Part shown: piece by piece, positions 1 to 64,000 of the stretch | How the letters are laid out: the number at the start of each line of letters is the position of its first letter | How positions within the stretch are numbered: the stretch's first letter is position 1 | Source: a virus | Virus genome (UHGV): UHGV-0229283 | Strand: one strand, 5' to 3' | Length of the DNA: 64,000 nucleotides | Program-made: the position numbers and the translations under genes | Notes under the pieces: generated by a model | What the model saw: the letters and a program-made list of their open reading frames with translations, nothing else | Database searches by the model: none | Told to the model about the DNA's origin: nothing

Positions 1-53
1 CGATAGTGTTCGTTCCGAACAGGCTGCATAACCATTTGAAAAATTTTCGGATT

Positions 54-365
54 TTATTCATTCCAATCTACCTCTTCAAGAATCTCTCTCCGTGGAGGAA
101 CAAGAACCCCGTTAGCTGCTAAAAGGTTAGCAAACTTCCGGTAAACATGCCGAGTTTCTTTTCCCGCCAGATGACACAGTTTGATCGCCCGAACATGCTT
201 GGCCTCTTCAGAGTACATATACTCATAATTGATTACCTTCGCTTGTTGTCGCGTTACACCAAGTAGTTCTGCGAAAACAGAGTGAGGATCAGCTTGTGGC
301 TTACCATAGGCCTCTGCCCAAGCATCTGGGACAAGACCACTAACACCAAGTTCATCAATTAGCAT
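54..365 (-). CDS. hypothetical protein (103 aa)
   Basis: Intact ORF co-oriented with and abutting neighbouring minus-strand genes; no recognisable motif. Confidence 0.45.
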   Translation of the reverse strand: MLIDELGVSGLVPDAWAEAYGKPQADPHSVFAELLGVTRQQAKVINYEYMYSEEAKHVRAIKLCHLAGKETRHVYRKFANLLAANGVLVPPRREILEEVDWNE

Positions 366-639
366 AAAATTCCTCCAAAACTTTCCAGATTGTATTTAAT
401 TCGCCCCCGGACATCAGGGACCAAATCACCATGTCCTGATAACCTTTACGGCAGATGTCAACCTGCCGGAATGCTTTGTGGAAACTTGGTGGATCGCGGA
501 AGTCCACTGGTAGGTCATCTACATTTTTCTTGAAATATGAGAGAACTAACTGTTCTTCCAGATTAGGATTGTCCCCTAAGCTTGCCTCATACATCTCAAC
601 AAACTTGGCACCTGTGCGTTCTTCACGAGTTAAAGCCAT
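355..639 (-). CDS. hypothetical protein (94 aa)
   Basis: Compact co-oriented ORF with a short overlap to its neighbour. Confidence 0.45.
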   Translation of the reverse strand: MALTREERTGAKFVEMYEASLGDNPNLEEQLVLSYFKKNVDDLPVDFRDPPSFHKAFRQVDICRKGYQDMVIWSLMSGGELNTIWKVLEEFYAN

Positions 640-998
640 TCTCCAGCCTCCATTTGTTTCGGTGTCAGAGTCTTTACCTGATTATCATCAACAGGTGCAA
701 ATCCAACAACAGGTTTATAACAGCGCTCTTTCTTTGCATCAAACACATAGAATGATGCCACAGCCTCTGGCTTTGCGCAAGTAGTATAATGGCGCTTATA
801 CATTCCATAACCACCTAAGTAAGTCACTGCCCAGAACATTACCCCAAATATTACGGCTGAAAACACATAAGAGGCCACTTTTCCCTTCCAAGTAAGCCCT
901 CCCGACAATAACCATCCTATGTAGGAAAACATAGCAAGCGGGATCAGGCTAGATACCCAATTGTGATTCATTGTAAACCATTCCCAGAATCCAATCAT
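630..998 (-). CDS. small integral membrane protein (122 aa)
   Basis: Several long hydrophobic stretches (WEWFTMNHNWVSSLIPLAMFSYIGWLLSGG; VFSAVIFGVMFWAVTYLGG). Confidence 0.45.
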   Translation of the reverse strand: MIGFWEWFTMNHNWVSSLIPLAMFSYIGWLLSGGLTWKGKVASYVFSAVIFGVMFWAVTYLGGYGMYKRHYTTCAKPEAVASFYVFDAKKERCYKPVVGFAPVDDNQVKTLTPKQMEAGEWL

Positions 999-1687
999 AT
1001 ATTACCCCCTCCAAAATTGGTTGTTTCACGTAAATTTGAAATGTCTTCCAGTATACCGTCTACAACTTCCGTAAAGCGTTGAATCACTCGCACATCCTTG
1101 TAGGGTTGTTTCTCATAACCAGTCAGCAAGCGAAATATGTTCCTGCACTTTTCTTTTTGCCATGCCAGATGGGCCAATTGCGGATTCTCATAGTAGCCAA
1201 GACTTTTATATTTATTCTCGACCATTATGTAGGCTCTGTATTTCATTCTTGATGAAACCCAGCTAACTCCCAGTGGTAGCTCTTTAATATTCTCTTTTTG
1301 GTGAGATAGTACAGAATTCAATGTTGATGGAACCAGAATGCAAGTGACAGGCGAGTACAGTTTACCATTCCCCAGTATGTCCTTGTCAAGTTGAAACTTT
1401 ACTTCACGTTCTTTAATGGGTAAGTCCAGCTCTTTCAGCCATATATCGTGTTGTTTTTGACTCTGCACCCAAAGTTTAAAAGCCATGAATGAGTGCCAAC
1501 TAGTATCCACAATACAACCCAAATAGGATGGATCACTTTTACCATAACAACGTTTCAACATACTCTTCCACAGAACAAAGTAAGGGCATTTTTTAGCGTG
1601 TACTGTCCTGCCTGCCACTCTTTTACCCGGTTCGGTAACATAGGGGGCGTCATTAACGCCCACCCCGTACACTAGTTTTCTAGCCAT
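995..1687 (-). CDS. AP2-like DNA-binding domain protein, homing-endonuclease-associated family, paralog 1
   Basis: Start at the internal Met (MARKLVYGVGVNDAPY) avoids overlap with pnuC. The YGVGVNDA..W.SML.RCY...Y.G..V...W..F..F..W pattern is that of the AP2-type DNA-binding domain found in phage HNH homing endonucleases. Paralogous to 34269..34895 and 40732..41310. Confidence 0.5.
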   Translation of the reverse strand: MARKLVYGVGVNDAPYVTEPGKRVAGRTVHAKKCPYFVLWKSMLKRCYGKSDPSYLGCIVDTSWHSFMAFKLWVQSQKQHDIWLKELDLPIKEREVKFQLDKDILGNGKLYSPVTCILVPSTLNSVLSHQKENIKELPLGVSWVSSRMKYRAYIMVENKYKSLGYYENPQLAHLAWQKEKCRNIFRLLTGYEKQPYKDVRVIQRFTEVVDGILEDISNLRETTNFGGGNI

Positions 1688-2384
1688 TCTTTCTCCATTT
1701 ATACCAACCATAAAGAGAGTTAAGCCAGAATGTGACCCACATAGCCAAAATTGCAGAACCAGCTCCTTGATGATGAATCGTAGCTTGTACCCACATAACA
1801 ATTGCAACAGTGTTCACCAGTAGCCAAATCAGCCATTGTTCTGCATAACGAACCATCATCAGGTAGGTTGCCAGAACCGACAGGATTGCTGTAGCAGAAT
1901 CGAGACCCGGCATACTCCCTTTCAGCAGGCTAACGAACTCGGCGTATAATCCGATAGTCACCAATGTCCCGATACCAACAATCCAGCGCTGTTTTGTGGT
2001 CAGATACTTCTTGATGACATCCGCACGTTCACCATCCGCAGAGACGGTTAACTTACGCGCCCAGATTACCCCACCAATGACCTGCATGGGGGTGAACAAC
2101 AGGGTGTACATAATCGTCTCACCGTACAACTTGTACGTGAAGGAGATATATGCATACAGCACCGTTGCCACAAAGCCCCAGTAATAACTGGAGAGCTTAC
2201 CTTTTGCCACCAGGATAGCTCCGATGATCCCGGTAACAGAAGAGATGAACTCTACTAACCCACCGCCCATAGTCAAGGAGACAATGGCGATCGATGCCGA
2301 GCAGATGAGGAGCCAAAGATATTCAAGTTTTGACCAGCCATAAAAGTCGGTCCACGCTGTCTTAATGTACAGATTTGTGTTCAT
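1680..2384 (-). CDS. pnuC: PnuC-like nicotinamide riboside transporter
   Basis: 234 aa polytopic membrane protein. The segment VRYAEQWLIWLLVNTVAIVMWV resembles E. coli PnuC RKYVENWLLWVIINVISVVIF. A YGWYKW motif is present. It sits about 1.5 kb from a nadR-like gene. Confidence 0.7.
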   Translation of the reverse strand: MNTNLYIKTAWTDFYGWSKLEYLWLLICSASIAIVSLTMGGGLVEFISSVTGIIGAILVAKGKLSSYYWGFVATVLYAYISFTYKLYGETIMYTLLFTPMQVIGGVIWARKLTVSADGERADVIKKYLTTKQRWIVGIGTLVTIGLYAEFVSLLKGSMPGLDSATAILSVLATYLMMVRYAEQWLIWLLVNTVAIVMWVQATIHHQGAGSAILAMWVTFWLNSLYGWYKWRKNG

Positions 2385-2386
2385 GG

Positions 2387-2644
2387 TTATTCTCCTGTTA
2401 ATCGTTTAAGAAGCGCTTCGATTTTAGGATTCGCTGCGCCGTTACCGTATAACTTATACTTCAGATCCAACACTGCGTCAAGCAGTTCTGGTGCTGCTGC
2501 GATAAGATTTGCATCTTCAATACTATTAATCTCTGAACACACGTCGCTGTAAGATCGCCACCCGGAACCTACCTCAAGAGAGCCTGAGACAATGACCTTT
2601 ATTTCATCGTCATCATGAAATACTTCCCATGTATCTTTAGCCAT
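2387..2644 (-). CDS. hypothetical protein (85 aa)
   Basis: Co-oriented compact ORF. Confidence 0.4.
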   Translation of the reverse strand: MAKDTWEVFHDDDEIKVIVSGSLEVGSGWRSYSDVCSEINSIEDANLIAAAPELLDAVLDLKYKLYGNGAANPKIEALLKRLTGE

Positions 2645-2873
2645 TTTTGCGCCCCTTTTTCTTTTTATTTTTCATTTCTGACCGAACTTTAGTTTGCCAA
2701 GCCATTGCTTCGTCAACAGCATTCGGTCCGTCAAAAACTTGGTTCTTCTCATCTGACTTGAACACAAAATTAGTACCTTTGTTATCCATTGCCTGGAAAA
2801 CCCAGCCTGTCAGTGTCTCCTCGATGATCTTACCGCCGATCAGCAGACCATTACTCTTTGCATGAATTGCCAT
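2637..2873 (-). CDS. hypothetical protein (about 78 aa; start moved to internal Met MAIHAKS with GGAGGG RBS)
   Basis: An internal ATG is preceded by GGAGGG. The longer ORF would overlap its neighbour. Confidence 0.35.
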   Translation of the reverse strand: MAIHAKSNGLLIGGKIIEETLTGWVFQAMDNKGTNFVFKSDEKNQVFDGPNAVDEAMAWQTKVRSEMKNKKKKGRKNG

Positions 2874-2875
2874 TT

Positions 2876-3025
2876 TTAACCCTCCATTACAACTGGTAAG
2901 ACAGACCTGATCCCATCTCGCCATGCTAACCAACACATCACTTGTAGGTTTTCACGCTCCTCTGCATCTGGAAAAAGATGTGCGGGTGCGTTTTTATCAA
3001 ACCAGCCCATAAATTCTTTAGACAT
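2876..3025 (-). CDS. hypothetical small protein (about 49 aa; start at MSKEFMGWF with AGGAGT RBS)
   Basis: An internal ATG with a good RBS removes overlap with 3018..3356. Confidence 0.3.
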   Translation of the reverse strand: MSKEFMGWFDKNAPAHLFPDAEERENLQVMCWLAWRDGIRSVLPVVMEG

Positions 3026-3356
3026 TTTGACTCCTCTGTTTTGCCCATTCGATTGCCGCAAGTATCACATCACAGTGACATGCTACCTCTTTGTTCGGCT
3101 GTTTACAGAAGCATACAAGGTCTTTACCATCCAAGTCAAGCAAATCTTGAATAGTAATTTTCCCCGAACGTATCTGTTGCCATAACCATACACGGTATCG
3201 TTCAATGGTTGCTCCACGGGGTTCATCTTTCGACAACTTATATGGATTGGCAAATTTAGATTGCTTCAAGCCTAGATGGGGCATTGCTCGCCCCATGTAT
3301 TCAGCATTCTCAGGTATCACTTTACCGATGTGGTAAAAGTTGAGAACTTTAGCCAT
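3018..3356 (-). CDS. DUF4326-like phage protein
   Basis: The C-terminal CFCKQ....CHCDVIL motif is typical of the DUF4326 family (recalled from memory). Confidence 0.4.
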   Translation of the reverse strand: MAKVLNFYHIGKVIPENAEYMGRAMPHLGLKQSKFANPYKLSKDEPRGATIERYRVWLWQQIRSGKITIQDLLDLDGKDLVCFCKQPNKEVACHCDVILAAIEWAKQRSQNV

Positions 3357-3594
3357 TGACCAGTTCCGGATGTAGGCGACGGTACAACTCCTGAGTCAAC
3401 TCGCGAATCCAGATAACGATAGGGACTTGCAGATAAGTATCCAGCAGGTCAGAAGGGTCATCTGTCCCAGGTTCTACCAGCAACCAGTTTATAGCGTTAA
3501 CAATATGCTCATCAGACATGTGGCTAATTCGCATATCAAAACCCTCCTGGGTTTTCCAGACCAGGGTCGGCTTAGTTTGCTCCATCTTTATCAC
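3349..3594 (-). CDS. hypothetical protein (81 aa)
   Basis: Co-oriented ORF. Confidence 0.4.
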   Translation of the reverse strand: MIKMEQTKPTLVWKTQEGFDMRISHMSDEHIVNAINWLLVEPGTDDPSDLLDTYLQVPIVIWIRELTQELYRRLHPELVNG

Positions 3595-3937
3595 CTTTCA
3601 GATATGCGATGATCCAGTCTGCCGCTTCTTCGAACCCCTCATAACCAAAGAATTTCCGGCGATTGAAATAGGTATCGTCCGTAGGGATGTTGGTTTGGAA
3701 ATTGAAGTCCCGTGTTGACCCATAGTACACAGTGATCTGGTCACTGTTACGGCATTCAGAGAATGACACTTGACGACAATTATCTTGCCCACCTGAGTAG
3801 TCCAACTTCATGATGGAGAAGCCCTGCTCACGGCAGTTCGCATAGGCCTGGAGGCCCTGGCCTAACTCTGGAGCTTTTTCAAGGACGAGCTTTAATACAC
3901 CAAACGCTTGGTACATACTTGAGTTTGTAACATCCAT
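3572..3937 (-). CDS. hypothetical protein (121 aa)
   Basis: Co-oriented ORF abutting nadR. Confidence 0.45.
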   Translation of the reverse strand: MDVTNSSMYQAFGVLKLVLEKAPELGQGLQAYANCREQGFSIMKLDYSGGQDNCRQVSFSECRNSDQITVYYGSTRDFNFQTNIPTDDTYFNRRKFFGYEGFEEAADWIIAYLKGDKDGAN

Positions 3938-3938
3938 C

Positions 3939-5012
3939 TTATTCTCCTTTTATATTCAGCAATTTACGGACAGCTTCTTCGGCTTTCTGAGTACGTTCTT
4001 TGTAATCACTGCCGGAGATAACCACCACCTTGCTTGTATCGTAAGATGTCCTGATCATTGTGTCAAGCAAAGAATGTGTTTCTTTACGCTTTTCTGGCGT
4101 ATCCTGCAAGCGAAGAGGATCAGCAACCCACGGGACCTCTGGTGTTAGGAACAGGAATAGGTCGTAGAAGTTGTAGCTCTCTTCACGGCTCAGTGTGCGG
4201 AACAGAAGATCGGAGTAGTCGATCTTGTCTGCACAAATACCAGAGAAATGAGTGATCAGGTTTGTGGTGTCAGAGAACATAACCCCACAACCACCCCAAC
4301 CAGCTAACTCCATTTCCTTCAGGCGATGCTCCATTGCGATACGAAGATAGTCTCCACGAGACATTGCTAACTCACTGGAGTGGTATTCACGCTCACAGAT
4401 AAGCCTCCCGATCTCAGGAATCCAACCAGCACCGAAGGTATGCGCCAGATGTTTTGTCAGGGTTGTCTTGCCCGTACTCTCAACACCAATGATGGCAACC
4501 TTCTTCATGAAGCGCTTACGTGCAGGCCACGCTAGGTTGTAGAAGTTGTTGTACGGATCATTACGGATCATCGTGGCTGAGATAGGAACAGCTTTACGTT
4601 CTGCGTCGATAACTACATGCTTCGCTTCAGGGAAGAACTCACTGAAGTAAGACTCATACTCCGGCTCAGAAGAGAAAGCAAAATCGTACTTAACGAACGG
4701 TTGCTTTTCACGGATCAGTTTTGCATAGGCAGCACTGCCTTCAGGGTATCCTGGGATATTCGACTCATCAACGTAGTCAACCTTCACGTTGTCCAAGCCC
4801 TCATCGGCAATAACATCCAGCAGGTCACGATAGCGATCAGCAAGCCCCAGCTTTGGACGGACCCACTCTGGTTGTGCGTCAACAAACTTCTGGTCGTATG
4901 ACAGGAACAGGTACAGAGCACCAACCTGAGAAGCCGCCTGGCGAATGAATTCAATATGTCCGTTGGTCAGCGGTGCAAATTTTCCGAAGATAAGGCCACG
5001 GGTCATAGTCAT
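3939..5012 (-). CDS. nadR: NadR-like bifunctional NMN adenylyltransferase / ribosylnicotinamide kinase
   Basis: The N-terminal GKFAPLTNGHIEFI is the (H/T)xGH nucleotidyltransferase motif of NMNAT. The C-terminal GVESTGKTTL is the Walker A of the RNK domain. Length is 357 aa. Confidence 0.75.
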   Translation of the reverse strand: MTMTRGLIFGKFAPLTNGHIEFIRQAASQVGALYLFLSYDQKFVDAQPEWVRPKLGLADRYRDLLDVIADEGLDNVKVDYVDESNIPGYPEGSAAYAKLIREKQPFVKYDFAFSSEPEYESYFSEFFPEAKHVVIDAERKAVPISATMIRNDPYNNFYNLAWPARKRFMKKVAIIGVESTGKTTLTKHLAHTFGAGWIPEIGRLICEREYHSSELAMSRGDYLRIAMEHRLKEMELAGWGGCGVMFSDTTNLITHFSGICADKIDYSDLLFRTLSREESYNFYDLFLFLTPEVPWVADPLRLQDTPEKRKETHSLLDTMIRTSYDTSKVVVISGSDYKERTQKAEEAVRKLLNIKGE

Positions 5013-5257
5013 TTGCTTTTCTCCATTGATTCAAGGGCAATGCTGTATAGAACTTGAGTCTTCTTCATTTTGGCAAGTTCCACTTCAAGCTCTGCGATTT
5101 TAATTTTCAATTCAAGGGTGTCGCGTTTCAGTAGGGACTTTGCCAGTTCACTATCAACGGACTCGTTAATATCATTCGGGTTTGCTTCAGGATAAAACTC
5201 TGTTGCTTGTGCAGAGCAAGAAAGCGCGAGCAGGGTGGCTAGGATAATCTTTTTCAT
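5009..5257 (-). CDS. small secreted protein or lipoprotein with coiled-coil (82 aa)
   Basis: Signal peptide MKKIILATLLALSCSAQA with a possible lipobox Cys, followed by the heptad-like LELKIKIAELEVELAKMKK. Confidence 0.5.
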   Translation of the reverse strand: MKKIILATLLALSCSAQATEFYPEANPNDINESVDSELAKSLLKRDTLELKIKIAELEVELAKMKKTQVLYSIALESMEKSK

Positions 5258-5290
5258 TTGAATCTCCTCTTGAGATTATTTAGTCAGAAT

Positions 5291-5497
5291 TTAGTAGCGA
5301 GACCACTTCACGCGACCACCGTCGCAGACCAGTTTGTTCTCAACGACAATGCCATCCGCACTGTTTGCCAAGCGTTGTTCACCGTTAGGCTTACAATTAT
5401 GAGTGACGGTATCTGCTGTGTCAACAACAAAAAGCGCCACTACCACAATTATTCCAACGATTACTAAAGGTTTCACCCAAGGCATAAATCCACGCAT
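5291..5497 (-). CDS. small N-terminally anchored membrane protein (68 aa)
   Basis: Single N-terminal TM (PLVIVGIIVVVALFVV) followed by a short periplasmic tail; lies just upstream of the lipoprotein gene. Confidence 0.4.
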   Translation of the reverse strand: MRGFMPWVKPLVIVGIIVVVALFVVDTADTVTHNCKPNGEQRLANSADGIVVENKLVCDGGRVKWSRY

Positions 5498-5799
5498 TAT
5501 ACACCACCATTCTGTTCTAGCAAGAAAGCATATAGCTCAGTAATGATACCATCATCCAAGAAAGTCTCATATTCCCCAGTCGCACCACTTTCCTCCCACT
5601 CATCTAAACCAGTACGAGCGCCTCTAAGTGCGGCAGTCCATGCTTGAGGATACTGACCTTCATGACAGTTTTTCTGAATTTCTTTTGCGTATTCAAATAC
5701 TTTAACAGCTGGAAGCTCTTCAGTGAATTCATTAAACAAGGTGAATTCTTCACTTTTGAAAATGGTATCGTCTTTTTGAAAACCAAGGGTACGTTTCAT
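5497..5799 (-). CDS. hypothetical protein (100 aa)
   Basis: Co-oriented ORF. Confidence 0.45.
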   Translation of the reverse strand: MKRTLGFQKDDTIFKSEEFTLFNEFTEELPAVKVFEYAKEIQKNCHEGQYPQAWTAALRGARTGLDEWEESGATGEYETFLDDGIITELYAFLLEQNGGV

Positions 5800-5868
5800 T
5801 TTTTCTCCTGTTGGTGGTAGTCACTTAACAATAAAGCCCCTCAACCATGAAGTCAAGGGGCTTTTGAA

Positions 5869-6228
5869 TTATTTTTGCAGATGCTTAATGTAGTCCCGCA
5901 AACCGCAAATCATATTATATTTTACCGTTTCTTCTTCGGTGAGCGGCCTGACTTCTTCATCCACACCAACATTGTTGTGGTGGTCCCACCCGGCGTCTAC
6001 ATGGACAAGTACAAGAAACTGTTCATACCCTCTTTTACGTGTTTCCCACACGGCCCGCTCACCAGTAAAATCTGCTGGCAAGCTATAGATGAAGTTCCTC
6101 AGCAGTTCTTTGGTGAGGACATCTGCGAGGTAGTCTGGTGTTTGTGCCTTGACAATATTCATGATCTCTTCATCAGAGATATCTACTTCCACATTCTGTA
6201 CAATAGTTTGTTTGCCAGTTACTTTCAT
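5869..6228 (-). CDS. hypothetical protein (119 aa)
   Basis: Co-oriented ORF. Confidence 0.45.
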   Translation of the reverse strand: MKVTGKQTIVQNVEVDISDEEIMNIVKAQTPDYLADVLTKELLRNFIYSLPADFTGERAVWETRKRGYEQFLVLVHVDAGWDHHNNVGVDEEVRPLTEEETVKYNMICGLRDYIKHLQK

Positions 6229-6273
6229 TTATCCTCCAACACAAAAATGCCCCGAAGGGCCTTGGCGGGCAGA

Positions 6274-6678
6274 TTACAGAGATTCCAGCTCTTTCAGGAT
6301 CTCTTCACGAGACATCGCTGCATCTTTCTCGTTATCCTTCTCTGCCAGCAGGTCCAGAAGTTTACGCTTACGCTCAACCTTCTCTTTCGCTGCCTGGCGA
6401 TCCGCGATCTCCGCTTTACGCACCGAGATGATGTACTTCAGGATATCCAGCTTCAGGTTTGCTTCGCCATTTACAGCACTGGCCTCGACAACGAAACTTT
6501 CTTCAGCAGATGCTTTCACATCACGGTTAGCCAGTTTGGAAACCGTATCCAGGCTGGTATTACCAGTCATCGGCAGATCCCACAGATCTTCTGTGGTCAG
6601 TAGACCTTTCGGGCTTGCAAAACGCAGTTTTTTACGGGTAGCCAGTTCGAACAGGGTCGGTGCGTTGATGATAGCCAT
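6274..6678 (-). CDS. hypothetical protein (134 aa), charged coiled-coil C-terminus
   Basis: Co-oriented ORF with a KE-rich C-terminal helix. Confidence 0.45.
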   Translation of the reverse strand: MAIINAPTLFELATRKKLRFASPKGLLTTEDLWDLPMTGNTSLDTVSKLANRDVKASAEESFVVEASAVNGEANLKLDILKYIISVRKAEIADRQAAKEKVERKRKLLDLLAEKDNEKDAAMSREEILKELESL

Positions 6679-6695
6679 TGTTTTGTTTCTCCTCT

Positions 6696-6914
6696 TTAGT
6701 TTTTTAAGATGCCGCGCTCTTCAAGAATCGCGACTAATTGTGCTTCTGTTGCCCGGTAAGTGAAGGAGTGCAACATCTTCTTTGCAGTAATGTATGCACA
6801 CCCGAACTCTTTACACACTCTTTTGTAAGGATTCTCAACCTCTGGGGAAGAGAACCCTTCCAGACATGCAACAAGTCTATCAGTTACCGGGGTTGGTTGC
6901 AACCCCGTTTTCAT
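6696..6914 (-). CDS. hypothetical protein (72 aa)
   Basis: Its start is coupled to the stop of the 676 aa gene. Confidence 0.35.
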   Translation of the reverse strand: MKTGLQPTPVTDRLVACLEGFSSPEVENPYKRVCKEFGCAYITAKKMLHSFTYRATEAQLVAILEERGILKN

Positions 6915-8944
6915 CAGAATTTAATCTTCAGGGTGCGGTTGAAAGAACCAGTAACCTTCACAACCAACTCGTTACGCTGGGTAGACGAGAAGCCCAGGCC
7001 GCTCAGTTGATCAGTGGAGTGTTCAGCTTTGAGCTTGGAACCCAACACTTCGAACACTTTACGATGCTCATGCAGCTCGTCACGCAGATACTCATTATAG
7101 AAGCCACGAGTATCGTCAGGGTTAATGCAACCTTCCAGCATAAAGAAGTAGTGTTTGTTACCTTTGGTCTGACCATCCCAGAAGTTAGGAGAATTCAGCA
7201 CCAGAGAAACTTTCTGGAAGGTCTCGGTAGAGACGCCCCATACTTCTTTCGATTGCTTAGTATGCCCGATGCTGTCTACAATTTCAACACCTTTCGCACG
7301 AGAATACTTAAAGGTTACAACGGTCTGGCTCTTGCTATTACCCAAAGCTTGCGGGTATGCAAAGTTGAACACTTGGCCTTTGTATTCCATCTGTACTTCG
7401 AAGCCAACGCGATCAGTCATGCGCTTATTATAGTTGTTAACAACAACCTTGTAAACACCTTCCGTGATATTACGCTCATTTTCCCACGTAACGTTCTCAA
7501 CCGGATGGTGTGCGTCTGACTTGCCATAGGCATTCATATCCACATCCAGCGTACCCGTTGAGCGACCACGTTTGTTACCGAAGTAAATTTGACCGCCACC
7601 AGGCTCGAATACGTGCAGGTCGAGGTCATCACTGTTGTACCAGGACAACGAAACACGCAGGTCACCAGTCACGCTACCGCCAGCGGCTTTCACACGCTCC
7701 TTGATGGAGTCAGTTACTTCGCCATTATACGACCAGGAGAAGCCGTTATCCCATTTGAACAGGTTAGGAGCACCTGCGTTTGCCGGGGCAACCAGGCTCA
7801 TCAGGTTCGGTGTCAGACGACCTTCAACCAGCGCTTCGATAGTGTCCGCTTTCGGCAGAACGTTATTGATGAAATCCTCAATGCTGATCTCTTCTACTTT
7901 CGACAGTGACTTCGGCGCGTTTTTGGTTGACGCTGCCAGTTGCTCGAATACGTTCATCTGGGCCTTTGCAGAACGGTCAGCAAACAACACGTTGTTGATC
8001 GTCAGGTCAGAGGTCACCGCAAAGCGACGTGCCAGAGATTCAGTCAAGCCGAGGGCTTCAACCTTCTCTTGTGCTGCCTTGATCATGCCCGGAGTTACCA
8101 GAGCTGTAGTACGCTTGTAGTTGGTCCCTGAGACTTTGTCTTCAAAGGACTTCACTGCGGCTTCAAGATCAATACCTTCTGCCAGATCGCTCATCAGTGT
8201 ACCGATGACATCATTACGGAAGCGGCCCAGTTTACCCAGCGTTTCACTTTGTTTCCAGCAGAAGTTCATTCGCTGATCTTCCGGCGTTTTGTCGTATGCA
8301 CGTTTCGCCTTAATAAAGGCAGCAACAATGTGCTTTTTCTCATCACCACGGTACAGAGAGCCTTGGTTGATCAGGTCCATTACCGTTTCGGCAGAGTCCA
8401 TATCGATATCTTTCAGAGAACGTGCCAGCACAGTTGCGTTGTCACGGTACTCACCCAGGGCAGAAGGGATATCTTCACCACGTTTAACCAGTTCGCGAGG
8501 CAGGGCCTGATGGAAGTGGGTCCAGGTTTTGGTTTTCCCATTTTCCAGGAGAACTACGTTGCTCTCAGTACCAACGCGGCCTTCGAAGTGGAAGAAGCGA
8601 TCGCGGATCTCGGCGCTTTCAACACGCGCTTTCATCGCATCGGCAACAACTTGGTAGTAACCACCAACTTTAACGTCCCAAATAGAGACCAGCTTGCCGT
8701 TGTGAATCGCGACTACTCGGCCCAGAGTACGGATGTAGCTCTTGCAGCAGTTACAGTCATATTCACGGCGCTCTTTATACATCAGATTGGTGCCTTCCGG
8801 GAAAGAGTCGAGGTACAGATCGTACAGTTCATCTTTCGGTACATCGACCGTGTAAAGCGCACCCAGCGCTTGCATGACAGCGAACTGAGCTTTCAGAGCT
8901 TTTACGAAGTCAGCGTAAGGTACGGTTTCATATTTTGCGGTCAT
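6914..8944 (-). CDS. large hypothetical protein (676 aa) with DUF2135-like C-terminal domain
   Basis: Long intact ORF. The C-terminal LRVSLSWYNSDDLDLHVFEPGG...GTLDVDMNAYG resembles the DLDLhV motif of DUF2135/YfaP-type domains (recalled from memory). Confidence 0.55.
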   Translation of the reverse strand: MTAKYETVPYADFVKALKAQFAVMQALGALYTVDVPKDELYDLYLDSFPEGTNLMYKERREYDCNCCKSYIRTLGRVVAIHNGKLVSIWDVKVGGYYQVVADAMKARVESAEIRDRFFHFEGRVGTESNVVLLENGKTKTWTHFHQALPRELVKRGEDIPSALGEYRDNATVLARSLKDIDMDSAETVMDLINQGSLYRGDEKKHIVAAFIKAKRAYDKTPEDQRMNFCWKQSETLGKLGRFRNDVIGTLMSDLAEGIDLEAAVKSFEDKVSGTNYKRTTALVTPGMIKAAQEKVEALGLTESLARRFAVTSDLTINNVLFADRSAKAQMNVFEQLAASTKNAPKSLSKVEEISIEDFINNVLPKADTIEALVEGRLTPNLMSLVAPANAGAPNLFKWDNGFSWSYNGEVTDSIKERVKAAGGSVTGDLRVSLSWYNSDDLDLHVFEPGGGQIYFGNKRGRSTGTLDVDMNAYGKSDAHHPVENVTWENERNITEGVYKVVVNNYNKRMTDRVGFEVQMEYKGQVFNFAYPQALGNSKSQTVVTFKYSRAKGVEIVDSIGHTKQSKEVWGVSTETFQKVSLVLNSPNFWDGQTKGNKHYFFMLEGCINPDDTRGFYNEYLRDELHEHRKVFEVLGSKLKAEHSTDQLSGLGFSSTQRNELVVKVTGSFNRTLKIKF

Positions 8945-9039
8945 TTCGTTCTCCTGTTTGTGAAGTTATTTTGAAGCGAGGTCTCTCGTCTTCATGTGAT
9001 ACACTTTAATGCTATTCGAAACGGCTGTCAACACTATTT

Positions 9040-9267
9040 TTAAATTTCTTGCAAATATTCAATCATGGTCTCTAAGCTTTTATTCTTATAGCGTCTAGAA
9101 GCCAATGACCAGCCGGGGTACTCATTGTCGGTATCGGTAGTGTACACCATCCACTCCCCTGCAACTTTCCTGAAAAAGCTGACATAGTACGCCCAATTAC
9201 CGCCCGGAGTAGGATGTCCTGGATACATAAAATAATGGGTTGCTTCTTTAGGTTTGTTCGGAAACAT
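9040..9267 (-). CDS. hypothetical protein (75 aa)
   Basis: Co-oriented ORF downstream of a terminator. Confidence 0.4.
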   Translation of the reverse strand: MFPNKPKEATHYFMYPGHPTPGGNWAYYVSFFRKVAGEWMVYTTDTDNEYPGWSLASRRYKNKSLETMIEYLQEI

Positions 9268-9280
9268 GATTTCTCCTATG

Positions 9281-9305
9281 AAAAAAAAAGGGCCGAAGCC
9301 CCTAT
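9281..9305 (-). terminator. rho-independent terminator after the DNA polymerase 3' exon
   Basis: The minus strand reads AGGGGCTTCGGCCC (UUCG tetraloop hairpin) followed by T9. Confidence 0.55.
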
Positions 9306-9307
9306 CG

Positions 9308-10003
9308 TTAATGGCAATCGCTCCAATTACGACCAGTCAGGTATGCCCCTGTGATATGTACAGGACTGCCCATGATACGAGCGGCCTTCTCTACACATCT
9401 TACGACCATTTCACCTACAGGGCAATACTGGATGTGAATTTTACCATCCTCTCCAAAAATACCCTCGTAGACTGTATTGCCTTCCGCATCCTTGACTTTA
9501 TCACCGTTGTCATCTTTGACGGCCTTTCTCCATTCATGTCCGTCAAATACCCGGCCTTTTGCTTCCCATTCTTTAACGAAAGCTGTTGCCTCTTCCAGGG
9601 TGTCAAACTCCCACTTCTTCAAGTATTTCTTAGGAACCTGGAGCTGGTATTCATCATGGTAGTAAATCAGGCGACGAACGTCATCATCATACCAGCCACG
9701 TTTGATTAGTTCCCAATGAAGAAGGATACCCACCAGATCGAATAGAGATGCACCACCGTTTTGCTGGAAAGCATTCAGAAGAGAGTGCTTAGAACGGGTC
9801 CAAATCTTACGACCATCGAGACCAGGGATATAACGTTTACCCGTTGCTTCCCAGAAGTTTTCAAGCCATTCCTTACGACCTTTCAAACCAAAGTTACTAT
9901 CCCAGAAAGCATCGATTACCGCCTGTGCCTTGTCAAGGGAAATGTGAAGCATTGCTGCAATCTTAGCTGCCTGAGCACCATACATGATCCTAATGTTCGA
10001 CAT
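9308..10003 (-). CDS. DNA polymerase (family A), C-terminal fragment/exon 2, carrying motif C
   Basis: IMYGAQAAKIAAMLHIS matches the Pol I motif B tail (YGMSAFGLARQL). YYHDEYQLQV matches motif C (VHDE). Confidence 0.75.
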   Translation of the reverse strand: MSNIRIMYGAQAAKIAAMLHISLDKAQAVIDAFWDSNFGLKGRKEWLENFWEATGKRYIPGLDGRKIWTRSKHSLLNAFQQNGGASLFDLVGILLHWELIKRGWYDDDVRRLIYYHDEYQLQVPKKYLKKWEFDTLEEATAFVKEWEAKGRVFDGHEWRKAVKDDNGDKVKDAEGNTVYEGIFGEDGKIHIQYCPVGEMVVRCVEKAARIMGSPVHITGAYLTGRNWSDCH

Positions 10004-10121
10004 GGGACGCTACCACCATGCCCGTTCTCTTATGAACTGCTGCATGTTTCCATGCAGAGCAGACTATATCTTCACCCACACTTGGGGTGTCCACCGCTTC
10101 GGGCCGCTTGGCCCTACTCCG

Positions 10122-10523
10122 TTACCGGATAGTCGTTGGGATTTTACCTCTTGCCAAATACCACTCTTCACCACTACAGTAAAGATTGTTGCAAACAGCA
10201 TGTTCTACATTAGATGCACGGCATGATAACTCTATATTTTCCCAGCAATTATTCAATGTGTTTGCATCTAGGTGGTTGACCTCTTCCTCTTCAAGAAGGT
10301 CTCTACCGATCTTTGCCGCACAAATCAACCTGTGCAACAAATAGTGTTTGCCATTTTTCAAACAGATACGCTGATAAAATTTCTTTCCCTTACCTTTGTG
10401 TAGATAGGGCTTCAACTTTCTTAGTTTTCCACGATTGCTGGAGTATATATTACCTTCGTGGTCACAAAAGTATCCGTTTGATATTGGTATTTTAGCCAAG
10501 GTACTTATCTGCTGATTGTCCAT
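10122..10523 (-). CDS. HNH homing endonuclease (HNH_3 type) inside the DNA polymerase gene
   Basis: NGYFCDHEGNIYSS...KLKP......Y..I.L...GK..LHRLI is the I-HmuI-like HNH_3 signature. The ORF lies between the two polymerase fragments. Confidence 0.7.
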   Translation of the reverse strand: MDNQQISTLAKIPISNGYFCDHEGNIYSSNRGKLRKLKPYLHKGKGKKFYQRICLKNGKHYLLHRLICAAKIGRDLLEEEEVNHLDANTLNNCWENIELSCRASNVEHAVCNNLYCSGEEWYLARGKIPTTIR

Positions 10524-10671
10524 TTCATCCTCCTAAAAGGAGAAATCATACATAAATTTTTCAAACTGTCAAGCCCATCCTCGCGGATCACTTTGTAGTA
10601 TTTATGTCTTTAGGATTTCCCAGCAATTCAATGGATGCACCTTATAAATTACTTCATAAGGGGGCTATCAA

Positions 10672-12711
10672 TTAACCGTAGGTTACCCCTTTACCACCGT
10701 TACGCGTTACCAGAGTACCAGAAGCTTTGGTGTATGCCTCGGCGTTTCGTGCGTGGGCATCTCCACTTTCCATGATACGGAGGTATTCACCGCCATCGAA
10801 CTCGTAAGCACCCCAAGCAGCAATCATACCTTCGAGGTTAGAACCATCGATACCGACTTGGTAATATTCATCGGTCACACCCCAGAGACCACGCATCTCT
10901 TTACCCAACAACACCTTAGGATCTGGCTTAGGCATGTTTGCACAAATGGTGTGCTTACAACGCCCGGTGTTAGTGATACCAGAGAAACGAGCTGGAAGTT
11001 TTCCATCAATCGCCAGGCGAGGATGATTCAACAGCCCTGTATCGTTTTTATCCTCGTCAATAGGGTCGAGAACAGAACGACGGTTACGTAATGACAGCCA
11101 CTTAACAATCTGTTTAGCCAAGTGAACATCGATAACTTCAAGGTTAGGACACAGCTTGCCAAAGTTATCCTTCAACTGTGGTGAAGTCGGCAGTTGACGA
11201 GCTTTGCGTCTGAACTTCTTGAAGATCTCCTCGTAAACACGATCAGAACCATGACGATGGTCGAACTTGTTTTCCGAGATATTGAACTTTGCGTCACTAT
11301 TATTTAAGTGCTCAAGAATCAGAGATTTATACTCGGACTCTCCAAGTTCTTCGATGTACTTACGCACCAGACCATCAACCTCCGCATCATCGCGGGTCTT
11401 TTTGAACTGGTCTTTCGTCACATCTTTAACACGCCAGAGCGTTGGTTTCCATCCCGCATCGCGGATCAGGTACTTCTTGATGTCGTCCTGGTTCGAGATC
11501 TTCATCGGAACCATCAGGTCTGGCATCTTTCCAGCACGAAGATCGGCAATTGCCTTTTCCATTAGGTCTGGTGGCAATGGGACAAGGGTATTCTCTTTCT
11601 TTATCTGGCTTCTAATGAAGTCTGGCATCGCTGCCGGGTCTTCAACACCATTCTGGATACAGTATCTTTCCCCTGCTGCACTTACATCACCGTTACCTTT
11701 AAACGCCGTCTTCGGTGGACCTTTGAATTCCAGCGCTTCACGATTAACTGGATATCCCAGCTTGTATTCTAACCAATTCCACCCGTGATGGGAAATTCTT
11801 CCTGCACCATCAAAAGGATTAGCAGGGAATTTTGGCTGTTGAGACTTCGTCATCTCTTTGAGCGGGAGTTGAGGTTCTACTTCTTCCTCAATCTCTTTCA
11901 TCATTACATCAATACGGTCTCTCAGCTTTTCAGCTTCATGCTTATTGAATGGAACACCCTGAATTTCTTGCTCAATCATCAGGTAATCAGTCAACATACG
12001 GCGGCGTAGCGCGTTCTTCCAGTTGATCTGCCGCATCCCTTCCGGCTTATCTTTGTACATGAACTGCTTGTCATCAGGCCAGCGAGCACCTGTAGACTCA
12101 TCGATCAGGGATTGCCATGTCAATTCGTTGATTAAAACGTCTTCCCAGACACGGTTAACGTATTCCCACAATGGTTGGTTACGCCAGTCATCGATCTGAA
12201 CTTTCTTGTTTGCTACGCGGTAGCCCCAGGCCAACAGGCCATGAGGACCTACACGGTCTCGCTTCCCGGTTACCGGGTTAAGAACAGAGTCAGGGCAACC
12301 GTTAGGTAATGGGCGGTCAGGATAAAGCACACGGCTCATAGAGAGGGTGTCGTAGAGATTTACCTGTGTATCCCCAATCGTCCCCATGCACTTCGGGTCT
12401 TTGAACATATCATATTCAATGCCCGATAACTTCTTCCACAGACGCAGGTCATAGCCAAAAAGGTTGTGAATCGCAATGCCGCGAGGCTCCGTTTGCAACC
12501 AAGTGTACAGCTCGTCATAAGAAAGAATCCTAAGGTTAGCCTCTGTCTTGCTACGAGCGTAAGCTACTGCGCTTTCATATTCCGGGTGGTTTGGGTCAAG
12601 GAAGAGGACCCAATTGTTAACACCAAATTCTTTCAGTAGTGTGCAGTGGTACTTTGTAACTTCATCAAGCAGCCCATCTGCTTCATTATCCCCTATAAAA
12701 AGACCTCTCAT
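10672..12711 (-). CDS. DNA polymerase (family A), N-terminal fragment/exon 1 (3'-5' exo plus palm motifs A and B)
   Basis: N-terminal LFIGDNEADGL is exo motif I-like. IDGSNLEGM corresponds to motif A (DYSQIELR). The C-terminus RNGGKGVTYG corresponds to the start of motif B (RRxAKxxNFG). Confidence 0.8.
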   Translation of the reverse strand: MRGLFIGDNEADGLLDEVTKYHCTLLKEFGVNNWVLFLDPNHPEYESAVAYARSKTEANLRILSYDELYTWLQTEPRGIAIHNLFGYDLRLWKKLSGIEYDMFKDPKCMGTIGDTQVNLYDTLSMSRVLYPDRPLPNGCPDSVLNPVTGKRDRVGPHGLLAWGYRVANKKVQIDDWRNQPLWEYVNRVWEDVLINELTWQSLIDESTGARWPDDKQFMYKDKPEGMRQINWKNALRRRMLTDYLMIEQEIQGVPFNKHEAEKLRDRIDVMMKEIEEEVEPQLPLKEMTKSQQPKFPANPFDGAGRISHHGWNWLEYKLGYPVNREALEFKGPPKTAFKGNGDVSAAGERYCIQNGVEDPAAMPDFIRSQIKKENTLVPLPPDLMEKAIADLRAGKMPDLMVPMKISNQDDIKKYLIRDAGWKPTLWRVKDVTKDQFKKTRDDAEVDGLVRKYIEELGESEYKSLILEHLNNSDAKFNISENKFDHRHGSDRVYEEIFKKFRRKARQLPTSPQLKDNFGKLCPNLEVIDVHLAKQIVKWLSLRNRRSVLDPIDEDKNDTGLLNHPRLAIDGKLPARFSGITNTGRCKHTICANMPKPDPKVLLGKEMRGLWGVTDEYYQVGIDGSNLEGMIAAWGAYEFDGGEYLRIMESGDAHARNAEAYTKASGTLVTRNGGKGVTYG

Positions 12712-13217
12712 TCATCCCTCGCAAAAGTGTTATGGTACTTGGCTCTTTCTCTTTTAGCTACATCTGCCGCTTCTTCAAGACTGTCAAAATATCCGCAGTG
12801 GATTTGTTTTCTGTTAACACAGATCTGCACCTGCCATTTACCAGCATGTTCTTTCCAGTAGACACACTTATGGCCGGAGGTGTTAGTGACCCTTTTCCTA
12901 CTATTATGCATGTTTTGGTTTGTTGTTGCGGGTCTCAGGTTTTCTACGTGGTTATTTTGAGGATTGCAGTCTTCGTGATCCACAACATCAGGAAGCCATC
13001 CATGATGGTACAAGAAAATCACCCTGTGAGCGAGAAATCTTCCTAACGGGGTGCTTATCTCAATGTACCCTGTGTTCATCACGCTTCCAGCTTCCTTACC
13101 GCCATACTTGGTATTGAAGGTTTTGTTGAACCTGTTTGTTGCGGGCCTTAATCTGTGGTAAAGTTTACCATCTCTGTATTCAAACAACTTCCTAACGTAC
13201 TCTTGCGAGAGTGTCAT
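12708..13217 (-). CDS. HNH homing endonuclease with AP2 DNA-binding domain
   Basis: HRVIFLYHHGWLPDVVDHEDCNPQNNHVENLRPATTNQN is an HNH_3 motif. HKCVYWKEHAGKWQVQI...YFDSLEEAA is an AP2 domain. The gene is free-standing between the primase-helicase and polymerase genes. Confidence 0.7.
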   Translation of the reverse strand: MTLSQEYVRKLFEYRDGKLYHRLRPATNRFNKTFNTKYGGKEAGSVMNTGYIEISTPLGRFLAHRVIFLYHHGWLPDVVDHEDCNPQNNHVENLRPATTNQNMHNSRKRVTNTSGHKCVYWKEHAGKWQVQICVNRKQIHCGYFDSLEEAADVAKRERAKYHNTFARDE

Positions 13218-13273
13218 TGTTCCTCCTATTCAAGGTGGGCTAGACTGTACCGTCGCCCACCTCTCAGTTGGTA

Positions 13274-15337
13274 TTAAATTACATAAATTGCATGTTTTGC
13301 GTATTGCAATCCTATCGGGGCGAAAGGCGTATCATCGTCAGGACCAAGAGTAGGGACTGGTGTCCTATCAAGATCGATGGTTGGCTTATACTCAGGTGCC
13401 GGAACATTTACCTTTCCAACCGGAGTTTCCAGAGAGAGTTGATGGATCAGACTCTGAGGACGAAGCATAACTTCACCATTAAGCTTGAACATCCCATCTT
13501 CCCATTCCCAGCCGGAAGCATCGGAGAACTGCCCGTTGTCATCCATAACCATTGTATCAGCGATACCCAGTTTTTTGTGTGGGCGGTTCTTCAGCACCAC
13601 GATACGTACACGCCCACGGGAGCGGTCAGGAAGCTCTTCTGGTTCAACACCCAGAACCACCCATGAGAGTTGTTCAAGGGCCGCAGAACCGCGCAGGTCT
13701 TCTTTACGGACCGGATACCAGAACGGCAATAGATTCCCATCTTTATCTTTCGGAAGCTGAAGTTCTTTACGCTTCATGTGGCTGATTGATAAGATGAAAA
13801 CATCGTACTTCTTACAGAAAGCTGCCAGCTCGGTCATGATGTTATCAAGGTCTCGACGTTCGTTGTCGGACTTAAGACCAGAGATTACCATTGACAGGTG
13901 ATCGAGGATGATCCATTTACAACCATCAAGGAACACCATCTGCTTAAGTTTCTGAATAAGCTGGTCTGTCGGGATAGAACCGAAGTGATCAAAGATCTTA
14001 ATCTTATCTTCCCGAATCCAGCGTTGGTGAATCTCAAGGTGTTGCTCTTCGGTTAAGAACTGCTCCGGGTCAGCAACAAATGCCTTAGGGTCCACCTTCA
14101 GCTCTTCAGCATACAAGCTGTTTACAGACTCTTCTTCATCCTCTTCCAGACGGATGATGGCTACTTTCTCACTCTCGGTCCAGCCATCTAGGCGGGGAAT
14201 TGACATATCACGAAGATAATCAATGATCGCGTATTCAATCTTACGAGAGATTGTAGACTTACCACCACCAGACGGGCCTGTCAATGTCCAAAGCTCACCA
14301 GTACGGGGGCCACGGGTCAGGTTATATAGGCCGGGTAGCCCTGGTAATGGAACACCATCTTTTTTCTTCTTGCGAAGATTCTCAATGGTAATATCCTTAA
14401 GACCGATAAGCTTATCAGGAACATAGCGATCGTCTGCTTTGGTAAACATTGCATAAAGCTCGCGTACCTTACCTGCATCATACATGTCACGAATGTCTTT
14501 AAAGCCATCCGGGTCATTACGCTCGTTAGGATATCGCACAACGTAAATATTTTCTGACAGCAGGAAGCTAGCGACATCGTCGGTTGCTTCTTTACCTTTC
14601 TTTATTTTCTTTTCTTTTTCTAATGCTGTGGCTTCGTCGTTATCAAAGCCCAAGACTACCTTCTCATAACTGCGAATGAACTTCTCGTTGTTTGCGAAAG
14701 TATCAACAGCGTTTGCAGTACCACAGTTTAATCCAACATAGGGTAGTGTCGGAAGACCTCCAATGTCCTCGTCGTTCTGAATATGACGGATACCTTTTAA
14801 GATGCTATCCGCCCAGTCTTTAACGCCTTTACTGGCCTTTGGACTGGTGGACATAGCCTTAACCATCTCATACGCTGCCTGCCATGCGGCGCATACGTCA
14901 CCTTCACCTTCCACGATATTGATCTGCTTACGACCAACACCCATAGAGGCTTCATGCTGCCCGAAGAACTGAGATGATGCCTTCACAGCACCAACAGTTG
15001 AAAAGTGTCCTGTCTTTTCCTTCTGTAACGTCCAGTCACGTTTCTTGAATCCCGTCAGTTTCCCATACTTATCATAATAAGGCAAGTATGTTGCTACCGG
15101 GGTGATACCATCCGCCGGGGATACCGCAGAACGGATCTTAAAATACTGTGCTGCTTCAAGAGAGAGACTCATTTCGGGAACAGCCATGATGCGGGTGCCA
15201 GACAGCACTGATTCCAGGGTCTCTTCTACTCGATTGTTACTATAACTCAACTTGCCTCCGCGATTACTTCCAAAACCTGCTCTTGGGTTTTCATTGCCAC
15301 CTTTCCTATAGGCCGCCCAATCTGGTCCATTACCCAT
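13274..15337 (-). CDS. T7 gp4-like bifunctional DNA primase-helicase (TOPRIM plus DnaB-like SF4)
   Basis: 687 aa. Walker A TGPSGGGKSTIS. FILSISHMKR helicase motif. IVEGEGD and FDNDEA are TOPRIM acidic motifs. Confidence 0.85.
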   Translation of the reverse strand: MGNGPDWAAYRKGGNENPRAGFGSNRGGKLSYSNNRVEETLESVLSGTRIMAVPEMSLSLEAAQYFKIRSAVSPADGITPVATYLPYYDKYGKLTGFKKRDWTLQKEKTGHFSTVGAVKASSQFFGQHEASMGVGRKQINIVEGEGDVCAAWQAAYEMVKAMSTSPKASKGVKDWADSILKGIRHIQNDEDIGGLPTLPYVGLNCGTANAVDTFANNEKFIRSYEKVVLGFDNDEATALEKEKKIKKGKEATDDVASFLLSENIYVVRYPNERNDPDGFKDIRDMYDAGKVRELYAMFTKADDRYVPDKLIGLKDITIENLRKKKKDGVPLPGLPGLYNLTRGPRTGELWTLTGPSGGGKSTISRKIEYAIIDYLRDMSIPRLDGWTESEKVAIIRLEEDEEESVNSLYAEELKVDPKAFVADPEQFLTEEQHLEIHQRWIREDKIKIFDHFGSIPTDQLIQKLKQMVFLDGCKWIILDHLSMVISGLKSDNERRDLDNIMTELAAFCKKYDVFILSISHMKRKELQLPKDKDGNLLPFWYPVRKEDLRGSAALEQLSWVVLGVEPEELPDRSRGRVRIVVLKNRPHKKLGIADTMVMDDNGQFSDASGWEWEDGMFKLNGEVMLRPQSLIHQLSLETPVGKVNVPAPEYKPTIDLDRTPVPTLGPDDDTPFAPIGLQYAKHAIYVI

Positions 15338-15896
15338 TACATCTCCTATTACGAACCTCTCTAATAGCAGGCCCTATTATGGTCATCATCTCTTCTACAG
15401 TAAAGAAATCACTTCTAGCCTTGTTGCAGACAGAACAACACGGCAGGACGTTTTCAACAGAGTGCCCAATAGAATTGTCGATACGATCAAGACCAACATC
15501 CCCCTTATCACCACAGTAGATACAAGGGCTTCGTATAATCCTTCTAACATCTTCAAGGGTAAGATCAGAAACTCTACCCTTTATCTTGTCGAGACGAGAA
15601 TAGTTATTGAACAACACCTTATCACGGTTAGACTCCCGATATCTTTTTCCCCTTTCCCTCCTTTTCTTGAGGTACTCAATATCATTTCTTGATGCTAAGT
15701 GCTTCTCTTTCTGGTCTTTATACTGGCACGCCCTGCAAATGGAGGATACCCTATTACCACCTTTTGTATTTATCCTGAAGTTCTTATGGGTACATTCCTT
15801 TTCCTCCCCACATTTCTTACAGACCTGCATTCCACCGTATTCCCTTTTTGAAGAAGATTCGGTGAACTTTCCAAGATCGTCTCTTTCACGAGTCAC
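15330..15896 (-). CDS. HNH endonuclease
   Basis: C-terminal GLDRIDNSIGHSVENVLPCCSVCNKAR is a canonical HNH motif. N-terminal zinc-ribbon cysteines are present. Confidence 0.7.
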   Translation of the reverse strand: MTRERDDLGKFTESSSKREYGGMQVCKKCGEEKECTHKNFRINTKGGNRVSSICRACQYKDQKEKHLASRNDIEYLKKRRERGKRYRESNRDKVLFNNYSRLDKIKGRVSDLTLEDVRRIIRSPCIYCGDKGDVGLDRIDNSIGHSVENVLPCCSVCNKARSDFFTVEEMMTIIGPAIREVRNRRCNG

Positions 15897-16627
15897 TTAT
15901 TTGCCTCATAAACTGCAATTGCCAAAGACCTCGGGGTACAACTGCGTATGTTTTTTGTTTTCAAAGATTTTCCTCCGCATTTTTTCCATCCCGGATTATC
16001 CTTGTATAAGGATGGCAACGGCTTTTTCTCTGGGCCAATAAAGTTATTTCCCCACCAGAGGCAAGTCTTTTTCTTGTACTGGTCCCGTGGGGGATATATA
16101 TGGGGGTAGAGTGGATGAACGTCTATCAAAGGTAGCCAACCACCAAGATCACAAGGATCAAACATATAATCAGGTTTGCGATACATTGAAGAAAGAACAC
16201 CAACAGGGTTTTCAAAGGCCCAAGGGACATTGTATAAATTCCCAACCTTCTCGACCAATAAACAAAGTTCCATTGCTTCCTTCTGGAAGTTAGGGTTAGC
16301 TGCTCTTTTCTTAGCCCAATGACGTGAACCTGCATTGGTCAGGTGAGTACATTCCGGGAAACCAAAGACGATGTGAACATTGTCACCAACCATTTCTTTG
16401 ATCTCTTGAGCTTGTTGAACGGTCTTGTCGTGGAAGAACCACATCCCGACTTTAACAAGGTCACCCTCGCGGGTGACTCCTGGTGAATGTTGACCATCAA
16501 AAGTCCAAACTTCATAGCCAGCCTCTAACCAAGGACGGGCCATGACCGAAGTGTAATCATAAAGAATGATCACTTTCTTCTTCAAACGGCCTCCCTTAGT
16601 GGAAACTGACCCCTTGGTGATCGGCAT
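15893..16627 (-). CDS. divergent C5-cytosine methyltransferase-like protein
   Basis: FGFPECTHLTNAGSRH resembles motif IV (GFPCQxFSxAG) and FENPVGVL resembles motif VI (ENV). The motif I region (YDYTSVMARPWLEAGYEV) lacks the FxGxG loop. Confidence 0.4.
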   Translation of the reverse strand: MPITKGSVSTKGGRLKKKVIILYDYTSVMARPWLEAGYEVWTFDGQHSPGVTREGDLVKVGMWFFHDKTVQQAQEIKEMVGDNVHIVFGFPECTHLTNAGSRHWAKKRAANPNFQKEAMELCLLVEKVGNLYNVPWAFENPVGVLSSMYRKPDYMFDPCDLGGWLPLIDVHPLYPHIYPPRDQYKKKTCLWWGNNFIGPEKKPLPSLYKDNPGWKKCGGKSLKTKNIRSCTPRSLAIAVYEANK

Positions 16628-16841
16628 TTGTTACCGTACCCGTCATGGAAATTGGAATAATTTTAACTAGGGTGTAGGTCAGATATCTAGCGCTTTCAGA
16701 TTGCCCTGCGATAGTATATCCTTCATCAAGATGTTCTGCCAACACTTTAGCCACATAATTTGGACCACTGTGGTTATTGAATTCGAATTCGACGACTTTA
16801 ACTTCGTGTTTCATTAAAACTCCTCCTCTTCCTGGAAGCAA
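16596..16841 (-). CDS. hypothetical protein (81 aa)
   Basis: Co-oriented ORF. Confidence 0.35.
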   Translation of the reverse strand: MLPGRGGVLMKHEVKVVEFEFNNHSGPNYVAKVLAEHLDEGYTIAGQSESARYLTYTLVKIIPISMTGTVTNADHQGVSFH

Positions 16842-17098
16842 CCTACAATTTCAAGATTGCGAATATACTCGCGTAAATGATGGTATAGGACATCATCTGG
16901 AATGTCAACGTAGATCTGTTTATCTCCAGAGAATACAGCATAATACTCCAAATCCTGGAAACCGTTGTAATCTACATCGCTTTCACGACTGTTACGGTCG
17001 CCTTCCATCACAGAATAAAGTGCTTCGACGGTGACGACACCCGCAGTAGGGTGGTCATAACTGAATTCGATCTCTACAGGAAGTGCGGCTTTACTCAT
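16814..17098 (-). CDS. hypothetical protein (94 aa)
   Basis: Co-oriented ORF. Confidence 0.4.
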   Translation of the reverse strand: MSKAALPVEIEFSYDHPTAGVVTVEALYSVMEGDRNSRESDVDYNGFQDLEYYAVFSGDKQIYVDIPDDVLYHHLREYIRNLEIVGCFQEEEEF

Positions 17099-17327
17099 TA
17101 AGTCCTCTCGCTTCTAAATTAATTACGAACGCGCCTTCTCCACGGCGAAGCTCGGTATCATCACGCCAGCCACGGAACATTCCCCCGGCGCGACCATGAA
17201 AATATATGCACTTATCGGTTATCCGGGTAATCTCCCCGAATTCCCACTTTTTTGCTCCAGCATTGCCTTGAGAGAAGGCGATCTTGTCGCCAACTCTCGC
17301 CTCATTCCCAAAACAATCTTTGATCAT
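17091..17327 (-). CDS. hypothetical protein (78 aa)
   Basis: Co-oriented ORF. Confidence 0.4.
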   Translation of the reverse strand: MIKDCFGNEARVGDKIAFSQGNAGAKKWEFGEITRITDKCIYFHGRAGGMFRGWRDDTELRRGEGAFVINLEARGLNE

Positions 17328-17821
17328 TTAGACTCCAGTTCGGCCTTTAATTCAATATTCTGGTCAATCAGTGCCTCGATAAACTGAATTGCATGGACTG
17401 CTGCACTATGACAACCGTCATCAAACAACTTCCGGCTTACATCATTACGTAAAGCGGCTGCATCACCATGCAGGCGAGTTTCCATATAAGTGCTTATGGT
17501 ATTCCACGCGTTAGCACCAGAACTTAGATATTCCAAAACTGCCAGCACATTCTGAGGGCAGGCAGTCGCAATGTATGTTGCATCCATATCATTGCGCCAA
17601 GCCGAAAGATTACCTGTGTTCTCATGGCGCACAACCGGACCCATATTTCCGTCTGTCACAAACACTGTTTCCATGCCAGCATCTTCCGTTGAAAATGCAA
17701 CCATAGCATGACCATGTGAATCTATCCACCACTTACCCGGTGTTGCTTGACTTGCGATGCGTTTCAAATCATCAATAAGTTTACAAATATTTTCACGATG
17801 TTTCATCTTCTGCGCCTTCAT
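17324..17821 (-). CDS. Ead/Ea22-like phage protein (tentative)
   Basis: The PGKWWID motif and overall size resemble the lambdoid Ead/Ea22 family (recalled from memory). Confidence 0.35.
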   Translation of the reverse strand: MKAQKMKHRENICKLIDDLKRIASQATPGKWWIDSHGHAMVAFSTEDAGMETVFVTDGNMGPVVRHENTGNLSAWRNDMDATYIATACPQNVLAVLEYLSSGANAWNTISTYMETRLHGDAAALRNDVSRKLFDDGCHSAAVHAIQFIEALIDQNIELKAELESK

Positions 17822-18131
17822 AACGAGTTAGGGTCAATTTAGTAACAGTCAGGCTCACACCTTCTGAAGTTTCTACCACAAAAGTATTGTGGACACCATC
17901 TAAAACTACGACGATGAAGTCACCAACCGCAGGCGGCAGATCCGCAAGTTTCAGGGCAACCACTGCCTCTGCGTATTCACCATCATTGATGACTCGTATA
18001 GCGATATCATGTCCAGGACCTTGTTCTGTGAAGTCAAATACCCGAACTTCATTTTCTGTGGTTTCATCCTCTTTGGCAAAGAGCCAGTTAATTAGACGTT
18101 TGAACATTCTTCGCCCTCTTGACAATTTCAT
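17793..18131 (-). CDS. hypothetical protein (112 aa)
   Basis: Co-oriented ORF. Confidence 0.4.
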   Translation of the reverse strand: MKLSRGRRMFKRLINWLFAKEDETTENEVRVFDFTEQGPGHDIAIRVINDGEYAEAVVALKLADLPPAVGDFIVVVLDGVHNTFVVETSEGVSLTVTKLTLTRYEGAEDETS

Positions 18132-18381
18132 GAATTATATCTTGGAGTCTTTCCCACGCTTCCAGTTCAGCTTGCTGCATCTCATCGTGATAATCTTGAG
18201 CGATATCACGGAGTTTCATTAGCTTTTCTGTTGTTACCTTACTCAGGTCAGTGAAGTCTTCAACCTGCATTTTTGCTCTCCTCATAGAACTTAATCCACT
18301 TCTTAGTTGATTTGATACCACCTTCCAAAGACTTGTCCCTCTGAACCGCCACCTGCTCAACAATACGGTTCTGTAGAGCAA
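18088..18381 (-). CDS. hypothetical protein (97 aa or shorter)
   Basis: Overlaps both neighbours. The true start is probably an internal Met. Confidence 0.3.
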   Translation of the reverse strand: MLYRTVLLSRWRFRGTSLWKVVSNQLRSGLSSMRRAKMQVEDFTDLSKVTTEKLMKLRDIAQDYHDEMQQAELEAWERLQDIIHEIVKRAKNVQTSN

Positions 18382-18718
18382 AACTCATGCGATCCCCCAA
18401 CCTACGGAATGGATTCCCCTTGTACCCATTGCCATTATGGATGCTAACTGCATCCTGTAACGAGATAAAGAATGGGCGACAAATCTTTTTACATCGAGGG
18501 AATGCAAGCTGGTAGCCAAAGCGACCATCTTTAACTTCTGGGAAGTTAGAAAGACGACGAGGGACATACCCATAAGCAGACATCATCTCGTCAAGAGAGG
18601 CCATTTGGATGTGGGTAGTGTCCATAGCTTTTTCAGAGCGAGGAACCTGCCATTGATTCCATACTTCAAGTTCTTTGCGGAACTTTTCTACCAGCTCCAG
18701 ACGAGAATATGATGCCAT
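18260..18718 (-). CDS. hypothetical protein (152 aa)
   Basis: Co-oriented ORF. Confidence 0.4.
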   Translation of the reverse strand: MASYSRLELVEKFRKELEVWNQWQVPRSEKAMDTTHIQMASLDEMMSAYGYVPRRLSNFPEVKDGRFGYQLAFPRCKKICRPFFISLQDAVSIHNGNGYKGNPFRRLGDRMSFALQNRIVEQVAVQRDKSLEGGIKSTKKWIKFYEESKNAG

Positions 18719-18727
18719 TATTTTCTC

Positions 18728-20035
18728 CTAAAATTTTCCTGGGAATGTGTCTTTGTAGAATTTAACAATTCTTTGGTCTACGATAATATCACGTTCTTTA
18801 ACCGGACGCAACAATCTTAAACCTTTTGTAGAAGTGGCCCTGCTAAAGGCAACATAGGCCATCCCAGGAGCAAAAGCTCCATAACCAAAGTCTATATTAA
18901 CCTCTGGCAAAGTCAAGCCTTGAGCTTTGTGAATGGTCACTGCATAACCAAGGCGAATGGGTAAGTTTGTGTATGTTCCAACAACAATCTTTTCCAATTC
19001 CTCTTCAGTCTTACCATTCTTGATAACCTTTCTTGGGAAGTATTCAACATTTTCCCAGACATTCTTTTCGATCTCTACAACCTTGCCGTCTTCCAGTTCT
19101 ACATCTACCGAAAACTTCCTTAGGGCCTTGATAATACCCCGTGTTCCGTTTACAAATTTAGGACCGTCTTCATCTGGATTCTGATCATTAACGGTGATCA
19201 TGACACGAGTCCCTACCTTGAGGTGTAGACTCTCAGCAACTGGACGCTGGGCAAAATCTCCTGTTTTGGAGGCTTTGTAAATAACCTCTTCACCCGGTAT
19301 CTGATCGTAATGCTTTTTGTTGATACGTTCCGCCGCGGCATTAGTTGAAGTCAGGGTAATCGCATTCAGTGCTGCACCTTTTGAATAGCACTGATTGTTG
19401 AGGAATTTAACTATTTCATCAATACGCTCGCCTTTCCTCATATGATTCAACAACGATGAAAAATGCACACTGTTTTGACGATAAATCTTGTCAAGAAGTA
19501 CAGGGTATGGATTTATCTCTCCCCAAGTGTCTGAGAAACACGATAATTCTGTGCTGTGGAGTTCGAAGTAAGCGTTTTCTTCAGAATCTGTCAGAACTGG
19601 AGGGTTCTGAAAGAAATCACCAAACATTATGACCTGAAGACCGCCGAAAGCTTTCTTAGGCTCCCTTCTCGCAACACGTAGTTTCTGATCCATTTCCCAC
19701 AATTTGTCGGCTCGCACCATAGATATTTCATCAATAATGATACGCTCAAGAGATTTGCTTTTTAAAAGTTTTTTAGGTTTAGTTTTTACTGTCTTACCAT
19801 CATTTTCTGTGGCTATCCCCATTGATAACCCGAAAGCTCGATGAGTTGTCATTCCATCAACATTAAGTGAAGCGACCCCTGTCGGGGCCACTGTTAATGT
19901 TGAACTTGGATACAGGGATTGGATTGTTTTGATCAGATGGCTCTTGCCACTACCACCAGGTCCCGTAATGAAAACGTTTTTGCCTTCAATGATAGCACCT
20001 AAGGCCTCTTCCGTTCCCACTCCAAAATCAGACAT
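18728..20035 (-). CDS. Dda/Pif1/RecD-like SF1B DNA helicase
   Basis: 435 aa. Walker A ITGPGGSGKSHL. The DEISMV motif II and the length are typical of T4 Dda-like helicases. Confidence 0.8.
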   Translation of the reverse strand: MSDFGVGTEEALGAIIEGKNVFITGPGGSGKSHLIKTIQSLYPSSTLTVAPTGVASLNVDGMTTHRAFGLSMGIATENDGKTVKTKPKKLLKSKSLERIIIDEISMVRADKLWEMDQKLRVARREPKKAFGGLQVIMFGDFFQNPPVLTDSEENAYFELHSTELSCFSDTWGEINPYPVLLDKIYRQNSVHFSSLLNHMRKGERIDEIVKFLNNQCYSKGAALNAITLTSTNAAAERINKKHYDQIPGEEVIYKASKTGDFAQRPVAESLHLKVGTRVMITVNDQNPDEDGPKFVNGTRGIIKALRKFSVDVELEDGKVVEIEKNVWENVEYFPRKVIKNGKTEEELEKIVVGTYTNLPIRLGYAVTIHKAQGLTLPEVNIDFGYGAFAPGMAYVAFSRATSTKGLRLLRPVKERDIIVDQRIVKFYKDTFPGKF

Positions 20036-21270
20036 TAATCCTCCTTATCGAGATAAATTTCGTCCAGGATAGCACCCCTTACACCCACAACAATAACATC
20101 AGGAGCACCTGCTGGCTTTTCTTTTCCTGTCAATACCTCATAGCGGCAGCAGCGGCATTTCTTGTTATTGTAGTTATATGGTACGCTAACAATGTCTGCC
20201 GGGTCAACAGATACCTCAACCACATTACCATAATCACGGGCATATTCCTTGGAGGCGATATGTAAACCCTGGCTACAAGCTTTGGTTGGGTCATCTTCAA
20301 CCATGTTTCTTGGCATAGTGACTGTGGTGTTAGCCCAGTTAGGGACCAAGCCTGTGAACCAGTCACGAGGACCATTCTCAGTGCGTTTAAGACCCTTGTA
20401 GGCCAAGATGTTGCCATTCTCCAGAATCTCGAACTTGTTATGCTCCAAGAAGTCGTACAGCATTTCAACCGATTTGTAAGAAGGATTGAGCATCAGCTTC
20501 CGCATGAACTCGACATAACGGTTATCGAACTTCCCCGTCTCGATATCGGAAACAATACGGCGAGCAATACCGCTTTCTTGTTTGATACCGTGCCAGTACA
20601 GAATTCCGTCTAGCAGCTTCATATCCGGTCCAAGGTCGATTGCCACTTCAGCTTTTGCAGCGATCCCCGCTTCAATAAGCGCTACGGCTTCGTCGATCTT
20701 GTTGTTTAACAGCAACATACCGACGTCGTTAAAGATTTCGCTGTTACTGCCCAGAGTATGAATGGTTCCATCTGGAAGTGTGATGGAAACGTTGCCTGGT
20801 GTCATGATGACAATGGGATCAGCTTTCGTGTCATCAACAACCGAAATCTTAATAGGCACAGGTGTAGGTTCTGGAAGCTGAGGAACAGTAACGCTCACTT
20901 CTACATCAGAAACCACGAACACCACTTCCCAGCGCTTACCACGCTTGCCAAGGTCCTTGACAACTCCCTCCTCTTTGTCATGTCCTGCTGTTGTCTTTGC
21001 ATGATCGATAATCTTCGCATTCTGTACAGTCTTAGAGAATGCTCGGGCCTCTCCACGACTCGCAAAGAACATAGAGGCAGTTGGCGCAGGGTAAGTTTCC
21101 ATATCGAAGGAAATCGTCTTTTCCGGGGAAGCACCAATACTGTCTTTGGGGACAACCATCCAACGCCCCTCTGCCAGCACCGCTGGGGATACACCACGGT
21201 CCACAACCTTCATACCACGACTTGCAGCACAAACACGAGCATCTGCACGGGATTTAAAAAGATCACTCAT
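20035..21270 (-). CDS. hypothetical protein (411 aa), translationally coupled between the GHKL ATPase and the helicase
   Basis: The start overlaps the upstream stop and the stop overlaps the downstream start. No recognisable motif. Confidence 0.55.
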   Translation of the reverse strand: MSDLFKSRADARVCAASRGMKVVDRGVSPAVLAEGRWMVVPKDSIGASPEKTISFDMETYPAPTASMFFASRGEARAFSKTVQNAKIIDHAKTTAGHDKEEGVVKDLGKRGKRWEVVFVVSDVEVSVTVPQLPEPTPVPIKISVVDDTKADPIVIMTPGNVSITLPDGTIHTLGSNSEIFNDVGMLLLNNKIDEAVALIEAGIAAKAEVAIDLGPDMKLLDGILYWHGIKQESGIARRIVSDIETGKFDNRYVEFMRKLMLNPSYKSVEMLYDFLEHNKFEILENGNILAYKGLKRTENGPRDWFTGLVPNWANTTVTMPRNMVEDDPTKACSQGLHIASKEYARDYGNVVEVSVDPADIVSVPYNYNNKKCRCCRYEVLTGKEKPAGAPDVIVVGVRGAILDEIYLDKED

Positions 21271-23258
21271 TATTTCTCTCCTTTGCTATCAATAAATTTA
21301 CGATACTCAGCCACCTCTGGTGAGTTAAAATGCTCCATCGAGATGTGCTTCAGTAACGGGTAACGTTCTTTTACCTTGTTAATCAGGCTTTTCCCAACAC
21401 GAATACGTCCATTGACGATTCTCTTCGCAGTTCTTTCTGCACTATAATAACCTTTAACATGGTAAAGGGTACTAGCCATATTAACCTTTTCCTTGTATTC
21501 AGGATCTTTGACAACCTCTACACCTATTCCCTTTAAGTCGTCCAAGAGAGAGCGATACTCACGCTGTCTGGTTAACTGATTAAGATGATAATCCAACAGG
21601 TTTGAACTTGCAACCTTATAAAGGTCGTCCTGTGTAATCATCCTAACATCATCATCCAGCCAACTCACTCGGTTTAAAGGTACGATGTATAATTTATCAT
21701 CAATACCAAGATCTGACAAGAAGGTCTCCGGTTGATGACGGTTAGAAAGGTACGCCGTAGACCCAAGGTCACAAGTCCCTCGTGCCTGACCACCAGAATA
21801 GATCATGGCATATTTGATATCATCAAATTCCGCACGGGAGATACGTGTTTTCCTAATAGCTCCACTCTGCTCAATGATCCATACTGGATGCCCTGGTTCA
21901 TACAGGCTATAGCCGCCATACTTTTTATCCGATTTCGATGCTGGACGCTTTTCCAAATCCGACAGCTTATGGATCATTCCCGCAAAGAATGGATTATCAC
22001 ACATTTGTGCCACACCAAGATTGTCCGTCAGATAGACGGCCTTGCCTGTTACATCAAACAACTGATTACATTTACTTCTAACCAGCTTATTGTCGTCGTT
22101 GTATACAAGATGGTAACCATTCATCATATCCGCATATGAATAGTCTTTGTCAGTTCTACGCTTCTCCCCGTGGCCGTTGTAAGTTACACATTCCTTGACG
22201 CTTACAGAGTCAACATAATCTCTGAACAATTCCGCAATGTATTTTGCGCCGTATTTTGTAGCAAACCACCCGCCAACTCGCTTCATATACTCCAGAACAT
22301 CCGCAAGTTTTGGAAGCTTACGGAGTTCATGGTAAATTTCTTCACCACGGCGATCAAGGGCCGTCTGAACGAATGTCTTAAGGCGCTCTTCGAAGCCACG
22401 GTCATTCTTGCCCTCGATAGTCCATTCACGTCCCGGATTGACATCGCAATCCCCGATTGGGATGGACACCATCATCAGGGGCCATTCAGGGTTATTGCTC
22501 AGAAACTTTGATTTGTACGGCTGTTGTCCCATAACCACAACGCTATCAGCATTGTTAGATACCGACGAATACATTTCCAGCATCCAACCAGATTCTTCAT
22601 CTTTGAACGTATACTGCACCGGGTAGGTACGGTCTCGAATAGATGAAGTCACAAATGGGTCATTGATCTCGTAAGGGAACTTAGCATAACGCAGGCAACT
22701 GATAATTGCACGGCGGTATTTCTCAGTCTCTGCCGGGTCAACGTTGAATTTGATTTCAACACCATTTTCTTCTATGGTTTTTGACTCGTGGAGAGGCACA
22801 ACCTCAGGTATCCCTTGGTCTTTATGAACAGAGTACACAGTTTTAGTACCATCTTTGATGGAGATGACACTGAACATGTCCGTAACGGTGAACGGGGCCT
22901 TGGAACCAATACCTTTCGCACCGATCAGATCGTTGGATTCACGTTTGGTGGACGACCCCAGCATCATGAAGGTCTGGGTAACCATGTCAAAGTCCATCCC
23001 AATACCACCATCCTTGACAGAATACCACGGTTCTAGGTCAGTTGGGGAGTGGATGATAATCGGTTTATCCCGGCATCCGGCTTCTGTGTGTGCATCTACC
23101 GCATTGAACAGGGGTTCACGACAGGCAGCAAGGATCTTGTCCTCATAAATACCATCGATCAAGATACTGAAAGTTTCAGCATTAATCGCGATACCAGCCT
23201 GATAGCGTTTGACGTTGGTACTAACTTCTACCTTCTTCTCATTACGCTCGATTATCAT
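21270..23258 (-). CDS. GHKL-superfamily ATPase (Hsp90/MutL/MORC-like Bergerat fold N-terminus), 662 aa
   Basis: The N-box EPLFNAVDA and the G1 box VKDGGIGMD resemble Hsp90 (ELISNASDA / DTGIGM). The G2 box GAKGIGSKAPF is present. The remainder is unassigned. Confidence 0.6.
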   Translation of the reverse strand: MIIERNEKKVEVSTNVKRYQAGIAINAETFSILIDGIYEDKILAACREPLFNAVDAHTEAGCRDKPIIIHSPTDLEPWYSVKDGGIGMDFDMVTQTFMMLGSSTKRESNDLIGAKGIGSKAPFTVTDMFSVISIKDGTKTVYSVHKDQGIPEVVPLHESKTIEENGVEIKFNVDPAETEKYRRAIISCLRYAKFPYEINDPFVTSSIRDRTYPVQYTFKDEESGWMLEMYSSVSNNADSVVVMGQQPYKSKFLSNNPEWPLMMVSIPIGDCDVNPGREWTIEGKNDRGFEERLKTFVQTALDRRGEEIYHELRKLPKLADVLEYMKRVGGWFATKYGAKYIAELFRDYVDSVSVKECVTYNGHGEKRRTDKDYSYADMMNGYHLVYNDDNKLVRSKCNQLFDVTGKAVYLTDNLGVAQMCDNPFFAGMIHKLSDLEKRPASKSDKKYGGYSLYEPGHPVWIIEQSGAIRKTRISRAEFDDIKYAMIYSGGQARGTCDLGSTAYLSNRHQPETFLSDLGIDDKLYIVPLNRVSWLDDDVRMITQDDLYKVASSNLLDYHLNQLTRQREYRSLLDDLKGIGVEVVKDPEYKEKVNMASTLYHVKGYYSAERTAKRIVNGRIRVGKSLINKVKERYPLLKHISMEHFNSPEVAEYRKFIDSKGEK

Positions 23259-23427
23259 CTACTTCTCCTACTTTTTGCAGTTATTTATATTTAGTCTAAA
23301 GGCCGCTGTAGCCATACCTATTGCGTATGCTCCACAAATTTGTTCCCAATACATGGGCTGTGACAGTGACAATATCACACACAGAGGGGTAATGCAAACA
23401 AATATTACTAAGAATTTCTTCATGAGT

Positions 23428-23985
23428 TCATGCCCCCTGAGAATCTTCTTTCTCTTTATAATATATATGGTTATCGATCCTGACTGTGCGTAGCATGGCC
23501 TTTGTCCAGTAGGGTTTTACTTTTCGTGAATGGTAGTGGGTTGCTCCATGTGTTATGTCCAGAGCATCGTAGACGATCCTGTTTTGTTTATGAATCTTGA
23601 TCAGAACTTTTGCAAACTCTTGTGCCTTCTCCCAGCGATCCTTTTCATAGACTTTAAACGTTGTTCCTGAAGATGTCCAGGAGAATTGTCCGGGCTGGTA
23701 GACGATCTTTTTTACTGTTCCAGGGTACTTATCGTTATCCTTACGATTCAAAGTTACGAATGCGATCGACATTAACCCGGAATCACTCTCTCCACGAGCT
23801 TCTTTGTACATGTTGCAGGCTAAAATGTTTACCACTGTATCATCTTTTTTGCACAGATGAATTACCTTGGGCTTCTTTGCGTTGTCTTTAGCCAGTACAG
23901 GTGTGGTGGCTAGAGAAAACACACAGGCGGTTGCCAGAATCAGATTTTTCAATTTCAAATTTACACTCCAAATTAAAAGCCCCAT
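23428..23985 (-). CDS. SleB-like cell wall hydrolase (Hydrolase_2) with signal peptide; candidate endolysin
   Basis: CNMYKEARGESDSGLMSIAFVTLNRKD...YQPGQFSW is the SleB/CwlJ signature. The N-terminus is hydrophobic. The annotated ATG lies inside a hairpin, so the true start may be the downstream TTG (MKLKNLILATAC...). Confidence 0.65.
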   Translation of the reverse strand: MGLLIWSVNLKLKNLILATACVFSLATTPVLAKDNAKKPKVIHLCKKDDTVVNILACNMYKEARGESDSGLMSIAFVTLNRKDNDKYPGTVKKIVYQPGQFSWTSSGTTFKVYEKDRWEKAQEFAKVLIKIHKQNRIVYDALDITHGATHYHSRKVKPYWTKAMLRTVRIDNHIYYKEKEDSQGA

Positions 23986-25300
23986 TGCGGGGCTAAGATG
24001 CTATAATTTTACTTATGGGTCAACCCCTTATTAAGGATATTTTTTGCAGCATTAATGTCTGCATTCTCAGTATGACCGCAAGAAATACATAAAAATTTAG
24101 CTTGTGTTTTCCTGTTTTCTTTTGATACATACCCACATCCAGAGCACGTCTGAGAGGTATATGCTGGATTAACAATCATTAACTCACTTCCGTACCTGAT
24201 CGTTTTGTAAGCTAACTGCATACGTACCGAGTATAGACTCATATTTAGAATCTCTCGGTTAAGCCCTGTTTTAGCCTTCACATTTTTACCAGGCTGTTCA
24301 ATCGTTCCTTTTGACGATTTCGTCATATTGGAAACTTTCAAATCTTCCAGAACAATTTTGTAGGATTTTGTAGCCAACTTTTTAGTAAGTTTGTGGCAGG
24401 CGTCTTGGCGAATACTCCCTTGTTTGGACTTGCGTACAGTGATCATTTCGCCAAGCTTTTTGTATCTTGCGCTGCCTTTCTGGCATTTGGCTTGCTTACG
24501 TTGAAGAATACGAATACGTTCTTCAAGAGCCTTTAACGATTCTTTAGGATACTCCTCATGCCATGCTGTTTCACTATCTGAATCATAGCATGTTGCATAC
24601 TGTGCAACACCTAAGTCAACACCAACACACATTTCCCTTTTATTAGAGATCTGATAATAATCTTCGTCAGGTATTTCAAAGATGAAAGCAACATACCAGT
24701 CACCAGCAGTTTTGCTGAACGTGGTATTCATAAGTTTCCCATTCAGGATACGTGCAGGTATCTTATCTCCCAGTTTCATCTTTCCAAGTCTGTTGTGGAT
24801 GATGTAAGCCCCAACGTCATCAAGATTCTTTTCCTTTTTGAAGTCTGTATTGCTTAATTTAAAACCTTTCCTGCGATGCTTTGATTGAAACTTGGGTCTG
24901 CCTCCAAGCTTTTTGAAGCATCGCTGCCATGCCTCTTTGAGGTCATACTTTATAGCAAGCTGGCCAACACTACCGGGTATCCCATTTAACCATGTGTGGA
25001 TTCCTGAGCCTAACATTACTCCAGATTTTGTTGGCTTTTTAAAACCGAGAGGGTATTTACCTTGGTTAAAAAATTTATCGTATTCATTTATTTTTGCCAA
25101 TTTCCATTTTTCATCAGGAGATAGGGTTTCTTGGTCTATGAAACATAACCCTAATGCATAATTAAAAGCATAACGTCTGGCGTTGCTCCAATGAAGAAGA
25201 GTGCTGTTTTGGCGATTATTTGTACCAACTTTTGTTTTAAAACCTACCATCATGATAATCATCTACCTGCGCTGTTAAAGTTCATTCCGACAGTACCACA
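23975..25300 (-). mobile_element. IS200/IS605-family tnpB-only element (boundaries approximate)
   Basis: A TnpB gene with no tnpA. A stable hairpin (AGCCCCGCAATGGGGCT) sits at its 3' end where the omega RNA / right end would lie. Exact ends were not determined. Confidence 0.4.
24009..25262 (-). CDS. tnpB: TnpB (IS605 OrfB-family RNA-guided endonuclease)
   Basis: 417 aa. RuvC-I VGVDLGV, RuvC-II IVLEDLKVSNM, zinc finger CSGCG...CISCGH and RuvC-III NADINAAKNI are all present. Confidence 0.85.
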   Translation of the reverse strand: MIIMMVGFKTKVGTNNRQNSTLLHWSNARRYAFNYALGLCFIDQETLSPDEKWKLAKINEYDKFFNQGKYPLGFKKPTKSGVMLGSGIHTWLNGIPGSVGQLAIKYDLKEAWQRCFKKLGGRPKFQSKHRRKGFKLSNTDFKKEKNLDDVGAYIIHNRLGKMKLGDKIPARILNGKLMNTTFSKTAGDWYVAFIFEIPDEDYYQISNKREMCVGVDLGVAQYATCYDSDSETAWHEEYPKESLKALEERIRILQRKQAKCQKGSARYKKLGEMITVRKSKQGSIRQDACHKLTKKLATKSYKIVLEDLKVSNMTKSSKGTIEQPGKNVKAKTGLNREILNMSLYSVRMQLAYKTIRYGSELMIVNPAYTSQTCSGCGYVSKENRKTQAKFLCISCGHTENADINAAKNILNKGLTHK

Positions 25301-25347
25301 CTACGTGAGGAACGTGATAGAATGGAGAGTTCGTGCATACAGTCCAG

Positions 25348-25495
25348 AGGTTATCCCCACATATTTTGGGGGCACCTGATATCTGTGATACGCTAGGAGG
25401 ACTACATCGGTTTATCCCACATTGTGGGGAACACGGGCAGCGATTTGTAGCGATCCGGGTTGGCCTCGGTTTATCCCCACGCATGTGGGGAACAC
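25348..25495 (-). CRISPR. orphan mini CRISPR array: 3 type I-E-like repeats (29, 27, 28 nt) and 2 spacers of exactly 32 bp; no cas genes
   Basis: Read on the minus strand, R3 at 25467..25495 is GTGTTCCCCACATGCGTGGGGATAAACCG. R2 at 25408..25434 is GTGTTCCCCACAATGTGGGATAAACCG. R1 at 25348..25375 is degenerate. The spacers are 25435..25466 and 25376..25407. Repeat flanks GTGTTCCCC and GGGGATAAACCG and the 6-4-6 hairpin geometry match the enterobacterial I-E repeat consensus (from memory: GTGTTCCCCGCGCCAGCGGGGATAAACCG). Confidence 0.7.
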
Positions 25496-25786
25496 TCTAA
25501 CCGTAAACATATGGCAACCTTAGTGTTTTAAGCCCACTTAAAATCTACCGAGTTGTGTTCCCAAATTTGTAGAGATAGGAGCAAAGCTCCTGAAGGACTT
25601 ATGCAACTAAGTTGCAGCCCCCTTCTTCCTTCATAGACTCGCTAATGCTTATCTCCAGAAGCATAACTTCGGCGTTAACCACACCTAGAGGATTGGCTCC
25701 CAACAAGAGACACTATACAGTGTCTCTTAATTGGAGTCAACAATTATTTTCTAAGAATATCCCCTGAAACTGTTTTCACATTACCT

Positions 25787-25978
25787 TCAATAAACTTCTG
25801 TTCTGGTCTCACCACTTTTAATGATCCTCGCTTTTTGGGCATGATAGACAAACTGTTTGTTCTCTTTAACAAACTTTTTGCCCTGTTCTTCGTCTTCGAA
25901 AATCAAGGTATCACACTCGGTGAAAGAATGTCCAGGCCTTTTTTCAACAGACCGCGTTGTGGCTACAATGAGGGACAT
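25787..25978 (-). CDS. hypothetical protein (63 aa) between the RNA ligase and the array leader
   Basis: Its start is coupled to the RNA ligase stop. Confidence 0.35.
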   Translation of the reverse strand: MSLIVATTRSVEKRPGHSFTECDTLIFEDEEQGKKFVKENKQFVYHAQKARIIKSGETRTEVY

Positions 25979-27069
25979 TAGCCCTCCTCACTCAGACGAG
26001 TCATGTACCATGCACGAGCTTTGTTGCTGATAAACTTGCCAACATCTTTCATGGTCATGGAGCTGGCTTCCAGAACATCACCCTCTTCCTTGTTGATGTC
26101 TCGGTTAATCCACCCAATGAATTCACCGATCTTAGTCTTGTCAAGACCGACTTCGCTGACACCCTGCTCAAGACGTGCTTCCGTCACAGCGTACTCAACG
26201 AACTCACGCATACTTGCGAGGCGTTCTGGGTCGATTGCCGCCAGGGTCTTAACTTTGGATACAGAGTGTTTATCACCTTTGACTTTAAACCACAGGCCAG
26301 AGATTTTAGAAAGCTCAGGATCTTTTGGAGACCAGACAATGCCTTCACCGATACCTTCTACGCCAAAGAACTTACCTGCCGGGCATTTGTTTTCCACTTC
26401 ACGAGTCAGTTCTGCCAGGTCATTCTGGACAAGTTCCGGCTCATTGAATGGGATATTAGCCATCCAGTAACCGAAGTCAAGGATACTGTAGATACGAGCA
26501 TCCGGCAATCCAATTCCAAACTGGAACGTTGGTGGTAGCCAGTTGAGGGTATCCGTTGCCTCATCCCGTCCCACAGCCACACGGAAGATAGCAAAGAACG
26601 GCTCTACTTCAGTGATGGCAACACCTTTCTGAATGCCACGCCCAGCCCATTCACCAGCAATTTCAACCGGGAACTGGAACTCGACGTCATTGACTTCACA
26701 CAGGTATTTAACCTGTGAAAGCAACTCTGCGGTGTCTTTTCGAGACATGAAGGCCGCGAAGCCATTGTTATCGTCGCCTACAGTCACGACACGCTCTTTG
26801 GACTGGAAGACAACTTCATCCTCAGAGTGGAATACCACACTGCCATTAGTGCCGTGAAGCTTAACCGTACCGATGTACGGGATCAGGTACGCTTCCGGTG
26901 GCAACACCTTTCGCTTGATATTACCCTCTTCATCAATACCGTCGAACGTCAGTTTATCATGCATGGTGCGGATAACCTGACGGAACTGTGCGGTGCTTGG
27001 GTATTTAATTGGTTTTGTCAATTTTATTCTCCTCAAATAATTTGCTAATGTGTCCGCCAGAAAGTTCAA
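25978..27069 (-). CDS. Rnl2-like RNA ligase (ATP-dependent nucleotidyltransferase)
   Basis: GTVKLHGTNGSV matches the KxDG/KIHGTN motif I of T4 Rnl2. Length is 363 aa. Confidence 0.7.
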   Translation of the reverse strand: MNFLADTLANYLRRIKLTKPIKYPSTAQFRQVIRTMHDKLTFDGIDEEGNIKRKVLPPEAYLIPYIGTVKLHGTNGSVVFHSEDEVVFQSKERVVTVGDDNNGFAAFMSRKDTAELLSQVKYLCEVNDVEFQFPVEIAGEWAGRGIQKGVAITEVEPFFAIFRVAVGRDEATDTLNWLPPTFQFGIGLPDARIYSILDFGYWMANIPFNEPELVQNDLAELTREVENKCPAGKFFGVEGIGEGIVWSPKDPELSKISGLWFKVKGDKHSVSKVKTLAAIDPERLASMREFVEYAVTEARLEQGVSEVGLDKTKIGEFIGWINRDINKEEGDVLEASSMTMKDVGKFISNKARAWYMTRLSEEG

Positions 27070-27262
27070 GAACTACATATCTTTGTTGGTCATCAAAATA
27101 CTGCTTCCCACCCCATGTTGCGTGGACAAGATTCCACGCATTCTTGGCAGCGCCAGAGCTAATCCATCCAATCTTGGCTTTGTGGTTCCAGAGGCATCTG
27201 TCAACAGTGTCATAGATGACAAAAACCAATTTACTCATCAGGACCCTCCAGCTTCCAGCCAC
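27005..27262 (-). CDS. hypothetical protein (85 aa or shorter)
   Basis: Overlaps the ligase start. The true start is probably the internal Met (MSKLVFV). Confidence 0.35.
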   Translation of the reverse strand: MAGSWRVLMSKLVFVIYDTVDRCLWNHKAKIGWISSGAAKNAWNLVHATWGGKQYFDDQQRYVVLELSGGHISKLFEENKIDKTN

Positions 27263-27554
27263 GACTATTCAGCCATTCGTCAATCTGAATACCCGTGCCG
27301 TCACCACTTGGTTTCTCTACCCCAAGTAGTAGTATGGCAAAGCTCTGACCACGAGGGGCGTTATAGGTTAACACCGTATTACCCACATAAAGGTCGATCT
27401 TTTTGGTATGTGCTACCATACCGTCTCTCAATTTAACCACGATAATCCAGTCCCCCCTGTGGATAATCCACATTTTGTCATTTCCCGAATGGCAGCGATC
27501 TGTTCTGATGTCAGAGGGCCGTCGTCTGGAGGGTAGTAACCAGGGATTTCCCAT
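27231..27554 (-). CDS. hypothetical protein (107 aa or shorter)
   Basis: Overlaps the macro gene 3' end. Uncertain start. Confidence 0.3.
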   Translation of the reverse strand: MGNPWLLPSRRRPSDIRTDRCHSGNDKMWIIHRGDWIIVVKLRDGMVAHTKKIDLYVGNTVLTYNAPRGQSFAILLLGVEKPSGDGTGIQIDEWLNSRGWKLEGPDE

Positions 27555-28039
27555 TCTTTCAAGACATAAACTGTCACATCACAATCAAAGAAGATTGATT
27601 TGATCATTGCCTCGATGACGTTCCAGTCACCGCCTGCAAGGCCCGCACCAATTTTAGGGAAGCCAATTTTGTAGTCAGCCATAGAACCGTCTGTAAAGCT
27701 CTGTAAGAGCTTTTTCATTTCAACCATCGAATCATACAAGGCATTGTAGTCGAGGTCCCTGAGGCCCTGTTTACGGAGAGTATAGCCATATTGTGAGTAC
27801 AGATTAAACCCTGCGACTGTACCGTCCTTCAGGAAGGCCATTGTATAGGTTCCAAGTTTGGCTTTATCACCCTTCTCGGTCTTGAGATCCGCAGCGTACA
27901 TTTTGGGGAACGCTTCTTTGACCAACGGGGCGATACCCCTGCCCATAGCGCAATGGCAATTACAACCGTGAGCGAACACGTTAACTTCACCGTTCTTAAC
28001 GGCCTCGATCAGGTCTCCAACTTTATATTTCAAGCTCAT
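27428..28039 (-). CDS. macro domain protein (Poa1p-like ADP-ribose-1''-phosphate phosphatase family)
   Basis: VFAHGCNCHCAMGRGIAPL resembles the Poa1p-like macro signature (hCxs.d..mGaGIA). Length is 203 aa. Confidence 0.55.
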   Translation of the reverse strand: MSLKYKVGDLIEAVKNGEVNVFAHGCNCHCAMGRGIAPLVKEAFPKMYAADLKTEKGDKAKLGTYTMAFLKDGTVAGFNLYSQYGYTLRKQGLRDLDYNALYDSMVEMKKLLQSFTDGSMADYKIGFPKIGAGLAGGDWNVIEAMIKSIFFDCDVTVYVLKEWEIPGYYPPDDGPLTSEQIAAIREMTKCGLSTGGTGLSWLN

Positions 28040-28183
28040 TTACAACTCCTCTCTTTAAACTCTTTCATGGATTCAATAGCATCCGAACGATTTTTCGCGC
28101 AGACAACAAACACCCGATGACGTCGATAGGTGTATCCTGCCATAACACAGTCGGCGGTGTCAAGCCACCAACACTCGTTTAGT

Positions 28184-28390
28184 TCAGAAGCCGGGAATTT
28201 GAATTTTGCCATCTTTTCTCTCCACGTAATAAGGTAATCGCTTGATCAAGTCTTGAGGAGCACCATTTTCTGTCCAAGTGAGGCCTTGGTCACCAGAAAC
28301 ATAGCCTTTACCGTTAACAAACTTGCGCCAGATATTACGAAACTGGTTTTTGTAGATCATTCGATCACACTCCAGCCTTCGTCCTGCCAT
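28184..28390 (-). CDS. hypothetical protein (68 aa)
   Basis: Co-oriented ORF. Confidence 0.3.
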   Translation of the reverse strand: MAGRRLECDRMIYKNQFRNIWRKFVNGKGYVSGDQGLTWTENGAPQDLIKRLPYYVERKDGKIQIPGF

Positions 28391-28611
28391 GCTTCACCAC
28401 GATACCAGTCTGCCATAGGGCAACCGTCTTCTGCGTAGATACGCCCATCAACCATTTCGAACCATTCATCAGAAGTGAAATATTGGTTACGGATACGTTT
28501 ACCTTCACGCATGGCCTGCTTTGCTTGTTCCCAGGTTAAACAATGCATATCAATCATCCTTTCCGAATTTAACAACGTCTTCGTAGGACAACCCCGAACG
28601 AAGAAGAGCAT
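28357..28611 (-). CDS. hypothetical protein (84 aa)
   Basis: Co-oriented ORF. Confidence 0.35.
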   Translation of the reverse strand: MLFFVRGCPTKTLLNSERMIDMHCLTWEQAKQAMREGKRIRNQYFTSDEWFEMVDGRIYAEDGCPMADWYRGEAWQDEGWSVIE

Positions 28612-28912
28612 CTTTAACTTTTTGTTTTTTCTCTTGCAAAACCTGCAAGTTTGATTTTACAACACCTTTGAAAGAACCACCTTCATAACAGGGGGGTTCG
28701 ATCTCCGCAATCAAGTGATTAAGATCTGATTCTGGAGTTGCTTCAATGACCAAGCTATTCTCAACGTCAATCCAGTATTGGTAGTGAGCGTGTTTGCCAA
28801 TACTTTCCAGGAATTTGATTGCATGTGCCGGACTGTTTGCCTTTACGTAACCAAGTAGTTTAGTTGTACGGCCTTCGCAATCACCTTCGGTAGTAACTTT
28901 GTAAATTTGCAT
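28550..28912 (-). CDS. hypothetical protein (120 aa)
   Basis: Co-oriented ORF. Confidence 0.4.
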   Translation of the reverse strand: MQIYKVTTEGDCEGRTTKLLGYVKANSPAHAIKFLESIGKHAHYQYWIDVENSLVIEATPESDLNHLIAEIEPPCYEGGSFKGVVKSNLQVLQEKKQKVKDALLRSGLSYEDVVKFGKDD

Positions 28913-28973
28913 GAGTCTATCCTCGTTTTGTTTGATACATGAAGAATAACAGCCCCAAGAGGGGCTGTCAATA

Positions 28974-30171
28974 TTATTTTCCTTCGATAAGCTTAATATC
29001 TTCAGCGTAGTTGACCTGGAAGTCTGCCATAATTTTCATTATGATGGGCTTTGCCTTCAACAAACGTGCAGGAAGCTTGTCACGGTTGCTTGCAGTGGTC
29101 AACAGCGCCTTACCGAATGCATTTTCCTTGATGAACGACAAGAAAATAGAGCTTACGAAGTCTCGGTTCTGGTCCATAAAGTGATCATAAAGATACTGTA
29201 GGAAGTTTCCAGAGAATTCAATAATCTGGTCATCCGTGTAGTTGGTATCTGCAATAGCCTTACGCAACCAAATAGCGCCTTCTGAACCCAAAATCCACAG
29301 GCTATCGGATGGAAGGTCTCCAGGATCTTGGGCAGTACCGTTCATAACGTCTTCGATCGGGACCATATTACGAATCTTAGTGTGGTATGCCCACAGTTCA
29401 GCCATTAAAGGTGTGCCAATGAAGCCCTGAAGAGCAACCTTAGCCAGGTTGGCAGGCAGCAAATTAGCATCGTAATCGTACAATACATCACTGGCGTAAG
29501 TTAAAGTACGCGGTGTGGCGAAAGAAGGACACCCGATATCCAGCATTTCTTCATAGTTTTCAATAGCACTGTTCTTACGAGACAGAAAACCAATGATTGA
29601 CGAATGAATACCGTTCTGCATGGCATAGTCTTCGATGAAGACCGATGCGCTATAGGTAAGCTCTACCAGCATCATACGGTTAGCCAAAGGAGCTTCCAGT
29701 GCAGTCACGGCAGTACCATCCCCAGCACGGTTACCCGCAGCAACCAGTACAGCCCCTTCAGGGAACTGGTAGGTCCCGATTCGACGGTCCAGCATGATTT
29801 GGAATGCCAGTTTCTGAAGGTAAGGCTCTGCGTGGAGAAGCTCATCAAGAAACACAATACCTTTCCAGTTAGGATCACGGGGCCAGAAATCCGGCAAGGC
29901 GTACACTGTGCGAGTAACACCATTGTCATCGGTGTATGGAATCTGCACCCCGGTGAGGTCAGTGTTATCTTTATCAGCCAAGCGGAAGTCTACCAGGTTA
30001 TCACCAGGCCCGAAAAGAGAGTCTGCTATTTGCTTCACGGCCTGACTTTTACCAATACCTGCCCCACCGAAGATCATCAGTGAACGTTTGTGACGCTGGC
30101 AAAATTGTACGAGTGGTGGAAGATCTCGCAAAGTGATCCAGTTACCAGAAAAGATATTACGACTTGACATT
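28974..30171 (-). CDS. MoxR/CobS-like AAA+ ATPase (AAA_5)
   Basis: Start moved to MSSRNIF, which is preceded by AGGAGA. Walker A GGAGIGKS. Walker B VFLDELLHA. The arginine-finger region is AAGNRAGDG. Confidence 0.7.
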
Positions 30172-30233
30172 ATTTGTCTCCTGTAAATGAAATTCGGGAG
30201 AAGGATACATTTGATCCTCCCCCATTGCAATGA

Positions 30234-30656
30234 TTATTTATCCACCCATACGCGATTTTCATCACACCAATCATAAAAATCTTTCATGATGTCGTTGAAT
30301 TCCCGCAAGGGTGTATAATGGCGAATAGGATCAGCATCATACCCCTCATTTTCACATTCTGCAATAGAGGCTAGCCAATCCGGGTATGTTGGAACATCCC
30401 GGAAATAGCCAATTATATCACACAGCTCATAATCGCAGCCATTATCCCAGTTGTCGTAGTTTGACTCGCGAGGGAATTTCCGTTCAAGACGGCGGGCTAT
30501 CTCTTTAGCAAGCTCATGCACCGTTTTATCTGTCCAGTCTTCCCGACCACATTCACCACTCCGCTTATCCCAGATGTCGCGGAGGTCCAGAGTTGTTTTC
30601 CAGTTAGGCATTGTTCCTCTCCTTATATCTTCCTCGCCAAGGGCCGAAACGCCCAC
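30234..30656 (-). CDS. hypothetical acidic protein (140 aa)
   Basis: Co-oriented ORF rich in D/E/W/Y. Confidence 0.45.
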   Translation of the reverse strand: MGVSALGEEDIRRGTMPNWKTTLDLRDIWDKRSGECGREDWTDKTVHELAKEIARRLERKFPRESNYDNWDNGCDYELCDIIGYFRDVPTYPDWLASIAECENEGYDADPIRHYTPLREFNDIMKDFYDWCDENRVWVDK

Positions 30657-30751
30657 ATTTTAGACATTCCCAGCTGCGTTGCCCGTAAATGATGATCTTG
30701 CCGATTTCTTTATTTCGACAATTTGGGCAAGAGTATACTATCTTACCACCT

Positions 30752-31279
30752 TTAGACAGCATTTTTCACCTTCCTCAACTCGAATTCATCGCCATAGCCT
30801 ATCATATGGCCTTTGGCCGTGATCACCTTTTCTCCAAACACACTGCCAGTGCATTTACCAATGAAAACTTCTGGCATATCTTCTTCTGAAAGAAGAATAT
30901 CCACAGTAAATTTACCATGATAGTGCCTTGCGTTGTAATGCGGCCCTTCATCATCTGTTTTATACCAGTATTTACCATTCCAGCGGTATTTGTTATGCCT
31001 GTACCATACATATGACCCCCAGGTGTCTTGTGCTATATGGTCCACTTTGGTAGTAATAAGTCGGCCTGTATTACGAAGTAGCTCGTCATATTGCTTTTCG
31101 TAAACTTCCACACGATTTTTCATACTGTTGTAATAGTTCTGGTAACGATCAGCTCTGTTGACCATAACCCTGAGAAGGTTCTCAATAGGCGTACCTTTCT
31201 CAAGATGTTCTTCATAAAGTTGTTGACTTGTTTTGCTTTCCATATCAAATCTCCTTAAGAAATTCATGACAAATACCAT
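30752..31279 (-). CDS. hypothetical protein (175 aa)
   Basis: Co-oriented ORF. Confidence 0.45.
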   Translation of the reverse strand: MVFVMNFLRRFDMESKTSQQLYEEHLEKGTPIENLLRVMVNRADRYQNYYNSMKNRVEVYEKQYDELLRNTGRLITTKVDHIAQDTWGSYVWYRHNKYRWNGKYWYKTDDEGPHYNARHYHGKFTVDILLSEEDMPEVFIGKCTGSVFGEKVITAKGHMIGYGDEFELRKVKNAV

Positions 31280-31449
31280 TTAAAACCACAGTTCGGGCAA
31301 CAAGGTTCCTTAATCCGAAGCTGATCGGGGGCCTTTACAGGAGCATCTTTCAGGTTATAAGTCGAAAAACATCTCGCACATACTACAACCTTGTCAGGAA
31401 TTTCCATTTCGAACCAAGGAAGGCCATTTAATTTTTTCGTAATGATCAT
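31264..31449 (-). CDS. small zinc-ribbon protein (61 aa)
   Basis: CARC...CCPNCG four-Cys motif. Confidence 0.4.
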   Translation of the reverse strand: MIITKKLNGLPWFEMEIPDKVVVCARCFSTYNLKDAPVKAPDQLRIKEPCCPNCGFKWYLS

Positions 31450-31955
31450 AATGTAGCCAACATGTTGATCGCTTCGTGGTGTTCTTTCATCTTTGTCAGA
31501 CGAAGATACATGTCATGATACTTACGGACACGTAACAAATCCTTATCTGTCAGGCCTTTCAGGCGACGAACATCAGAGTTATGGCGCAGGTCTGCAAGCT
31601 TCACACGTACCGCATCATAGTTTTGGGCCAGGCGGTTAAAATACTCTTCCGGTGTCTGATTAGGGGTTTTCGTCAGAAGAACCACAGCATCCTTCACACG
31701 GTTCGAGAAGCCTAGCAGAACCAGATCCGCAGCGGTAACATCGGTGTCTTCAACCACATCATGAAGCGCGGCGATAGCCATAAGCTGAAAATCATCGGTC
31801 TTCAGGTAGTGCATTACCTTCAGCGGATGAAGGATGTACGGGTTACCACCCTTATCTTTCTGATTCAGGTGGCCTTCTGCTGCAATTTTAATTGCTAAAG
31901 CAAGTTCTTGGGCCGGACTTAAAGCTTGAATACAACTCTTGTCTGTTGATACCAT
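31446..31955 (-). CDS. HD-domain hydrolase, SpoT/Mesh1-like small (p)ppGpp-type hydrolase
   Basis: NPYILHPLKV...AALHDVVEDT matches the RelA/SpoT HD hydrolase signature. Length is 169 aa. Confidence 0.6.
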   Translation of the reverse strand: MVSTDKSCIQALSPAQELALAIKIAAEGHLNQKDKGGNPYILHPLKVMHYLKTDDFQLMAIAALHDVVEDTDVTAADLVLLGFSNRVKDAVVLLTKTPNQTPEEYFNRLAQNYDAVRVKLADLRHNSDVRRLKGLTDKDLLRVRKYHDMYLRLTKMKEHHEAINMLATL

Positions 31956-32914
31956 TTGACAGCTTCCTCTAGGTTAAAGGGTTTTATGTTCAGTCTATCG
32001 AAAGATTTTACGTTGTCAAGCCAAAATTCATCTTCATACCCTGCGATCGACATCATCATCAGTTCTTCTTCTGTTGGGGAGTCCCCCTCCATCATACTCT
32101 GTAACTTGGGGTCATATTCCAAGTGGAACATTGTTTCTTTCGGGGAACAAACGAACATTGCCTTACGTGCCTTATTAGCGATCTTTCTGTTCATGATGTT
32201 GATAACCGAATGATTCAGTTGGCTACAAACACGATCGAACGCTGAAGGCTCAAGATAGTCAGAGTAAAGAACCAAATCACCACTGATAATCCTTACATTT
32301 TTAAGGGTGAATCTCTCCCCATTATGGGCCATCCAAGATTGGATAGGGGCATTTTTTTGATAGCCGGTGTATTCGACAACCAAACGGAGATCAAGATCAT
32401 CTCCGTGTGACATCCCTACCAAAAGCTGCTTTACACACTCAAGAAAATACTTAGTATGGTAGTTAAAATTCCAGAACCCACTAAGAAATGCTTCGCCAAA
32501 ACCATGACCGTGAATATTGATAGAGACTGTTTCTGCGAAGCGATGTGTCCAAGGGTCACCACCCGTAATATGTGTTTGGTGGTCTATTTCCATACGTGAA
32601 ACATTTGTCTTCCGATTCATATCAAAACTATAATCCATGACATCCCCTGGAAGCCATTGCCAATAAAAAGGGCTACCATGCGTAGGAAGTTTATCAAGAC
32701 ATGACAAAACTATTTCCAATATCGGGTTAGAGTCCTGTACCCCTTGGAGATAATCTCTAAAGCGGGTGATGGGATTGTCAACATATTTGTCCATCTCAAG
32801 AGTTGACAGAAATCTCTCTTGAGCAGCCGCCTTCCCTTGTAACAACTTATCTATGAAATCCCGCTCCTCATCCCAAGTATAGTTTGGTTTTACATTAATA
32901 TCTACTTTGCTCAT
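31919..32914 (-). CDS. hypothetical protein (about 331 aa; start at MSKVDINV with GAGGG RBS)
   Basis: First gene of the minus-strand block. An internal ATG is preceded by GAGGGTAAGTG. Confidence 0.5.
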   Translation of the reverse strand: MSKVDINVKPNYTWDEERDFIDKLLQGKAAAQERFLSTLEMDKYVDNPITRFRDYLQGVQDSNPILEIVLSCLDKLPTHGSPFYWQWLPGDVMDYSFDMNRKTNVSRMEIDHQTHITGGDPWTHRFAETVSINIHGHGFGEAFLSGFWNFNYHTKYFLECVKQLLVGMSHGDDLDLRLVVEYTGYQKNAPIQSWMAHNGERFTLKNVRIISGDLVLYSDYLEPSAFDRVCSQLNHSVINIMNRKIANKARKAMFVCSPKETMFHLEYDPKLQSMMEGDSPTEEELMMMSIAGYEDEFWLDNVKSFDRLNIKPFNLEEAVKWYQQTRVVFKL

Positions 32915-32980
32915 AATCTCACTTACCCTCTTATACAAATAATGAACAAAGATACACCGCCACTTTTTAGAAATCAAGGG

Positions 32981-33009
32981 TTGACAACTCTTTTCCGAAT
33001 GGTGATAAT
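32981..33009 (+). promoter_or_regulatory. sigma70-like promoter for the plus-strand block; -10 lies inside perfect palindrome GGTGATAATCACC
   Basis: TTGACA, then 17 bp, then GATAAT. The palindrome 33001..33013 could be an operator. Confidence 0.5.
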
Positions 33010-33047
33010 CACCTTACTAAGAACGGGTAAGACCCAAGGAGTTAGAA

Positions 33048-33959
33048 ATGTTTGATGTTAAAAAGAAATTTACCAACAGCGAGATTAAAAGTCTAGAAGA
33101 ACGGTATCATAAAAAGGTAGAACGCACAAAGAAAAGGGGTTTAGAATTCTCCTTGACCCTTGATGACTGGTTCATGATGGGAGAAAAGCTTTTGGGCATT
33201 GGCCCGTGCGACTACACCAATATGAACTTTAGCACGAGGTCGGTACATGGCGAAAAAGACCCATTGTATCCGACAGTTGAGCGCATTGACGATAAGAAAG
33301 GTTATGTTCGTGGAAATGTATGCGTTGTCTTGCAAAGAGCCAATGAATTGAAAGATCGTTTGGTTGACAAGAAAACAGCCATCACTATAATTGATCCGCT
33401 AGACCGTGAGATTGTGCAGGCTATGATGCTGAATATGTCTAAAGACCATCTCGAAAAACTGAAAACTAAATATATCCCACAACAGGAGACAAAAATGGAC
33501 ATGAAAGAACACATGGCAGAAGTAGAAAAGAATCACAACACCGACTACAAAGAGCTTGCTGAACACGAACACAAACAACCGCCTGCGGCAGAAGAAACCA
33601 CTGCACCTGTGGAAGTGGAGGCTGAACCGAAAGAAGCTATCAGTGTTGCACTGCCAGAAGATGTAGCTGTTGCGCTTGCCTATGCAAATTACTGCAATAC
33701 TTTTGCAAATGTCGGTATGAAAGTAAGTGTGACATATGCTCAGTTCAAGGCCAAATATATTCGCAGCACCTGCGCAATGACCGGAGAGAAGCTTACTGGT
33801 GAGCCTAAATCCATTCTGATTCTGGATCTTAACATTGGCTTTGCCAAAGATAATTTCATCATCGTTTCCAAGAAAATGGAAACGGCTATGACTCAACTGA
33901 TGATCCAGACGGGCCTTAGCCTGCCAAAAGTTACAGCAATGCTGAACAAGGTGGTGTAA
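33048..33959 (+). CDS. hypothetical protein (303 aa)
   Basis: First plus-strand gene after the strand switch. GGAG RBS. Confidence 0.55.
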   Translation: MFDVKKKFTNSEIKSLEERYHKKVERTKKRGLEFSLTLDDWFMMGEKLLGIGPCDYTNMNFSTRSVHGEKDPLYPTVERIDDKKGYVRGNVCVVLQRANELKDRLVDKKTAITIIDPLDREIVQAMMLNMSKDHLEKLKTKYIPQQETKMDMKEHMAEVEKNHNTDYKELAEHEHKQPPAAEETTAPVEVEAEPKEAISVALPEDVAVALAYANYCNTFANVGMKVSVTYAQFKAKYIRSTCAMTGEKLTGEPKSILILDLNIGFAKDNFIIVSKKMETAMTQLMIQTGLSLPKVTAMLNKVV

Positions 33960-34219
33960 TGTACGAGGATATCTTGGGCAGGCCAGCATCCCCTCCAGAG
34001 CAAAAAATGCTGAATGCTGGCTTCAGGCCGGGTCTTAGTTTCGGGGATCTGGTAGAGACTTTCACAGAGAACGCGATTCGCGGAGCTATTGATGGGATCG
34101 TCTTGTTTGCTGTTCCTCACCTTCCTGGAGCGCCGGGTCCGCAATTGGCCTGGGGTTTCAGGATTGAAGGGATAGATGAATTTTTACCCCAAATTGCATT
34201 GCAAAGGGTGATGAATTAA
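33959..34219 (+). CDS. hypothetical protein (86 aa)
   Basis: Its ATG overlaps the upstream stop (TAATG). Confidence 0.4.
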   Translation: MYEDILGRPASPPEQKMLNAGFRPGLSFGDLVETFTENAIRGAIDGIVLFAVPHLPGAPGPQLAWGFRIEGIDEFLPQIALQRVMN

Positions 34220-34227
34220 CCTATAAT

Positions 34228-34255
34228 AAGGCCATCGTAACTGATGGCCTTTTTT
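34228..34255 (+). terminator. rho-independent terminator
   Basis: AGGCCATCGTAACTGATGGCCT followed by TTTTTT. Confidence 0.5.
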
Positions 34256-34268
34256 CTTGGAGAAGAAA

Positions 34269-34895
34269 ATGAAATTAGTTTGTGGTATCGGTATAAATGA
34301 CGCAGATTACAACGTAGTCCAGTTTCGGAATGGTAAGCAGGTTTGGATATGCCCTCACTATAGGGCGTGGAAGAGTATGTTGGGAAGGGTTACTGGTGTG
34401 TACACAGACGTGACGGTTGTTAACGCATGGAAGACTTTTTCAAATTTTAGGTTGTGGTCTGTAAAAAATGCTCCACGTTCGATGGAAGGTTATGTATTGG
34501 ACAAGGATTTATTATCTTTTTCGAAAAAAGTATATGGCCCCCTTACGTGTGTATACATTCCAAAAACTTTGAACTCTTTACTGACAGTCGTCAAAGTAAA
34601 CAAAAACGGCCTACCGCTTGGTGTGTCCAAGATGGATGATTTATTTGTTTCCCAGATTTCATACCTCGGGAAGAAGAAAGGTCTAGGTAGGTTTTTAAAT
34701 CCTTCAGATGCTCACCGAGCATGGCAACAGGAAAAAGTAAATAATCTTCTTGACTATTCAACCAAGTATTATAAAGAATTGGATTTTAATCCCGTTGTTT
34801 ATGATGCTATACTAACTATAGCAATGAAGATTCATAAAGAAGAGGTCTCTGGATTAGAAACAGTAAATCTCTTTACCAACAACATAATCTACTGA
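34269..34895 (+). CDS. AP2-like DNA-binding domain protein, paralog 2
   Basis: MKLVCGIGINDADY...YRAWKSMLGR...W..F.NFRLW is the same family as 995..1687 and 40732..41310. Confidence 0.5.
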   Translation: MKLVCGIGINDADYNVVQFRNGKQVWICPHYRAWKSMLGRVTGVYTDVTVVNAWKTFSNFRLWSVKNAPRSMEGYVLDKDLLSFSKKVYGPLTCVYIPKTLNSLLTVVKVNKNGLPLGVSKMDDLFVSQISYLGKKKGLGRFLNPSDAHRAWQQEKVNNLLDYSTKYYKELDFNPVVYDAILTIAMKIHKEEVSGLETVNLFTNNIIY

Positions 34896-34906
34896 GGGAA
34901 ATAACT

Positions 34907-36334
34907 GTGTATAAAGACGAGTCGGAGATGATCTCCAAGCTACAAGATTCAGCACTGAAGAAAGTTCAGTCTGCCCGCATCGCTTTACTTACTAATCGAC
35001 CATTCTACGGGACGCTATTAAGCGGTATGCCGCTGATAGTTGACTGTGCATGGCTTCCAACCGCAGCGACTGATCATCGCAACCTATACTTTAACCCAGA
35101 GTTCATTATGGGTATGCCTGTTGATCGCAAGAAAAAAGTCTTTGCTCGTATTGACAAGCATCCGATGATGACACAACAGCAAAAAGATGAATATAAAGAA
35201 TATGTGGATGTCTTCTATCGTCAAAAAACCATGAAGGAAATTGTATTTATTCTAATGCATGAGGTCCGCCATGTCACCAACGACCACATGTCTCGTGGGA
35301 AAACATTTGACCGTAGACGTTTCAATATCGCAGCCGATCACTATATCAACACTGATCTGGTCAAGGAGTTGGGCCAGAAAGCTGAGAGTTTGAAATGGTT
35401 CACTCATAGACAAGTGTTTGATAAGTCAAAAGAATTTGGATTCCTTGCTTACTGCTATTGTGACTATCAGTACGAGGGGAAAACGGCTGAAGAAATTTAT
35501 GCTCTTTTGCCTGGTGAAGCCGGGGATAGTAAAGGTAAGCCGCTGGGGGCGCACATCGGGGATTATGATAAAAACCTAGATATTCTGGGGTATACAGACC
35601 CACACCCACAGAAGTCTCCTGATCAGGAAGATGAGGATATGTCTTGGTCTGAGGACATGATTGACGCCGCTATGAAAGCCGCTGGCGGTGAAGGACCGAA
35701 AGAAGCCAGAGAATTAATCGCACAAAAAGGTAAACCGAAGATTAATTACCTGCAAATAATTAAGCAACGGATGATTTCTCGTGTTAAATCTGATCGTACT
35801 TATCGGGTTTTAGGTCGTCGGTCCGGCGGGATGACAAAAGTTCTTCGTGATCACGGTGCTTTAACTAAGAAACAGTTCATGGTTATGCCGGGTAGAAAAC
35901 GAACAGAAACTGTAGATATCGTAATCGGTTTTGACGTTTCAGGTTCTATCTCTCGTCAAACAATGACACGTATCTTTAATGAGATCATCGCTTTGAGCAC
36001 CCTGTACCAATGTTTCCGTATCACATTGTTCTGTTGGTCAACCCAAGTTGGCAACGTCAACGTGTACACACAGGACAACATAAAGGAAATTCTGGATTAC
36101 AGAGTTACATCGACTGGTGGAACGACTGCGGCATGTGCTTTTGAGTACATCGATGAGTTTATTCCTAAGGCAAAAGAGGTTATAATCTTCACAGATGGTT
36201 ACATCGAGGACCTGAGACATCGTGGCTCAAGCTGGGGACGTAAGTACAACACTCTCTGGGTTATCTGCGGTGGTCGTAAGGGTTGGTTAGCTCCATTCGG
36301 GAAGGCGGTAGATTTGGATGAGCACTTTAAATAA
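34907..36334 (+). CDS. VWA-domain protein with N-terminal zincin-like metallopeptidase domain (DUF2201/CoxE/CobT-like), likely partner of the AAA+ ATPase
   Basis: HExxH (ILMHEVRHV) in the N-terminal half. A C-terminal VWA-like MIDAS region (DIVIGFDVSGS). This architecture commonly pairs with MoxR ATPases. Confidence 0.55.
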   Translation: MYKDESEMISKLQDSALKKVQSARIALLTNRPFYGTLLSGMPLIVDCAWLPTAATDHRNLYFNPEFIMGMPVDRKKKVFARIDKHPMMTQQQKDEYKEYVDVFYRQKTMKEIVFILMHEVRHVTNDHMSRGKTFDRRRFNIAADHYINTDLVKELGQKAESLKWFTHRQVFDKSKEFGFLAYCYCDYQYEGKTAEEIYALLPGEAGDSKGKPLGAHIGDYDKNLDILGYTDPHPQKSPDQEDEDMSWSEDMIDAAMKAAGGEGPKEARELIAQKGKPKINYLQIIKQRMISRVKSDRTYRVLGRRSGGMTKVLRDHGALTKKQFMVMPGRKRTETVDIVIGFDVSGSISRQTMTRIFNEIIALSTLYQCFRITLFCWSTQVGNVNVYTQDNIKEILDYRVTSTGGTTAACAFEYIDEFIPKAKEVIIFTDGYIEDLRHRGSSWGRKYNTLWVICGGRKGWLAPFGKAVDLDEHFK

Positions 36335-36725
36335 GAAAGTTGTCCACAATTTAGATTTTGAGGTTTACTTGATGGGGCTTGGTTGTTGTCTCATTGTGAA
36401 CTTTGAAGTACAAAATGGTCATGATCTGACTGGCTATAGGTATGACATCTTCTGTAACAGGAAGATTGTCGAGGTATATGGTGCCGGAGAAGGTGGTGAG
36501 AGGGAGATTATCATTTCCAGGGATTTCACGGATGATCCCCTCCATATCACAGAAGAAGAGCTAAGTCTGGTCGAAGTTATGATGACACACTTGTCTCCAT
36601 TCGAGAGAAGTTTGCACAAACTTGGATGTGATCTGGCTGTTCTTCACTACAATGATGCATCTCAAGAGTATGCCCAAGAGGTTGTTAAAAATCACTTGAA
36701 TAATTATCTGGAGGTAGAAACATGA
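36318..36725 (+). CDS. hypothetical protein (135 aa)
   Basis: Co-oriented and coupled ORF. Confidence 0.45.
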   Translation: MSTLNKKVVHNLDFEVYLMGLGCCLIVNFEVQNGHDLTGYRYDIFCNRKIVEVYGAGEGGEREIIISRDFTDDPLHITEEELSLVEVMMTHLSPFERSLHKLGCDLAVLHYNDASQEYAQEVVKNHLNNYLEVET

Positions 36726-37018
36726 GAATCTCTAAGAGTTTCAGTGTTTTATGCTCTTATGGGATGATATCCAATCTGAAGTTATCTTCAACGGATATCC
36801 GCATTTACCTGTACTTGAAATTCAGGTGGCAGTTCTTTCACAGCAAAGGCTCAGAGTTTTGTGAATCAACCACCACTATCTCTGAAGAGGTTGGTGTTTC
36901 TGAAAGGACTGTTCGTCGGTCTATGGAGAAATTAGAAGAGTTGGGATACCTAGAGGTAGTCAACCGACCAGGAAAAACCAGCCTGTATATCACCAAAGAT
37001 GAGGTGGCTATTAAGTAA
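36722..37018 (+). CDS. winged-helix DNA-binding protein (replication-initiator/regulator-like)
   Basis: ISEEVGVSERTVRRSMEKLEELGYLEV is HTH-like. Confidence 0.45.
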   Translation: MRISKSFSVLCSYGMISNLKLSSTDIRIYLYLKFRWQFFHSKGSEFCESTTTISEEVGVSERTVRRSMEKLEELGYLEVVNRPGKTSLYITKDEVAIK

Positions 37019-37241
37019 CCAACCCCGGACACTGGTGACCGGACACCCAGGACATGGATGACCTACGACATAATAAAGAATAAAACAATAAAGATAATAA
37101 AACCTAAAACATAGATCTTTATAAAAAGATCTTGATCTATGGTTTAGTTAGTGTATAGTTAGTTTCAAGAGGAAGTGATGAATCACTTCAGATGTGTGGA
37201 AGTGCAATGTGTTCGGAGCCACGGGCGACAGGAGCTTCTAA

Positions 37242-37493
37242 ATGCGACGATTAACTGGGGGCGGCGCGAGCCGTACTGAGATGGAAGTTATAAAACTACG
37301 AAAAACGTGGAATAACCTTGTTGGTGGAAGACGAGGTACGGTAAAAATGCATTTGGTGGCCAGCTTTATTGACCAAGGTCAACACGTTGCAACATATCGT
37401 TGGTGGTCAAGAAAATATGGCTGGCAATATGAGACCAAACCTGCATACCTTTATGCACAGACATGGCGGCTAATGGAAAAATGGAATGACTAA
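37242..37493 (+). CDS. hypothetical protein (83 aa)
   Basis: Co-oriented ORF. Confidence 0.4.
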   Translation: MRRLTGGGASRTEMEVIKLRKTWNNLVGGRRGTVKMHLVASFIDQGQHVATYRWWSRKYGWQYETKPAYLYAQTWRLMEKWND

Positions 37494-37556
37494 ACAACAA
37501 GCTTGGACACTTGACAATGGCGAAGCACTAGATTCAACCCTAAACAAGGATAAAAA

Positions 37557-37817
37557 ATGAAAACGATCCGTATCCGTCAACACCGTGGTGGCCTGTTGGA
37601 AAGCAAACAAACAGAGAAAGAAATTCCTGCCACCAAAGAAGCTGTGCTTGAATACGTTGTAGATTCTGGTATGATTATGACTATGCTTCCTCTGGGAGCT
37701 GATGATGTTGTAGTTGTGCCTTACTATGAAGATGGTAAGGACAAGATTTATATGGTGAAGGTATTTTCCATGCCCTTCGGTTTTATCGAAACTGTTGGAA
37801 ATTTAACACTTAACTAA
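37557..37817 (+). CDS. hypothetical protein (86 aa)
   Basis: Co-oriented ORF. Confidence 0.45.
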   Translation: MKTIRIRQHRGGLLESKQTEKEIPATKEAVLEYVVDSGMIMTMLPLGADDVVVVPYYEDGKDKIYMVKVFSMPFGFIETVGNLTLN

Positions 37818-37842
37818 AGTTATCTTAAGAGGAGATTACAAA

Positions 37843-38499
37843 ATGGGTTCATGGCCTTTTCTGATTTATGTGATTGATGTTCTGACTACAGACGGTAATT
37901 ATGGTGGTTGGGTTGCTCTGATGCTTATCTCTGCTCTCGCATACGCCGCCTGCTATTTCGGTCAGAAGATTTATGAAGATCTTGAGAAGAATGGTACAGC
38001 CTTAGGGTATCAGTTCTTCGAAGGTGAAAACCTGATTCTTAACCAAGACTGGAATGGATGTAAGGCCGGGGATACGATTGAAATCGTTACGGTATGGAAC
38101 AGTGATAATACGCTTCGAGTTCGCTTGCCGAATGGAAGGGTCTCCAGCAACGATATTAAGCAGTCCACAATCTACAAAGTAACCCGGAAGGAAGGCCAAT
38201 CAACAACACCTGTTGTGGTAAAGGATGTTACCAAAGGTCCACGTAAGATCGCAGTCTTTGGCATGGTTATATGTTTCCTAGGTATCCTGTACGCTAACTT
38301 TATGCCGCAGAAAGAGACGGCCTATAAGATGCTGGCAGCGTATGTAGGTCAGAATGTGGTTGAGTCACCACGTACACAACAACTGGCGGACAGTACGATC
38401 AAGTATCTTGATGCTCAAATCAAGAAATATACTGATGAGCTTGATGCCACTACGAAAAAAGAAAAGGCAGAGAAATCTAAGGCGGAGGATAAGCAATAA
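37843..38499 (+). CDS. membrane protein (218 aa, N-terminal and mid TM helices)
   Basis: Hydrophobic N-terminus (WPFLIYVIDVL; WVALMLISALAYAACYF) and a mid TM (IAVFGMVICFLGILYANF). Confidence 0.5.
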   Translation: MGSWPFLIYVIDVLTTDGNYGGWVALMLISALAYAACYFGQKIYEDLEKNGTALGYQFFEGENLILNQDWNGCKAGDTIEIVTVWNSDNTLRVRLPNGRVSSNDIKQSTIYKVTRKEGQSTTPVVVKDVTKGPRKIAVFGMVICFLGILYANFMPQKETAYKMLAAYVGQNVVESPRTQQLADSTIKYLDAQIKKYTDELDATTKKEKAEKSKAEDKQ

Positions 38500-38753
38500 T
38501 GGAAAAATACTTAGAGGTTGAAGAGGATACTGAATTTTACCGTGGTCGAGCACAAGTTATGGAATCTTGCTGTAAAGGAATGATTCTTATCCAACTGTGG
38601 ATGACGGATAAGACCACTGATGACCTGGACAGTGCAGGCATTCGTCTCACTCGTACTCAGGCCCGTCAGGTAGCAAACCACCTGAATAATCTGGCAGATC
38701 AACTCTTCTTTGAAGAACAAGAGAGTAAAAAAGGTGCAAATGAAACTATTTGA
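38499..38753 (+). CDS. hypothetical protein (84 aa)
   Basis: Its ATG overlaps the upstream stop. Confidence 0.45.
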   Translation: MEKYLEVEEDTEFYRGRAQVMESCCKGMILIQLWMTDKTTDDLDSAGIRLTRTQARQVANHLNNLADQLFFEEQESKKGANETI

Positions 38754-39093
38754 TCGTAGGCGGATAGCACTTGACTTTGATGATACTTTCACGTTAAATC
38801 CAACCATGTGGCAACACATTGTTGACCTGATGATCATCGAGGGTGATTTTGATGTTCGTTTCGTTACCTTCCGATATCCGACTGATAATAACTCGGACAT
38901 TGAGTTCTGGGCTAATGAGCTGGATATCAAAGTAATCTACTGTGGTGGTGTACAAAAGGCCCAAGTGTGTGCAGAAAACGGCTGGACACCAGATGTCTGG
39001 ATTGATGATATGCCAATCCTGATCCCAATGAAACAACAACTCCAGGGCATGATCCTTGGTATTGAAAAGAACGAGGGTAAGCATGAAAAATAA
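38740..39093 (+). CDS. hypothetical protein (about 117 aa; start at MKLFDRRR)
   Basis: The ATG is preceded by AAAGGTG. Confidence 0.45.
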   Translation: MKLFDRRRIALDFDDTFTLNPTMWQHIVDLMIIEGDFDVRFVTFRYPTDNNSDIEFWANELDIKVIYCGGVQKAQVCAENGWTPDVWIDDMPILIPMKQQLQGMILGIEKNEGKHEK

Positions 39094-39235
39094 AGAAAAG
39101 TATGCAGATAGTCTATATAAGATGCTCTATGATATCTGCAAAGCTCGACCAATAGGAAGCTCAAGAGGCTTCCTGATTGCAAAGGCCAAACGTCTCATCA
39201 AAGAGATTGAAGAAGAGGAAAAACTCAATGGCTAA
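39083..39235 (+). CDS. small hypothetical protein (50 aa, not in the ORF track)
   Basis: An ATG at 39083 is preceded by GAGGGTAAGC. Its stop overlaps the next ATG. Confidence 0.3.
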   Translation: MKNKEKYADSLYKMLYDICKARPIGSSRGFLIAKAKRLIKEIEEEEKLNG

Positions 39236-39638
39236 GTTAGGAAAGCGTGGATATCCAGCACTATACCTGAAAGGCAGTAATGCTTGGTATACCGGGTATG
39301 CCCATGACTGGAAGATGGAAGATAAGGTGGATGTTTCCGATCGTCATGAAATTCGCGAGCTGAAACTCCAGTACACTGGATTCAGTCGTGGTCGTTCTGC
39401 TGCGAATATTGAAATGGTCGATCAAGACGGGAACAAGTTCCTGATGTCAATGTCTGGGTTTGATTTGTTGATGAAAATAGTCGATGCACCAGCAAGTGTC
39501 AAAAGACCAGAAAAGCTTGGTGGGTATGATATTCTCCGCGTCACCCAGCATGGCGGCGGCGGTGTCTGGTACATTGGTTCATTTTGTCAAACAAAACAAG
39601 GCCAGAACTATTTTATTGAACCTGTGGAGGTAAGATGA
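39228..39638 (+). CDS. hypothetical protein (about 136 aa; start at MAKLGKRG)
   Basis: The ATG is preceded by GAGGAAAA. The longer track ORF starts at TTG. Confidence 0.5.
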   Translation: MAKLGKRGYPALYLKGSNAWYTGYAHDWKMEDKVDVSDRHEIRELKLQYTGFSRGRSAANIEMVDQDGNKFLMSMSGFDLLMKIVDAPASVKRPEKLGGYDILRVTQHGGGGVWYIGSFCQTKQGQNYFIEPVEVR

Positions 39639-39793
39639 TGAGCTTGGAAAAACGATCTAAATATTTGGTTTTTAAGTTCTGGGAGACCATGTATGATGTC
39701 TGCTACCTGGTGTTTGGAAACCTCCCGGTAACTTTCGATGTCAAACACAAGATGAATATGGCGTATATGCGCTACCAAATGAAACGTGACTGA
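39635..39793 (+). CDS. small hypothetical protein (52 aa, not in the ORF track)
   Basis: ATGATG with a strong GGAGGTAAG RBS, overlapping the upstream stop. Confidence 0.4.
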   Translation: MMSLEKRSKYLVFKFWETMYDVCYLVFGNLPVTFDVKHKMNMAYMRYQMKRD

Positions 39794-39898
39794 AAAACAG
39801 ATGCTATGATACCCCGTATGATGCGTAGAAACGCCGTGGCGGGGTTTTTAGCACATAAGGTAGGAAAACGTACTGCCTTTTCATAAAACCCCTCAGAA

Positions 39899-40735
39899 TT
39901 GATTACAGGACGCTACACGATGACTACTATTTTAAACACTCTCGAACTTATCCCCCATAACAAGGTTAGTTATGATTTTCCTAACGTGCGCGGCGACCTT
40001 GAAAGGCTTTACCTTGATGCAGTATATGCCCTTGGTGGTGTAGAATTCTCTACTGACGAGACTGATGAGAGGACTTTCAATCAGGCCAAGGCCAGCGTGG
40101 AAAGTGTGCTTGATGACCTTAAGCAATACGCTACAGGTTCAGAGGTTGAAGGGCTTCTCGATTATGCAAAAGACACTGAACGTGCCTTTGTTGAAAGAGG
40201 TGAGTATGTACTCAATGCCATGCGGCGCATGAACAAGTTCAGTAAGGATATCTTAGATATCGACAATACCTGGAACAGAGAAGACATTGCAAATGGTGTT
40301 GCCTGGATCGCAGAGCAACTGGGTGAGATGTTTGATGGAGGCTCCCATATACGGTACATGATGCAGAATCGAGGATGGCGAGACCTGTATCTTGATTACC
40401 TCGTGAACCTTGTCGGTAACCCGGTAGTAGAGGTGCTTGCACATTATTCTTCTGCTCATGATTTGGTGTATGGTGTCGATGGTCGTATCAAGATTTCTGA
40501 TAATACCGTTACACTTATGAATGGCCCTACTTCCTTGGTCCTTTCTCCTATTCCCGGTGATATGCGTATTGTTTACACAGTCCCAGGAAAGACAGAACGG
40601 TTCCTGATTTCTGTATTGAGCACATTTTTCATTGACATTTGTAATCCGACTCCAGATGAGATTCAAATGTATGAGATTTCTACAGGTACAACCTATGATA
40701 TCCGTAAATGGAAGGAGATATTTGGAGGTAGATGA
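39899..40735 (+). CDS. hypothetical protein (278 aa)
   Basis: Co-oriented ORF. Confidence 0.5.
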   Translation: MITGRYTMTTILNTLELIPHNKVSYDFPNVRGDLERLYLDAVYALGGVEFSTDETDERTFNQAKASVESVLDDLKQYATGSEVEGLLDYAKDTERAFVERGEYVLNAMRRMNKFSKDILDIDNTWNREDIANGVAWIAEQLGEMFDGGSHIRYMMQNRGWRDLYLDYLVNLVGNPVVEVLAHYSSAHDLVYGVDGRIKISDNTVTLMNGPTSLVLSPIPGDMRIVYTVPGKTERFLISVLSTFFIDICNPTPDEIQMYEISTGTTYDIRKWKEIFGGR

Positions 40736-41310
40736 TGAATTTAAATTCTGAGATGGAATCAATACCGTCTACAAAACATCGAGGTAAGGTCTGTGGTATA
40801 GGGGTTAACGATGCGCCTTTTACCACCAGTATGCGTAAAGATGGTAAGATGTATCACCACACAGCCTATAAAGATTGGCATAACATGATAAATAGGTGTT
40901 ATAGTGGAAAGTACCCATCTTATCGGGGGGTTGTTGTATCTGAAGAATGGCACCACTTCATGGATTTTTATCTTTGGTGGCAGATGAATTATCATGATGG
41001 TTTTCAACTTGATAAGGACCTCTTTGGTGATAAGTTAAAATACAGCCCTGCAACATGCAGATACATACCTTTGTGGATGAACTGTTCTTTACATGGTGGT
41101 GGTAAACCTGGTGTACATTACCACAAAGCCTCTGGCCTTTATCGCTCAGGAAAGGATGGGATATTTGGTACATTTGAGGATGAGGATTCTGCTTGGAAAG
41201 TTTGGCGTAATAATTTTGTAAATACAAAAGATTATGATATTTGGAACAGCCTGGATATTTCAATCAGGGAGAGATTTTGTAAATTGAAAGACATTTGTAT
41301 GATATTTTAA
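40732..41310 (+). CDS. AP2-like DNA-binding domain protein, paralog 3
   Basis: KVCGIGVNDAPF...YKDWHNMINRCYSGKYPSYRGVVVSEEWHHFMDFYLWW. Confidence 0.5.
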   Translation: MMNLNSEMESIPSTKHRGKVCGIGVNDAPFTTSMRKDGKMYHHTAYKDWHNMINRCYSGKYPSYRGVVVSEEWHHFMDFYLWWQMNYHDGFQLDKDLFGDKLKYSPATCRYIPLWMNCSLHGGGKPGVHYHKASGLYRSGKDGIFGTFEDEDSAWKVWRNNFVNTKDYDIWNSLDISIRERFCKLKDICMIF

Positions 41311-41548
41311 TTTTACATGATATTTTAAAATTCGAAATGGTTTTCAAAATCGTTTTTGAAACGGATTTCATCTTCCCTGCAAATTTTTAAATAAAGAGTT
41401 TTGGGAGTAGGTTATCTCAAACCTTTGTGGAAGCTATGTCGAAAAATGATGCACAAGTGTATGATTGCTATAGGTATCTTGGCATCAAGATTGGACATTT
41501 ATCTCAAATAGGCGAAAAAGATATCTCAAATTTTCAGGTAGAAAACTC

Positions 41549-41760
41549 TGGGTTCTCGATCGACTTTTCGTTTTCAAAAACGTATTTGCTCTCACTATCA
41601 AAAAATTTTTCTCTATATCAACCGGGTTCTCGATCGGTTTTTCAAAATCGAGATCGTAAATGTTTTTTCTCTAGAAAAAATTTTTCGGCCCGGTTCTCGA
41701 TCGAGATCTCAATTTCCAGATCGTATTTGTTTTCTTACGCGAAAAAATTTTTTAGGGGTA
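41549..41760. repeat. three tandem direct repeats of about 70 bp (GGTTCTCGATCG...CGTAWWTG...AAAAAATTTTT)
   Basis: Units begin at 41549, 41622 and 41688. Each starts with GGTTCTCGATCG and ends with an A6T5 tract. They sit in an AT-rich, palindrome-rich intergenic zone. Confidence 0.6.
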
Positions 41761-42131
41761 TCGCTCAGTATATCACATGAAAATCAGAAGTCAATATTTA
41801 AATTTTTTGTTGAATGAGAAGCATTCTTATTTAGTTATTTGAATGATAATCATTCTCATTTGCTGAATGACAGGCACCCCCGGTGTTTTGTACTCCGGTT
41901 TCAATGTTCCCGCTATGTGTATAATATAGGATACACGGCCCCAGGTTGCAAGCGTCTTTACAATTCTTTACAAATAGACTTTAGGCGAGCTACCGGCGAT
42001 CCACCTTCCAACCAGGTCTCCGCGCCTGGTATGTTAGCCCCGCCTTTCCGCCGTGGGGTGGCGTCTCTTCTCCTGTCTGATAAATATAACCCATGTCGGG
42101 GCCGTTTGCAAGCCCCGCGATAAAATATTTT

Positions 42132-42317
42132 TTACTCCCAGGAGTCCGCGAGCACTTCCCCATTTTCCGCTACAATTCTCACCCTGGTAAATCCTGCATT
42201 ATACATTTTCAACGCGAAGGGTAAAGGCACGATCCTAACCTGGGGCGCTGCGCTTTCCGTCTCCCAGGTGGAAAGGGTGACCATTGTCTCACTCGTTGTT
42301 ACTTTTGCGTTTTCCAT
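42132..42317 (-). CDS. small hypothetical protein (61 aa), divergently transcribed from the small-gene cluster
   Basis: It carries the same AAAGGTAAACGAAATG initiation region as the plus-strand cluster, but on the minus strand. Confidence 0.45.
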   Translation of the reverse strand: MENAKVTTSETMVTLSTWETESAAPQVRIVPLPFALKMYNAGFTRVRIVAENGEVLADSWE

Positions 42318-42420
42318 TTCGTTTACCTTTATTTGTGGGCGTCCTTATATAGTACACTAACCAGGCCTGGGCGCAAGCCCACACGAACAAAAATATTTTT
42401 AATTTATTTTCATCCAGGGG

Positions 42421-42449
42421 ATTGACGGCAATTAGTAAAGCGCTTACTA
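42421..42449 (+). promoter_or_regulatory. sigma70-like promoter (TTGACG, 17 bp, TACTAT) for the first cluster gene
   Basis: Hexamers and spacing read directly from the sequence. Confidence 0.5.
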
Positions 42450-42497
42450 TCCATCTCATCAGGTCCCCCGTCGCCCACACTTAAAAGGTAAAATAGA

Positions 42498-42791
42498 ATG
42501 AAAATTTCCGCTAACAAACAATTGATCGACACTGTAAAAAATTATATCCGCCACCCGTATGAGTTCGGTGGGTATCCGAAAATTTTAATTATGCGTGATG
42601 GTGGTTGCCTTTGCTCAAAGTGTACGCATGAAAATTTTACCCGCCTATTGGAAGAATTAAGGGATGAGAGTGATCTGGCATGGATGCCAGCCGATGTGGG
42701 TATTTTCTGGGAAGGTGCGGATTTCCCATGTGGTAATTGCCAGACTCCGATCCCTAGTGCATATGGAGATCCCGAAGAAGAAGAAGAATAA
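42498..42791 (+). CDS. hypothetical Cys-containing protein with acidic tail (97 aa)
   Basis: AAAAGGTAAAATAGAATG initiation region. CLCSKC...CGNC cysteines. DPEEEEE C-terminus. Confidence 0.55.
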   Translation: MKISANKQLIDTVKNYIRHPYEFGGYPKILIMRDGGCLCSKCTHENFTRLLEELRDESDLAWMPADVGIFWEGADFPCGNCQTPIPSAYGDPEEEEE

Positions 42792-42799
42792 ATATTTAA

Positions 42800-42829
42800 T
42801 TGACACGGGCCAGTGTCCGGGGTTACAAT
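42800..42829 (+). promoter_or_regulatory. promoter with -10 (TACAAT) inside hairpin CCGGGGTTACAATCCCCGG
   Basis: TTGACA, then 17 bp, then TTACAAT. A perfect inverted repeat flanks the -10. Confidence 0.45.
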
Positions 42830-42879
42830 CCCCGGACCTGACAATCAAAACAAAAAACTACACAAATCGAGGTTACAAC

Positions 42880-43047
42880 ATGAAAAACATTTCTTTTACT
42901 ACCCGTGACCAGGCCCGCGCTTTTGCCCGTAATGTTAACAGCAAGGTAACCACGGCGGCGCGTTTACGTCAACCTGTTAAAGATGGCGCCGGGCAATGGG
43001 TTATCCCTGGGATCAACCACGGCAAAACCTTATCCCTGGCTAAATAA
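42880..43047 (+). CDS. small hypothetical protein (55 aa)
   Basis: ATG after CGAGGTTACAAC. The longer track ORF starts upstream inside the promoter. Confidence 0.45.
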   Translation: MKNISFTTRDQARAFARNVNSKVTTAARLRQPVKDGAGQWVIPGINHGKTLSLAK

Positions 43048-43140
43048 AATATTTTATCCTGGGCGCTTGCTTTCAGTTAGCGCCTTTGATAAAGTGTTTT
43101 CTCAGGCGGCAAGGGCCGCGATAAATCGAGGTAAAAAGCA

Positions 43141-43926
43141 ATGTCTACGTTTAAACTTAATAATGGTCTGGTTGTCAACTCTGAATCCGAGATCGTGCAT
43201 AGTGTACCTGGTAAAAAATCCACAGCAAAAAAGGGTTATGTATTATATAAAGGCCCGTCAGTCCTGGATAAGGCCCCGATCGTGGTCATTGCTACAATGT
43301 CAACCGCTAACGATAAAACAGGCGACATGGTTCAAACCTGGATCATGCGAGAAGATGTTAGCCCACTGGAAGCAAGCGCGAAAAAACTTGATTCCTCCGT
43401 TTGCGGTATGTGTCCCCATCGTACCAGCTTAAACGGCGCTTGTTATGTGACGCTACACCAGGCCCCACTGTCAGTCTGGAAGTCTTACAAAAAAGGCAAC
43501 TATAAAGACCTTGATTCTCGCGATCTGGTACATTTTGCGGGTCGTCATATTCGTTTAGGTTCCTACGGTGATCCGGCGGCGGTTCCTTTTGAGGTATGGC
43601 AAAACATGATCAACCATACGCAAGGTAATACGGGGTACACTCACCAGATCAACCATAAGAATTTTGATCATCGTATCGCTACCATTTGCCAGATCTCCGC
43701 CGATACGGAAAAACAAGCGATCACAGCATGGCGCAAGGGTTATAAAACTTTTCGCGTGAAAACTCCCAACATGCGCCGCCTGGAAGGGGAGATCACTTGC
43801 GTTAATACAACTCACAATATTAGCTGCTTAGATTGCGGCTTATGCGATGGTAAACGCGCCAACGTCGTGATCGACGTTCACGGCAGATCCGCAAAAAGAT
43901 TCGATAAATTCGAACGTATCATTTGA
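43141..43926 (+). CDS. hypothetical Cys-rich protein (261 aa)
   Basis: CGAGGTAAAAAGCAATG initiation. Several CxxC pairs. Confidence 0.55.
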   Translation: MSTFKLNNGLVVNSESEIVHSVPGKKSTAKKGYVLYKGPSVLDKAPIVVIATMSTANDKTGDMVQTWIMREDVSPLEASAKKLDSSVCGMCPHRTSLNGACYVTLHQAPLSVWKSYKKGNYKDLDSRDLVHFAGRHIRLGSYGDPAAVPFEVWQNMINHTQGNTGYTHQINHKNFDHRIATICQISADTEKQAITAWRKGYKTFRVKTPNMRRLEGEITCVNTTHNISCLDCGLCDGKRANVVIDVHGRSAKRFDKFERII

Positions 43927-43951
43927 CAACCGCCACACGATAACAGATAAT
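43923..43951 (+). promoter_or_regulatory. sigma70-like promoter (TTGACA, 17 bp, GATAAT) followed by 5'-UTR hairpin GCCGGGGAATTCTCCCCGGC
   Basis: Read directly from the sequence. Confidence 0.45.
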
Positions 43952-43999
43952 ACAAATCAGCCGGGGAATTCTCCCCGGCCCTAGCAAGGGTAAAATATC

Positions 44000-44269
44000 A
44001 TGGCAATGAATCTCAGGTCTTTAAAGCTTATGCGCGATTTTAACAAGTGTTTTCACCAGGTCGCCCAGTATGGCGAGTGTATCAGCATATCAAAAGAGGC
44101 CTACAACGTGGATCACTTCCATCACGGCCCTGATTGCCTGATCTCAGTCCTTGTTAAAAAATTTAACTATCTTGGGCATGAATTCACCTTTAAGATCTCA
44201 GATCTTGATAATAAATATTATCTAGCTGGCGATATATGCGCCGCTGGCTGGAAAGATTTAAGAAAATAA
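44000..44269 (+). CDS. hypothetical protein (89 aa)
   Basis: AAGGGTAAAATATCATG initiation region. Confidence 0.5.
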   Translation: MAMNLRSLKLMRDFNKCFHQVAQYGECISISKEAYNVDHFHHGPDCLISVLVKKFNYLGHEFTFKISDLDNKYYLAGDICAAGWKDLRK

Positions 44270-44274
44270 TATTT

Positions 44275-44303
44275 GACACCAGGCCCGGAAAGGGCCTATA
44301 ATT
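44275..44303 (+). promoter_or_regulatory. consensus sigma70 promoter (TTGACA, 17 bp, TATAAT) with hairpin GGCCCGGAAAGGGCC in the spacer
   Basis: Perfect -35 and -10 hexamers at optimal spacing. Confidence 0.6.
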
Positions 44304-44345
44304 ACCAGGCACCAACAAACTAAACACTAAACGAGGTAAAATATC

Positions 44346-44858
44346 ATGGGCTGGACTGGCATTTATTCTAATCTTAATAACAAAAAATTTGTTGAAAATT
44401 ATCTGACTGATAACCGCGTGATCGAAACTTCTGTTGTAGGCAATGAAGTTTATCAACTTGCAAGGGCGAGGGATGAAAGTCTTTACATTCGTGTAACAAT
44501 TCTTTCTCGTAAAGATGGTATGGTCTTTTATAAAGATATGGATGAAACCTGCGGCCCGTGTTATTATAACTGTCCTGAAAAATTCCTTAAGCGATCCATG
44601 CAAAAAGATGAATTTTCCGTTAATTGGCGTGCCGCTTGCCGTAAACATGCCAAATACAAAAAAGAGCAGAAAGCATTGATTGACCGGATCAAGATCCTGA
44701 AAAACGGCGATCGCGTGGAAATGGTATCCGGTCGTGTGGTTGTCTTTGAGTTCCCACATAACCGCGCCCGATTTGCTGGACGCCTGGCGGATGTTGCACC
44801 AGGTAAACAAAATTCTCTTTTTGCATGGTCTTATAAAGACGTTGCAAAGATTCTTTAA
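44346..44858 (+). CDS. hypothetical protein (170 aa)
   Basis: CGAGGTAAAATATCATG initiation region. Confidence 0.55.
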   Translation: MGWTGIYSNLNNKKFVENYLTDNRVIETSVVGNEVYQLARARDESLYIRVTILSRKDGMVFYKDMDETCGPCYYNCPEKFLKRSMQKDEFSVNWRAACRKHAKYKKEQKALIDRIKILKNGDRVEMVSGRVVVFEFPHNRARFAGRLADVAPGKQNSLFAWSYKDVAKIL

Positions 44859-44917
44859 ACCGCTATACTGATTAAAGCCGGGGAATTGTCCCCGGCATAA
44901 CCTAAAAGGTAAACAAA

Positions 44918-45301
44918 ATGGCCTACATGAATAAAGAGAAGAAAGCTAAAATTGTTGAAGCGGTTAAAGCTGTATTGCCGAAGGGTTGGAAAGTTACGTT
45001 TAAAGTAATTCACTATTCTACGATCCGTTGTACCGTTCGATCCGCGCCGTTCAATTTGAATGATGTTTTAGATTTAACAGATTGGGAACGGGAAAACGGG
45101 CACAAGGATTTAAACACATACCACTATGAAAGATATTGCAAAACTCCTGAATTCAAAAAGGCTGTTGGCGAAATCATCGAGGCATTAAATACAGATAATT
45201 ATAACAATAGTGATATAATGACAGATTATTTTGATGTCGGTCACTATATCGGCCTACATTTTGGCGGCCATGATAAGCCATTTAAAAACAGCGCCGCGTA
45301 A
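44918..45301 (+). CDS. hypothetical protein (127 aa)
   Basis: AAAAGGTAAACAAAATG initiation region. Confidence 0.55.
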   Translation: MAYMNKEKKAKIVEAVKAVLPKGWKVTFKVIHYSTIRCTVRSAPFNLNDVLDLTDWERENGHKDLNTYHYERYCKTPEFKKAVGEIIEALNTDNYNNSDIMTDYFDVGHYIGLHFGGHDKPFKNSAA

Positions 45302-45303
45302 TA

Positions 45304-45665
45304 TGAAAGAATTGTTGATTCTACTCATATTTTGTTATTATGCAAAAATTCACGTCAGGATCTGGCGTGTTATAAAATGGTTTTACTACTGGTACAGGGT
45401 TAAAACAATGTTCCACTATATAGAATATCGCTTCCAGGGGGAGGATTACCACACCAGGAGATCCGGGCCGTTAAATGATTTGGAGGGTAGCGGCCTGATT
45501 TGTGAGATTAAACACCGGGGAGGCGTGGTCCTGGTACATAAAGAGGGATCCTTCGACTACATCGAAGAGCTGATCGAATATCGCAAAAAACAGATCGCGG
45601 AATGGCGAGCGGAAACATACAACCACAGGGGATCAAGATATGACAGCAAAAAGCCGCAACTTTGA
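45304..45665 (+). CDS. hypothetical protein (about 120 aa; start at MKELLILL)
   Basis: Its ATG overlaps the upstream stop (TAATATG). The longer track ORF overlaps the preceding gene. Confidence 0.45.
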
Positions 45666-45855
45666 GAAGATGACAAGCCAGCGCGATCGCCTTGCTTTTG
45701 GTGAGACTAACGAGCGGCGCGAGCGTAACAATAAACGGCATAAGCCGGAACGGATCGCGGTTCAATGGTCGCCGGACCAGTATGATCCGAAGCTAAATAA
45801 ACGCATCGCCGATCGTAAGCGTAATTTGCAGCGATACGCCGTAGCAGGTGAATAA
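45640..45855 (+). CDS. hypothetical basic protein (71 aa)
   Basis: R/K-rich. Overlaps the upstream gene end. Confidence 0.45.
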   Translation: MTAKSRNFEKMTSQRDRLAFGETNERRERNNKRHKPERIAVQWSPDQYDPKLNKRIADRKRNLQRYAVAGE

Positions 45856-45860
45856 CCAGT

Positions 45861-45886
45861 CCGGGGAATTATCCCCGGTTTTTTTT
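45861..45886 (+). terminator. rho-independent terminator (CCGGGGAATTATCCCCGG plus T8)
   Basis: A perfect hairpin followed by eight T residues. Confidence 0.65.
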
Positions 45887-46189
45887 ATGCAAAAAAGTGA
45901 ATTTAGCGAGATCTCAGCGTAGCAATGCACTTACCAGGGTTACAGATTGAAGCGCTTAGAATCGATTTGAGGGCGTTTTAGATGGTATCCGATAACCGCG
46001 CCCCGCTCAAAACGTCGCAAATTTAGTTACCGGTTGAAACTAATTGCATAACAGCGATTTTCTATGCACATCACTGCATATGAGAACAGTTCTCAACAAT
46101 TCTTAAAAATATTTGTTGCATCCTGGCGGCGTTATGCTATCCTTTAATCAGTGGCGGAATTCACCGCCACACTGAAAAAGGTAAACACT

Positions 46190-46366
46190 ATGGAAAAGCA
46201 AAACATGTATAAAACGGCCTATAGTTCTGAATTTTGTTGTTATGTTGGGATTAATCGCGCTTGGAAAGATTCAAATGGTAAATGGATTTTTGAGTGTTCA
46301 AATGTGGCAAAGGGCCTAGATAATTTCCTTTTTCGTGAGTCAGAACTAGAAAAATTTTGTCTTTAA
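46190..46366 (+). CDS. small hypothetical protein (58 aa; start MEKQNMYK)
   Basis: AAAAGGTAAACACTATG initiation region. The longer track ORF starts at GTG inside a hairpin. Confidence 0.45.
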   Translation: MEKQNMYKTAYSSEFCCYVGINRAWKDSNGKWIFECSNVAKGLDNFLFRESELEKFCL

Positions 46367-46369
46367 TTG

Positions 46370-46399
46370 TTGACACTGGTTAATGTGTGGGGTTATACT
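46370..46399 (+). promoter_or_regulatory. promoter/operator module copy 1 (TTGACACTGGTTAATGTGTGGGGTTATACT...CACATTGACAAGTG)
   Basis: TTGACA, then 17 bp, then TTATAC. The -10 is flanked by the inverted repeat AATGTGTGG / CCTACACATT. Nearly identical to the module at 47870. Confidence 0.55.
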
Positions 46400-46444
46400 T
46401 CCTACACATTGACAAGTGAAACAAATAACCAAAAGGTAAACAAC

Positions 46445-46729
46445 ATGCAAAACGTAAAATCTGAAATCGCCGCTCTTGAATCAAAATTCCTGGGCAAAAT
46501 GGTGTATCATAACTATGGTCAAATCGCTTTTGGCGTGGTAACCGGAATCGATGATCGCGATCCCAATAAATTACGTTTACGCGTGAAGTTTACCCGCAAC
46601 AATACTCCGGCGCATATCAAAAAATATGACAACCGCGCGGATCGTGTTCGTTGCTTACTCCCTCAATCTGTTACCGTGTCCCGTGTTCAATATGGGATCT
46701 ATAATCAGACAAACCAGATCAACAAATAA
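46445..46729 (+). CDS. hypothetical protein (94 aa; start MQNVKSE)
   Basis: AAAAGGTAAACAACATG initiation region. Confidence 0.5.
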   Translation: MQNVKSEIAALESKFLGKMVYHNYGQIAFGVVTGIDDRDPNKLRLRVKFTRNNTPAHIKKYDNRADRVRCLLPQSVTVSRVQYGIYNQTNQINK

Positions 46730-46767
46730 TCAATAGCGGGGCCTTGCGCCCCATTAAGGCGGCTACC

Positions 46768-46986
46768 ATGTTTGGATTTATTATATTGGCTTGTCATATT
46801 TCTGTTAGTTCGATGGCATTACAATGTGATTGGAATGTTAAAAAAACATTCCCCACGGAACAGGCTTGCAACGTGTACGAAAACGAATACACGTTAGGCA
46901 AAGGCGAGCAGATCGGGATCTGCGATGAGTTAGACCCCGGCGTTAAAGAAGGCGATAAGCGCCCTATTCTCACCCTCAAAAAGTAA
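46768..46986 (+). CDS. small secreted Cys-containing protein (72 aa)
   Basis: ATG after TAAGGCGG. Signal peptide MFGFIILACHISVSSMA. Four Cys in the mature part. Confidence 0.45.
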   Translation: MFGFIILACHISVSSMALQCDWNVKKTFPTEQACNVYENEYTLGKGEQIGICDELDPGVKEGDKRPILTLKK

Positions 46987-46996
46987 GGTAACGATC

Positions 46997-47188
46997 ATGT
47001 TTGAAGTATTCGCGGGTATGTGCTTTTATGGTGCGCTGGCTTTAAAACAGTGTGATGATTATGTAGTAGAAAGCTATGATGATCAATTGACTTGCGAGAT
47101 CGTCGCCGTTGACTATCAGCGCCAGGGGCGCTGGATTAATCCGGCCTGCATACCATCGCCGGAAGTCGAACCGATGCCGGAAAGCTAA
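46997..47188 (+). CDS. small secreted Cys-containing protein (63 aa)
   Basis: Hydrophobic N-terminus MFEVFAGMCFYGALA. Cys residues. Confidence 0.45.
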   Translation: MFEVFAGMCFYGALALKQCDDYVVESYDDQLTCEIVAVDYQRQGRWINPACIPSPEVEPMPES

Positions 47189-47271
47189 AATAATCATTGA
47201 TCCCCCGGCCCGGTTAGGTTATATTACTTGGACCGGGCAAGATTGGCCCACTAACAAAAAGGTAAAATAGT

Positions 47272-47595
47272 ATGGAAAAGGCAAACAAATTTTTCTTTCT
47301 GGAAAATGTTAATGACAATGTTAATTGTGACTTTAATCGCCAGGGTGAAAAAACCATGCTAGTATTTTGCCATGAGAATGACAGCGAACAAACGGACCGT
47401 TTAACCGTCCTGATCCGTACTGAAAAATCTATTCAATCCCATAGCGGAAAACTTGAAAACCGCCACTTTATCGCCTACACGCTTGAAAGAAGCGGAGTAA
47501 CAATAAAACAGGCTGACAGCCTGCCTATAACTACCCCGGATCTGGTCTGGATGTTTACAACTGCTATTGTTAACGATGTTTTCCGTTCTAACTGA
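47272..47595 (+). CDS. hypothetical protein (107 aa)
   Basis: AAAAAGGTAAAATAGTATG initiation region. The preceding hairpin has TTATATTAC in its loop. Confidence 0.5.
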   Translation: MEKANKFFFLENVNDNVNCDFNRQGEKTMLVFCHENDSEQTDRLTVLIRTEKSIQSHSGKLENRHFIAYTLERSGVTIKQADSLPITTPDLVWMFTTAIVNDVFRSN

Positions 47596-47612
47596 TTGAG
47601 AAAATTAATCTG

Positions 47613-47651
47613 AAAAGTCGCTTGCAAACGTGAGCGACTTTTATTATATTT
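47613..47651 (+). terminator. rho-independent terminator
   Basis: AAAAGTCGCTTGCAAACGTGAGCGACTTTTATTATATTT. Confidence 0.6.
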
Positions 47652-47700
47652 AATGCACAGGGCGGCAATGGTGCGACGGCCCAAAATAAAGGTAAACGAA

Positions 47701-47865
47701 ATGAAACTTTCCCAGCAATTTGCTCAAGAATGCCGCGAAGAAGCGAAGTATTATTTTGATCGCGCCTTGCAAGCGAAAGCAGAAGGCCTGAATTATTCCC
47801 GCCGTGTTTGCTTACAGGTCGCTTTATTGAATCGCAAAAACGCCCGTAAATGGGCCGCCGAATAA
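47701..47865 (+). CDS. small hypothetical protein (54 aa; start MKLSQQ)
   Basis: AAAGGTAAACGAAATG initiation region. Confidence 0.45.
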   Translation: MKLSQQFAQECREEAKYYFDRALQAKAEGLNYSRRVCLQVALLNRKNARKWAAE

Positions 47866-47869
47866 TTTG

Positions 47870-47899
47870 TTGACACTGGTTAATGTGTGGGATAAGATA
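47870..47899 (+). promoter_or_regulatory. promoter/operator module copy 2 (TTGACACTGGTTAATGTGTGGGATAAGAT...CACATTGTCAAGTG)
   Basis: The first 25 nt are identical to the module at 46370, and the same inverted repeat flanks the -10. Confidence 0.55.
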
Positions 47900-47951
47900 C
47901 CCGCACATTGTCAAGTGAAACAAAAAAACCACACAAAACGAGGTAAACAGA

Positions 47952-48722
47952 ATGACCACTAAAATCACCGTTACTTATTACATCGACTCCGGCAAGCTGA
48001 ATGCAATGTATACATTGCGCCGCCGTAATTTTGGCGGTGGCGTTTTTGTAGATTCTTACATTTGCAATCTTTCAACCGATCCCCAAAAAGCAGAAAATAA
48101 AGCAAAGGAATATTTTGATCGAGTAACCGCGCGGATCGCCAATACAGAAAACTTTGAGCAAGTTTTTGCAGGCTATGCGGATTTTGAGCTGGGGCAACGT
48201 CGCGGTAAATTGTCGATCGTCGATACGGCCCGGATCGAAGAAATCGAAGCGGGGCGCTTTCCGTTTGGCAAGCATTGCGGTAAAACGTTTGCCGATGTTA
48301 AAGAATCATATGTTTTATTTTTTGCTGATATGGCAAACAAGCCAGACAACGGCCCGGTAATGGAAGCATTAAGCGCGGCTTGTTTGGGCTATGCTCTTGA
48401 TCATGGGTACATTGCAGCCCGTGACCAAAAACGCGCCGAGCGTAAGGCCGAGGATTTAAAAAGCAACTGGATCGGCAACATTGGCGATCGCCTGGTTTTT
48501 GAGGGTGAGATCGTTTTTTCTTATCTAAAAATTGATGAGTGGAGTTTATCATCTTACTATATTATAAAAATTCGCCAGGGTGACGATCTGGTTACCTACA
48601 TCGGATCAAAAGAGTTAGGCCCGGTTGGCGCGGTTATTAAGTTTAAAGCTACCGTCAAAAAACATGATACATATCAAGATGTTAAAACAACCGTTGTAAA
48701 CCGTCCCGCCATTATGGCATAA
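47952..48722 (+). CDS. hypothetical protein (256 aa)
   Basis: AACGAGGTAAACAGAATG initiation region. Confidence 0.55.
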   Translation: MTTKITVTYYIDSGKLNAMYTLRRRNFGGGVFVDSYICNLSTDPQKAENKAKEYFDRVTARIANTENFEQVFAGYADFELGQRRGKLSIVDTARIEEIEAGRFPFGKHCGKTFADVKESYVLFFADMANKPDNGPVMEALSAACLGYALDHGYIAARDQKRAERKAEDLKSNWIGNIGDRLVFEGEIVFSYLKIDEWSLSSYYIIKIRQGDDLVTYIGSKELGPVGAVIKFKATVKKHDTYQDVKTTVVNRPAIMA

Positions 48723-48770
48723 TGTACACCAGGCCCCGGATCGCCGGGGCAACTTTTAGAGGTAAACAAA

Positions 48771-49061
48771 ATGAAAAATGTTAACGCGCTGTTAGAAAAG
48801 GCTGAAAAATTAGTCTGGGCGGAAATAGAAAAGAAAGTAACAAAAATTCTACTGAGTGAACGCAACGCAGCGCGGGGCTTTATTTGTTGTATGGGCGGTT
48901 ATTTCTGGATCGACAGCAACGGCGATGCAATAGACGATCGCGCCTGGATGAATCCTGTTTTCAATATCTTTGATAAATACGATGATGCTTTCAAGCTTAC
49001 GGGGATCGGTTGGCGCTGGGATCTGGTTAATGGCGAGGTTGTAAAAACAACCGATTGGTAA
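48771..49061 (+). CDS. hypothetical protein (96 aa)
   Basis: AGAGGTAAACAAAATG initiation region, after hairpin GCCCCGGATCGCCGGGGC. Confidence 0.5.
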   Translation: MKNVNALLEKAEKLVWAEIEKKVTKILLSERNAARGFICCMGGYFWIDSNGDAIDDRAWMNPVFNIFDKYDDAFKLTGIGWRWDLVNGEVVKTTDW

Positions 49062-49217
49062 ATGCAAATGATACGTTTTCTCAATATGCGATCTGGTAAA
49101 ATTTATCGCTGGATTGAAAACCGTGTTTTGGTTGAAACGACAAAAGGCTGGCGACGTGTAGATCACTTGCGCCCCGCCGATCTGGCTTGCTTTCCTTTCA
49201 TGGGGATTAAAAAATGA
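49062..49217 (+). CDS. small hypothetical protein (51 aa, not in the ORF track)
   Basis: TAAATG overlap with the upstream stop. Its stop overlaps the next ATG. Confidence 0.3.
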   Translation: MQMIRFLNMRSGKIYRWIENRVLVETTKGWRRVDHLRPADLACFPFMGIKK

Positions 49218-49681
49218 TTAGTGTACGAATGTTTTATTACGATGAATTATCAGAACAGGCAAAAGCCGCCGCCCGCGCTAACGTTGTGATCCCCGAGGTG
49301 GAAGCACTGATTCGTAATGTTGGCAACGCTCGCCAGGCCTGGAAGGAAAACATTCACCGGGCAATTAATGACCCTTATCACGTCCGCCGGATCTACAATG
49401 GACAAATGGCGCTTTACAAAATCCGGCACCAGGGCGAGGCTTATTTGATACCCTACATCCGGCAAAACTGCACAATTTATCTGGCCGATGGATCATATGT
49501 TTACTATGATTGCAACAAAAAACGGATCGCTATTGTTAACAGTGGTTATCATGGATTATTACCCGACGATCTCCAGGTGGCGGCGCGTGATGAATATGTA
49601 AGAGTAAACGATCGAGGCCCGGCATACTTTAGAAAATTATATTCCGACATTGCAAAGGCGAAGAGATCCGGCCCGGCATGA
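49214..49681 (+). CDS. hypothetical protein (155 aa)
   Basis: Co-oriented and coupled ORF. Confidence 0.5.
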   Translation: MISVRMFYYDELSEQAKAAARANVVIPEVEALIRNVGNARQAWKENIHRAINDPYHVRRIYNGQMALYKIRHQGEAYLIPYIRQNCTIYLADGSYVYYDCNKKRIAIVNSGYHGLLPDDLQVAARDEYVRVNDRGPAYFRKLYSDIAKAKRSGPA

Positions 49682-50048
49682 TAGGAAAATCTTTACAATT
49701 CCAGGGCTTGTTTTCGGTCCTGGTTTTTGTTATTCTGTTTTTGAAGCGGCAACGATGGACACCGGAGGAAAGTCACCGGAGGTGCCCGCCATTCTGGTAA
49801 TGAGAATTACTCTCAACAACGCCTAAAATCTTATGCAAAATAGTGAATATGGCGAGATCTCCGATAAAATGGACTAGGGTACAGCCTGGACGAAAAACCG
49901 CTTAAAACTCGTTACAGGGCGTTTAAAGGCCATATAAAAACAACTTGACACGGGAAAACGGCTAAAAAGTAATTTCACCATGAAATCAATTGCATAGCGA
50001 TGCATAAAGATGCAAAAAGTGAATAATGTAAAGATACGTAAAGAGCTA

Positions 50049-50077
50049 TTGACAGCGATCCCCGCTTATATTATTAT
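50049..50077 (+). promoter_or_regulatory. sigma70-like promoter (TTGACA, 17 bp, TATTAT)
   Basis: Read directly from the sequence. Precedes the gene at 50127. Confidence 0.5.
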
Positions 50078-50126
50078 TTATCTCGTAGGGCAAACAAACG
50101 AAAACAACTTAACGAGGTAAACGAAA

Positions 50127-50486
50127 ATGACTATCATCAATCTGAATTCTACTGTTAAAGGTAAAGATTTTGGCGGCGTAGTAGATCATGATCCGATGTG
50201 GTCGCTTTCAGTTTTCAAAGGCGATTTAATCGACGTCGTTACCCTGGATGGCCCGAGCGACGATTACAAATGTGAAATTCATCTCACTAACTGGTACACT
50301 AACAAAACTTATGCTCTTGATCGCGTGATTATCGGTAGAATTGAATCACTGACAGACGAAGAGACCGGGCAAGATTTTGATTATTATATCAATAGCTCTG
50401 ATCGCGCTGATCGTCTGCTGCAAAAGATTAAAGAAAAAGGCGTTATTGATTTAGCTCTTTGGGTGGACGTTACAGAAAGCAACTAA
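50127..50486 (+). CDS. hypothetical protein (119 aa)
   Basis: AACGAGGTAAACGAAAATG initiation region. Confidence 0.5.
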   Translation: MTIINLNSTVKGKDFGGVVDHDPMWSLSVFKGDLIDVVTLDGPSDDYKCEIHLTNWYTNKTYALDRVIIGRIESLTDEETGQDFDYYINSSDRADRLLQKIKEKGVIDLALWVDVTESN

Positions 50487-50561
50487 GTTAACAGATTAAA
50501 AGGCGTTTAGATGAGCGCCTTTTGATAAGTTATCACCAACAATCAAAAGAGGTAAAAAACA

Positions 50562-50891
50562 ATGACTAAATCAGAATTCTTTAAAATGCTGGATAATCAT
50601 CTAGAATCACACAACTACACTTTCGATCATTTTGGAAATCGAATCAAGCGAGAGGATCGCCAGTATACAGCAAACGAGATCGAGGCCTTCACACATAGCG
50701 AACCAGAAGAGAAGATCGTGAAACTTAAAGCGGCGGATTCAAATTATCCTTGGATTTTTCATTCTTCCGGTTGGTGCCTTGCGGATTGTTGGTATATCAC
50801 CGCTATCTCACATAGAACAAAAGCGGCGGCAGAAAAGCAACATAAGATTTTTACCCGCTGGATCGCTGAGTATAAAGAGCTTAACAAATAA
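50562..50891 (+). CDS. hypothetical protein (109 aa)
   Basis: AAAGAGGTAAAAAACAATG initiation region, after a weak terminator hairpin at 50501..50524. Confidence 0.5.
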   Translation: MTKSEFFKMLDNHLESHNYTFDHFGNRIKREDRQYTANEIEAFTHSEPEEKIVKLKAADSNYPWIFHSSGWCLADCWYITAISHRTKAAAEKQHKIFTRWIAEYKELNK

Positions 50892-50939
50892 TCAAACCGG
50901 GGCGCTAGCCGCCCCGCTATCCTTTGAGGTAAAGCAATT

Positions 50940-51170
50940 ATGATTAATATTAGTGTTGACAAGTTAGCCGAAATCATCCAGAAGGCAGGAGATGAGAAAT
51001 ACGGCGTAAATGATTTTTATTTCATCGGGCAGTATGAGGACGGTCGCTATTATGGCGTGTTGTCTAACAAGGTGAAAAGCCGTAGCAGCGCCGCACAATT
51101 GCGCCGCCCGGAGTTTTTAGAACAAAAGGGCCTTAAAGTAATAAAAGTAATGAAACGCAAAAAAGGTTGA
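50940..51170 (+). CDS. hypothetical protein (76 aa)
   Basis: TGAGGTAAAGCAATTATG initiation region, after hairpin GGGGCGCTAGCCGCCCC. Confidence 0.45.
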   Translation: MINISVDKLAEIIQKAGDEKYGVNDFYFIGQYEDGRYYGVLSNKVKSRSSAAQLRRPEFLEQKGLKVIKVMKRKKG

Positions 51171-51382
51171 TGATTATGAAAACTGTAAAAGCAAAAGATT
51201 TAAAAGGCGGAATGATCATCGAATTACCGGACATTGCACCAGGCTTTAAACCTGGTTTAGTGACTATCACACAAATAGAAATCGAAGCGCCCCACATTGT
51301 GGAAGTATCTTTCTATTACAAAAAGCGCTATATGGCCGACCTTTATCACCCTGAGGCGGAATTTAAACTAATCAGTGAATGA
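51167..51382 (+). CDS. hypothetical protein (71 aa)
   Basis: ATGA overlap with the upstream stop. Confidence 0.45.
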   Translation: MMIMKTVKAKDLKGGMIIELPDIAPGFKPGLVTITQIEIEAPHIVEVSFYYKKRYMADLYHPEAEFKLISE

Positions 51383-51485
51383 GGCTGTAAAGAAAAGGCA
51401 AACCGCTTGCCTGGCCAGATGTTTTCGACTATTATTTATTTCAGGGCGGGAAGATAACCAACCCGCAAAACCGAAGGTAAATAAA

Positions 51486-51656
51486 ATGTCAAATATCCGC
51501 TACAATATCAAAAGCACTTCAAAAACCGGTTATGTGTCTTATGTTCGCCAGGGGTCTACAATGGCTTGGACCTTTGAAGAATGTATGAAAATTGTTACTA
51601 CGCTTTCAGGTGATGATCGCTATATGGGCGTTTTATTTGAGATTGAATTAGCTTAA
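51486..51656 (+). CDS. small hypothetical protein (56 aa; start MSNIRYNIKS)
   Basis: ACCGAAGGTAAATAAAATG initiation region. Confidence 0.4.
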   Translation: MSNIRYNIKSTSKTGYVSYVRQGSTMAWTFEECMKIVTTLSGDDRYMGVLFEIELA

Positions 51657-51661
51657 ACATC

Positions 51662-51688
51662 GGGGCGCTATTGCAGCGCCCTTTTTCG
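51662..51688 (+). terminator. rho-independent terminator (GGGCGCTATTGCAGCGCCC plus T5)
   Basis: Hairpin followed by a T run. Confidence 0.55.
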
Positions 51689-51730
51689 TGTGTTATTCTT
51701 TTACCTCCCTCATTAAACGAGTAACACCAA

Positions 51731-51994
51731 ATGACAAACATGATTTACACTGTAAGCAAAACAAGCCTTTTACGCGCTACCCTGCTGGCTTGCCTTATTG
51801 CTTTAGTGTCTAATACGTGTTTTAACTGGCTGGCTTGCCTGGTAACGACGGAAACAATGGCGCAAGGGTTTAACACCATGATCGACGTTTTACAATTGAC
51901 GTTTTACACTCTGATTAAACTTAATCGCTTTAATCGTTTAGACCGTTATGATCTCCCTTTCTTGATCGCTGGCCTGCTGGCTATCGCGCTGTAA
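51731..51994 (+). CDS. small membrane protein (87 aa, 2-3 TM)
   Basis: LLRATLLACLIALVSNTCF and LPFLIAGLLAIAL are hydrophobic segments. Confidence 0.45.
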   Translation: MTNMIYTVSKTSLLRATLLACLIALVSNTCFNWLACLVTTETMAQGFNTMIDVLQLTFYTLIKLNRFNRLDRYDLPFLIAGLLAIAL

Positions 51995-52019
51995 GGCTCC
52001 ACTACTCCCCAAAAATAAT

Positions 52020-52048
52020 GCCGGGCAACTCCCGGCTTTTGTGTTTTT
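52020..52048 (+). terminator. rho-independent terminator ending the small-gene cluster
   Basis: GCCGGGCAACTCCCGGC followed by TTTTGTGTTTTT. Confidence 0.5.
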
Positions 52049-52407
52049 ATATGTTAGGTTTTATCAATCAATAATCAAAAAGTGATAGGTGACTAAAACC
52101 TGCATAATCGAGATCTCCAGGCGGTAACCCACTAGCCAGGGTAAGAGATAAAGCCTCTCAGAATGGCGCATATTGCGCTTAAAAGGGTATGGCCCTACCT
52201 AACAACCCCAACAATTAATAACGCATGTTATTAACTGAATAAAACATGCATTTTTAAGCATTATGTATGCATAGTGTGAGAATCACTCTCAAATGATAAC
52301 TTTTATCATCTAACCTATTGTGTGAACTGGTTTTATTGAGCATAAAAATAAAATCTTGTCAAATAAAAATCGTTCGCGTAATCGTGGGGAGTGGCGCGAG
52401 CGTAGCG

Positions 52408-52613
52408 AGCGACACAATAACACTAGGGTAACTCAAATGCGAACAAATCGCATTCTCGTTCGCGTTATCGTGGCTCGTAGACGCTACGATCAAGGACGAA
52501 ATTATTACAGTGTATTATCATTACATCCGTAATGATTAGCAATGGAACTTTATCACATCGCCACGATAACACCGATCAACTATCGTTGATCGCCCTAGTG
52601 TTATTGTGTCGCT
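52408..52613. repeat. 21 bp perfect inverted repeat pair (AGCGACACAATAACACTAGGG / CCCTAGTGTTATTGTGTCGCT) flanking a 164 bp palindrome-rich core
   Basis: The left arm is 52408..52428 and the right arm is 52593..52613. The core contains internal palindromes (GATCAACTATCGTTGATC, CATTACATCCGTAATG, GCGAACAAATCGCATTCTCGTTCGC). Direct and inverted GCGTWATCGTGG copies lie around it. Confidence 0.6.
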
Positions 52614-53739
52614 GGTGATGGTAACACCCCGTTATTATTATGTGATTAAATGAAATTTAATGGTTGACAAATAGCAATAAATCACTTGCCAATGTGGGCC
52701 TATGGCCTATGGAAAGGCCTGTTTTTGAGCATGGAAGAAGTGTAAACTGTCAAGTGTTTTTATTATCGAAAATTCCTATCAATGCCTTGCGTGGCAATAA
52801 AGAAAATAGTTACTTATTGTAACTATTTCAATGCTTTAGCATTGCCGGGTATCCGGTCCGTAACGGGCTTATGTGAGAATAGTTATCATTGGGGAAATGC
52901 TCAAAGTATAGCTGTGTGTTAAACACGATTCTCTCTCCTTGTCAAGCTTTTATTTATAAATTTACAAAATATTTATATTTGCGGAATGATTCTCATTTCG
53001 AAATTGAATTCGAAATCGAAATAATAATGATTCTCATTCGTCATCTCATTCACAAAACAACCCTAAAACATGAATAATCACACATGAAACTATCACCACA
53101 GTAACAGTCACACCATGTAATGACCTGAAGCGGCTGGCCTATGCGTCACACTGGTAACATTGGGGCATTATTAGCTTGCTATGTGTTGTTGGTCAGTGCG
53201 TATAACGTGTTTTATGTTAAATGGTGTAATTCATATAAATATAAGCTTGTCAATAGCAAATCGTGCTCTAAGCTGGCAAACCATATGCTTGCTATATGTC
53301 ACATTTGATTATTATTAGTTTCGGCAAGTAACTATCATGCCTGAAGAGGCCCCGAGGAACCGGGAACCGGATCGACCTTGCCCATGATATTTTGTAAAGA
53401 TCCGTAAAAATATTTGACGCCCGGAGCTGTCCGTCTAGCACCGCAGATGGTGAGAACAGGATATTTTTCGGCAAGTGATATTTTCGGCAGGGGGCCTGTT
53501 TTGATTTCCCCACGGGGGAAGGGGTGGTTATACGGGGAAAACAGGGGCCTGTTTACGGTATCGACATATCGGGGAGTCCCTTCAGATTGTGTGTTAATGA
53601 AATGAGTACGTAGTACAATGAGAATCATTCTCATTTACAGACAACCGGGCAGGTCCGGTGATTGTTTCGTGCAGCCTCAGCACCTGTTGCTGTGTGCAGG
53701 ATAACAGGGTTGCCTATTCAGGTCAACCCCTTCGTGCGG

Positions 53740-54027
53740 TCACCACTGATGAAATCTTTTGTGCTCCCATCTCGCCCGGCTGATGATACACCACATAGCC
53801 TGTTCATCATAGAAACCAAGCGCTTTAAGCTCTTGCTTCACATCGCTCAACTGTGCGTATAAATAAAGCTTTTTACTACCTTGACGCAGGAGGATAGCTG
53901 GTACAAGTGTCTTTGCATAGTCCAACAACACCTCTATTCTCTGCCTTTTCCCTTCAGATTTCTTGCGTGGGCAATTCCTGATGTGTGCCAGTTTTGCTGG
54001 CGCTTTTACTACTTTGTTGAAAGCCAT
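53740..54027 (-). CDS. hypothetical basic protein (95 aa)
   Basis: First minus-strand gene after the noncoding zone. Confidence 0.4.
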   Translation of the reverse strand: MAFNKVVKAPAKLAHIRNCPRKKSEGKRQRIEVLLDYAKTLVPAILLRQGSKKLYLYAQLSDVKQELKALGFYDEQAMWCIISRARWEHKRFHQW

Positions 54028-54443
54028 AGAGGTTCCTTAAAGAATGGTTGTGATGATCAGACATTGTTGTGTGGTTCTCATCATTGCATGGGTGGCCTGG
54101 CCCGTTGGAGGGTCGTTATTGTCATCATCGTCATCTACGAATAAGGTAAGGACCACCACCACGATGGCAACAATCCCCAACACCCAAAGAACTATAAGTC
54201 CCATCATTCATCCTTCTTAGCCACTGGCCCAATAGATACGTACAACATCATCCCATAAGGGATAAGGATCAGGAGCACTGTAATCAGCATCCCTAGTAAT
54301 AAGAAACCCATGTCGTCCATAAAATTCTCCTCGTGTAATTGATAGAGGGAGTATAATCGCCGAGCCTGTTTACGTCAAGGTAAATTGATGCTCCACTTTA
54401 GATAAAAGAAAAGGAGCCTCTTCAGACTCCCTTGTGGTGTGGG

Positions 54444-54872
54444 TCAGATATTCTTGACTGCGATCAGGTTTGGGACATACGTACATGTTGGGGAGTAAGT
54501 GGTGTCCTTCCTGCGAAGCTGTGTCTTGCACAGAGAAGCATGTGATTGTGTGTCCACAGGCTCTCGGTCATAGAACGGATATCCGCTGCACATGTACGGG
54601 CGATCCTCGTAAATTGAGCACTTGTTGTCTTTCAGCTTTGTGCAGGTAAAGTAGCTGGTGAAGTGATTTGTTCCTTTACCAACTTCCTCACGACCTGCAA
54701 CAACAAGAGGATTCCGTTTGTAGGCCTCATCCCTGGAGATTGGTTTCATCATCTCCCCGTGGATAGCAGATATTCTTCCGGCCCTGATTTTTTCGTGGAA
54801 GTCTTCGTGGGTGATGTTGTCTATGGCGATAACTTCACAACAGGCACTGCAATTATGGCAATGTTTTATCAT
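54444..54872 (-). CDS. YkgJ-family Cys-rich protein (putative zinc- or Fe-S-chelating CxxCxxCC domain)
   Basis: N-terminal HCHNCSACCEV plus C-terminal KCSIYEDRPYMCSGYP. Confidence 0.5.
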   Translation of the reverse strand: MIKHCHNCSACCEVIAIDNITHEDFHEKIRAGRISAIHGEMMKPISRDEAYKRNPLVVAGREEVGKGTNHFTSYFTCTKLKDNKCSIYEDRPYMCSGYPFYDREPVDTQSHASLCKTQLRRKDTTYSPTCTYVPNLIAVKNI

Positions 54873-55157
54873 TTATAACCTCATCCAGGTTTGATAGTCA
54901 GCTTCTGTGTGGTGCTCATCCCGTGCAACCTTTTGTGGTGGAGCAGGGTTCTTTGCAGCAGCTTCCATGATTCCCCGTGGGTCGGGGTCTTCAATCAGGT
55001 GTTTGTGTTCATCACAGGCGTAATGCTTGTACCAGTCACGCAGTCCCCACGGTGGTTGGTATTTCGTCATAACTGTGCAGCGCCTGCGGATGCCAATGGC
55101 TTTGCAGAATTTGCAGTAGGTTATAGGTTTGCACTTCTTCAGCGGGATATGTTTCAT
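54873..55157 (-). CDS. hypothetical Cys-rich protein (94 aa)
   Basis: CKPITYCKFCK...CDEHKH. Confidence 0.4.
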   Translation of the reverse strand: MKHIPLKKCKPITYCKFCKAIGIRRRCTVMTKYQPPWGLRDWYKHYACDEHKHLIEDPDPRGIMEAAAKNPAPPQKVARDEHHTEADYQTWMRL

Positions 55158-55360
55158 TAATAGTAATCCTCAGGTCCACCCATATACCAGGAGTCTGGTG
55201 CATCACCCAGATCAGCCTCTCCCCAGTCACGGCTCTTTTTGCCTTTGGTCTGTTCCTTTCCAAAAAGAGCAGTCCCGTCAAGAAGGTGGCCCATAGCTTT
55301 CTCGCCCTTTTTGACGATCCTTCCACGGGCATTCCATTCTTCAAATGTTCTGTAGGCCAT
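55157..55360 (-). CDS. hypothetical protein (67 aa)
   Basis: Coupled ORF. Confidence 0.35.
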   Translation of the reverse strand: MAYRTFEEWNARGRIVKKGEKAMGHLLDGTALFGKEQTKGKKSRDWGEADLGDAPDSWYMGGPEDYY

Positions 55361-55369
55361 AATTTTCCA

Positions 55370-55648
55370 TCACCAAAGAATTACATAGTTATGCTTCAAG
55401 CATCTCTTCATACCATGAAGGTCGGCCTGAATGCACAAGATGACCAGCTCACGATCGAAAGATGTCATGCCGTCTTCATGGCAACTCTTTACATAGTTTT
55501 CGATCCAAACTTCATCTGTTAACAGCGCCTCTGTGGTAGCAATTTCTTGCTTTATCCACTCACGCTCTTCAGGTGTTATTGGGGTCCCCATCCTTGCATC
55601 CGTAAAGATATTCATGGTGTCATCTCCCACCAAACATTGAACATCCAT
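55370..55648 (-). CDS. hypothetical protein (92 aa)
   Basis: Co-oriented ORF. Confidence 0.4.
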   Translation of the reverse strand: MDVQCLVGDDTMNIFTDARMGTPITPEEREWIKQEIATTEALLTDEVWIENYVKSCHEDGMTSFDRELVILCIQADLHGMKRCLKHNYVILW

Positions 55649-55845
55649 GCTGAAAGAAATGCATGGGCAATCATCATGAGACCAGGGAAAACAAACGGAT
55701 CTTCTTTTTTACGAAGCAGGAGTGTTAATCCCTGCAACCCACAGCAAACCGTGTTCAAAATGAACAAGAAAAACGTAAATACTAAGACAAACATATCCTT
55801 ACTCCCAAAGACCAAAGTGATTAAGTACCGCGATGATGAGAACAA
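55612..55845 (-). CDS. small membrane protein (77 aa)
   Basis: Two hydrophobic helices. Confidence 0.35.
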   Translation of the reverse strand: MFSSSRYLITLVFGSKDMFVLVFTFFLFILNTVCCGLQGLTLLLRKKEDPFVFPGLMMIAHAFLSAWMFNVWWEMTP

Positions 55846-56006
55846 TGGCTACGACTTTCAGGATAAAAGGCAGACATCCGAGGTTCTCATAAACACCGCT
55901 TCTTTCCGCATTGAAGTGATCGCGGACGATCGCTCTCATTATCCAGAAATTCATAGCTCCTCCTCTTGATTAGATACCCTGAGGATATATTACTATCCAT
56001 GAGGTG

Positions 56007-56324
56007 TCAAGGCTCTTTTCCAAAAAGAATACGATCATGACCGACAATAGCCTTCGTCTTTTCCTTCAGAGCGAACCGCTTTGTCCAGTCAGCCATGTCC
56101 TGAATGTACCAACAAGCCTCTGCCGCTGCACGAATATTCGCTACATATTCGAGTGCGCCCTGATACCCACGAGAAACACCCTCCGCCCACCGGATACCGC
56201 CCCTTTTTGCTTCCAGATGCTCTAATGCCTTCTTAACATTTTCCATCATCGACCTCCAGCAGATATTTTTGCCAGCGGCGCATACTGACATCATGGAGTT
56301 TACGACTGCCAAGGAGATTTGCAA
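56007..56324 (-). CDS. hypothetical protein (105 aa)
   Basis: Co-oriented ORF. Overlaps its neighbour. Confidence 0.35.
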   Translation of the reverse strand: MQISLAVVNSMMSVCAAGKNICWRSMMENVKKALEHLEAKRGGIRWAEGVSRGYQGALEYVANIRAAAEACWYIQDMADWTKRFALKEKTKAIVGHDRILFGKEP

Positions 56325-56547
56325 TCTTCCATGATTTTACTTCAGGAAATTCCTTTTTTACAACACCTTGAAGATGCCCGTTTATTTTTCTACGGGTCTC
56401 CACTGCACGTTTATAACCTTTAGTTTTGAACAGGCTACACCAGGTGTCTCTGGTATTTGCATCGATGCTGAAACTTCTCATCACTAACTGGAAGATACGC
56501 TGGCGGTGGCCCGTGCATGTCTCATCGAGGACATAATAATTTTTCAC
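56233..56547 (-). CDS. hypothetical protein (104 aa)
   Basis: Co-oriented ORF. Confidence 0.35.
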   Translation of the reverse strand: MKNYYVLDETCTGHRQRIFQLVMRSFSIDANTRDTWCSLFKTKGYKRAVETRRKINGHLQGVVKKEFPEVKSWKIANLLGSRKLHDVSMRRWQKYLLEVDDGKC

Positions 56548-56634
56548 AAGAACTCCTTCACAAAAAGATCGACGGCAAAATCCAGGCCCCGGCGTAGCGG
56601 GGGTACTGGATTTGGACGGCGCGGCGCTTCGCGC

Positions 56635-57183
56635 CTATACACGATCCCCAAACAGTTTTTCAAAGCTAGCCATTCTTTCTTTCACCCGTTCAGGGTCTGC
56701 GGACAAGAAGTGGCGACTATCGCCCCTGATAAGTGTTCCAGTGTAGCCGATACTTTTATTAAAGGCTGTGGCGATGTCTTCCACAGCATATCCTCTCTTG
56801 TGCAGTTCCCTTATGACCGCGACATCCTCGTCACTAAGTGCTTGATTTCCAGCCTTGATGTTCTTAGCAGTACCTTCGGGACCATTTTTACCCTTCACCA
56901 TCCCTGTAACCTCATAAAAGTATTCCGGGATTCTTGAAGGAACCAGCACAGGATCTCTTAATCGGACGGCCTTTATAACCTTGTGGTATGAGATTCCCAT
57001 CATTTCGGCTACTTTCGTCAAAGGCCATTTGGTGTACTTCTTGATGGCTTTCAGAAAGATAACCTCCTCGTTTGAGAGCGATCTCCCATTGGGGGTCCCA
57101 CTCGGGTCCCACCATTGGTAATCTCTTGCCATCTGCTGTAAAGACTGCGTTCCCATAGCCATATTTTTGCTTTCTATCTTCAT
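56635..57183 (-). CDS. DNA-binding protein with two HTH-like repeats (182 aa)
   Basis: LTKVAEMMGISYHKVIKAV and YAVEDIATAFNKSIGYTGTLIRG are HTH-like. Confidence 0.45.
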   Translation of the reverse strand: MKIESKNMAMGTQSLQQMARDYQWWDPSGTPNGRSLSNEEVIFLKAIKKYTKWPLTKVAEMMGISYHKVIKAVRLRDPVLVPSRIPEYFYEVTGMVKGKNGPEGTAKNIKAGNQALSDEDVAVIRELHKRGYAVEDIATAFNKSIGYTGTLIRGDSRHFLSADPERVKERMASFEKLFGDRV

Positions 57184-57350
57184 TCACCGCCACTCCATCT
57201 TTACGCAACCGTAGCCTTTGTCCTTACATTTTACCATCTGCCGAATGGCCTCGTCAAAGCTTTCGCCCTGCCAGAATACGTAATATTTATACTCACCCTC
57301 GTGGGCGTTTGTCCAGTATTGGACAGTAAAAGTGCTTCCCATATTAACTC

Positions 57351-57533
57351 CTAATGATCGCCAAAAATACGTAGAAGGGAGAGATTAGTCCAGAAGGCAA
57401 AGGACATCCCAAACAGCAACATCCCGACAAAATCATGGGACTCGGCAGTTTGTGCCAACCCAGTCCCCATCACAAAGGACATGAAAACACATCCCAGGGT
57501 TTTCCAGATTTCAATCATATAGACCCTTCCCAA
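57351..57533 (-). CDS. small membrane protein (60 aa)
   Basis: Hydrophobic ORF. Confidence 0.3.
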   Translation of the reverse strand: MGRVYMIEIWKTLGCVFMSFVMGTGLAQTAESHDFVGMLLFGMSFAFWTNLSLLRIFGDH

Positions 57534-57760
57534 ATCTCAAAGTTGTTGCCGAGACTGGGGAGGACGTGCTCATTAATCTGAGTGCATCGATAGCCCTCTC
57601 CTCCAAACATGGTTCCCAAGCTGTAGACTATGTACAGACTACCTTTTTGAGAAAGGTAGGTGTAAATGCCCTGCAACCACTTCGGGTCCCTGAAGTAAAT
57701 TCCATTGCTCCGAGATTTCTTCAGAGCAGACTTTATCAAAACCAAATCATCGTAAATCAT
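57515..57760 (-). CDS. hypothetical protein (81 aa)
   Basis: Co-oriented ORF. Confidence 0.35.
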   Translation of the reverse strand: MIYDDLVLIKSALKKSRSNGIYFRDPKWLQGIYTYLSQKGSLYIVYSLGTMFGGEGYRCTQINEHVLPSLGNNFEIWEGSI

Positions 57761-57772
57761 ATTTTATCCTCA

Positions 57773-58129
57773 TTAAGGCTTGGAAGGAGGGGCTGGTGGT
57801 GGGCCTGGTCGCAACATCTTAGCAGAGACTGCGGCGATAATCTCTTCCCGTGTGGGATAGTAAATGCACTCATCCTCTTTTTCCTGGACGTGCTCTGCAA
57901 TCTTTGACATTGCACTTTCTTTCGTCAAAGAGGGATTCCAAATGGTTAGCCACAGGAACCCAAAGAATTTTTCCTGCACCCACCATCGCCCACCCTGACA
58001 TTTTAGCCTAAATTTATTCATTGTAAGAAACCCCCTTAACATAACGCCAAGTTTTACGGTAATATGCCAGCCACTTGGCAAGCTCGTCTTCACCGACACC
58101 AGATTTGCACAAATACCAGCCGTTGTCAA
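57773..58129 (-). CDS. hypothetical protein with Pro-rich C-terminus (118 aa)
   Basis: Co-oriented ORF ending RPGPPPAPPSKP. Confidence 0.4.
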   Translation of the reverse strand: MTTAGICANLVSVKTSLPSGWHITVKLGVMLRGFLTMNKFRLKCQGGRWWVQEKFFGFLWLTIWNPSLTKESAMSKIAEHVQEKEDECIYYPTREEIIAAVSAKMLRPGPPPAPPSKP

Positions 58130-58293
58130 CGCTTACCCGTCCATAGATGCAAAATTTTTTCATACGCCTCCCCATGATTTCTCCTTTGAAATTGTTTATC
58201 TTGGCATTATGACAGAAAGAGAGGTCTTGTCAACAGTTGATTGATACCAAATTTGTTGGTATAATCATTTAAAAAATATGGAGGGGGGTTGTT

Positions 58294-59259
58294 TTGGAAC
58301 ACCATGTTACCACACAATATAGAAGATCTGGGGTACTAGTTTATATGGTTTGTATTGTAGGCTACGAAGAGTTCGGAGGTTTCGAAGTTCCCGCGTTAGT
58401 TTATAATTATCGGAAGAACGAAGTCAGAAGCCTGCTTAATCGTAAAGTAGTGGAGTTCAAAAACCTGAAAAAGGAGAGAGGCCTAAAGGGGGTCCCACCT
58501 AAGATGGAAAAACCCCCTAAGAAAATTTCCAGAGCTGGCCCAGCAAAGACGGCGAAAAAAGGGATGTATAAAGTCAGAGAATCTGAAAGAACCAATGCAA
58601 AAGGCCACCATGTGTATATCGATTACAAGTGCCCTGTTTGTCGCAAGGATGTGTTTTCAAAGGCGGGTATTTGTGATGGTTGGTTCACTATGAGGAGATC
58701 CGATTTTGAAAGCGGGAAACTCGCGTGCAGGTGTAGTAGTAGCTATAGATACACTGAAAGACAAAGAATTTTCCAGATTGAGAGCGTGGCGAGAAATTTG
58801 GAATTTATTGGTTGGGTAAGTGGGTATGAAGGCAAGAATGCAAAGACACTAGAGATCACGATGAGGTGCCAAAAACATGGTGATTTTATTACTACCTTCG
58901 ACCGACTTTACCATAAGGGGTGTGGGTGTCCTGAATGTGCGGGTAAAAACCAAAAGTTTTCATATATCCATCTTATCGAGGGTGAGCAAGGTTTTAAATT
59001 CGGTATCAGTAAAGACCCAAAATATAGGATATCAAAGATGAACTCCATGAACAGGGCCAAGGCTAAGAACATAGGTGTCTGGGAGTTCTCCTCAGCAGAA
59101 AAGTGCAAAAAAGCAGAGAAGGAATGTAAAAAAAGAGTAGTCACAGGCTTTATATCAAAGGAATACATGAAAGATGGGTGGACTGAAACAGCTTCTGTGC
59201 TAGACTTAGAAAAAGTCATCTCCATCTATGAAAAACATGGTGGAAAAAGAATCAAATAG
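58294..59259 (+). CDS. T5orf172/GIY-YIG-like domain protein with zinc ribbons (homing-endonuclease-like, free-standing)
   Basis: SYIHLIEGEQGFKFGISKDPKYRISKMN resembles the T5orf172 (GIY-YIG-like) motif. CPVCRK, CRCSS and CGCPEC are zinc-binding pairs. It is on the opposite strand to its neighbours. Confidence 0.5.
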   Translation: MEHHVTTQYRRSGVLVYMVCIVGYEEFGGFEVPALVYNYRKNEVRSLLNRKVVEFKNLKKERGLKGVPPKMEKPPKKISRAGPAKTAKKGMYKVRESERTNAKGHHVYIDYKCPVCRKDVFSKAGICDGWFTMRRSDFESGKLACRCSSSYRYTERQRIFQIESVARNLEFIGWVSGYEGKNAKTLEITMRCQKHGDFITTFDRLYHKGCGCPECAGKNQKFSYIHLIEGEQGFKFGISKDPKYRISKMNSMNRAKAKNIGVWEFSSAEKCKKAEKECKKRVVTGFISKEYMKDGWTETASVLDLEKVISIYEKHGGKRIK

Positions 59260-59267
59260 GAGATAAA

Positions 59268-59507
59268 ATGTCAGAACAAATTCTCGAACAAGACAAGTAC
59301 AAAATTTACGAAATCGTCCTCATCGATGGTCAATACGAGGCAACCATTCGGGATATCTATACCCGGACTGTCCGCAAGGACGAGGATACCGTTGAGGTCT
59401 ATGTGTCTTATCGTCTTCACGAGAAAGATTGGTGGTATGAGGAGATTCTCCCACACCGTGTACAAAAGCTAAATGGCGAACTTAACTTTGGAGATAAAAA
59501 ATGCTAG
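59268..59507 (+). CDS. hypothetical protein (79 aa)
   Basis: Co-oriented with the T5orf172-like gene. Confidence 0.4.
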   Translation: MSEQILEQDKYKIYEIVLIDGQYEATIRDIYTRTVRKDEDTVEVYVSYRLHEKDWWYEEILPHRVQKLNGELNFGDKKC

Positions 59508-59797
59508 AATTAGAAGATAGTGGTATGCCTGATCGTAACGAGCCAGACCATAAGGTTTGTGTTGATTCCATCTGCCTGCTGTATGGATTCTCGGAGGATA
59601 ATATCCTTAATGGAAAACGCTGTCTTGTGCTGGAGAAGACCATCCTCGGTGTAAATGGATATTACCCTCGTCACGAATCTTGGTTTCTTTGCCACGTTGA
59701 TGGACTTCCATATCTGCATGATATCCGAGTTGATCACTTGATGCACTTGGATGATTCAGATCATCTCGTGATAGAAAAGCTATCCAAAGGTCAATAA
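59501..59797 (+). CDS. hypothetical protein (98 aa)
   Basis: Ends at a bidirectional terminator. Confidence 0.4.
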   Translation: MLELEDSGMPDRNEPDHKVCVDSICLLYGFSEDNILNGKRCLVLEKTILGVNGYYPRHESWFLCHVDGLPYLHDIRVDHLMHLDDSDHLVIEKLSKGQ

Positions 59798-59824
59798 AAA
59801 AAAACCCGGCAATCGCCGGTTTTT
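59792..59824. terminator. bidirectional rho-independent terminator (A9, CCGGCAATCGCCGG, T10)
   Basis: A hairpin flanked by an A run and a T run, between convergent genes. Confidence 0.65.
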
Positions 59825-59826
59825 TT

Positions 59827-60201
59827 TTATACATCTTTCAACCATTCATTCCTTTCGGTATAAATCATACGGTTTTTCTTCTTCCTGTTGAGGGCAGCAG
59901 GTATCACCTGAATATTATCACCACAGTTAAGGCCGGACACTTTAGTTGCCCTGAGGGGAAGCATGTGGTCTGGTTCCCACTTTATTCCAGTATCTTCACA
60001 GCGAACAGAACACAAGTGGTCAGCCTCATCTCTGACAAACTCATCCCACTCACTATGGAGGGTAGCACGTTTCTCTGCTTCAATACGAGCAAGACGAATA
60101 CGAAGTTGTTCTGCTTTACCTTCCGGTGTGGAACGCCGCTGACGATCAATCTCACGACGACGGGCGGCATACTGACGATAATACTCCTGACGATCTCTCA
60201 T
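59827..60201 (-). CDS. HNH endonuclease (124 aa)
   Basis: EPDHMLPL...GLNCGDNIQVIPAALNRKK is an HNH motif. Confidence 0.65.
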   Translation of the reverse strand: MRDRQEYYRQYAARRREIDRQRRSTPEGKAEQLRIRLARIEAEKRATLHSEWDEFVRDEADHLCSVRCEDTGIKWEPDHMLPLRATKVSGLNCGDNIQVIPAALNRKKKNRMIYTERNEWLKDV

Positions 60202-60213
60202 AAGAATCTCCTC

Positions 60214-60693
60214 TTAGTGCAAGGTCAGAAATACCGTCAACAGGCCGTAGAGAACTGCCGCCAGGAGAAACCAGCGGTTATTGGAATTTCTGAACCAGTC
60301 TTTTACTCGGTATTTTACACCTAGCGTTTTCTTGTGTTCACTGATAATCCTATCCAACGATCTATAGAGATCACGAATAGAGGCTTCGAACCCTTCATAA
60401 CTATCAAAGGCCTCTTCCAGATGTTCTGGATCGAGCTTCCCCATGTCTCCAACACGAAAAGTGTAAGTTGTTGGTCTTATGGTATTTGAACCCCTAGTGA
60501 CATCCAGACGACCAACTTTTATAGAAAAAAGGATGCCGTTTTTGGCATCCCTTATGACGAGAACTCGTTCTTCTGTCACAGGCTCCCTTACGAGAGCGAT
60601 GCAACCTTTTGAGTTTTCTATAAAACCCTTTTCCAGCAGAGTATGCCAGTGCTCTCGAAGGATAGGGTGTTCACGTACAATCTTTTGAAACAT
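60214..60693 (-). CDS. hypothetical protein (159 aa)
   Basis: Co-oriented ORF. Confidence 0.45.
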   Translation of the reverse strand: MFQKIVREHPILREHWHTLLEKGFIENSKGCIALVREPVTEERVLVIRDAKNGILFSIKVGRLDVTRGSNTIRPTTYTFRVGDMGKLDPEHLEEAFDSYEGFEASIRDLYRSLDRIISEHKKTLGVKYRVKDWFRNSNNRWFLLAAVLYGLLTVFLTLH

Positions 60694-60765
60694 ACTAACC
60701 TCCTATCTTAATGATAGATCCATTTTATCATGAAAAACAGGGTTATCATATAAGATAGGGACGAT

Positions 60766-60996
60766 TCAGCACTTAAAACTGCACTTGGGACAAGGACAAG
60801 AGATACCGTGGAAGCATAAACCCGTGCCATCTTTTCTAACACCAGTGCCACCACAATTCGGACAAGAGTCATGCAAGCACTTCACAGTTCCGGTATCACC
60901 TGAAGAAGGCCATACAACTTTCTCGATGCATTGCTGGGCATAGTATCTTTCTCTCATAATCTTTGCCTGTTCTGGAGTGAGAAGACCATAACTCAT
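60766..60996 (-). CDS. small Cys-rich zinc-ribbon protein (76 aa)
   Basis: CPNCGGTG...CPCPKCSFKC. Confidence 0.4.
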   Translation of the reverse strand: MSYGLLTPEQAKIMRERYYAQQCIEKVVWPSSGDTGTVKCLHDSCPNCGGTGVRKDGTGLCFHGISCPCPKCSFKC

Positions 60997-61155
60997 ACTG
61001 TATACCCCTTACATTGTAGCCAAACAAAGAAATCCTCCATCCAATCTTCCTGATCTCTGGTGTCGGGCCAGTTCTCAGGCTCTTCGGAGAGATTCCTGTG
61101 CATTTTATATTCTGATTGCCATTCTGAAATCAGTTCTACCATTCTACCCATAAAC

Positions 61156-61368
61156 TCAAGCTGTCGCATTTCTTCTCCTCATAACATAGTGGATTAAGGC
61201 CCCGAAGGGCCATGCAAAACCGATGGCAAAACAAATTTCAGACCAATCCCGATCCGTCTTGGCCTTATAGATTTGCTTCAGGACTGTGTCCTTTTCCATC
61301 CTGATTGAGTATACCACGGCTATGATTGAATATGCAACACCAAATATCCCTACCAGCGCTTCAATCAT
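61156..61368 (-). CDS. small membrane protein (70 aa)
   Basis: Two hydrophobic helices. Confidence 0.35.
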   Translation of the reverse strand: MIEALVGIFGVAYSIIAVVYSIRMEKDTVLKQIYKAKTDRDWSEICFAIGFAWPFGALIHYVMRRRNATA

Positions 61369-62438
61369 ACCAGTTTACTCCAACACATATCTTGAGCCGT
61401 CATGAGAACCCTGGCAAACAGGTCAAGATCCGCCATTTTAGGAAGCTGTGTCTTTTTGTACAAATCTCCCCGGATATAATGGTCCTTCTCGTCAGCCCAT
61501 GAGAGCAGTTCGTCAAGAGTCCACTTACCAGCCCGGATATCGAGGAGTTCCTGAGCATCAGGACGCTTCACGAGGACCTTCCCATCAGAAAGAATCTCTT
61601 CTGCCATACGCATCAGCCGTACAAGGTGCATCGCATGTTTCGTGTCATAACCAAAATCAACTTCGAGCTGGTGACGAACTTCATTTCGGTTCTGTTTCCA
61701 TGTCCAATAGTTACGATGCTTCTCTTTGGCCTGCTTGTGTTCCTCTGCCAAATATTTGACAATAAAGACAGGTTTTCTCCGCTTGTCAGAATCAGAAAGT
61801 TGCTGATAGTCAACATGGCGAATTGAACCGTCAGCATTGAACATCCCTGAGCTACTGAAGTTTTCCATCACCCCATAGATATCGTTCCCATAAGGTACAA
61901 GGATACACATATCGTTGAGATTGTTCATTGCTTCCATGAAACGATCATGTTTAATTGCCCCGGCAAGGAATTCGTTCTCACTATAGTTGTGAACTAATCG
62001 GAAGAATTCCTTTTGCGTAGGCTTTTCTTCAGGTTGCGGATTGCTGATCCACTTATCATGACCGCGAATACGCTTAAGCTGTGCCATCGCATAGCCAGAA
62101 AAGGAGAACGCTACCTTACTGGTCAGTAGCGCCGGAGCCATTGTGCGAAGATATTCATAAACTTCAGAGGTTTGCAGAATATCCTTATCATCGACAAACA
62201 TCAGTTCGATAATGTTGGGGTTCATCTCTGCAAACAATTTCATGAAGTTTGTCAGCTCATAAATCTTCCCATCCTCTTCATCTTTCAGCGTCTGCTCTTT
62301 GATGTTAAAGAACGGAGTGCGAATGAATTTAGGAGGGGCGCAGAACAGACCCCGGATATCCACATCACTAGTTGGCAGATTTGTGCCATAAGCCAAACTT
62401 CCTGAGTGGCATCGCATCACTTCGAAATTTTCCATCAT
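61365..62438 (-). CDS. Pol-beta superfamily nucleotidyltransferase (possibly RlaP-like, RNA-repair associated)
   Basis: HSGSLAYGTNLPTSDVDIRGLF is the GS...D.D minimal nucleotidyltransferase motif. Length is 357 aa. Confidence 0.5.
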   Translation of the reverse strand: MMENFEVMRCHSGSLAYGTNLPTSDVDIRGLFCAPPKFIRTPFFNIKEQTLKDEEDGKIYELTNFMKLFAEMNPNIIELMFVDDKDILQTSEVYEYLRTMAPALLTSKVAFSFSGYAMAQLKRIRGHDKWISNPQPEEKPTQKEFFRLVHNYSENEFLAGAIKHDRFMEAMNNLNDMCILVPYGNDIYGVMENFSSSGMFNADGSIRHVDYQQLSDSDKRRKPVFIVKYLAEEHKQAKEKHRNYWTWKQNRNEVRHQLEVDFGYDTKHAMHLVRLMRMAEEILSDGKVLVKRPDAQELLDIRAGKWTLDELLSWADEKDHYIRGDLYKKTQLPKMADLDLFARVLMTAQDMCWSKLV

Positions 62439-62444
62439 CTCTCC

Positions 62445-62819
62445 TTAGGAGGTTACCAGTTTCATCGGGCGTTTCATATCCCAAAAGTTCAGGAGGCCCT
62501 GACACAGTTGCTTTGTTGGCAGACCATCTTTATTCATCGGGGCTTCGTCACGCAGACGGCGGATCTCTTCAAGCAGAAGGATTACCTCATCTGGATAATA
62601 ACCAGTAGGCTCTTCCGCCTTGATCATACAGATACCAGGTTTCCACTTAGACAAAGAGTAACGACTCTCGTCTTCTTTCCGGTTAGGGTATGCATCAACC
62701 AACACCTTAGCCAGCTTGCCACGGATCTGCTTTACAATGCCGGGTTTTAGTTCATTGTACCCGAAATAAATATAAACAGAGTCGCCAACCTTGAGAGTAT
62801 CGCCACGAACATCATTCAT
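62445..62819 (-). CDS. hypothetical protein (124 aa)
   Basis: Co-oriented ORF. Confidence 0.45.
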   Translation of the reverse strand: MNDVRGDTLKVGDSVYIYFGYNELKPGIVKQIRGKLAKVLVDAYPNRKEDESRYSLSKWKPGICMIKAEEPTGYYPDEVILLLEEIRRLRDEAPMNKDGLPTKQLCQGLLNFWDMKRPMKLVTS

Positions 62820-62820
62820 G

Positions 62821-63312
62821 CTATTCTCCTTTCAGTCGGAAAGATTTGATCATGGTAATCAAGTCTTTCTCCACTTGGGTATAGTTGTGGATAACATTTC
62901 CCATCTCATCACGATACTGATTCGCAATTTGTGGACCTGACAGTTGACCTGGTCGGTATACGAGATCCGCAACTTCCATGTATTGTGGATTGTACATATA
63001 CTCTGGTAGTACAACAGCAACTGCCGTCATTGCCCCGTTAAGAGCATCCTTTTCCTCGCAGAACGAGGCCCACGGGTACGTAGCTGAAACAGGGATCAGC
63101 TTTTCACACAGGGATTGAAGGCTTGACTGATAACCGCCATTAAGAACAATGATAGTCTTATCTTCATCAGCCCATTCCAATACTAACTTACCTGCCTTTG
63201 TCTTGGCAGGGGTGTAGTCACGGAATACCTCAGCGATCGCATGAGCGGACTGAATTCCGGCATGGATACCTGCAATATACTGATTTACTACGCAATACAT
63301 ACGTGTCTTCAT
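62821..63312 (-). CDS. possible PTH2-like peptidyl-tRNA hydrolase (tentative)
   Basis: GIHAGIQSAHAIAEV resembles the PTH2 AAQCSHAA region. ...KTIIVLNGG...SLQSL... resembles the PTH2 core. Weak. Confidence 0.3.
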   Translation of the reverse strand: MKTRMYCVVNQYIAGIHAGIQSAHAIAEVFRDYTPAKTKAGKLVLEWADEDKTIIVLNGGYQSSLQSLCEKLIPVSATYPWASFCEEKDALNGAMTAVAVVLPEYMYNPQYMEVADLVYRPGQLSGPQIANQYRDEMGNVIHNYTQVEKDLITMIKSFRLKGE

Positions 63313-63527
63313 TATTTCTTTCTCCTGTACACAACTGTCCTACTATTCAGATGCTTCCCTACCCAACCACAAATGGCACATAAAATAGCTAACCACCAAA
63401 AAACACCACAGACCAGGGAAATTAAAATATCTTCGACCCTCAGTAAATCTTGTTCACGAAGGGTGTGGTAAATTACAGCCCCTGCCATGATGATACCGAG
63501 AACAATATAAATAATGGCAAAAATCAT
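63312..63527 (-). CDS. small membrane protein (71 aa)
   Basis: Two TM helices. Confidence 0.35.
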   Translation of the reverse strand: MIFAIIYIVLGIIMAGAVIYHTLREQDLLRVEDILISLVCGVFWWLAILCAICGWVGKHLNSRTVVYRRKK

Positions 63528-63880
63528 TTCCCTTTCCTTTCCTTCACAAACTTAACCAGAAGAAACATCCCCAAGCCTATGGCCGCAGTTATGGCAAAGA
63601 ATATAAATGCGGGAAGAAGCAGAACCCCCAGCCCTATGATTACCGGAAGGAATAAACCGCACATAACAGCTATAAACGCTGGGATTCCATATTTATCCCA
63701 TGTGGTGTCGTCCTCTGCACGATAAACGAGACCAACACACAATCCAGCCAAGACACTTAGAACGACAACCAGCAATTCTGCGTTATTAAAGATAAATCTC
63801 CATACAGGGAGTACAACGTCATCAAGATAATTCATTTTTCTATCCTTTTTTGAAGAACTCTGTGTATTTAAACATAGCAC
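63524..63880 (-). CDS. membrane protein (118 aa)
   Basis: Three hydrophobic helices. Confidence 0.4.
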   Translation of the reverse strand: MLCLNTQSSSKKDRKMNYLDDVVLPVWRFIFNNAELLVVVLSVLAGLCVGLVYRAEDDTTWDKYGIPAFIAVMCGLFLPVIIGLGVLLLPAFIFFAITAAIGLGMFLLVKFVKERKGK

Positions 63881-64000
63881 CCTTGTAGCTTGGATGCAAG
63901 CGATAATTACAACCTTTTTCGATACACCAGGCTGTGGCCTTGTTACGCAGGGCTACTAAACCACACCAAGCACAAACTTGCTTCCCTGCATGTTTGTCCA

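Follow-up and report, generated by a model that had tools for sequence, protein, structure and literature searches.

Paralogous noncoding modules in the early region of rV5-like phages: candidate promoter-upstream control elements

Modules and neighboring features of the early region

The stretch of DNA analyzed here (the window, 64,000 nucleotides of the virus genome UHGV-0229283) comes from a Mydovirus (Vequintavirinae), a Klebsiella rV5-like phage of a strictly lytic lineage. Its early-gene region contains three modules of noncoding DNA of about 215 bp, referred to as A, B, and C, each of which lies 3' of a terminator and all of which are oriented in the direction of early transcription. 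A preliminary description of the window had noted at these places three stretches that share ordered blocks, and the blocks are indeed present in the alignments. The features, with positions in the window, are as follows.

39858-39915, plus strand: partial copy D, about alignment columns 34 to 99
45861-45878, plus strand: terminator, rho-independent hairpin with T8 run, directly abutting A
45885-46099, plus strand: module A, full paralog (nhmmer E 1.9e-48, alignments)
45886-45903: 5' bipartite motif of A
45908-45915: GAGATCTC palindrome of A
46064-46080: 3' motif of A, ATGCACATCACTGCATA
46081-46095: Fur-box-like palindrome of A
46116-46143, plus strand: predicted sigma-70 promoter PA (PWM scan, alignment)
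49701-49723, plus strand: terminator hairpin 3' of the gene ending at 49681
49724-49815, plus strand: B1, a separate repeat family
49760-49768 and 49774-49782: two CACCGGAGG direct repeats of B1
49801-49815: Fur-box-like palindrome of B1
49830-50041, plus strand: module B, full paralog (nhmmer E 1.5e-46)
49832-49849: 5' motif of B
49854-49861: GAGATCTC palindrome of B
50010-50025: 3' motif of B
50028-50042: CpxR-consensus box of B, GTAAAGATACGTAAA
50049-50077, plus strand: predicted sigma-70 promoter PB (TTGACA, 17-nt spacer, TATTAT)
52020-52036, plus strand: bidirectional terminator hairpin 3' of the last plus-strand early gene (end at 51994)
52078-52292, plus strand: module C, paralog with a degenerate 5' motif (nhmmer E 7e-35; HMM match covering 52106-52292)
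52110-52117: GAGATCTC palindrome of C
52277-52291: Fur-box-like palindrome of C, with a second palindrome at 52294-52308
41957 (minus strand), 50028 (plus strand), and 53394 (plus strand): CpxR-type boxes

PA consists of TTGCAT, a 16-nt spacer, and the extended -10 element TGcTATCCT. Both PVP-SE1 and 4MG have this promoter conserved, and the first gene 3' of it begins at 46190. The first gene 3' of PB begins at 50127 and encodes a T4 gp30.8-like product. A and B head gene subclusters, as had been proposed for all three copies, but C follows the last early gene. There is no gene 3' of C. The module stands at the start of a noncoding region of about 1.7 kb, on which two gene sets converge and which is presumed to hold the genome terminus, and a PWM scan found no convincing promoter downstream of C (best scores, 7 to 8).

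The stretch at 49685-50126, which had been taken as a single copy, is a composite of the terminator hairpin, whose stem shows compensatory changes between genera, the unrelated element B1, and the true paralog B. Minus-strand copies of B1 lie at 41844-41914 and 53619-53661, and B1 was found also in Stephanstirmvirinae and in one Vibrio phage. The GAGAAY..TCTCAAC palindrome said to follow the shared blocks does so in A and C but precedes them at B. Likewise, A and C are devoid of plausible ORFs, as described, whereas the B region holds two short ORFs. One, of 40 aa (49678-49800), overlaps the terminator and carries an annotation in some relatives; the other, of 43 aa, is on the minus strand inside B (49874-50005). 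Neither is kept in Hena1. The count of three applies to full copies; there is also a truncated fourth copy, D, which lacks both ends of the module. D is preceded by a terminator-like hairpin and followed by a 278-aa gene (ATG at 39920), whose ribosome-binding site is formed by the ACAGGA block of D. Syntenic nhmmer matches to D were obtained in L003 (E 1.7e-5), L007 (2.8e-4), and L004 (3.6e-4), next to that in the window (0.0095).

Paralogy and conservation

A, B, and C are true paralogs, old diverged duplicates with pairwise identities of about 50 to 56%, and D is a truncated relative of the same ancient family. Within the window, blastn matched A to B (65% over 176 nt, E 1e-9) and A to C (63% over 97 nt, E 4e-4), and paralog matches between genomes had E values of 1e-10 to 1e-20. 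An nhmmer profile built from 18 module copies found exactly three full copies (E 1e-33 to 6e-48) in KNP2, a complete 146-kb relative. The homology is thus above chance. Between A and B, it does not stop at the module but takes in the promoter and the initial transcribed sequence, and CGAGATCTC occurs four times in the window against 0.44 expected.

The search of related genomes suggested in the preliminary description yielded further copies in Mydovirus, Seunavirus, Henunavirus, and two Stephanstirmvirinae phages. All three modules are syntenic in Mydovirus and Seunavirus, at least two copies are present in Henunavirus, and the two Stephanstirmvirinae phages have two copies each; synteny and orientation are retained in seven genomes of three genera. 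In FBKp34, the copies have annotated terminators on one side and annotated promoters on the other, and 05F01 gave matching hits. rV5 lacks the modules altogether. Orthologous modules share 73 to 91% identity, compared with 46 to 56% at four-fold degenerate sites, and most of the flanking early genes have no homolog in the other genera. Between 39 and 54.5 kb, the DNA-level matches to Hena1 consist of the noncoding modules and one 106-bp gene fragment only. The modules are under strong purifying selection and are better conserved than the surrounding genes. The B region retains about 90% identity along its whole 284 nt between genera, which is denser than is typical of site-plus-spacer regulatory DNA and could alternatively reflect recent recombination. 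A further reading, that the modules are left over from old duplications, are decaying, and serve no present function, is scarcely credible: the 5' motif of C, degenerate in Mydovirus, and the truncation of D would agree with decay, but conservation far above that of synonymous sites and neighboring genes, in three genera and a second subfamily, contradicts it.

T4-type phages carry promoter-early stem-loop (PeSL) cassettes (PMC2839356, PMC4122927). PeSLs and the modules are both repeated terminator/early-promoter intergenic cassettes in the hyperplastic early region of a large lytic myovirus, and in both, the cassettes are conserved and the intervening genes variable. A stem-loop terminator combined with an early sigma-70 promoter is found at A and B, while C has the terminator only. 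With this precedent, the modules might mainly be recombination anchors: conserved terminator/promoter cassettes that provide homology for the exchange of early-gene cassettes among relatives infecting the same cell and that otherwise do no more than an ordinary terminator and promoter would. The genes between modules do vary by genus while the modules stay in place, and the close relative KNP2 differs in the segment from 47.6 to 49.2 kb. However, we consider this explanation improbable. PeSLs are near-identical and number dozens, compared with three full copies per 146-kb genome, or three to four with D, and the paralog identity of about 50 to 56% is too low for recombination within one genome. 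Furthermore, the modules are much longer, with about 215 bp of extra conserved DNA between stem-loop and promoter, and possess a palindrome, a bipartite repeat, and phased arrays of their own; the roughly 170 bp from terminator to promoter contains blocks and phasing for which a plain cassette would have no need.

DNA architecture and the question of an RNA

A structured small RNA or riboregulator, one of two candidates named at the outset, is not supported. The covariation check with RNAalifold on 18 diverse copies gave consensus energies of -0.18 kcal/mol for the plus strand and -0.61 kcal/mol for the minus strand, with no consensus structure on either, and no helix of at least four pairs was kept in 85% of these copies. 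Single-sequence folding z-scores were only -0.5 to -2.1. At Rfam gathering thresholds, the only match in the window was a group I intron outside the modules, and a permissive scan of 41000-54500 returned two chance-level matches only.

The modules could still be noncoding RNAs or long leaders that lack a conserved fold, such as base-pairing sRNAs, processing sites, or protein-binding leaders, transcribed through terminator read-through or from a weak candidate promoter 5' of B (49800-49829; ATGAGA, 18-nt spacer, TAAAAT) that overlaps the Fur box. This promoter would start an RNA at the 5' motif of B. Module B is densely conserved, and the modules are strictly co-oriented with early transcription. 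In addition, the central block of D is certainly transcribed, since a gene has its leader and ribosome-binding site there. On balance, we regard such an RNA as unlikely, given the lack of a consensus structure, covariation, or Rfam match. The PWM scan found no sigma-70 promoter common to the paralogs, the weak candidate being present 5' of B only, and A abuts a strong terminator. Moreover, a loop-less 8-bp palindrome and A-tracts phased at 10 bp have no obvious role in an RNA.

At the DNA level, the modules have an architecture of repeats, a palindrome, and phased tracts that in A and B runs up to the predicted promoters. The loop-less 8-bp palindrome GAGATCTC lies near the 5' end and is retained in most copies; all four of its sites in the window are noncoding, and its only four occurrences in the 146-kb KNP2 genome fall in the same early-region span. 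A bipartite direct repeat, ATGCAAAA-n-AGTGAATA, with half-sites one helical turn apart, is located at both module ends, about 177 bp (about 17 helical turns) from each other. Its downstream copy is part of a series of TGNAWW hexamers that follow one another on the same strand at steps of about 10 bp and lead into the -35 element in A and B. Hexamer pairs were found on the plus strand only and at fixed alignment columns (5, 153, 163, 174, 184, and 202).

Between the two bipartite sites, the DNA contains A-tracts phased with the helix. For 8 of 13 copies, the 10- to 11-bp periodicity of the A-tracts is at the 98.8th percentile or higher. The phasing of B and most C copies lies between the 98.8th and 100th percentiles of the window and is weak in A copies (70th to 91st), and the maximum of the whole 64 kb is a 215-bp window from 49811 that overlaps B. 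W/S periodicity is moderate, and further spectral peaks are present. In a wedge model, a predicted curvature minimum fell within the most-curved 2% of the window in each of A, B, and C, the maxima lying at differing alignment positions, and D was the most curved spot of the window.

Phased repeats on bent DNA followed by an A+T-rich stretch are also features of iteron-type phage origins such as ori-lambda, and C is followed by a large palindromic region as well. The modules may be replication origins or other sites of DNA transactions (replisome loading, gyrase, or packaging related), with the phased repeats acting as iterons beside A+T-rich unwinding stretches and the promoter link being secondary, through transcriptional activation of the origin. 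This is a possibility to be taken seriously, if a rather unlikely one. Phased direct repeats, bent DNA, and a palindrome do occur, with A+T-rich DNA after them, and B is conserved unusually densely along its whole length. A terminator precedes every copy, and a clear promoter follows only A and B. C borders on the terminal noncoding region, where GTTATCGTGG repeats are conserved and a 21-bp inverted repeat shows compensatory changes; in a related phage, the equivalent region of about 2 kb does not tolerate transposon insertions. However, it would be unusual for 12 kb to contain three or four origins, there is no enrichment of DnaA-box or IHF patterns, and rV5 does without the modules. The fixed distance of the 3' motif from the -35 element and the A-B homology through promoter and leader fit better with a promoter function.

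Predicted control of early promoters and host-type regulator boxes

The explanation that we favor, with moderate confidence and on sequence evidence, is that the modules are cis-acting promoter-upstream control modules, which would act as DNA rather than RNA. This is close to the compound enhancer/operator region proposed as the other candidate, a reading that fits the palindrome, the repeats stepping into the -35 element, the distant 3' motif, the phased A-tracts, and the neighboring Fur and CpxR consensus matches. Each module would be the long upstream half of an early-promoter control region in Mydo-, Seuna-, and Henunaviruses and some Stephanstirmvirinae. We infer that its phased sites are occupied by one or more DNA-binding proteins, candidates being a host regulator of the winged-helix type, the RNA polymerase alpha-CTD, or a phage early protein; among about 20 early ORFs, a Pfam search found no DNA-binding domain. 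By wrapping the bent DNA that separates the distal from the proximal sites, or by folding it into a loop, the bound proteins would control how much the early transcription units produce. "Promoter-upstream" cannot be the whole story, since C is not followed by a convincing promoter or gene and D lacks both ends. In C, the same module abuts the terminal noncoding region in place of a gene block, and that region may hold a replication origin or packaging site.

Tandem phased regulator sites with a distal looping site are known from the OmpR sites at ompF and ompC and from the Fis/UP region of rrnB P1. The modules resemble these upstream regions in having same-strand half-sites about 10 bp apart from about -105 to the -35 element, an additional site copy about 17 turns upstream, and bent, A-tract-rich DNA. 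However, the module hexamers TGCATA, TGAATA, and TGCAAA do not match the OmpR, PhoB, PhoP, or ArcA consensus, and no strict Fis, IHF, or CRP pattern occurs.

Matches to the Fur and CpxR consensus sequences are enriched, while nine other transcription factor consensus patterns showed no comparable enrichment. The palindromes flanking the modules equal published Fur boxes (9-1-9 or 7-1-7 type): AATGAGAATCATTCTCATT at 53617-53635 is identical to the published Xanthomonas consensus, two further sequences, TGAGAATGATTCTCA and TGAGAACGATTCTCA, serve as Fur boxes in Enterococcus faecalis, the site at 41844 differs from the E. coli consensus by one base per half-site, and those at 41842, 49799, 52872, and 53020 have at most four mismatches to the consensus (19-bp inverted repeat). 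All seven Fur-type sites of the window lie in noncoding control DNA, which makes up 6% of it, and in the complete KNP2 genome, seven of seven fall inside the same 10.7-kb early-region span. Nevertheless, the phage palindromes flank the modules outside the shared core, are absent from the A copies of 4MG, GAP31, and EC152, are located around -62 or else coincide only with weak promoters, and have a conserved CAAC extension foreign to the Fur box.

Under the favored explanation, the adjoining boxes would add host iron and envelope stress as inputs. A more specific proposal, which we put forward tentatively and think rather improbable, is that the predicted boxes and modules form nucleoprotein switches, in which host iron, envelope stress, and a reader of ATGCAAAA-n-AGTGAATA/GAGATCTC gate early transcription, or that the seven to nine Fur boxes per genome titrate Fur. 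If gating applied, the early program of a lytic phage would be wired to host physiology; with titration, host iron uptake would be derepressed to the benefit of the phage.

The CpxR box has the consensus GTAAA-N5-GTAAA, of which the window contains three exact copies against 0.16 expected. Each lies 5 to 6 bp upstream of a -35-type TTGNNN hexamer, with a full predicted promoter at 41957 and 50028 only. Among the modules, only B has such a box inside or adjoining it. The box before PB is conserved in the B copies of Seunavirus, and in FBKp34, an inverted CpxR-type box precedes a promoter.

Distribution and conservation of the modules

The window derives from a Mydovirus (Vequintavirinae), and its 45500-52800 stretch shares 96-97% identity with Klebsiella phage KpS8 and Proteus phage Mydo. 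The noncoding modules are located in an early region with many small plus-strand genes, strong sigma-70-like promoters and AGGTAAAC ribosome sites. The best-supported reading is that they are cis-acting DNA, forming the upstream part of early control regions.

39858-39915, D, truncated fourth module
45640-45855, gene before A, T7 gene 1.1-like (PF08200)
45885-46099 (+), module A
46116-46143, PA, predicted sigma-70 promoter downstream of A
49724-49815, B1, separate repeat family
49830-50041 (+), module B
50049-50077, PB, predicted sigma-70 promoter downstream of B
50127-50486, gene after B, T4 gp30.8-like (PF06019)
52078-52292 (+), module C

The preliminary description had reported three related noncoding elements with sequence blocks in a shared order, and these blocks were found in the window. 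Blastn within the window confirmed that the copies are related (A-B, 65% identity over 176 nt, E of 1e-9; A-C, 63% over 97 nt, E of 4e-4), and in loci of other genera the same paralogs appear in every genome, with cross-paralog E-values as low as 1e-20. Further copies in related genomes, for which a search had been proposed, were indeed recovered with an 18-copy profile: Mydovirus phages and most Seunavirus phages have three full copies each, and PVP-SE1 and Erwinia phage Hena1 have two. The profile also recovered a truncated fourth copy at syntenic sites, which in the window is D. The complete 146-kb genome of KNP2 has exactly three full copies, all within the early region. FBKp34 and 05F01 (Stephanstirmvirinae) have two each (E of 1e-7 to 9e-11), those of FBKp34 being flanked by annotated terminators and promoters, and rV5 has none. 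Every copy, D included, lies directly behind a terminator-like hairpin. Paralogs share ~50-56% identity inside the window and a mean of 53-59% across genomes, which means that the duplications are old.

Two details of the preliminary description held in part. The region around B does contain a paralog but is not a single element, as it consists of a terminator (49701-49723), the unrelated B1 and then the paralog. Similarly, a GAGAAY..TCTCAAC palindrome said to follow the blocks is downstream in A and C but upstream in B.

Orthologs of A in the window and PVP-SE1 are 73-75% identical, those of B in the window and in 4MG, GAP31 and EC152 are 86-91% identical across 283-293 nt, and those of C are 73-82% identical. 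Identity at four-fold degenerate sites of the few shared flanking genes is 46-56%, and most early genes of the window are without a homolog in the compared loci of relatives. Between the window and Hena1 (39-54.5 kb), DNA-level matches were limited to the noncoding modules and one 106-bp gene fragment. In the window, the modules are among the best-conserved DNA of the early region, and nearly the sole alignable DNA in the comparison with the most distant relative, which suggests that they mark control points of the early program.

The literature on Vequintavirinae promoters (rV5, CB7) is confined to sigma-70-like promoters and a "non-coding" box left without explanation, and we found nothing in it on these modules. 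Among described elements, the PeSL (promoter-early stem-loop) terminator/promoter cassettes of T4-type phages (PMC2839356, PMC4122927) come closest; the modules differ from them in length, number of copies, degree of divergence and internal architecture. More PeSL-like than the modules are two near-identical short promoter cassettes (TTGACACTGGTTAATGTGTGGG...) of the region, at 46364-46431 and 47861-47944. Both match one cassette in Seunavirus genomes, and the latter lies inside a 47.6-49.2 kb segment without alignment to KNP2.

RNA, coding and DNA-level readings

A structured small RNA or riboregulator family was among the candidates first proposed, and the covariation check suggested for it went against this idea: RNAalifold on 18 diverse copies gave -0.18 kcal/mol for the plus strand and -0.61 for the minus strand. 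Alifold was negative for either strand, with the full family as well as with the individual lineages, and so were a stacked-pair scan controlled by shuffling, z-scores and Rfam. Lineage-specific folds were almost without covariation, single-sequence fold z-scores ranged from -0.5 to -2.1, and a scan of the 18-copy alignment detected no helix of at least 4 pairs kept in 85% of copies on either strand. Rfam returned no module match at gathering or permissive thresholds. A role of the modules as unstructured RNA is conceivable but less likely than one as DNA.

No ORF is conserved in the modules, the longest open stretch reaching 28 aa for A and 40 aa for C. An 11-14 codon ORF from the ATG of the 5' motif was rejected because it lacks a ribosome-binding site, is of variable length and does not occur in C. 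Two further candidates in region B, a 40-aa ORF (49678-49800, +) and a minus-strand 43-aa ORF, were also rejected, neither being kept in Hena1. The 40-aa ORF overlaps the upstream stop codon (ATGA), and the terminator hairpin encodes its hydrophobic part. Mydo has it annotated as a CDS; in other relatives the short ORF annotated within B1 is a different one. The 40-aa ORF is probably not a gene, since Hena1 has only a truncated form and Vibrio phage 1.121.O lacks it.

Judged by their sequence, the conserved features of the modules are typical of DNA recognition. The 5' motif is TATGCAAAAWAGTGAATWT, and a loop-less palindrome, GAGATCTC, occurs only four times in the window, always in noncoding DNA, and only four times in the whole KNP2 genome. 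Further conserved blocks are CGCTTAGAA, GCGTTT and GGTAT, and a ATGCAAAA-n-AGTGAATA motif has a second copy ~177 bp downstream. TGNAWW hexamer pairs are confined to the plus strand and occupy fixed columns of the alignment (5, 153, 163, 174, 184 and 202), and in B approximately seven such units form a run leading into the TTGACA of PB. Where no palindrome is inserted, 22-23 nt separate the end of the 3' motif from the -35 element, and A-B homology extends past the promoter into the first transcribed bases.

Of the 13 copies tested, 8 (B and most C copies) rank no lower than the window's 98.8th percentile for A-tract periodicity at 10-11 bp, A copies reaching the 70th-91st percentile only. The strongest A-tract-periodic 215-bp window in all 64 kb starts at 49811 and overlaps B; W/S periodicity of the modules is moderate. 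In a wedge-model curvature profile, A, B and C each have a predicted minimum that falls in the most-curved 2% of positions, and D is the single most curved site of the window.

Several more specific assignments failed. No sigma-70 promoter inside the module is common to all paralogs; a minus-strand candidate, TTGAGC-17-TACCAT, is limited to some A-lineage copies (window and PVP-SE1), with a score common by chance. Core sites for Fis, IHF, CRP, ArcA, PhoB/PhoP, TyrR, RcsB and DnaA gave no convincing or enriched match, and sites for sigma-54, sigma-E, sigma-28 and sigma-32, checked by eye, gave no convincing match. A Pfam search for a phage regulator revealed no DNA-binding domain among ~20 early ORFs. 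Matches to the 16-mer ATGCAAAAWAGTGAAT across viral contigs were mostly single chance matches and uninformative.

In the best-supported reading, one or more factors would bind the phased sites, and bent DNA would lie between the distal and promoter-proximal copies of one bipartite site, with Fur-type and CpxR-type boxes added at the module edges. Protein binding, looping and any regulatory effect of the modules are inferred.

Fur-type and CpxR-type boxes

A palindrome family with 7-1-7 or 9-1-9 symmetry is identical to published Fur boxes; the 7-1-7 form is TGAGAATnATTCTCA.

41815-41858, palindromes starting at 41815 and 41844
46081-46095, palindrome starting at 46081
49801-49815, palindrome starting at 49801
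52277-52308, palindrome starting at 52277
52874-52888, palindrome starting at 52874
53022-53036, palindrome starting at 53022
53619-53633, palindrome starting at 53619
41844-41914 (-), copy of B1
53619-53661 (-), copy of B1
41957-41971 (-), exact GTAAA-N5-GTAAA box
50028-50042 (+), exact GTAAA-N5-GTAAA box
53394-53408 (+), exact GTAAA-N5-GTAAA box

In KNP2, all seven genome-wide matches to the palindrome fall within the same 10.7-kb early-region span. Positions 53617-53635 are identical to the published Xanthomonas Fur-box consensus, Enterococcus faecalis has the same 15-mers as Fur boxes, and similar palindromes occur in rV5 and, together with B1, in Vibrio phage 1.121.O. Palindromes of the family are frequently extended by CAAC(AA), with a TAAAAT-like hexamer after it. 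In the literature searched, Fur boxes were not described for the early regions of lytic phages. In B1, two CACCGGAGG direct repeats with a spacing of 14 bp precede TGCC..CATTC and a Fur-like palindrome. Hena1 and the Vibrio phage (L128, ~1515-1600) carry B1 in almost identical form, and its conservation is independent of reading frame.

Exact matches to the CpxR consensus, GTAAA-N5-GTAAA, occur three times against 0.16 expected. Each box precedes a -35-type TTGNNN hexamer by 5-6 bp, and one of them lies directly before PB. FBKp34 has an inverted box ahead of a promoter. Nine other factor patterns were not enriched in control DNA (6% of the window).

Upstream of three tandem 67-74-nt repeats (CCGGGTTCTCGATCG...AAAAAATTTTT) at 41548-41752 are two Fur-like palindromes and a minus-strand promoter (41794-41767). 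One of the repeats carries the fourth GAGATCTC of the window, and the ORF annotated over them in Mydo is probably spurious. The sole minus-strand gene of this 41.3-42.5 kb noncoding block encodes a DUF7170 protein (42132-42317).

Module C, the terminal region and implications

C had been described as heading a sub-cluster. It instead lies behind the last early gene, with noncoding DNA up to convergent minus-strand genes, and hence heads no genes. The annotated direct terminal repeat of Hena1 (519 bp) aligns to ~52922-53440, starting at ~52922, which places the physical genome end probably there, ~600 bp past C. Adjoining C, a conserved noncoding core (52372-52615) contains two direct copies and one inverted copy of GTTATCGTGG, as well as a perfect 21-bp inverted repeat (52408-52428/52593-52613) that is maintained by compensatory changes in EspYZU08/PVP-SE1 and in Hena1. 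Judging from its sequence, the core may be an origin, a packaging structure or a structured RNA. A transposon screen in a related phage obtained no insertions in the equivalent ~2-kb region (bioRxiv 10.1101/2025.11.20.689424). C thus borders a probably essential cis-acting region. As neither C nor D is strictly tied to a promoter, the modules could instead, with lower probability, be an origin or other DNA-transaction site.

Phages related to rV5 and phi92 are widely used therapy candidates, and their early-region genes are almost all uncharacterized. The modules provide fixed landmarks for engineering, for example as safe insertion sites or promoter parts, and they are a tractable system for studying bacterial control DNA that is long and bent and has many sites. 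Should the Fur and CpxR boxes be functional, the outcome of infection would depend on host iron and envelope state, which would be relevant to phage use at iron-limited infection sites.

Elsewhere in the window, a group I intron is present at 10040-10683 (-) (Rfam RF00028, 66 bits, E of 1.6e-14). Across the whole window, GATC (334 sites versus 242 expected from base composition) and CGATCG (22 versus 12) are overrepresented.

Follow-up and report, generated by a model that had tools for sequence, protein, structure and literature searches.

Cyanophage genomes carry sites for host nutrient regulators, namely Pho boxes and NtcA sites, in promoters that drive phage metabolic genes, and the stx1 promoter on a temperate phage is regulated by Fur. 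In lambdoid coliphages, a fur box has been described upstream of sitABCD (PMC6969025). Fur boxes of Gram-negative bacteria are 19-bp 9-1-9 palindromes with a 7-1-7 core, for which AATGAgAATcATTctCATT has been published as the Xanthomonas consensus (PMC1790865). Fur contacts the conserved G by Arg57 and the thymines by Tyr56, and the AT-rich narrow minor groove is also contacted (PMC4506495). Fur boxes borne on plasmids can titrate Fur in the Fur titration assay (PMC2189734). In phage T5, DNA enters in two steps, a feature not known for Vequintavirinae, and how its injection stop signal works has been an open problem for over 50 years. The T5 signal occupies a large stretch of noncoding DNA that is flanked by convergent genes and borders the terminal DNA on its inner side; it is rich in direct and inverted repeats and was found here to contain an array of AATGAGAATCATT boxes.

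The window, a stretch of 64,000 nt (UHGV-0229283), came from a Mydovirus phage (rV5-like, Vequintavirinae), a virulent Klebsiella/Proteus phage. A 19-bp palindrome of 9-1-9 geometry was present in about ten copies, all of them in noncoding DNA and restricted to four islands that jointly made up 5.8% of the window. An island of 1.7 kb (nt 51995–53739, delimited by the ORF list and terminators) was flanked by convergent blocks of small genes and contained, besides a module designated M3 and the terminal repeat, a large hairpin and six boxes; the same layout was found in Mydo, PVP-SE1, and rV5, and the only label given to the corresponding region in the rV5 paper is 'non-coding'. An island of 1.2 kb (nt 41311–42497) possessed the strongest pair of boxes, located directly after three direct repeats of about 70 bp each (nt 41548–41752, GC 0.32). 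The direct terminal repeat of 514 bp, representing the physical genome ends, was mapped to nt 52922–53435 by homology with the repeat_region annotated in phage DP (record positions 1–514 and 145135–145648). In KPP-1, read coverage and PhageTerm have confirmed a 514-bp repeat (PMC9862379).

A first-pass annotation had described seven or more copies of GAGAAT-N3-ATTCTC at nt 46095–53640. The abundance was upheld, the copies found being above chance: GAGAANNNTTCTC with at most 1 mismatch gave 9 matches versus 2.76 expected, and the 15-mer with at most 3 mismatches gave 13 versus 5.0, neither count being reached in any of 100 shuffles. The spacing had to be corrected to 7-1-7, that is, GAGAAT-N1-ATTCTC or GAGAA-N3-TTCTC. 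All six strings quoted there were present, displaced by 2 to 20 nt: TGAGAACAGTTCTCAAC at 46081–46097 (given as 46100), TGAGAATTACTCTCAAC at 49801–49817, TGAGAATCACTCTCAAA at 52277–52293, AATGATTCTCATT at 52985–52997, ATGATTCTCATT at 53027–53038, and the perfect palindrome AATGAGAATCATTCTCATT at 53617–53635. Copies additional to these were observed at 52872 (core match 52874), 52292, 41813 (41815), and 41842 (41844), the last two forming a strong pair outside the interval and thus missed. Confinement to noncoding DNA was borne out, since every match with at most 2 mismatches fell in the islands. A similar density in coding DNA, which would have spoken against operators, was not seen: in KNP2 (146 kb), all such sites lay in one 10.6-kb zone adjoining the 514-bp terminal repeat, and the 100 kb outside this zone was at chance level only, with 3 matches at 3 mismatches versus 3.2 expected and 3 versus 3.0. 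The family was uneven, consisting of four textbook sites, two intermediate ones, and about four weak variants, which included three of the six examples quoted as leading.

Individual copies were scored in bits under Fur matrices trained only on published sites of A. baumannii and Xanthomonas, and thus on none from phages. These matrices ranked 41842, 53617, 53020, and 41813 as the four best matches in the 64 kb, with scores of 19 to 27.5 bits under the combined matrix, for which the training sites gave 13.6 to 26.5 bits and no shuffle exceeded 16.6. In the 1.2-kb island, AATGAGAAGCATTCTTATT (nt 41813–41831, 19.0 bits), identical in KNP2, was the left member of a pair with 29 bp spacing, the right member being AATGATAATCATTCTCATT (nt 41842–41860), which had the best score of the window (27.5 bits) and an overlapping match 6 bp to its left at 41836. 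At the place orthologous to 41842, L027, L100, and L106 had a perfect palindrome within flanks that were only about 70% identical. At the 3′-end of M1, an intergenic module, there was a weak variant, TATGAGAACAGTTCTCAAC (nt 46079–46097, 12.5 bits, within the shuffle range), whose 15-bp core was a perfect palindrome kept in Mydo and KNP2. On the 5′ side of module M2, the intermediate box AATGAGAATTACTCTCAAC (nt 49799–49817, 16.1 bits) lay, by alignment, inside an inverted copy of a composite unit. The 3′-end of M3 had two weak boxes next to each other, TGTGAGAATCACTCTCAAA and AATGATAACTTTTATCATC (nt 52275–52310, 10.8 and 12.7 bits), and PVP-SE1 had TGATAATAACTCTCA and TTGATAACTTTTCTCATC at this place, with G and T swapped in both. 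The box TGTGAGAATAGTTATCATT (nt 52872–52890, 16.3 bits), ending about 30–31 nt left of the terminal-repeat boundary, was the sole match when this noncoding region was compared by blastn with that of rV5, with 19 of 19 nt identical. Inside the left genome end by 58 bp was a half-site-rich box, TTGCGGAATGATTCTCATT (nt 52979–52997), scoring only 9.0 bits, unchanged in four close relatives and differing by one base each in PVP-SE1 and FENT2. It was followed, 99 bp inside the end, by AATAATAATGATTCTCATT (nt 53020–53038, 25.4 bits), at the place of which FENT2 had the different but Fur-like AATGCAAATGATTATCATT (21.5 bits). The perfect 19-bp palindrome AATGAGAATCATTCTCATT (nt 53617–53635, 27.4 bits), 182 bp right of the terminal repeat, was missing from the close relatives DP, KNP2, and Mydo, and PVP-SE1 had an interrupted version of it. 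Thus, the sites at 49799 and 52872, at about 16 bits, came close to the shuffle maximum, and those at 46079, 52275, 52292, and 52979, at 9 to 13 bits, did not beat the best shuffle.

The copy at 53617 matched the published Xanthomonas Fur-box consensus letter for letter, and the nine phage sites taken together gave this same sequence as their consensus. The palindromes had the Fur-box geometry, matching AATGATAATNATTATCATT or GATAATGATAATCATTATC, and the bases contacted by Fur were kept in both halves of the strong sites (TGA...TCA and AAT-N-ATT), namely the guanine of TGA, the thymines, and an AT-rich middle. Conversely, when 30 kb of E. coli K-12 was scanned with a matrix derived from only the nine phage sites, the five best matches were all in fepB|entC, fepA|fes, and fepD|entS, three intergenic regions of the ent-fep cluster whose promoters have been footprinted with Fur. 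The first-pass annotation had proposed operators of a dimeric regulator that it left unnamed; the operator-type appearance and noncoding location stood. Given the identity with a published consensus, the top scores under independent matrices, and the recovery of E. coli operators, the motif is very probably the canonical Fur box, and host Fur probably binds these sites. No Fur homologue was found in any Vequintavirinae record by tblastn with E. coli Fur as the query. Further features shared with bacterial Fur boxes are scores that reach the upper limit of true sites, overlapping matches phased by 6 bp, and occurrence in pairs or clusters. The phage sites differ in residing in a virulent phage with no iron gene adjacent (none of the genes adjoining boxes in the window was iron-related), in overlapping no recognisable strong promoter, and in having their main cluster between convergent units.

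The exact 19-mer was found in at least 120 bacterial contigs and at least 120 viral contigs; of two scrambled palindromes, one occurred in 0 and the other in 4 viral contigs, giving an enrichment of at least 30-fold. Among the viral matches listed, ten were T5-like and only three were Vequintavirinae. In bacteria, it lay upstream of genes connected with iron: three of ten sampled cases were TonB-dependent receptors, and others encoded an FTR1 iron permease, an iron-only hydrogenase, and a solute-binding protein whose type commonly serves iron(III) import. Within the subfamily, boxes were kept at the same places in PVP-SE1, FENT2, and rV5, with GAGA/GATA swaps, so that sites persisted across three genera, and both gain and loss of sites were seen between close relatives. 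Since the boxes are embedded in a conserved unit that extends over about 60 nt, and the end region is itself strongly conserved, the conservation of the boxes is not creditable to Fur alone.

The sites could serve Fur as operators or roadblocks, act as a sink for it, or have a function connected with the genome ends. On a narrow balance of probability, judged from sequence, the palindromes are host Fur boxes that the phage keeps in its short terminal repeat and in noncoding islands within roughly the final 12 kb of the genome, and the Fur-DNA complexes may act as iron-dependent operators or roadblocks. In iron-sufficient cells, the Fe2+-Fur dimer would occupy the strong pairs 41813/41842 and 52979/53020 and the singles 52872 and 53617, and may spread to neighbouring weak sites as on bacterial operators. 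The bound protein would silence the weak sigma-70-like promoters overlapping the boxes of the terminal repeat and would restrict read-through from one early operon to the next and into the terminal region with its convergent units, and iron starvation would relax this control. Promoter-like sequences overlapping the terminal-repeat boxes at 52979 and 53020 were present (plus strand, 52961–52990; minus strand, 53049–53021), both weak at 9/12, and such matches were barely enriched in the region (29 versus 20 expected). None of the strong promoters of the early genes (46370, 47870, and 50049) carried a box, and the largest box cluster lay between convergent transcription units, where there is little to regulate. 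Transcriptional control is proposed only tentatively as the main consequence, and the probability left beside it is divided between a sink and an end-related role. As in cyanophages, host nutrient status would be read through a host transcription factor; there, the sites are at metabolic gene promoters, whereas no regulated gene was evident here. Similarly, sitABCD and stx1 share with this locus a host Fur site on phage DNA, but they have single operators at the promoter of an iron or toxin gene, whereas this lytic phage has about ten sites, located in gene-free DNA.

It is rather unlikely that the boxes bind host Fur and control no phage promoter, serving instead as a sink. In such a case, about ten sites per genome copy would deplete the Fur pool during replication and switch on Fur-repressed host iron uptake, Fe-S assembly, and the alternative ribonucleotide reductase, thereby feeding phage iron-dependent reductases; NrdA/B and NrdD/G are encoded by relatives. 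Location away from strong promoters and partly between convergent units would suit a sink, as would the coming and going of sites between close relatives and the setting of the exact 19-mer in viral contigs, where, among the matches listed, 66% were outside ORFs, in unusually long gaps (median 311 nt versus 90 nt) flanked by convergent more often than divergent genes (18 versus 10), the neighbouring ORFs being ordinary phage genes and not iron genes. In the titration assay, too, many Fur-box copies on replicating DNA are expected to draw Fur off chromosomal operators, but the assay is a laboratory tool on plasmids and no natural phage equivalent was found in the literature searched. A sink does not need fixed positions, yet the sites hold the same places across genera, and its success would depend on Fur abundance and phage copy number. 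Furthermore, T5 has the same arrays and its A1 is annotated as involved in host DNA degradation, so that T5 would gain little from switching on host genes.

Binding by a phage-encoded dimeric regulator or a non-Fur host protein, the likeness to Fur boxes being convergence, as the first-pass idea would imply, appears improbable. The weak copies do share non-Fur-like half-sites (ACTCTCA/GTTCTCA) and a TCAAC flank, the ~60-nt unit could hold a second recognition element, a helix-turn-helix protein is encoded in the same early block of Mydo, and a palindrome at 52436 was shifted symmetrically from the Fur consensus while still palindromic. Against this stand the letter-level match to Fur boxes, flanks included, and the recovery of E. 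coli Fur operators by the motif. The motif also occurs in bacteria, and its enrichment in unrelated phages is easier to reconcile with a factor shared by many hosts than with a phage protein confined to one lineage. T5 shares the motif, yet for eight T5 terminal-repeat proteins (dmp, A1, A2, and five others), homologues were detected in neither the window nor KNP2.

By analogy with T5, the boxes, with or without Fur, might be part of signals for packaging, end protection, replication start, or pausing of entry, which is doubtful. Six boxes were observed in the annotated T5 injection stop signal at 9552–9715, around the shear point at 9618, and the T5 region of 12–62 kb was nearly empty, with only two weak matches. 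The islands at 41311–42497 and 51995–53739 are likewise large, repeat-rich, and noncoding, and they border terminal early DNA on its inner side; six of the about ten boxes lay within 650 bp of the terminal-repeat boundaries, the spacing of the 52872 box to the left cut site was identical for the PVP-SE1 box (16.7 bits), and the 41.8-kb pair, following the AT-rich repeats, was 11.6 kb from the right end. On the other hand, the sites in M1, M2, and at 41.8 kb are distant from the cut sites, and rV5 had no inner box cluster within 20 kb inward of its noncoding region. The 10-kb terminal repeats, paired DnaA boxes, and A1 and A2 genes of T5 were not found here: tblastn gave no match to A1 or A2 at E≤1, and the islands contained a single loose DnaA box, at 41916, and no pairs. 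A wider proposal is equally speculative, namely that arrays of host Fur boxes are widespread and undescribed in virulent phages, that Fur-DNA complexes near the ends have a mechanical or architectural role instead of a regulatory one and form the core of T5-like stop signals, and that the 41.8-kb pair and terminal-repeat cluster have a comparable iron-linked role in entry pausing or end handling in rV5-like phages.

Two features expected of the operators of a phage-encoded repressor were missing: the motif was not specific to one phage lineage, the 19-mer occurring in unrelated viral and bacterial contigs, and the main early promoters were free of sites.

The Fur boxes offer a testable candidate for the function of the 1.7–2.6-kb 'non-coding' block that is unexplained in papers on rV5-like phages, and the array inside the T5 stop signal makes the halt in T5 DNA entry a question that can be tested through Fur. 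The enrichment of the exact box, at least 30-fold, in viral contigs without iron genes suggests a general phenomenon. If Fur binds, strictly lytic phages used in therapy work on Klebsiella, Salmonella, and E. coli would be tied to the iron state of the host and, since iron is limited in infected tissue, the efficiency of infection could depend on iron.

The palindromes that the first-pass annotation had read as candidate operators of an unidentified dimeric regulator were all present in the window, displaced by 2 to 20 nt from the positions reported there; the spacing assigned to them, GAGAAT-N3-ATTCTC, was wrong because the half-sites are arranged 7-1-7. Allowing at most one mismatch, GAGAANNNTTCTC gave 9 matches versus 2.76 expected, and the 15-mer TGAGAATNATTCTCA with at most three mismatches gave 13 versus 5.0 expected, counts of 9 and 13 being reached by no shuffle of the window. 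Two copies, at 52874 and 52292, were absent from that annotation, as was a strong pair (41815 and 41844). Location in noncoding DNA was borne out, as all copies fell within four noncoding islands (41311-42497, 45856-46190, 49682-50126, and 51995-53739) that together make up 5.8% of the window. A similar density of the motif in coding regions, named beforehand as evidence against operators, was not found, since in the relative KNP2, whose genome is complete (146 kb), all matches with at most two mismatches were confined to one 10.6-kb zone, the counterpart of these islands, and 100 kb contained nothing beyond 3-mismatch matches at chance level.

Megablast assigned the region to the genus Mydovirus (Vequintavirinae, rV5-like myoviruses), with about 95% identity to Proteus phage Mydo and Klebsiella phages KpS8 and BIS47. 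Small plus-strand genes fill 42.5-52.0 kb and minus-strand genes run from 53.74 kb on, a 1.7-kb gene-free stretch separating these convergent blocks. A direct terminal repeat of 514 bp was located at 52922-53435 by sequence match to the repeat annotated at both ends of the record of phage DP, a close relative; in KPP-1, a 514-bp direct terminal repeat has been confirmed by read coverage and PhageTerm (PMC9862379). Thus, the window crosses the point where the two physical ends of the genome join. Both gene blocks flanking the repeat are oriented toward these ends. A small ORF within the repeat (53141-53308) was rejected as a real gene; its length differs in phage DP and no coding evidence was found for it.

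The perfect copy at 53617-53635 was identical to AATGAgAATcATTctCATT, the consensus Fur box of Xanthomonas campestris (Blanvillain et al. 2007), a paper found by full-text search for the string itself; the noncoding palindromes resemble operators, as the first-pass annotation proposed, and the regulator is probably Fur, the bacterial iron-sensing repressor. Weight matrices were built from published Fur sites alone (21 of A. baumannii, PMC3055841, and 10 of Xanthomonas), and under each of them 41842, 53617, 53020, and 41813 were the best four matches in the 64-kb window. With the combined matrix, these textbook boxes scored 19-27.5 bits, compared with 13.6-26.5 bits for the training sites and a maximum of 16.6 bits in 40 dinucleotide shuffles of the window. 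The copies were of unequal strength: besides these four, two were intermediate (49799 and 52872, about 16 bits) and about four were weak variants of 9-13 bits (46079, 52275, 52292, and 52979); three leading examples of the first-pass annotation, 46079, 49799, and 52275, were among the weak or intermediate ones. Conversely, a matrix made from the nine phage sites alone and run over E. coli K-12 603-633 kb had its best five matches in the fepB/entC, fepA/fes, and fepD/entS intergenic regions, which are Fur-footprinted (Chen et al. 2007). At least 120 bacterial contigs, drawn from many phyla, contained the exact 19-mer, and the genes directly 3′ of it, in a sample of 10, included three TonB-dependent receptors, one FTR1 iron permease, one iron-only hydrogenase, and one solute-binding protein of a type often serving iron(III) import. 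The bases read by Fur in crystal structures, namely the guanine of TGA, thymines, and the AT-rich centre (PMC4506495), are present in both halves of the phage palindrome.

ARG boxes and LacI-type palindromes were dismissed by inspection, as their spacing and centre do not match. The RcsAB box, TaAGaatatTCctA, has similar half-sites and was rejected for its 7-0-7 spacing versus 7-1-7 in the phage motif. Rfam searches of 41-54.5 kb at permissive thresholds gave two chance-level matches only, indicating that the motif does not belong to any known RNA family; no tRNAs were found there. A 14-bit match (AACGAAAATGACTATCATC, 50120-50138), the sole Fur-matrix match touching a gene start, overlies the initiation codon of the gene at 50127 and is kept in Mydo; it is probably a chance occurrence.

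In the homologous noncoding block, seven matches were found in PVP-SE1 and six in FENT2 (both Seunavirus), versus about 0.25 expected. Orthologous sites differed by G/T swaps (TGAGAATCACTCTCA in the window to TGATAATAACTCTCA in PVP-SE1, and TTTTATCATC to TTTTCTCATC), and the FENT2 site 99 bp inside the repeat, although different in sequence, is still a good box (21.5 bits). When the window was compared with rV5 (genus Vequintavirus) by blastn, the 19-nt box TGTGAGAATAGTTATCATT was the sole match across the noncoding block; in three other Vequintavirinae contigs (L027, L100, and L106), a perfect palindrome occupied the orthologue of the 41.8-kb pair, with flanks only about 70% identical. The perfect copy at 53617 was missing in DP, KNP2, and Mydo, so sites turn over too. 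Conservation is strong across the entire left end of the terminal repeat, and boxes 41842, 53617, and 49799 are embedded in a longer unit, conserved over about 60 nt, with the Fur box as its core (41839-41900 and 53614-53675 on the plus strand, 49755-49820 on the minus strand), laid out as ttg, box, then t.c.gaat..c.ggca...cggtg.ttgt.tc and also present in L027, L100, L106, and PVP-SE1. Thus, constraints besides Fur binding could explain the conservation; the second half of the unit might function as a weak terminator or as another binding site.

As to the protein involved, a phage-encoded Fur was rejected on a tblastn search of 50,697 phage records with E. coli Fur (the query being validated by a Salmonella record that matched it at 99.3%), in which none of the 31 matched records belonged to Vequintavirinae. 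The exact 19-mer occurred in at least 120 viral contigs of IMG/VR, whereas two scrambled palindromes of equal composition occurred in 0 and 4; among the viral matches listed, three contigs were Vequintavirinae and 10 were T5-like, and in a sample of 10 other viral contigs the genes beside it were ordinary phage genes, not iron genes. Since the 19-mer is spread over many unrelated viral contigs, a factor that many hosts share explains it better than a phage protein of a single lineage, and these sequence comparisons make it fairly likely that host Fur binds the phage sites. Among the viral loci listed (L012-L131), 72 of 120 had at least two strong Fur matches; 66% of the sites fell in long gaps outside ORFs, and flanks were more often convergent than divergent. 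In about one quarter of the listed viral contigs with full sequence, a site lay no more than 300 bp from a contig end.

In one T5-like phage, the 19-mer was inside the terminal repeat. T5 itself (AY543070.1) had six Fur-matrix matches of 13-27.6 bits at 9552-9715, including AATGAGAATCATTATCATT and made of five copies of TTTTTAAATGAGAATCATT; all six are within the annotated injection stop signal (9140-10149), around the shear point at 9618, and 12-62 kb of T5 held two weak matches only. The stop-signal region and the terminal island of the window are both long, repeat-rich, and noncoding, and both lie between convergent genes. However, T5 has A1/A2 and paired DnaA boxes, whereas the window has no paired DnaA boxes, and homologues of the T5 terminal-repeat genes A1, A2, and dmp were found in neither the window nor KNP2. 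An inner Fur-box cluster was also lacking in rV5, whose 84-100 kb contained none, so the parallel with T5 of lying "8% from the end" is weak. Fur is not mentioned in Davison's analysis of the T5 injection-stop region, and a literature search, not exhaustive, returned no paper connecting T5 and Fur.

Other repeats surround the boxes. Three copies were found of an intergenic module some 250 bp long (45880-46130, 49830-50080, and 52060-52300; mean column identity 66%), each 3′ of a terminator and holding TTATGCAAAAnAGTGAAT and the palindrome CGAGATCTC, of which the window has four copies versus 0.44 expected, the fourth being at 41702; in PVP-SE1, the module has a box on either side. Three direct repeats, each about 70 bp long (CCGGGTTCTCGATCG...AAAAAATTTTT; 41548-41752, GC 0.32), form the most AT-rich part of the region directly left of the strongest Fur-box pair and look like an origin or a stop-signal-type array. 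A large hairpin at 52405-52616, with a perfect 21-bp inverted repeat whose arms are 164 nt apart, had an RNA fold energy of -108.5 kcal/mol (z-score -8.9) and encloses direct repeats TCGTTCGCGTWATCGTGG; its arms are altered on both sides in PVP-SE1, indicating that the stem is maintained, and the hairpin may form either in RNA, as a structured transcript, or in DNA, as a cruciform. The site in its loop (52436-52454) is a good Fur box in PVP-SE1 and FENT2 (AATGATAATACTTATCATT; 20 bits in PVP-SE1), has its halves separated in Mydo by some 53 inserted nt, and is a symmetrically changed palindrome, AATGCGAACAAATCGCATT, in the window. In the noncoding block of rV5, about 10 close-set copies of ACTGTTTAC or ACTGTTCAC at 5480-5630 resembled origin iterons, with no counterpart seen in the window.

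The Fur box as a site type is already known, as are Fur boxes controlling cargo genes on temperate phages. The literature search, again not exhaustive, gave nothing relevant on Fur boxes of Vequintavirinae or T5, or on their use as phage decoys; within that incomplete search, conserved Fur-box arrays in gene-free terminal DNA appear to have no earlier description for virulent phages.

No box accompanies any of the strong early promoters (46370, 47870, and 50049). Boxes are placed either at operon boundaries, after a terminator, or in the gap separating convergent units. Both boxes inside the repeat are overlapped by weak promoter-like matches (plus strand 52961-52990, minus strand 53049-53021), and a better minus-strand match (41794-41767) is 19 nt from the 41.8-kb pair. 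Two of the early promoters, 46367-46391 and 47867-47891, are identical over 25 nt (TTGTTGACACTGGTTAATGTGTGGG) and followed by similar leaders, which points to a duplicated promoter cassette. As alternatives to transcriptional control, the boxes might act as a sink for Fur, an attractive idea given the iron-dependent ribonucleotide reductases encoded by relatives, or might have a role tied to the genome ends. Transcriptional control is the preferred reading: Fur at the boxes would silence or roadblock transcription within the islands in an iron-dependent manner.

Follow-up and report, generated by a model that had tools for sequence, protein, structure and literature searches.

Hairpin-embedded early promoters of a Mydovirus phage as probable promoter/stem-loop cassettes

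Why should a phage promoter carry its -10 hexamer in the loop of an inverted repeat, and why should it do so twice within a short distance? The window, the whole stretch of 64,000 nt that we analysed, comes from a Mydovirus (Vequintavirinae), a large Klebsiella phage, and its two near-identical modules of this kind lie within a block of small early genes. This block runs on the + strand from ~42.4 to 52 kb, and its genes (50-260 aa) are hypothetical or belong to PHROGs of unknown function. Its gene content is highly variable among relatives. We believe that each module is probably a composite promoter/stem-loop cassette of the PeSL type (promoter-early stem-loop).

The near-identity of the two modules, described in an earlier note, is real, with the coordinates one base off: the 55-mers are at 46367-46421 and 47867-47921 (+), and the outer stem of module 1 extends to 46424. 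The spacing of 1.5 kb was also correct, at 1500 nt from start to start. The first 25 nt (TTGTTGACACTGGTTAATGTGTGGG) are identical in 25/25 positions, and in the last 18 nt (CACATTGWCAAGTGAAAC) one base differs. With up to 3 mismatches allowed, the 22-mer TTGACACTGGTTAATGTGTGGG has exactly 2 occurrences in the 64 kb, where 100 dinucleotide-preserving shuffles gave a chance expectation of 0.00. Mismatch searches of the window found only these two copies. The pair is not unique, since a covariance model found a third, diverged member with TTGACA at 42800-42805 and TACAAT at 42824-42829 in the loop; run with filters off, the model found no member beyond this third one in the 64 kb. Coordinates are collected in Table 1.

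Table 1. Positions of the modules, their predicted elements, the cassettes and the adjoining genes in the window.
Feature	Position	Strand	Basis or remark
Third, diverged family member	42792..42859	+	covariance-model match 68.9 bits; fold -21.0 kcal/mol
Cassette C	42428..42868	+	rest of promoter P42422, 97-aa ORF and 42800 module
Cassette C ORF	42498-42791	+	97 aa; PHROG labelled 'DNA ligase'
Cassette A (255 bp)	46188..46442	+	ORF A, module 1 and 5'UTR
ORF A	46190-46366	+	58 aa; no PHROG
Module 1, full hairpin-embedded early promoter (predicted)	46367..46424	+	sequence, RNA fold, covariance-model match 86.2 bits
Module 1 -35 hexamer TTGACA	46370..46375	+	promoter scan; also KpS8 insertion junction
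Module 1 inner-stem 5' arm (TAATGTGTGGGG)	46381..46392	+	inside promoter spacer; alignment columns 20-31
Module 1 -10 hexamer TATACT	46394..46399	+	in 7-nt apical loop 46393-46399
Module 1 inner-stem 3' arm (TCCTACACATTG)	46400..46411	+	pairing alignment and RNA fold
Gene downstream of module 1	46445..46729	+	94 aa, phrog_13696, function unknown
Cassette B (~251 bp)	47698..47948	+	ORF B, module 2 and 5'UTR
ORF B	47701-47865	+	54 aa
Module 2, full hairpin-embedded early promoter (predicted)	47867..47923	+	sequence, RNA fold, covariance-model match 80.0 bits
Module 2 -35 hexamer TTGACA	47870..47875	+	promoter scan
Module 2 arms	47881-47891 and 47900-47910	+	RNA fold
Module 2 -10 hexamer TAAGAT	47893..47898	+	in 8-nt loop 47892-47899
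Gene downstream of module 2	47952..48722	+	256 aa, phrog_3628, function unknown

Both modules are predicted to be strong early promoters of the host sigma-70 type. A promoter scan scored module 1 as TTGACA-18-TATACT (11/12) and module 2 as TTGACA-17-TAAGAT (10/12); the spacer of 17 that had been given for both copies holds for the second, and the first has 18. Across the 16 distinct modules of Mydovirus and Seunavirus phages, TTGAC at -35 and TAnnnT at -10 (T25/A26/T30) are invariant and the spacer is kept at 17-18 nt, which favours the earlier reading of the modules as putative promoters. The -35 is preceded by TAA-TTG (TAA-TTG-TTGACA), by GAATAATTTG (GAATAATTTG-TTGACA) or by GAATAAATATTTAA (GAATAAATATTTAA-TTGACA), and AAAGGTAAAC/CGAGGTAAAC with an ATG lies 25-35 nt downstream. 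From the usual distance of 7 nt, transcription from module 1 would start near A46406, in the 3' arm of the inner stem. A search of the literature for data on transcription starts in Vequintavirinae found nothing relevant. Sigma-70-like early promoters have been predicted in this subfamily for rV5 (PMC3606486) and for the related Certrevirus phages CB7/CR3/CR8/CR9, where AAAA(N3-4)TGTTGAC(N17-19)TATAAT is the conserved early promoter (PMC7344957). The latter matches the AATAATTGTTGAC...TAnnnT of our modules, and these predicted promoters are, like the modules, concentrated in a region of short hypothetical early genes. Neither paper (PMC3606486, PMC7344957) uses 'hairpin' or 'inverted repeat', and 'stem-loop' appears only for terminator symbols in the rV5 figure legend.

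The inverted repeat that encloses the -10 was confirmed, and it is longer than had been claimed. In RNA folding the whole module (59 nt) forms a single interrupted hairpin of ~23 bp with the -10 in its apical loop, at -27.7 kcal/mol (z -6.4) for module 1 and -24.6 kcal/mol (z -5.3) for module 2, and 0/200 shuffles folded as well. The inner 12-bp helix is paired in 95.7% of cells across the 16 modules, and a control in which the 3' partners were slid by 1-3 columns gave 34-49%. Five pairs of this helix change on both sides (the covariation score was reached by 0/500 shuffles), and RNAalifold independently called 11 of the inner pairs, with covariation in 5. Over the extended 23-bp helix, pairing is at 87%. 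We found five versions of the arms (AATGTGTGGG/CCTACACATT, AATGTCTGGG/CCCAGACATT, AATGCCTGG/CCAGGCATT, GTCCGGGG/CCCCGGAC, which is that of the third member, and GGTGGGGCTT/AAGCCCTACC), unrelated to each other and all with the -10 exactly in the loop; the sequence differs with pairing kept even between members of one genome (42800 vs 46370). The repeat is under selection, as the covarying pairs and the agreement of RNAalifold indicate, and because its pairing is kept through compensatory changes, the selected feature is the stem-loop and not a sequence-specific operator. The spacer stretch CTGGYTARTG is conserved beyond what pairing alone needs, which leaves room for a bound factor.

The second TTGACA-like hexamer reported on the far side of the -10 is present in copy 1 and reads TTGTCA in copy 2 and CTGACA in the 42800 type; as a functional element it did not hold up. 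We rejected it as a tandem -35 since it is not conserved, has no usable -10 after it and pairs within the stem, where it is a segment of the 3' arm opposite GGTTAA.

The two strands of the module are not equivalent. In the AATGT subfamily, to which both window copies belong, we counted 27 G.U cells and 0 A.C cells on the sense strand, and the + strand is more stable than the - strand in 11/11 modules. This bias is valid for the AATGT type and not universal: the four 42800-type modules have the reverse bias, with the - strand folding better. One metagenomic variant of the module adds three wobble pairs. With DNA parameters the + strand folds at -13.7 and -12.7 kcal/mol (z -4.6 and -4.3), and the - strand, which has A.C mismatches, folds clearly worse in the AATGT subfamily.

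The hairpin resembles an intrinsic terminator in being stable, intergenic and directly after a stop codon, but it differs in having no U-tract; the 3' flank is A-rich (AAGYGAAACAAA). A terminator scan made no call at 46381-46411 or 47881-47910, and the same scan does call terminators nearby, at 45861, 47613, 49701 and 51662. Because an A-rich tract follows the hairpin and the scan made no call, classical intrinsic termination here is unlikely, and we rejected that candidate. No Rfam family matched the modules in a scan of 41-57 kb; the sole match there (44868-44925) was at chance level (E = 0.61).

The family is small, with 2-3 copies per genome, and is conserved at 82-90% identity across genera. 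The TAAGAT loop is also found in Seunavirus FENT2 and in a second PVP-SE1 module, where the arms are unrelated, and both loop types (TTATACT, ATAAGATA) occur with their pairing in Seunavirus, another genus. Modules are shuffled relative to genes among phages: in FENT2, NINP13076 and a metagenome contig, the homologues of the 94-aa gene that follows module 1 have other variants of the module in front of them. We scanned IMG/VR, metagenomes and 185k bacterial/archaeal genomes with sequence patterns and checked the matches with the covariance model, which confirmed 7/8 viral, 4/46 metagenomic and 0/22 genomic matches, so most pattern matches are chance. Since none of the 22 genomic matches was confirmed, the element is neither host-derived nor present in the scanned bacterial and archaeal genomes.

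All three family members in the window (3/3) lie at the end of a small-ORF cassette that some close relatives have and others lack. Cassette A is flanked by direct repeats AAAAGGTAAACA at 46176-46187 and 46431-46442 and is missing in K45PH128C2, VIK251, K54lambda1.1.1, Ro1 and AV124. Cassette B is flanked by AGGTAAAC at 47690-47697 and 47941-47948 and is missing in Mydo, KpS8, VIK251, K54lambda1.1.1, Ro1 and AV124; in the phages that lack it, a promoter at 47622 precedes the gene downstream of module 2 instead, as its predicted driver. The presence of A and of B is mutually independent among relatives, and some relatives have one module copy without the other. ORF A and ORF B are unrelated: the former is confined to Mydovirus (only 14 Mydovirus records), and the latter is found in 7 Mydovirus records with distant homologues in unrelated siphophages. 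In K54lambda1.1.1, Ro1 and AV124 other sequence replaces cassette C, starting exactly after the -35 TTGACG (42422-42427).

Recurrent breakpoints among 9 relatives are at 42427, 43928/44271, 46197/46431, 46375/46369, 47696/47932 and 48766/49056. Resolved to single nucleotides, the junctions correspond to the repeats AAAAGGTAAACA and AGGTAAAC, to GTTGACA, to TTGACG and, at 43928/44271, to TTGACA; cassette junctions lie in a -35 box or a Shine-Dalgarno motif, with A and B bounded by Shine-Dalgarno repeats. The sequence of KpS8 diverges immediately after GTTGACA. Breakpoints at gene boundaries are also expected from purifying selection alone, and because selection leaves the same pattern, the junctions do not prove that these motifs have a role in recombination. 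The 1.5-kb deletion expected from recombination between the two copies is present in 0/9 aligned relatives. The two copies are members of an old, recombining promoter family, each with a different facultative ORFan cassette; they are neither the product of local tandem duplication nor a pair dedicated to regulation. The idea of a special input shared by two sub-operons is not supported by such a shuffled family, in which each copy ends its own facultative cassette.

PeSLs were described in the T4-like phages RB49/phi1, PST/T4 and nt-1/KVP40 (Arbiol et al. 2010, PMC2839356; Comeau et al. 2014, PMC4122927). A PeSL consists of a sigma-70 promoter and a stem-loop, mostly between the -35 and -10 or over the -10, with G-T pairs in the stem, an AT-rich upstream part and a Shine-Dalgarno motif at the 3' end; PeSLs are located in hyperplastic regions, at indel junctions, and terminator activity, promoter activity and mini-circles have been demonstrated for them (PMC2839356, PMC4122927). 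Our modules resemble them in having a near-consensus sigma-70 early promoter whose A/T-rich upstream stretch begins at the upstream stop codon, a stem-loop that contains G-T pairs and covers the -10 or occupies the spacer, and a Shine-Dalgarno motif and ATG at the 3' end. They also cluster in a block of small ORFans (a hyperplastic region), and insertion, deletion and replacement junctions of close relatives are at the elements, a likeness confounded by selection against gene breaks. There are differences. The family has 2-3 copies per genome, whereas RB49 PeSLs are described as numerous, and its members are 82-90% identical across genera and form one long hairpin that includes the -35 flank. 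Many junctions are in the Shine-Dalgarno motif and not in the AT-rich region, and the lack of a U-tract makes classical termination by the stem-loop doubtful. The phage belongs to an unrelated subfamily, Vequintavirinae, and is not a T4-like myovirus; the T4-like phages set the taxonomic bounds within which PeSLs were first described, and we do not take these bounds as a criterion of mechanism. PeSL-type cassettes have previously been described only in T4-like phages, and a full-text literature search found no paper on PeSLs in rV5-like phages.

We infer promoter activity, the start site, the effect of the hairpin on RNA and the mechanism of recombination from the sequence, and a PeSL-type module might work as follows. 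The stem-loop is overprinted on the predicted promoter, in which an A/T-rich stretch is followed by TTGACA, then by 17-18 nt of spacer and then by TAnnnT: the spacer serves as the 5' arm, the -10 as the loop, and the discriminator and initial transcribed region as the 3' arm. These three segments are the sole promoter parts that have free sequence or are compatible with a loop, which explains the position of the -10 in the loop. Transcripts initiated at the module would start inside the 3' arm and could not form the hairpin; it would be formed only by upstream read-through RNA or by single-stranded sense DNA. The hairpin may act on the upstream message as an attenuator or 3'-end protector (candidate roles are attenuation, 3' stabilisation of upstream transcripts, RNA processing and recombination), and the embedded promoter would then restart transcription for the next gene. 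Since the hairpin would act upstream and the promoter downstream, a small ORF and its module would make a transcriptionally self-contained cassette whose gain or loss spares the neighbours. Cassettes may be exchanged at short homologies, namely the conserved -35, hairpin and Shine-Dalgarno motifs.

Other readings give the hairpin a different job. It is unlikely that the module is an RNA-processing site, at which RNase III or another endonuclease would cut the ~23-bp hairpin in read-through transcripts, leaving the upstream mRNA with a protective 3' hairpin and the downstream mRNA with a 5' end near that of the promoter's own transcript. The early region of T7 has intergenic RNase III sites, which are likewise 50-60-nt interrupted hairpins between early genes of a lytic coliphage-like genome, and T7-type cleavage of the module hairpin, a candidate, would give the upstream mRNA a hairpin at its 3' end; we know of no T7 RNase III site that is overprinted on a host-type promoter. 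The long interrupted helix made by the whole 59-nt module fits processing, as do the G.U pairs on the sense strand, which point to RNA, the lack of the U-tract of a classical terminator, and the partial covariation of the outer helix, where pair 14-56 switches between G-C (5) and A-U (4). However, this pair is broken in 7/16 sequences, the outer helix is poorly kept in 42800-type members, and RNAalifold keeps only the inner 11 bp. An inner stem of 10-12 bp is short by itself for RNase III, for which the yardstick is at least about 20 bp of mostly continuous dsRNA; the extended helix reaches ~23 bp in the AATGT subfamily and is only partly conserved. We think it very unlikely that the module is a DNA structural switch in which supercoiling or single-strandedness extrudes the hairpin and leaves the non-template -10 single-stranded, making the promoter topology-dependent. 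Hairpin extrusion is what survives of the earlier note's idea, with a slim chance as a minority mechanism. In its favour, five unrelated arm versions all have the -10 exactly in the loop and the + strand folds significantly with DNA parameters, and G.T is the least destabilising DNA mismatch. A cruciform, though, needs both strands folded, and the - strand folds worse in the AATGT subfamily; the position of the -10 is more simply due to the constraints of overprinting; and at other promoters of the block the stem-loop may occupy the spacer, follow the start or cover the -35, which fits a hairpin role that is independent of position. That the hairpin is a mechanistic part of the promoter in either form, a topology-gated sigma-70 promoter with an extruded single-stranded -10 or an overprinted processing site where read-through and newly started mRNAs would share one 5' end, is in our view unlikely. 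If true, either version would amount to a promoter architecture of a new kind that genera of the Vequintavirinae have conserved.

It had also been proposed that a dimeric regulator gates the promoter. In this model a phage or host protein would bind the repeat over the -10 and thereby silence the promoter. The repeat does straddle the -10, the sequence of the block CTGGYTARTG...ACAYTGACAAG is well kept, and the phage has genes for an HTH protein and a putative anti-sigma factor, as annotated in Mydo. We nevertheless give this operator very little credence. Its arms covary and are replaced wholesale with pairing kept, they differ within one genome, and one-sided G.U asymmetries are meaningless for duplex recognition; gating is unsupported because an operator in duplex DNA does not predict G.U pairs without A.C on the sense strand. 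The half-site spacing TGTGT-N15-ACACA fits no operator known to us. A CRP site is TGTGA-N6-TCACA, with a spacing of 6, and we rejected a CRP-like site since in copy 1 the distance between TGTGT and ACACA is 15 nt. A recent neutral duplication, with the second copy a local by-product and the palindrome functionless, is hardly credible: the identity of the 5' halves (25/25) suits it, but both loop types and their pairing are also in Seunavirus, the flanking ORFs A and B are unrelated, compensatory changes maintain the pairing, and some relatives have one copy only.

If the modules are PeSL-type cassettes, the idea that promoter/stem-loop cassettes insulate small accessory genes and link them for shuffling would hold not only for T4-like phages but also for large therapeutic phages of Klebsiella, Salmonella and E. 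coli that belong to an unrelated subfamily, which suggests that phage early regions share a general design reached by convergence. The cassettes account for differences in regional gene content among phages that are otherwise 95-98% identical, and their boundaries (a -35 box or Shine-Dalgarno motif) may be natural, tolerated insertion points for phage engineering. The modules offer a covariation-supported RNA or single-strand structure that is concrete enough for testing, and they caution against taking palindromes over a -10 as operators.

The wider early block is rich in such structures. A strong stem-loop is found in nearly every intergenic region, its position relative to the promoter varies, and several of the neighbouring promoters carry RB49-like CCGGGG-loop-CCCCGG stems.

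Modules 1 and 2, two near-identical putative promoters on the + strand, were described in the earlier note as a 55-bp promoter/operator module duplicated 1.5 kb apart. Both quoted 55-mers are present on the + strand, 1 base to the right of the coordinates first given. The initial 25 nt of the copies are identical and the final 18 nt contain 1 mismatch. The 22-mer TTGACACTGGTTAATGTGTGGG occurs at two sites only, even at 3 mismatches, with 0 expected from dinucleotide-preserving shuffles. A consensus scan listed both copies as promoter-like; the "second TTGACA" is simply the 3'-arm segment paired with GGTTAA.

Features of the early block and its surroundings (window coordinates)
Feature	Position	Details
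Module 1	46367-46421 (55-mer); 46362-46430 (covariance model)	TTGACA-18-TATACT, 11/12 in consensus scan
Module 2	47867-47921 (55-mer); 47862-47929 (covariance model)	TTGACA-17-TAAGAT, 10/12 in consensus scan
Third, diverged module (42800 type)	42792-42859 (covariance model)	
Stem-loops around -10	42800, 46370, 47197, 47870	
Stem-loop in spacer	44273	
Stem-loops just downstream of start	43923, 44842, 48694	
Stem-loop over -35, with U-tract	47613-47650	13-bp terminator hairpin holds -35 TTGCAA; U-tract enters -10 TATATT; sequence unrelated to modules
Promoter with -10 in loop	47197-47250	TTGATC-17-TATATT, loop of GCCCGGT/ACCGGGC; sequence unrelated to modules
A-rich 5'UTR / Shine-Dalgarno blocks	42847-42877, 44311-44341, 47918-47948, 50092-50122	
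Cassette A	repeats 46176-46187, 46431-46442	255 bp; ORF A (58 aa) + module 1; direct repeat AAAAGGTAAACA
Cassette B	repeats 47690-47697, 47941-47948	~251 bp; ORF B + module 2; flanked by AGGTAAAC
ORF B	47701-47865	54 aa
Fur-box-like 19-bp palindromes	41813-41833, 41842-41861, 53617-53636	AATGAGAAT-C-ATTCTCATT / AATGATAATCATTCTCATT
Tandem array	41548-41752	64-74-nt unit (CCGGGTTCTCGATCG...AAAAAATTTTT) x3, 67-77% alike
Avashort 5'UTR thermometer match (Rfam)	44868-44925	24.5 bits vs gathering score 88, E = 0.61

Conservation was read from an alignment of 16 distinct modules, from which a covariance model was built. No module departs from TTGAC in the -35, or from T, A and the last T in the -10, whose central positions vary (TATACT, TAAGAT, TACAAT, TATAAT); the spacer is kept at 17-18 nt. 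Judged from sequence, this is the pattern that marks a functional sigma-70 promoter. The modules also match the early-promoter consensus reported for the related Certrevirus phages, AAAA(N3-4)TGTTGAC(N17-19)TATAAT (PMC7344957).

The inverted repeat noticed around the -10 is confirmed and is larger than was described: on folding, the 59-nt module is a single interrupted hairpin of ~23 bp in each copy. The outer 5' arm contains the -35 flank, the inner 5' arm is the promoter spacer, the apical loop of 7-8 nt holds the -10 hexamer, and the 3' arm comprises the discriminator and initial transcribed region. Fold energies are -27.7 (z -6.4) and -24.6 (z -5.3) kcal/mol, equalled by 0/200 shuffles. 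The -10 would lie in the loop as a result of overprinting, since the hexamer is flanked by the only two promoter segments whose sequence is free, namely the spacer on one side and the discriminator/initial transcribed region on the other.

In the alignment, what the arms conserve is pairing, not sequence. The 5' and 3' arms are AATGTGTGGG and CCTACACATT in window copy 1, AATGTCTGGG and CCCAGACATT in KpS8, AATGCCTGG and CCAGGCATT in KE22, GTCCGGGG and CCCCGGAC in the 42800 type, and GGTGGGGCTT and AAGCCCTACC in the second PVP-SE1 module. Standard pairs fill 95.7% of the cells of the inner 12-bp helix, and 34-49% after partners are slid by 1-3 columns. Both sides change at 5 pairs, the observed covariation score is reached by 0/500 shuffles, and RNAalifold, run independently, recovered 11 of the inner-helix pairs. 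The outer helix is weaker, with one covarying pair (A-U 4, G-C 5) that is broken in 7 sequences. The earlier note had proposed gating by a dimeric regulator or by hairpin extrusion. A dimeric operator is not supported, as the arms keep pairing and not sequence; extrusion in DNA we retain as a minority possibility.

The tolerated non-Watson-Crick helix cells that one strand would rescue comprise 27 G.U on the + strand and 0 A.C, and a metagenomic variant adds 3 wobbles. Folding favours the + over the - strand in 11/11 modules of the AATGT type, the subfamily that holds both window copies; the four 42800-type modules have the reverse bias. In the AATGT subfamily, selection on the structure acts on the sense strand, meaning either RNA that reads through from upstream or the non-template strand of the DNA. 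The transcription start of module 1 is predicted near A46406, within the 3' arm, so the module's own transcript could not form the hairpin. We infer that the hairpin attenuates the message coming from upstream or protects its 3' end, and that the embedded promoter thereafter restarts transcription. Units of ORF plus module would consequently be self-contained, and could be exchanged via the short homologies of the conserved -35, hairpin and Shine-Dalgarno motifs. Classical termination is doubtful because there is no U-tract; a terminator scan did not call the hairpin, and an A-rich tract comes after it. Processing of the RNase III type deserves serious consideration as a sub-alternative.

The most economical reading is that the modules follow the design of the promoter-early stem-loops (PeSLs) of T4-like phages. 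In these, a stem-loop placed mostly between -35 and -10 or over the -10 accompanies a sigma-70 early promoter, along with G-T stem pairs, an AT-rich upstream region and a 3' Shine-Dalgarno motif; they concentrate in hyperplastic ORFan regions and lie at indel junctions, and their promoter has been shown to be very strong and their stem-loop to lower downstream expression (PMC2839356, PMC4122927). Sigma-70-like early promoters have been reported for Vequintavirinae (PMC3606486, PMC7344957). Term searches of those two papers returned no promoter-associated hairpin, and a full-text literature search for "PeSL" returned nothing on rV5-like phages. Three things appear to be undescribed: a hairpin with the -10 at its centre and covariation in its support, the conservation of this hairpin in both Mydovirus and Seunavirus, and the link between it and facultative ORF cassettes in Vequintavirinae.

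By megablast, the window is part of a Klebsiella phage of ~145 kb, a Mydovirus (subfamily Vequintavirinae) that is 98.5% identical to vB_Kpn_K18PH07C1 and 97% identical to Proteus phage Mydo. The block in which the modules lie (~42.4-52 kb) consists of small + strand genes whose products are hypothetical or unknown-function PHROGs. Strong stem-loops, often with a sigma-70-like promoter and at varying positions, occur in almost all of its intergenic regions. The covariance model finds exactly three family members in the 64 kb, modules 1 and 2 and the 42800 member. With blastn, the module is present in 42 phage records, at 1-3 copies per genome. Among them are the Seunavirus phages PVP-SE1, 4MG, SSE121, GAP31, FENT2, NINP13076, EC152 and KE22, with 82-90% identity across ~68 nt and flanking genes unaligned. 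Pattern scans followed by the covariance model confirmed only a few instances in metagenomes, and not one among the 185,579 genomes of bacteria and archaea, which places the element in this phage group.

Aligning window 41.5-53 kb to 9 relatives showed recurring breakpoints. Cassette A (ORF A plus module 1) is missing from 5 relatives, where its flanking repeat is single-copy, and cassette B (ORF B plus module 2) from 6, where the 256-aa gene is served by a predicted promoter at 47622. The two cassettes occur independently of each other, and their ORFs are unrelated. KpS8 has an additional promoter and ORF inserted exactly past the module 1 GTTGACA, and the 42800 member terminates a cassette that is replaced in 3 relatives from exactly after TTGACG 42422-42427. 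Homologues of ORF B, 54-65% identical, are found in unrelated 48-60-kb siphophages (Klebsiella VLCpiS10a, Kpn BU9, and Bacteriophage 15G / Pseudomonas phage 15b), consistent with horizontal acquisition. The gene that follows module 1 in the window (phrog_13696) has different variants of the module ahead of it in FENT2, in NINP13076 and on a metagenome contig, and 4MG, PVP-SE1 and GAP31 have an AATGT-type module at the 42800-type position. In module 2 the 5' half is identical to that of module 1 but the loop and 3' arm are closest to FENT2, which suggests exchange within the module.

Several smaller observations concern the same region. The TTGACA at 43923-43928, the -35 of the next promoter, includes the TGA stop of gene 43141-43926, and 4 relatives have a deletion from exactly this TTGACA to the one at 44273. 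Many early genes share a conserved A-rich 5'UTR ending in ACGAGGTAAAC or AAAAGGTAAAC ~6 nt ahead of the ATG, and indel junctions fall most often at this Shine-Dalgarno block. The deposited annotations of GenBank OY978784.1, OY978796.1 and OY979426.1 do not line up with the sequence, placing for example a "tail length tape measure protein" and tRNA runs over small early genes, so feature names under matches to them are unreliable. The Avashort match, over a CCGGGG/CCCCGG stem-loop upstream of gene 44918, is almost certainly chance. Just upstream of the early block is the tandem array, with similar repeats in Mydo and other relatives; an origin-like function, or a role as iterons, is possible for it. 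The Fur-box-like palindromes form a tandem pair at the left edge of the block, with a third 11.8 kb off at the right edge; they have 4 mismatches to the Fur box, GATAATGATAATCATTATC, and could represent a genuine operator to which Fur or a phage HTH protein binds.
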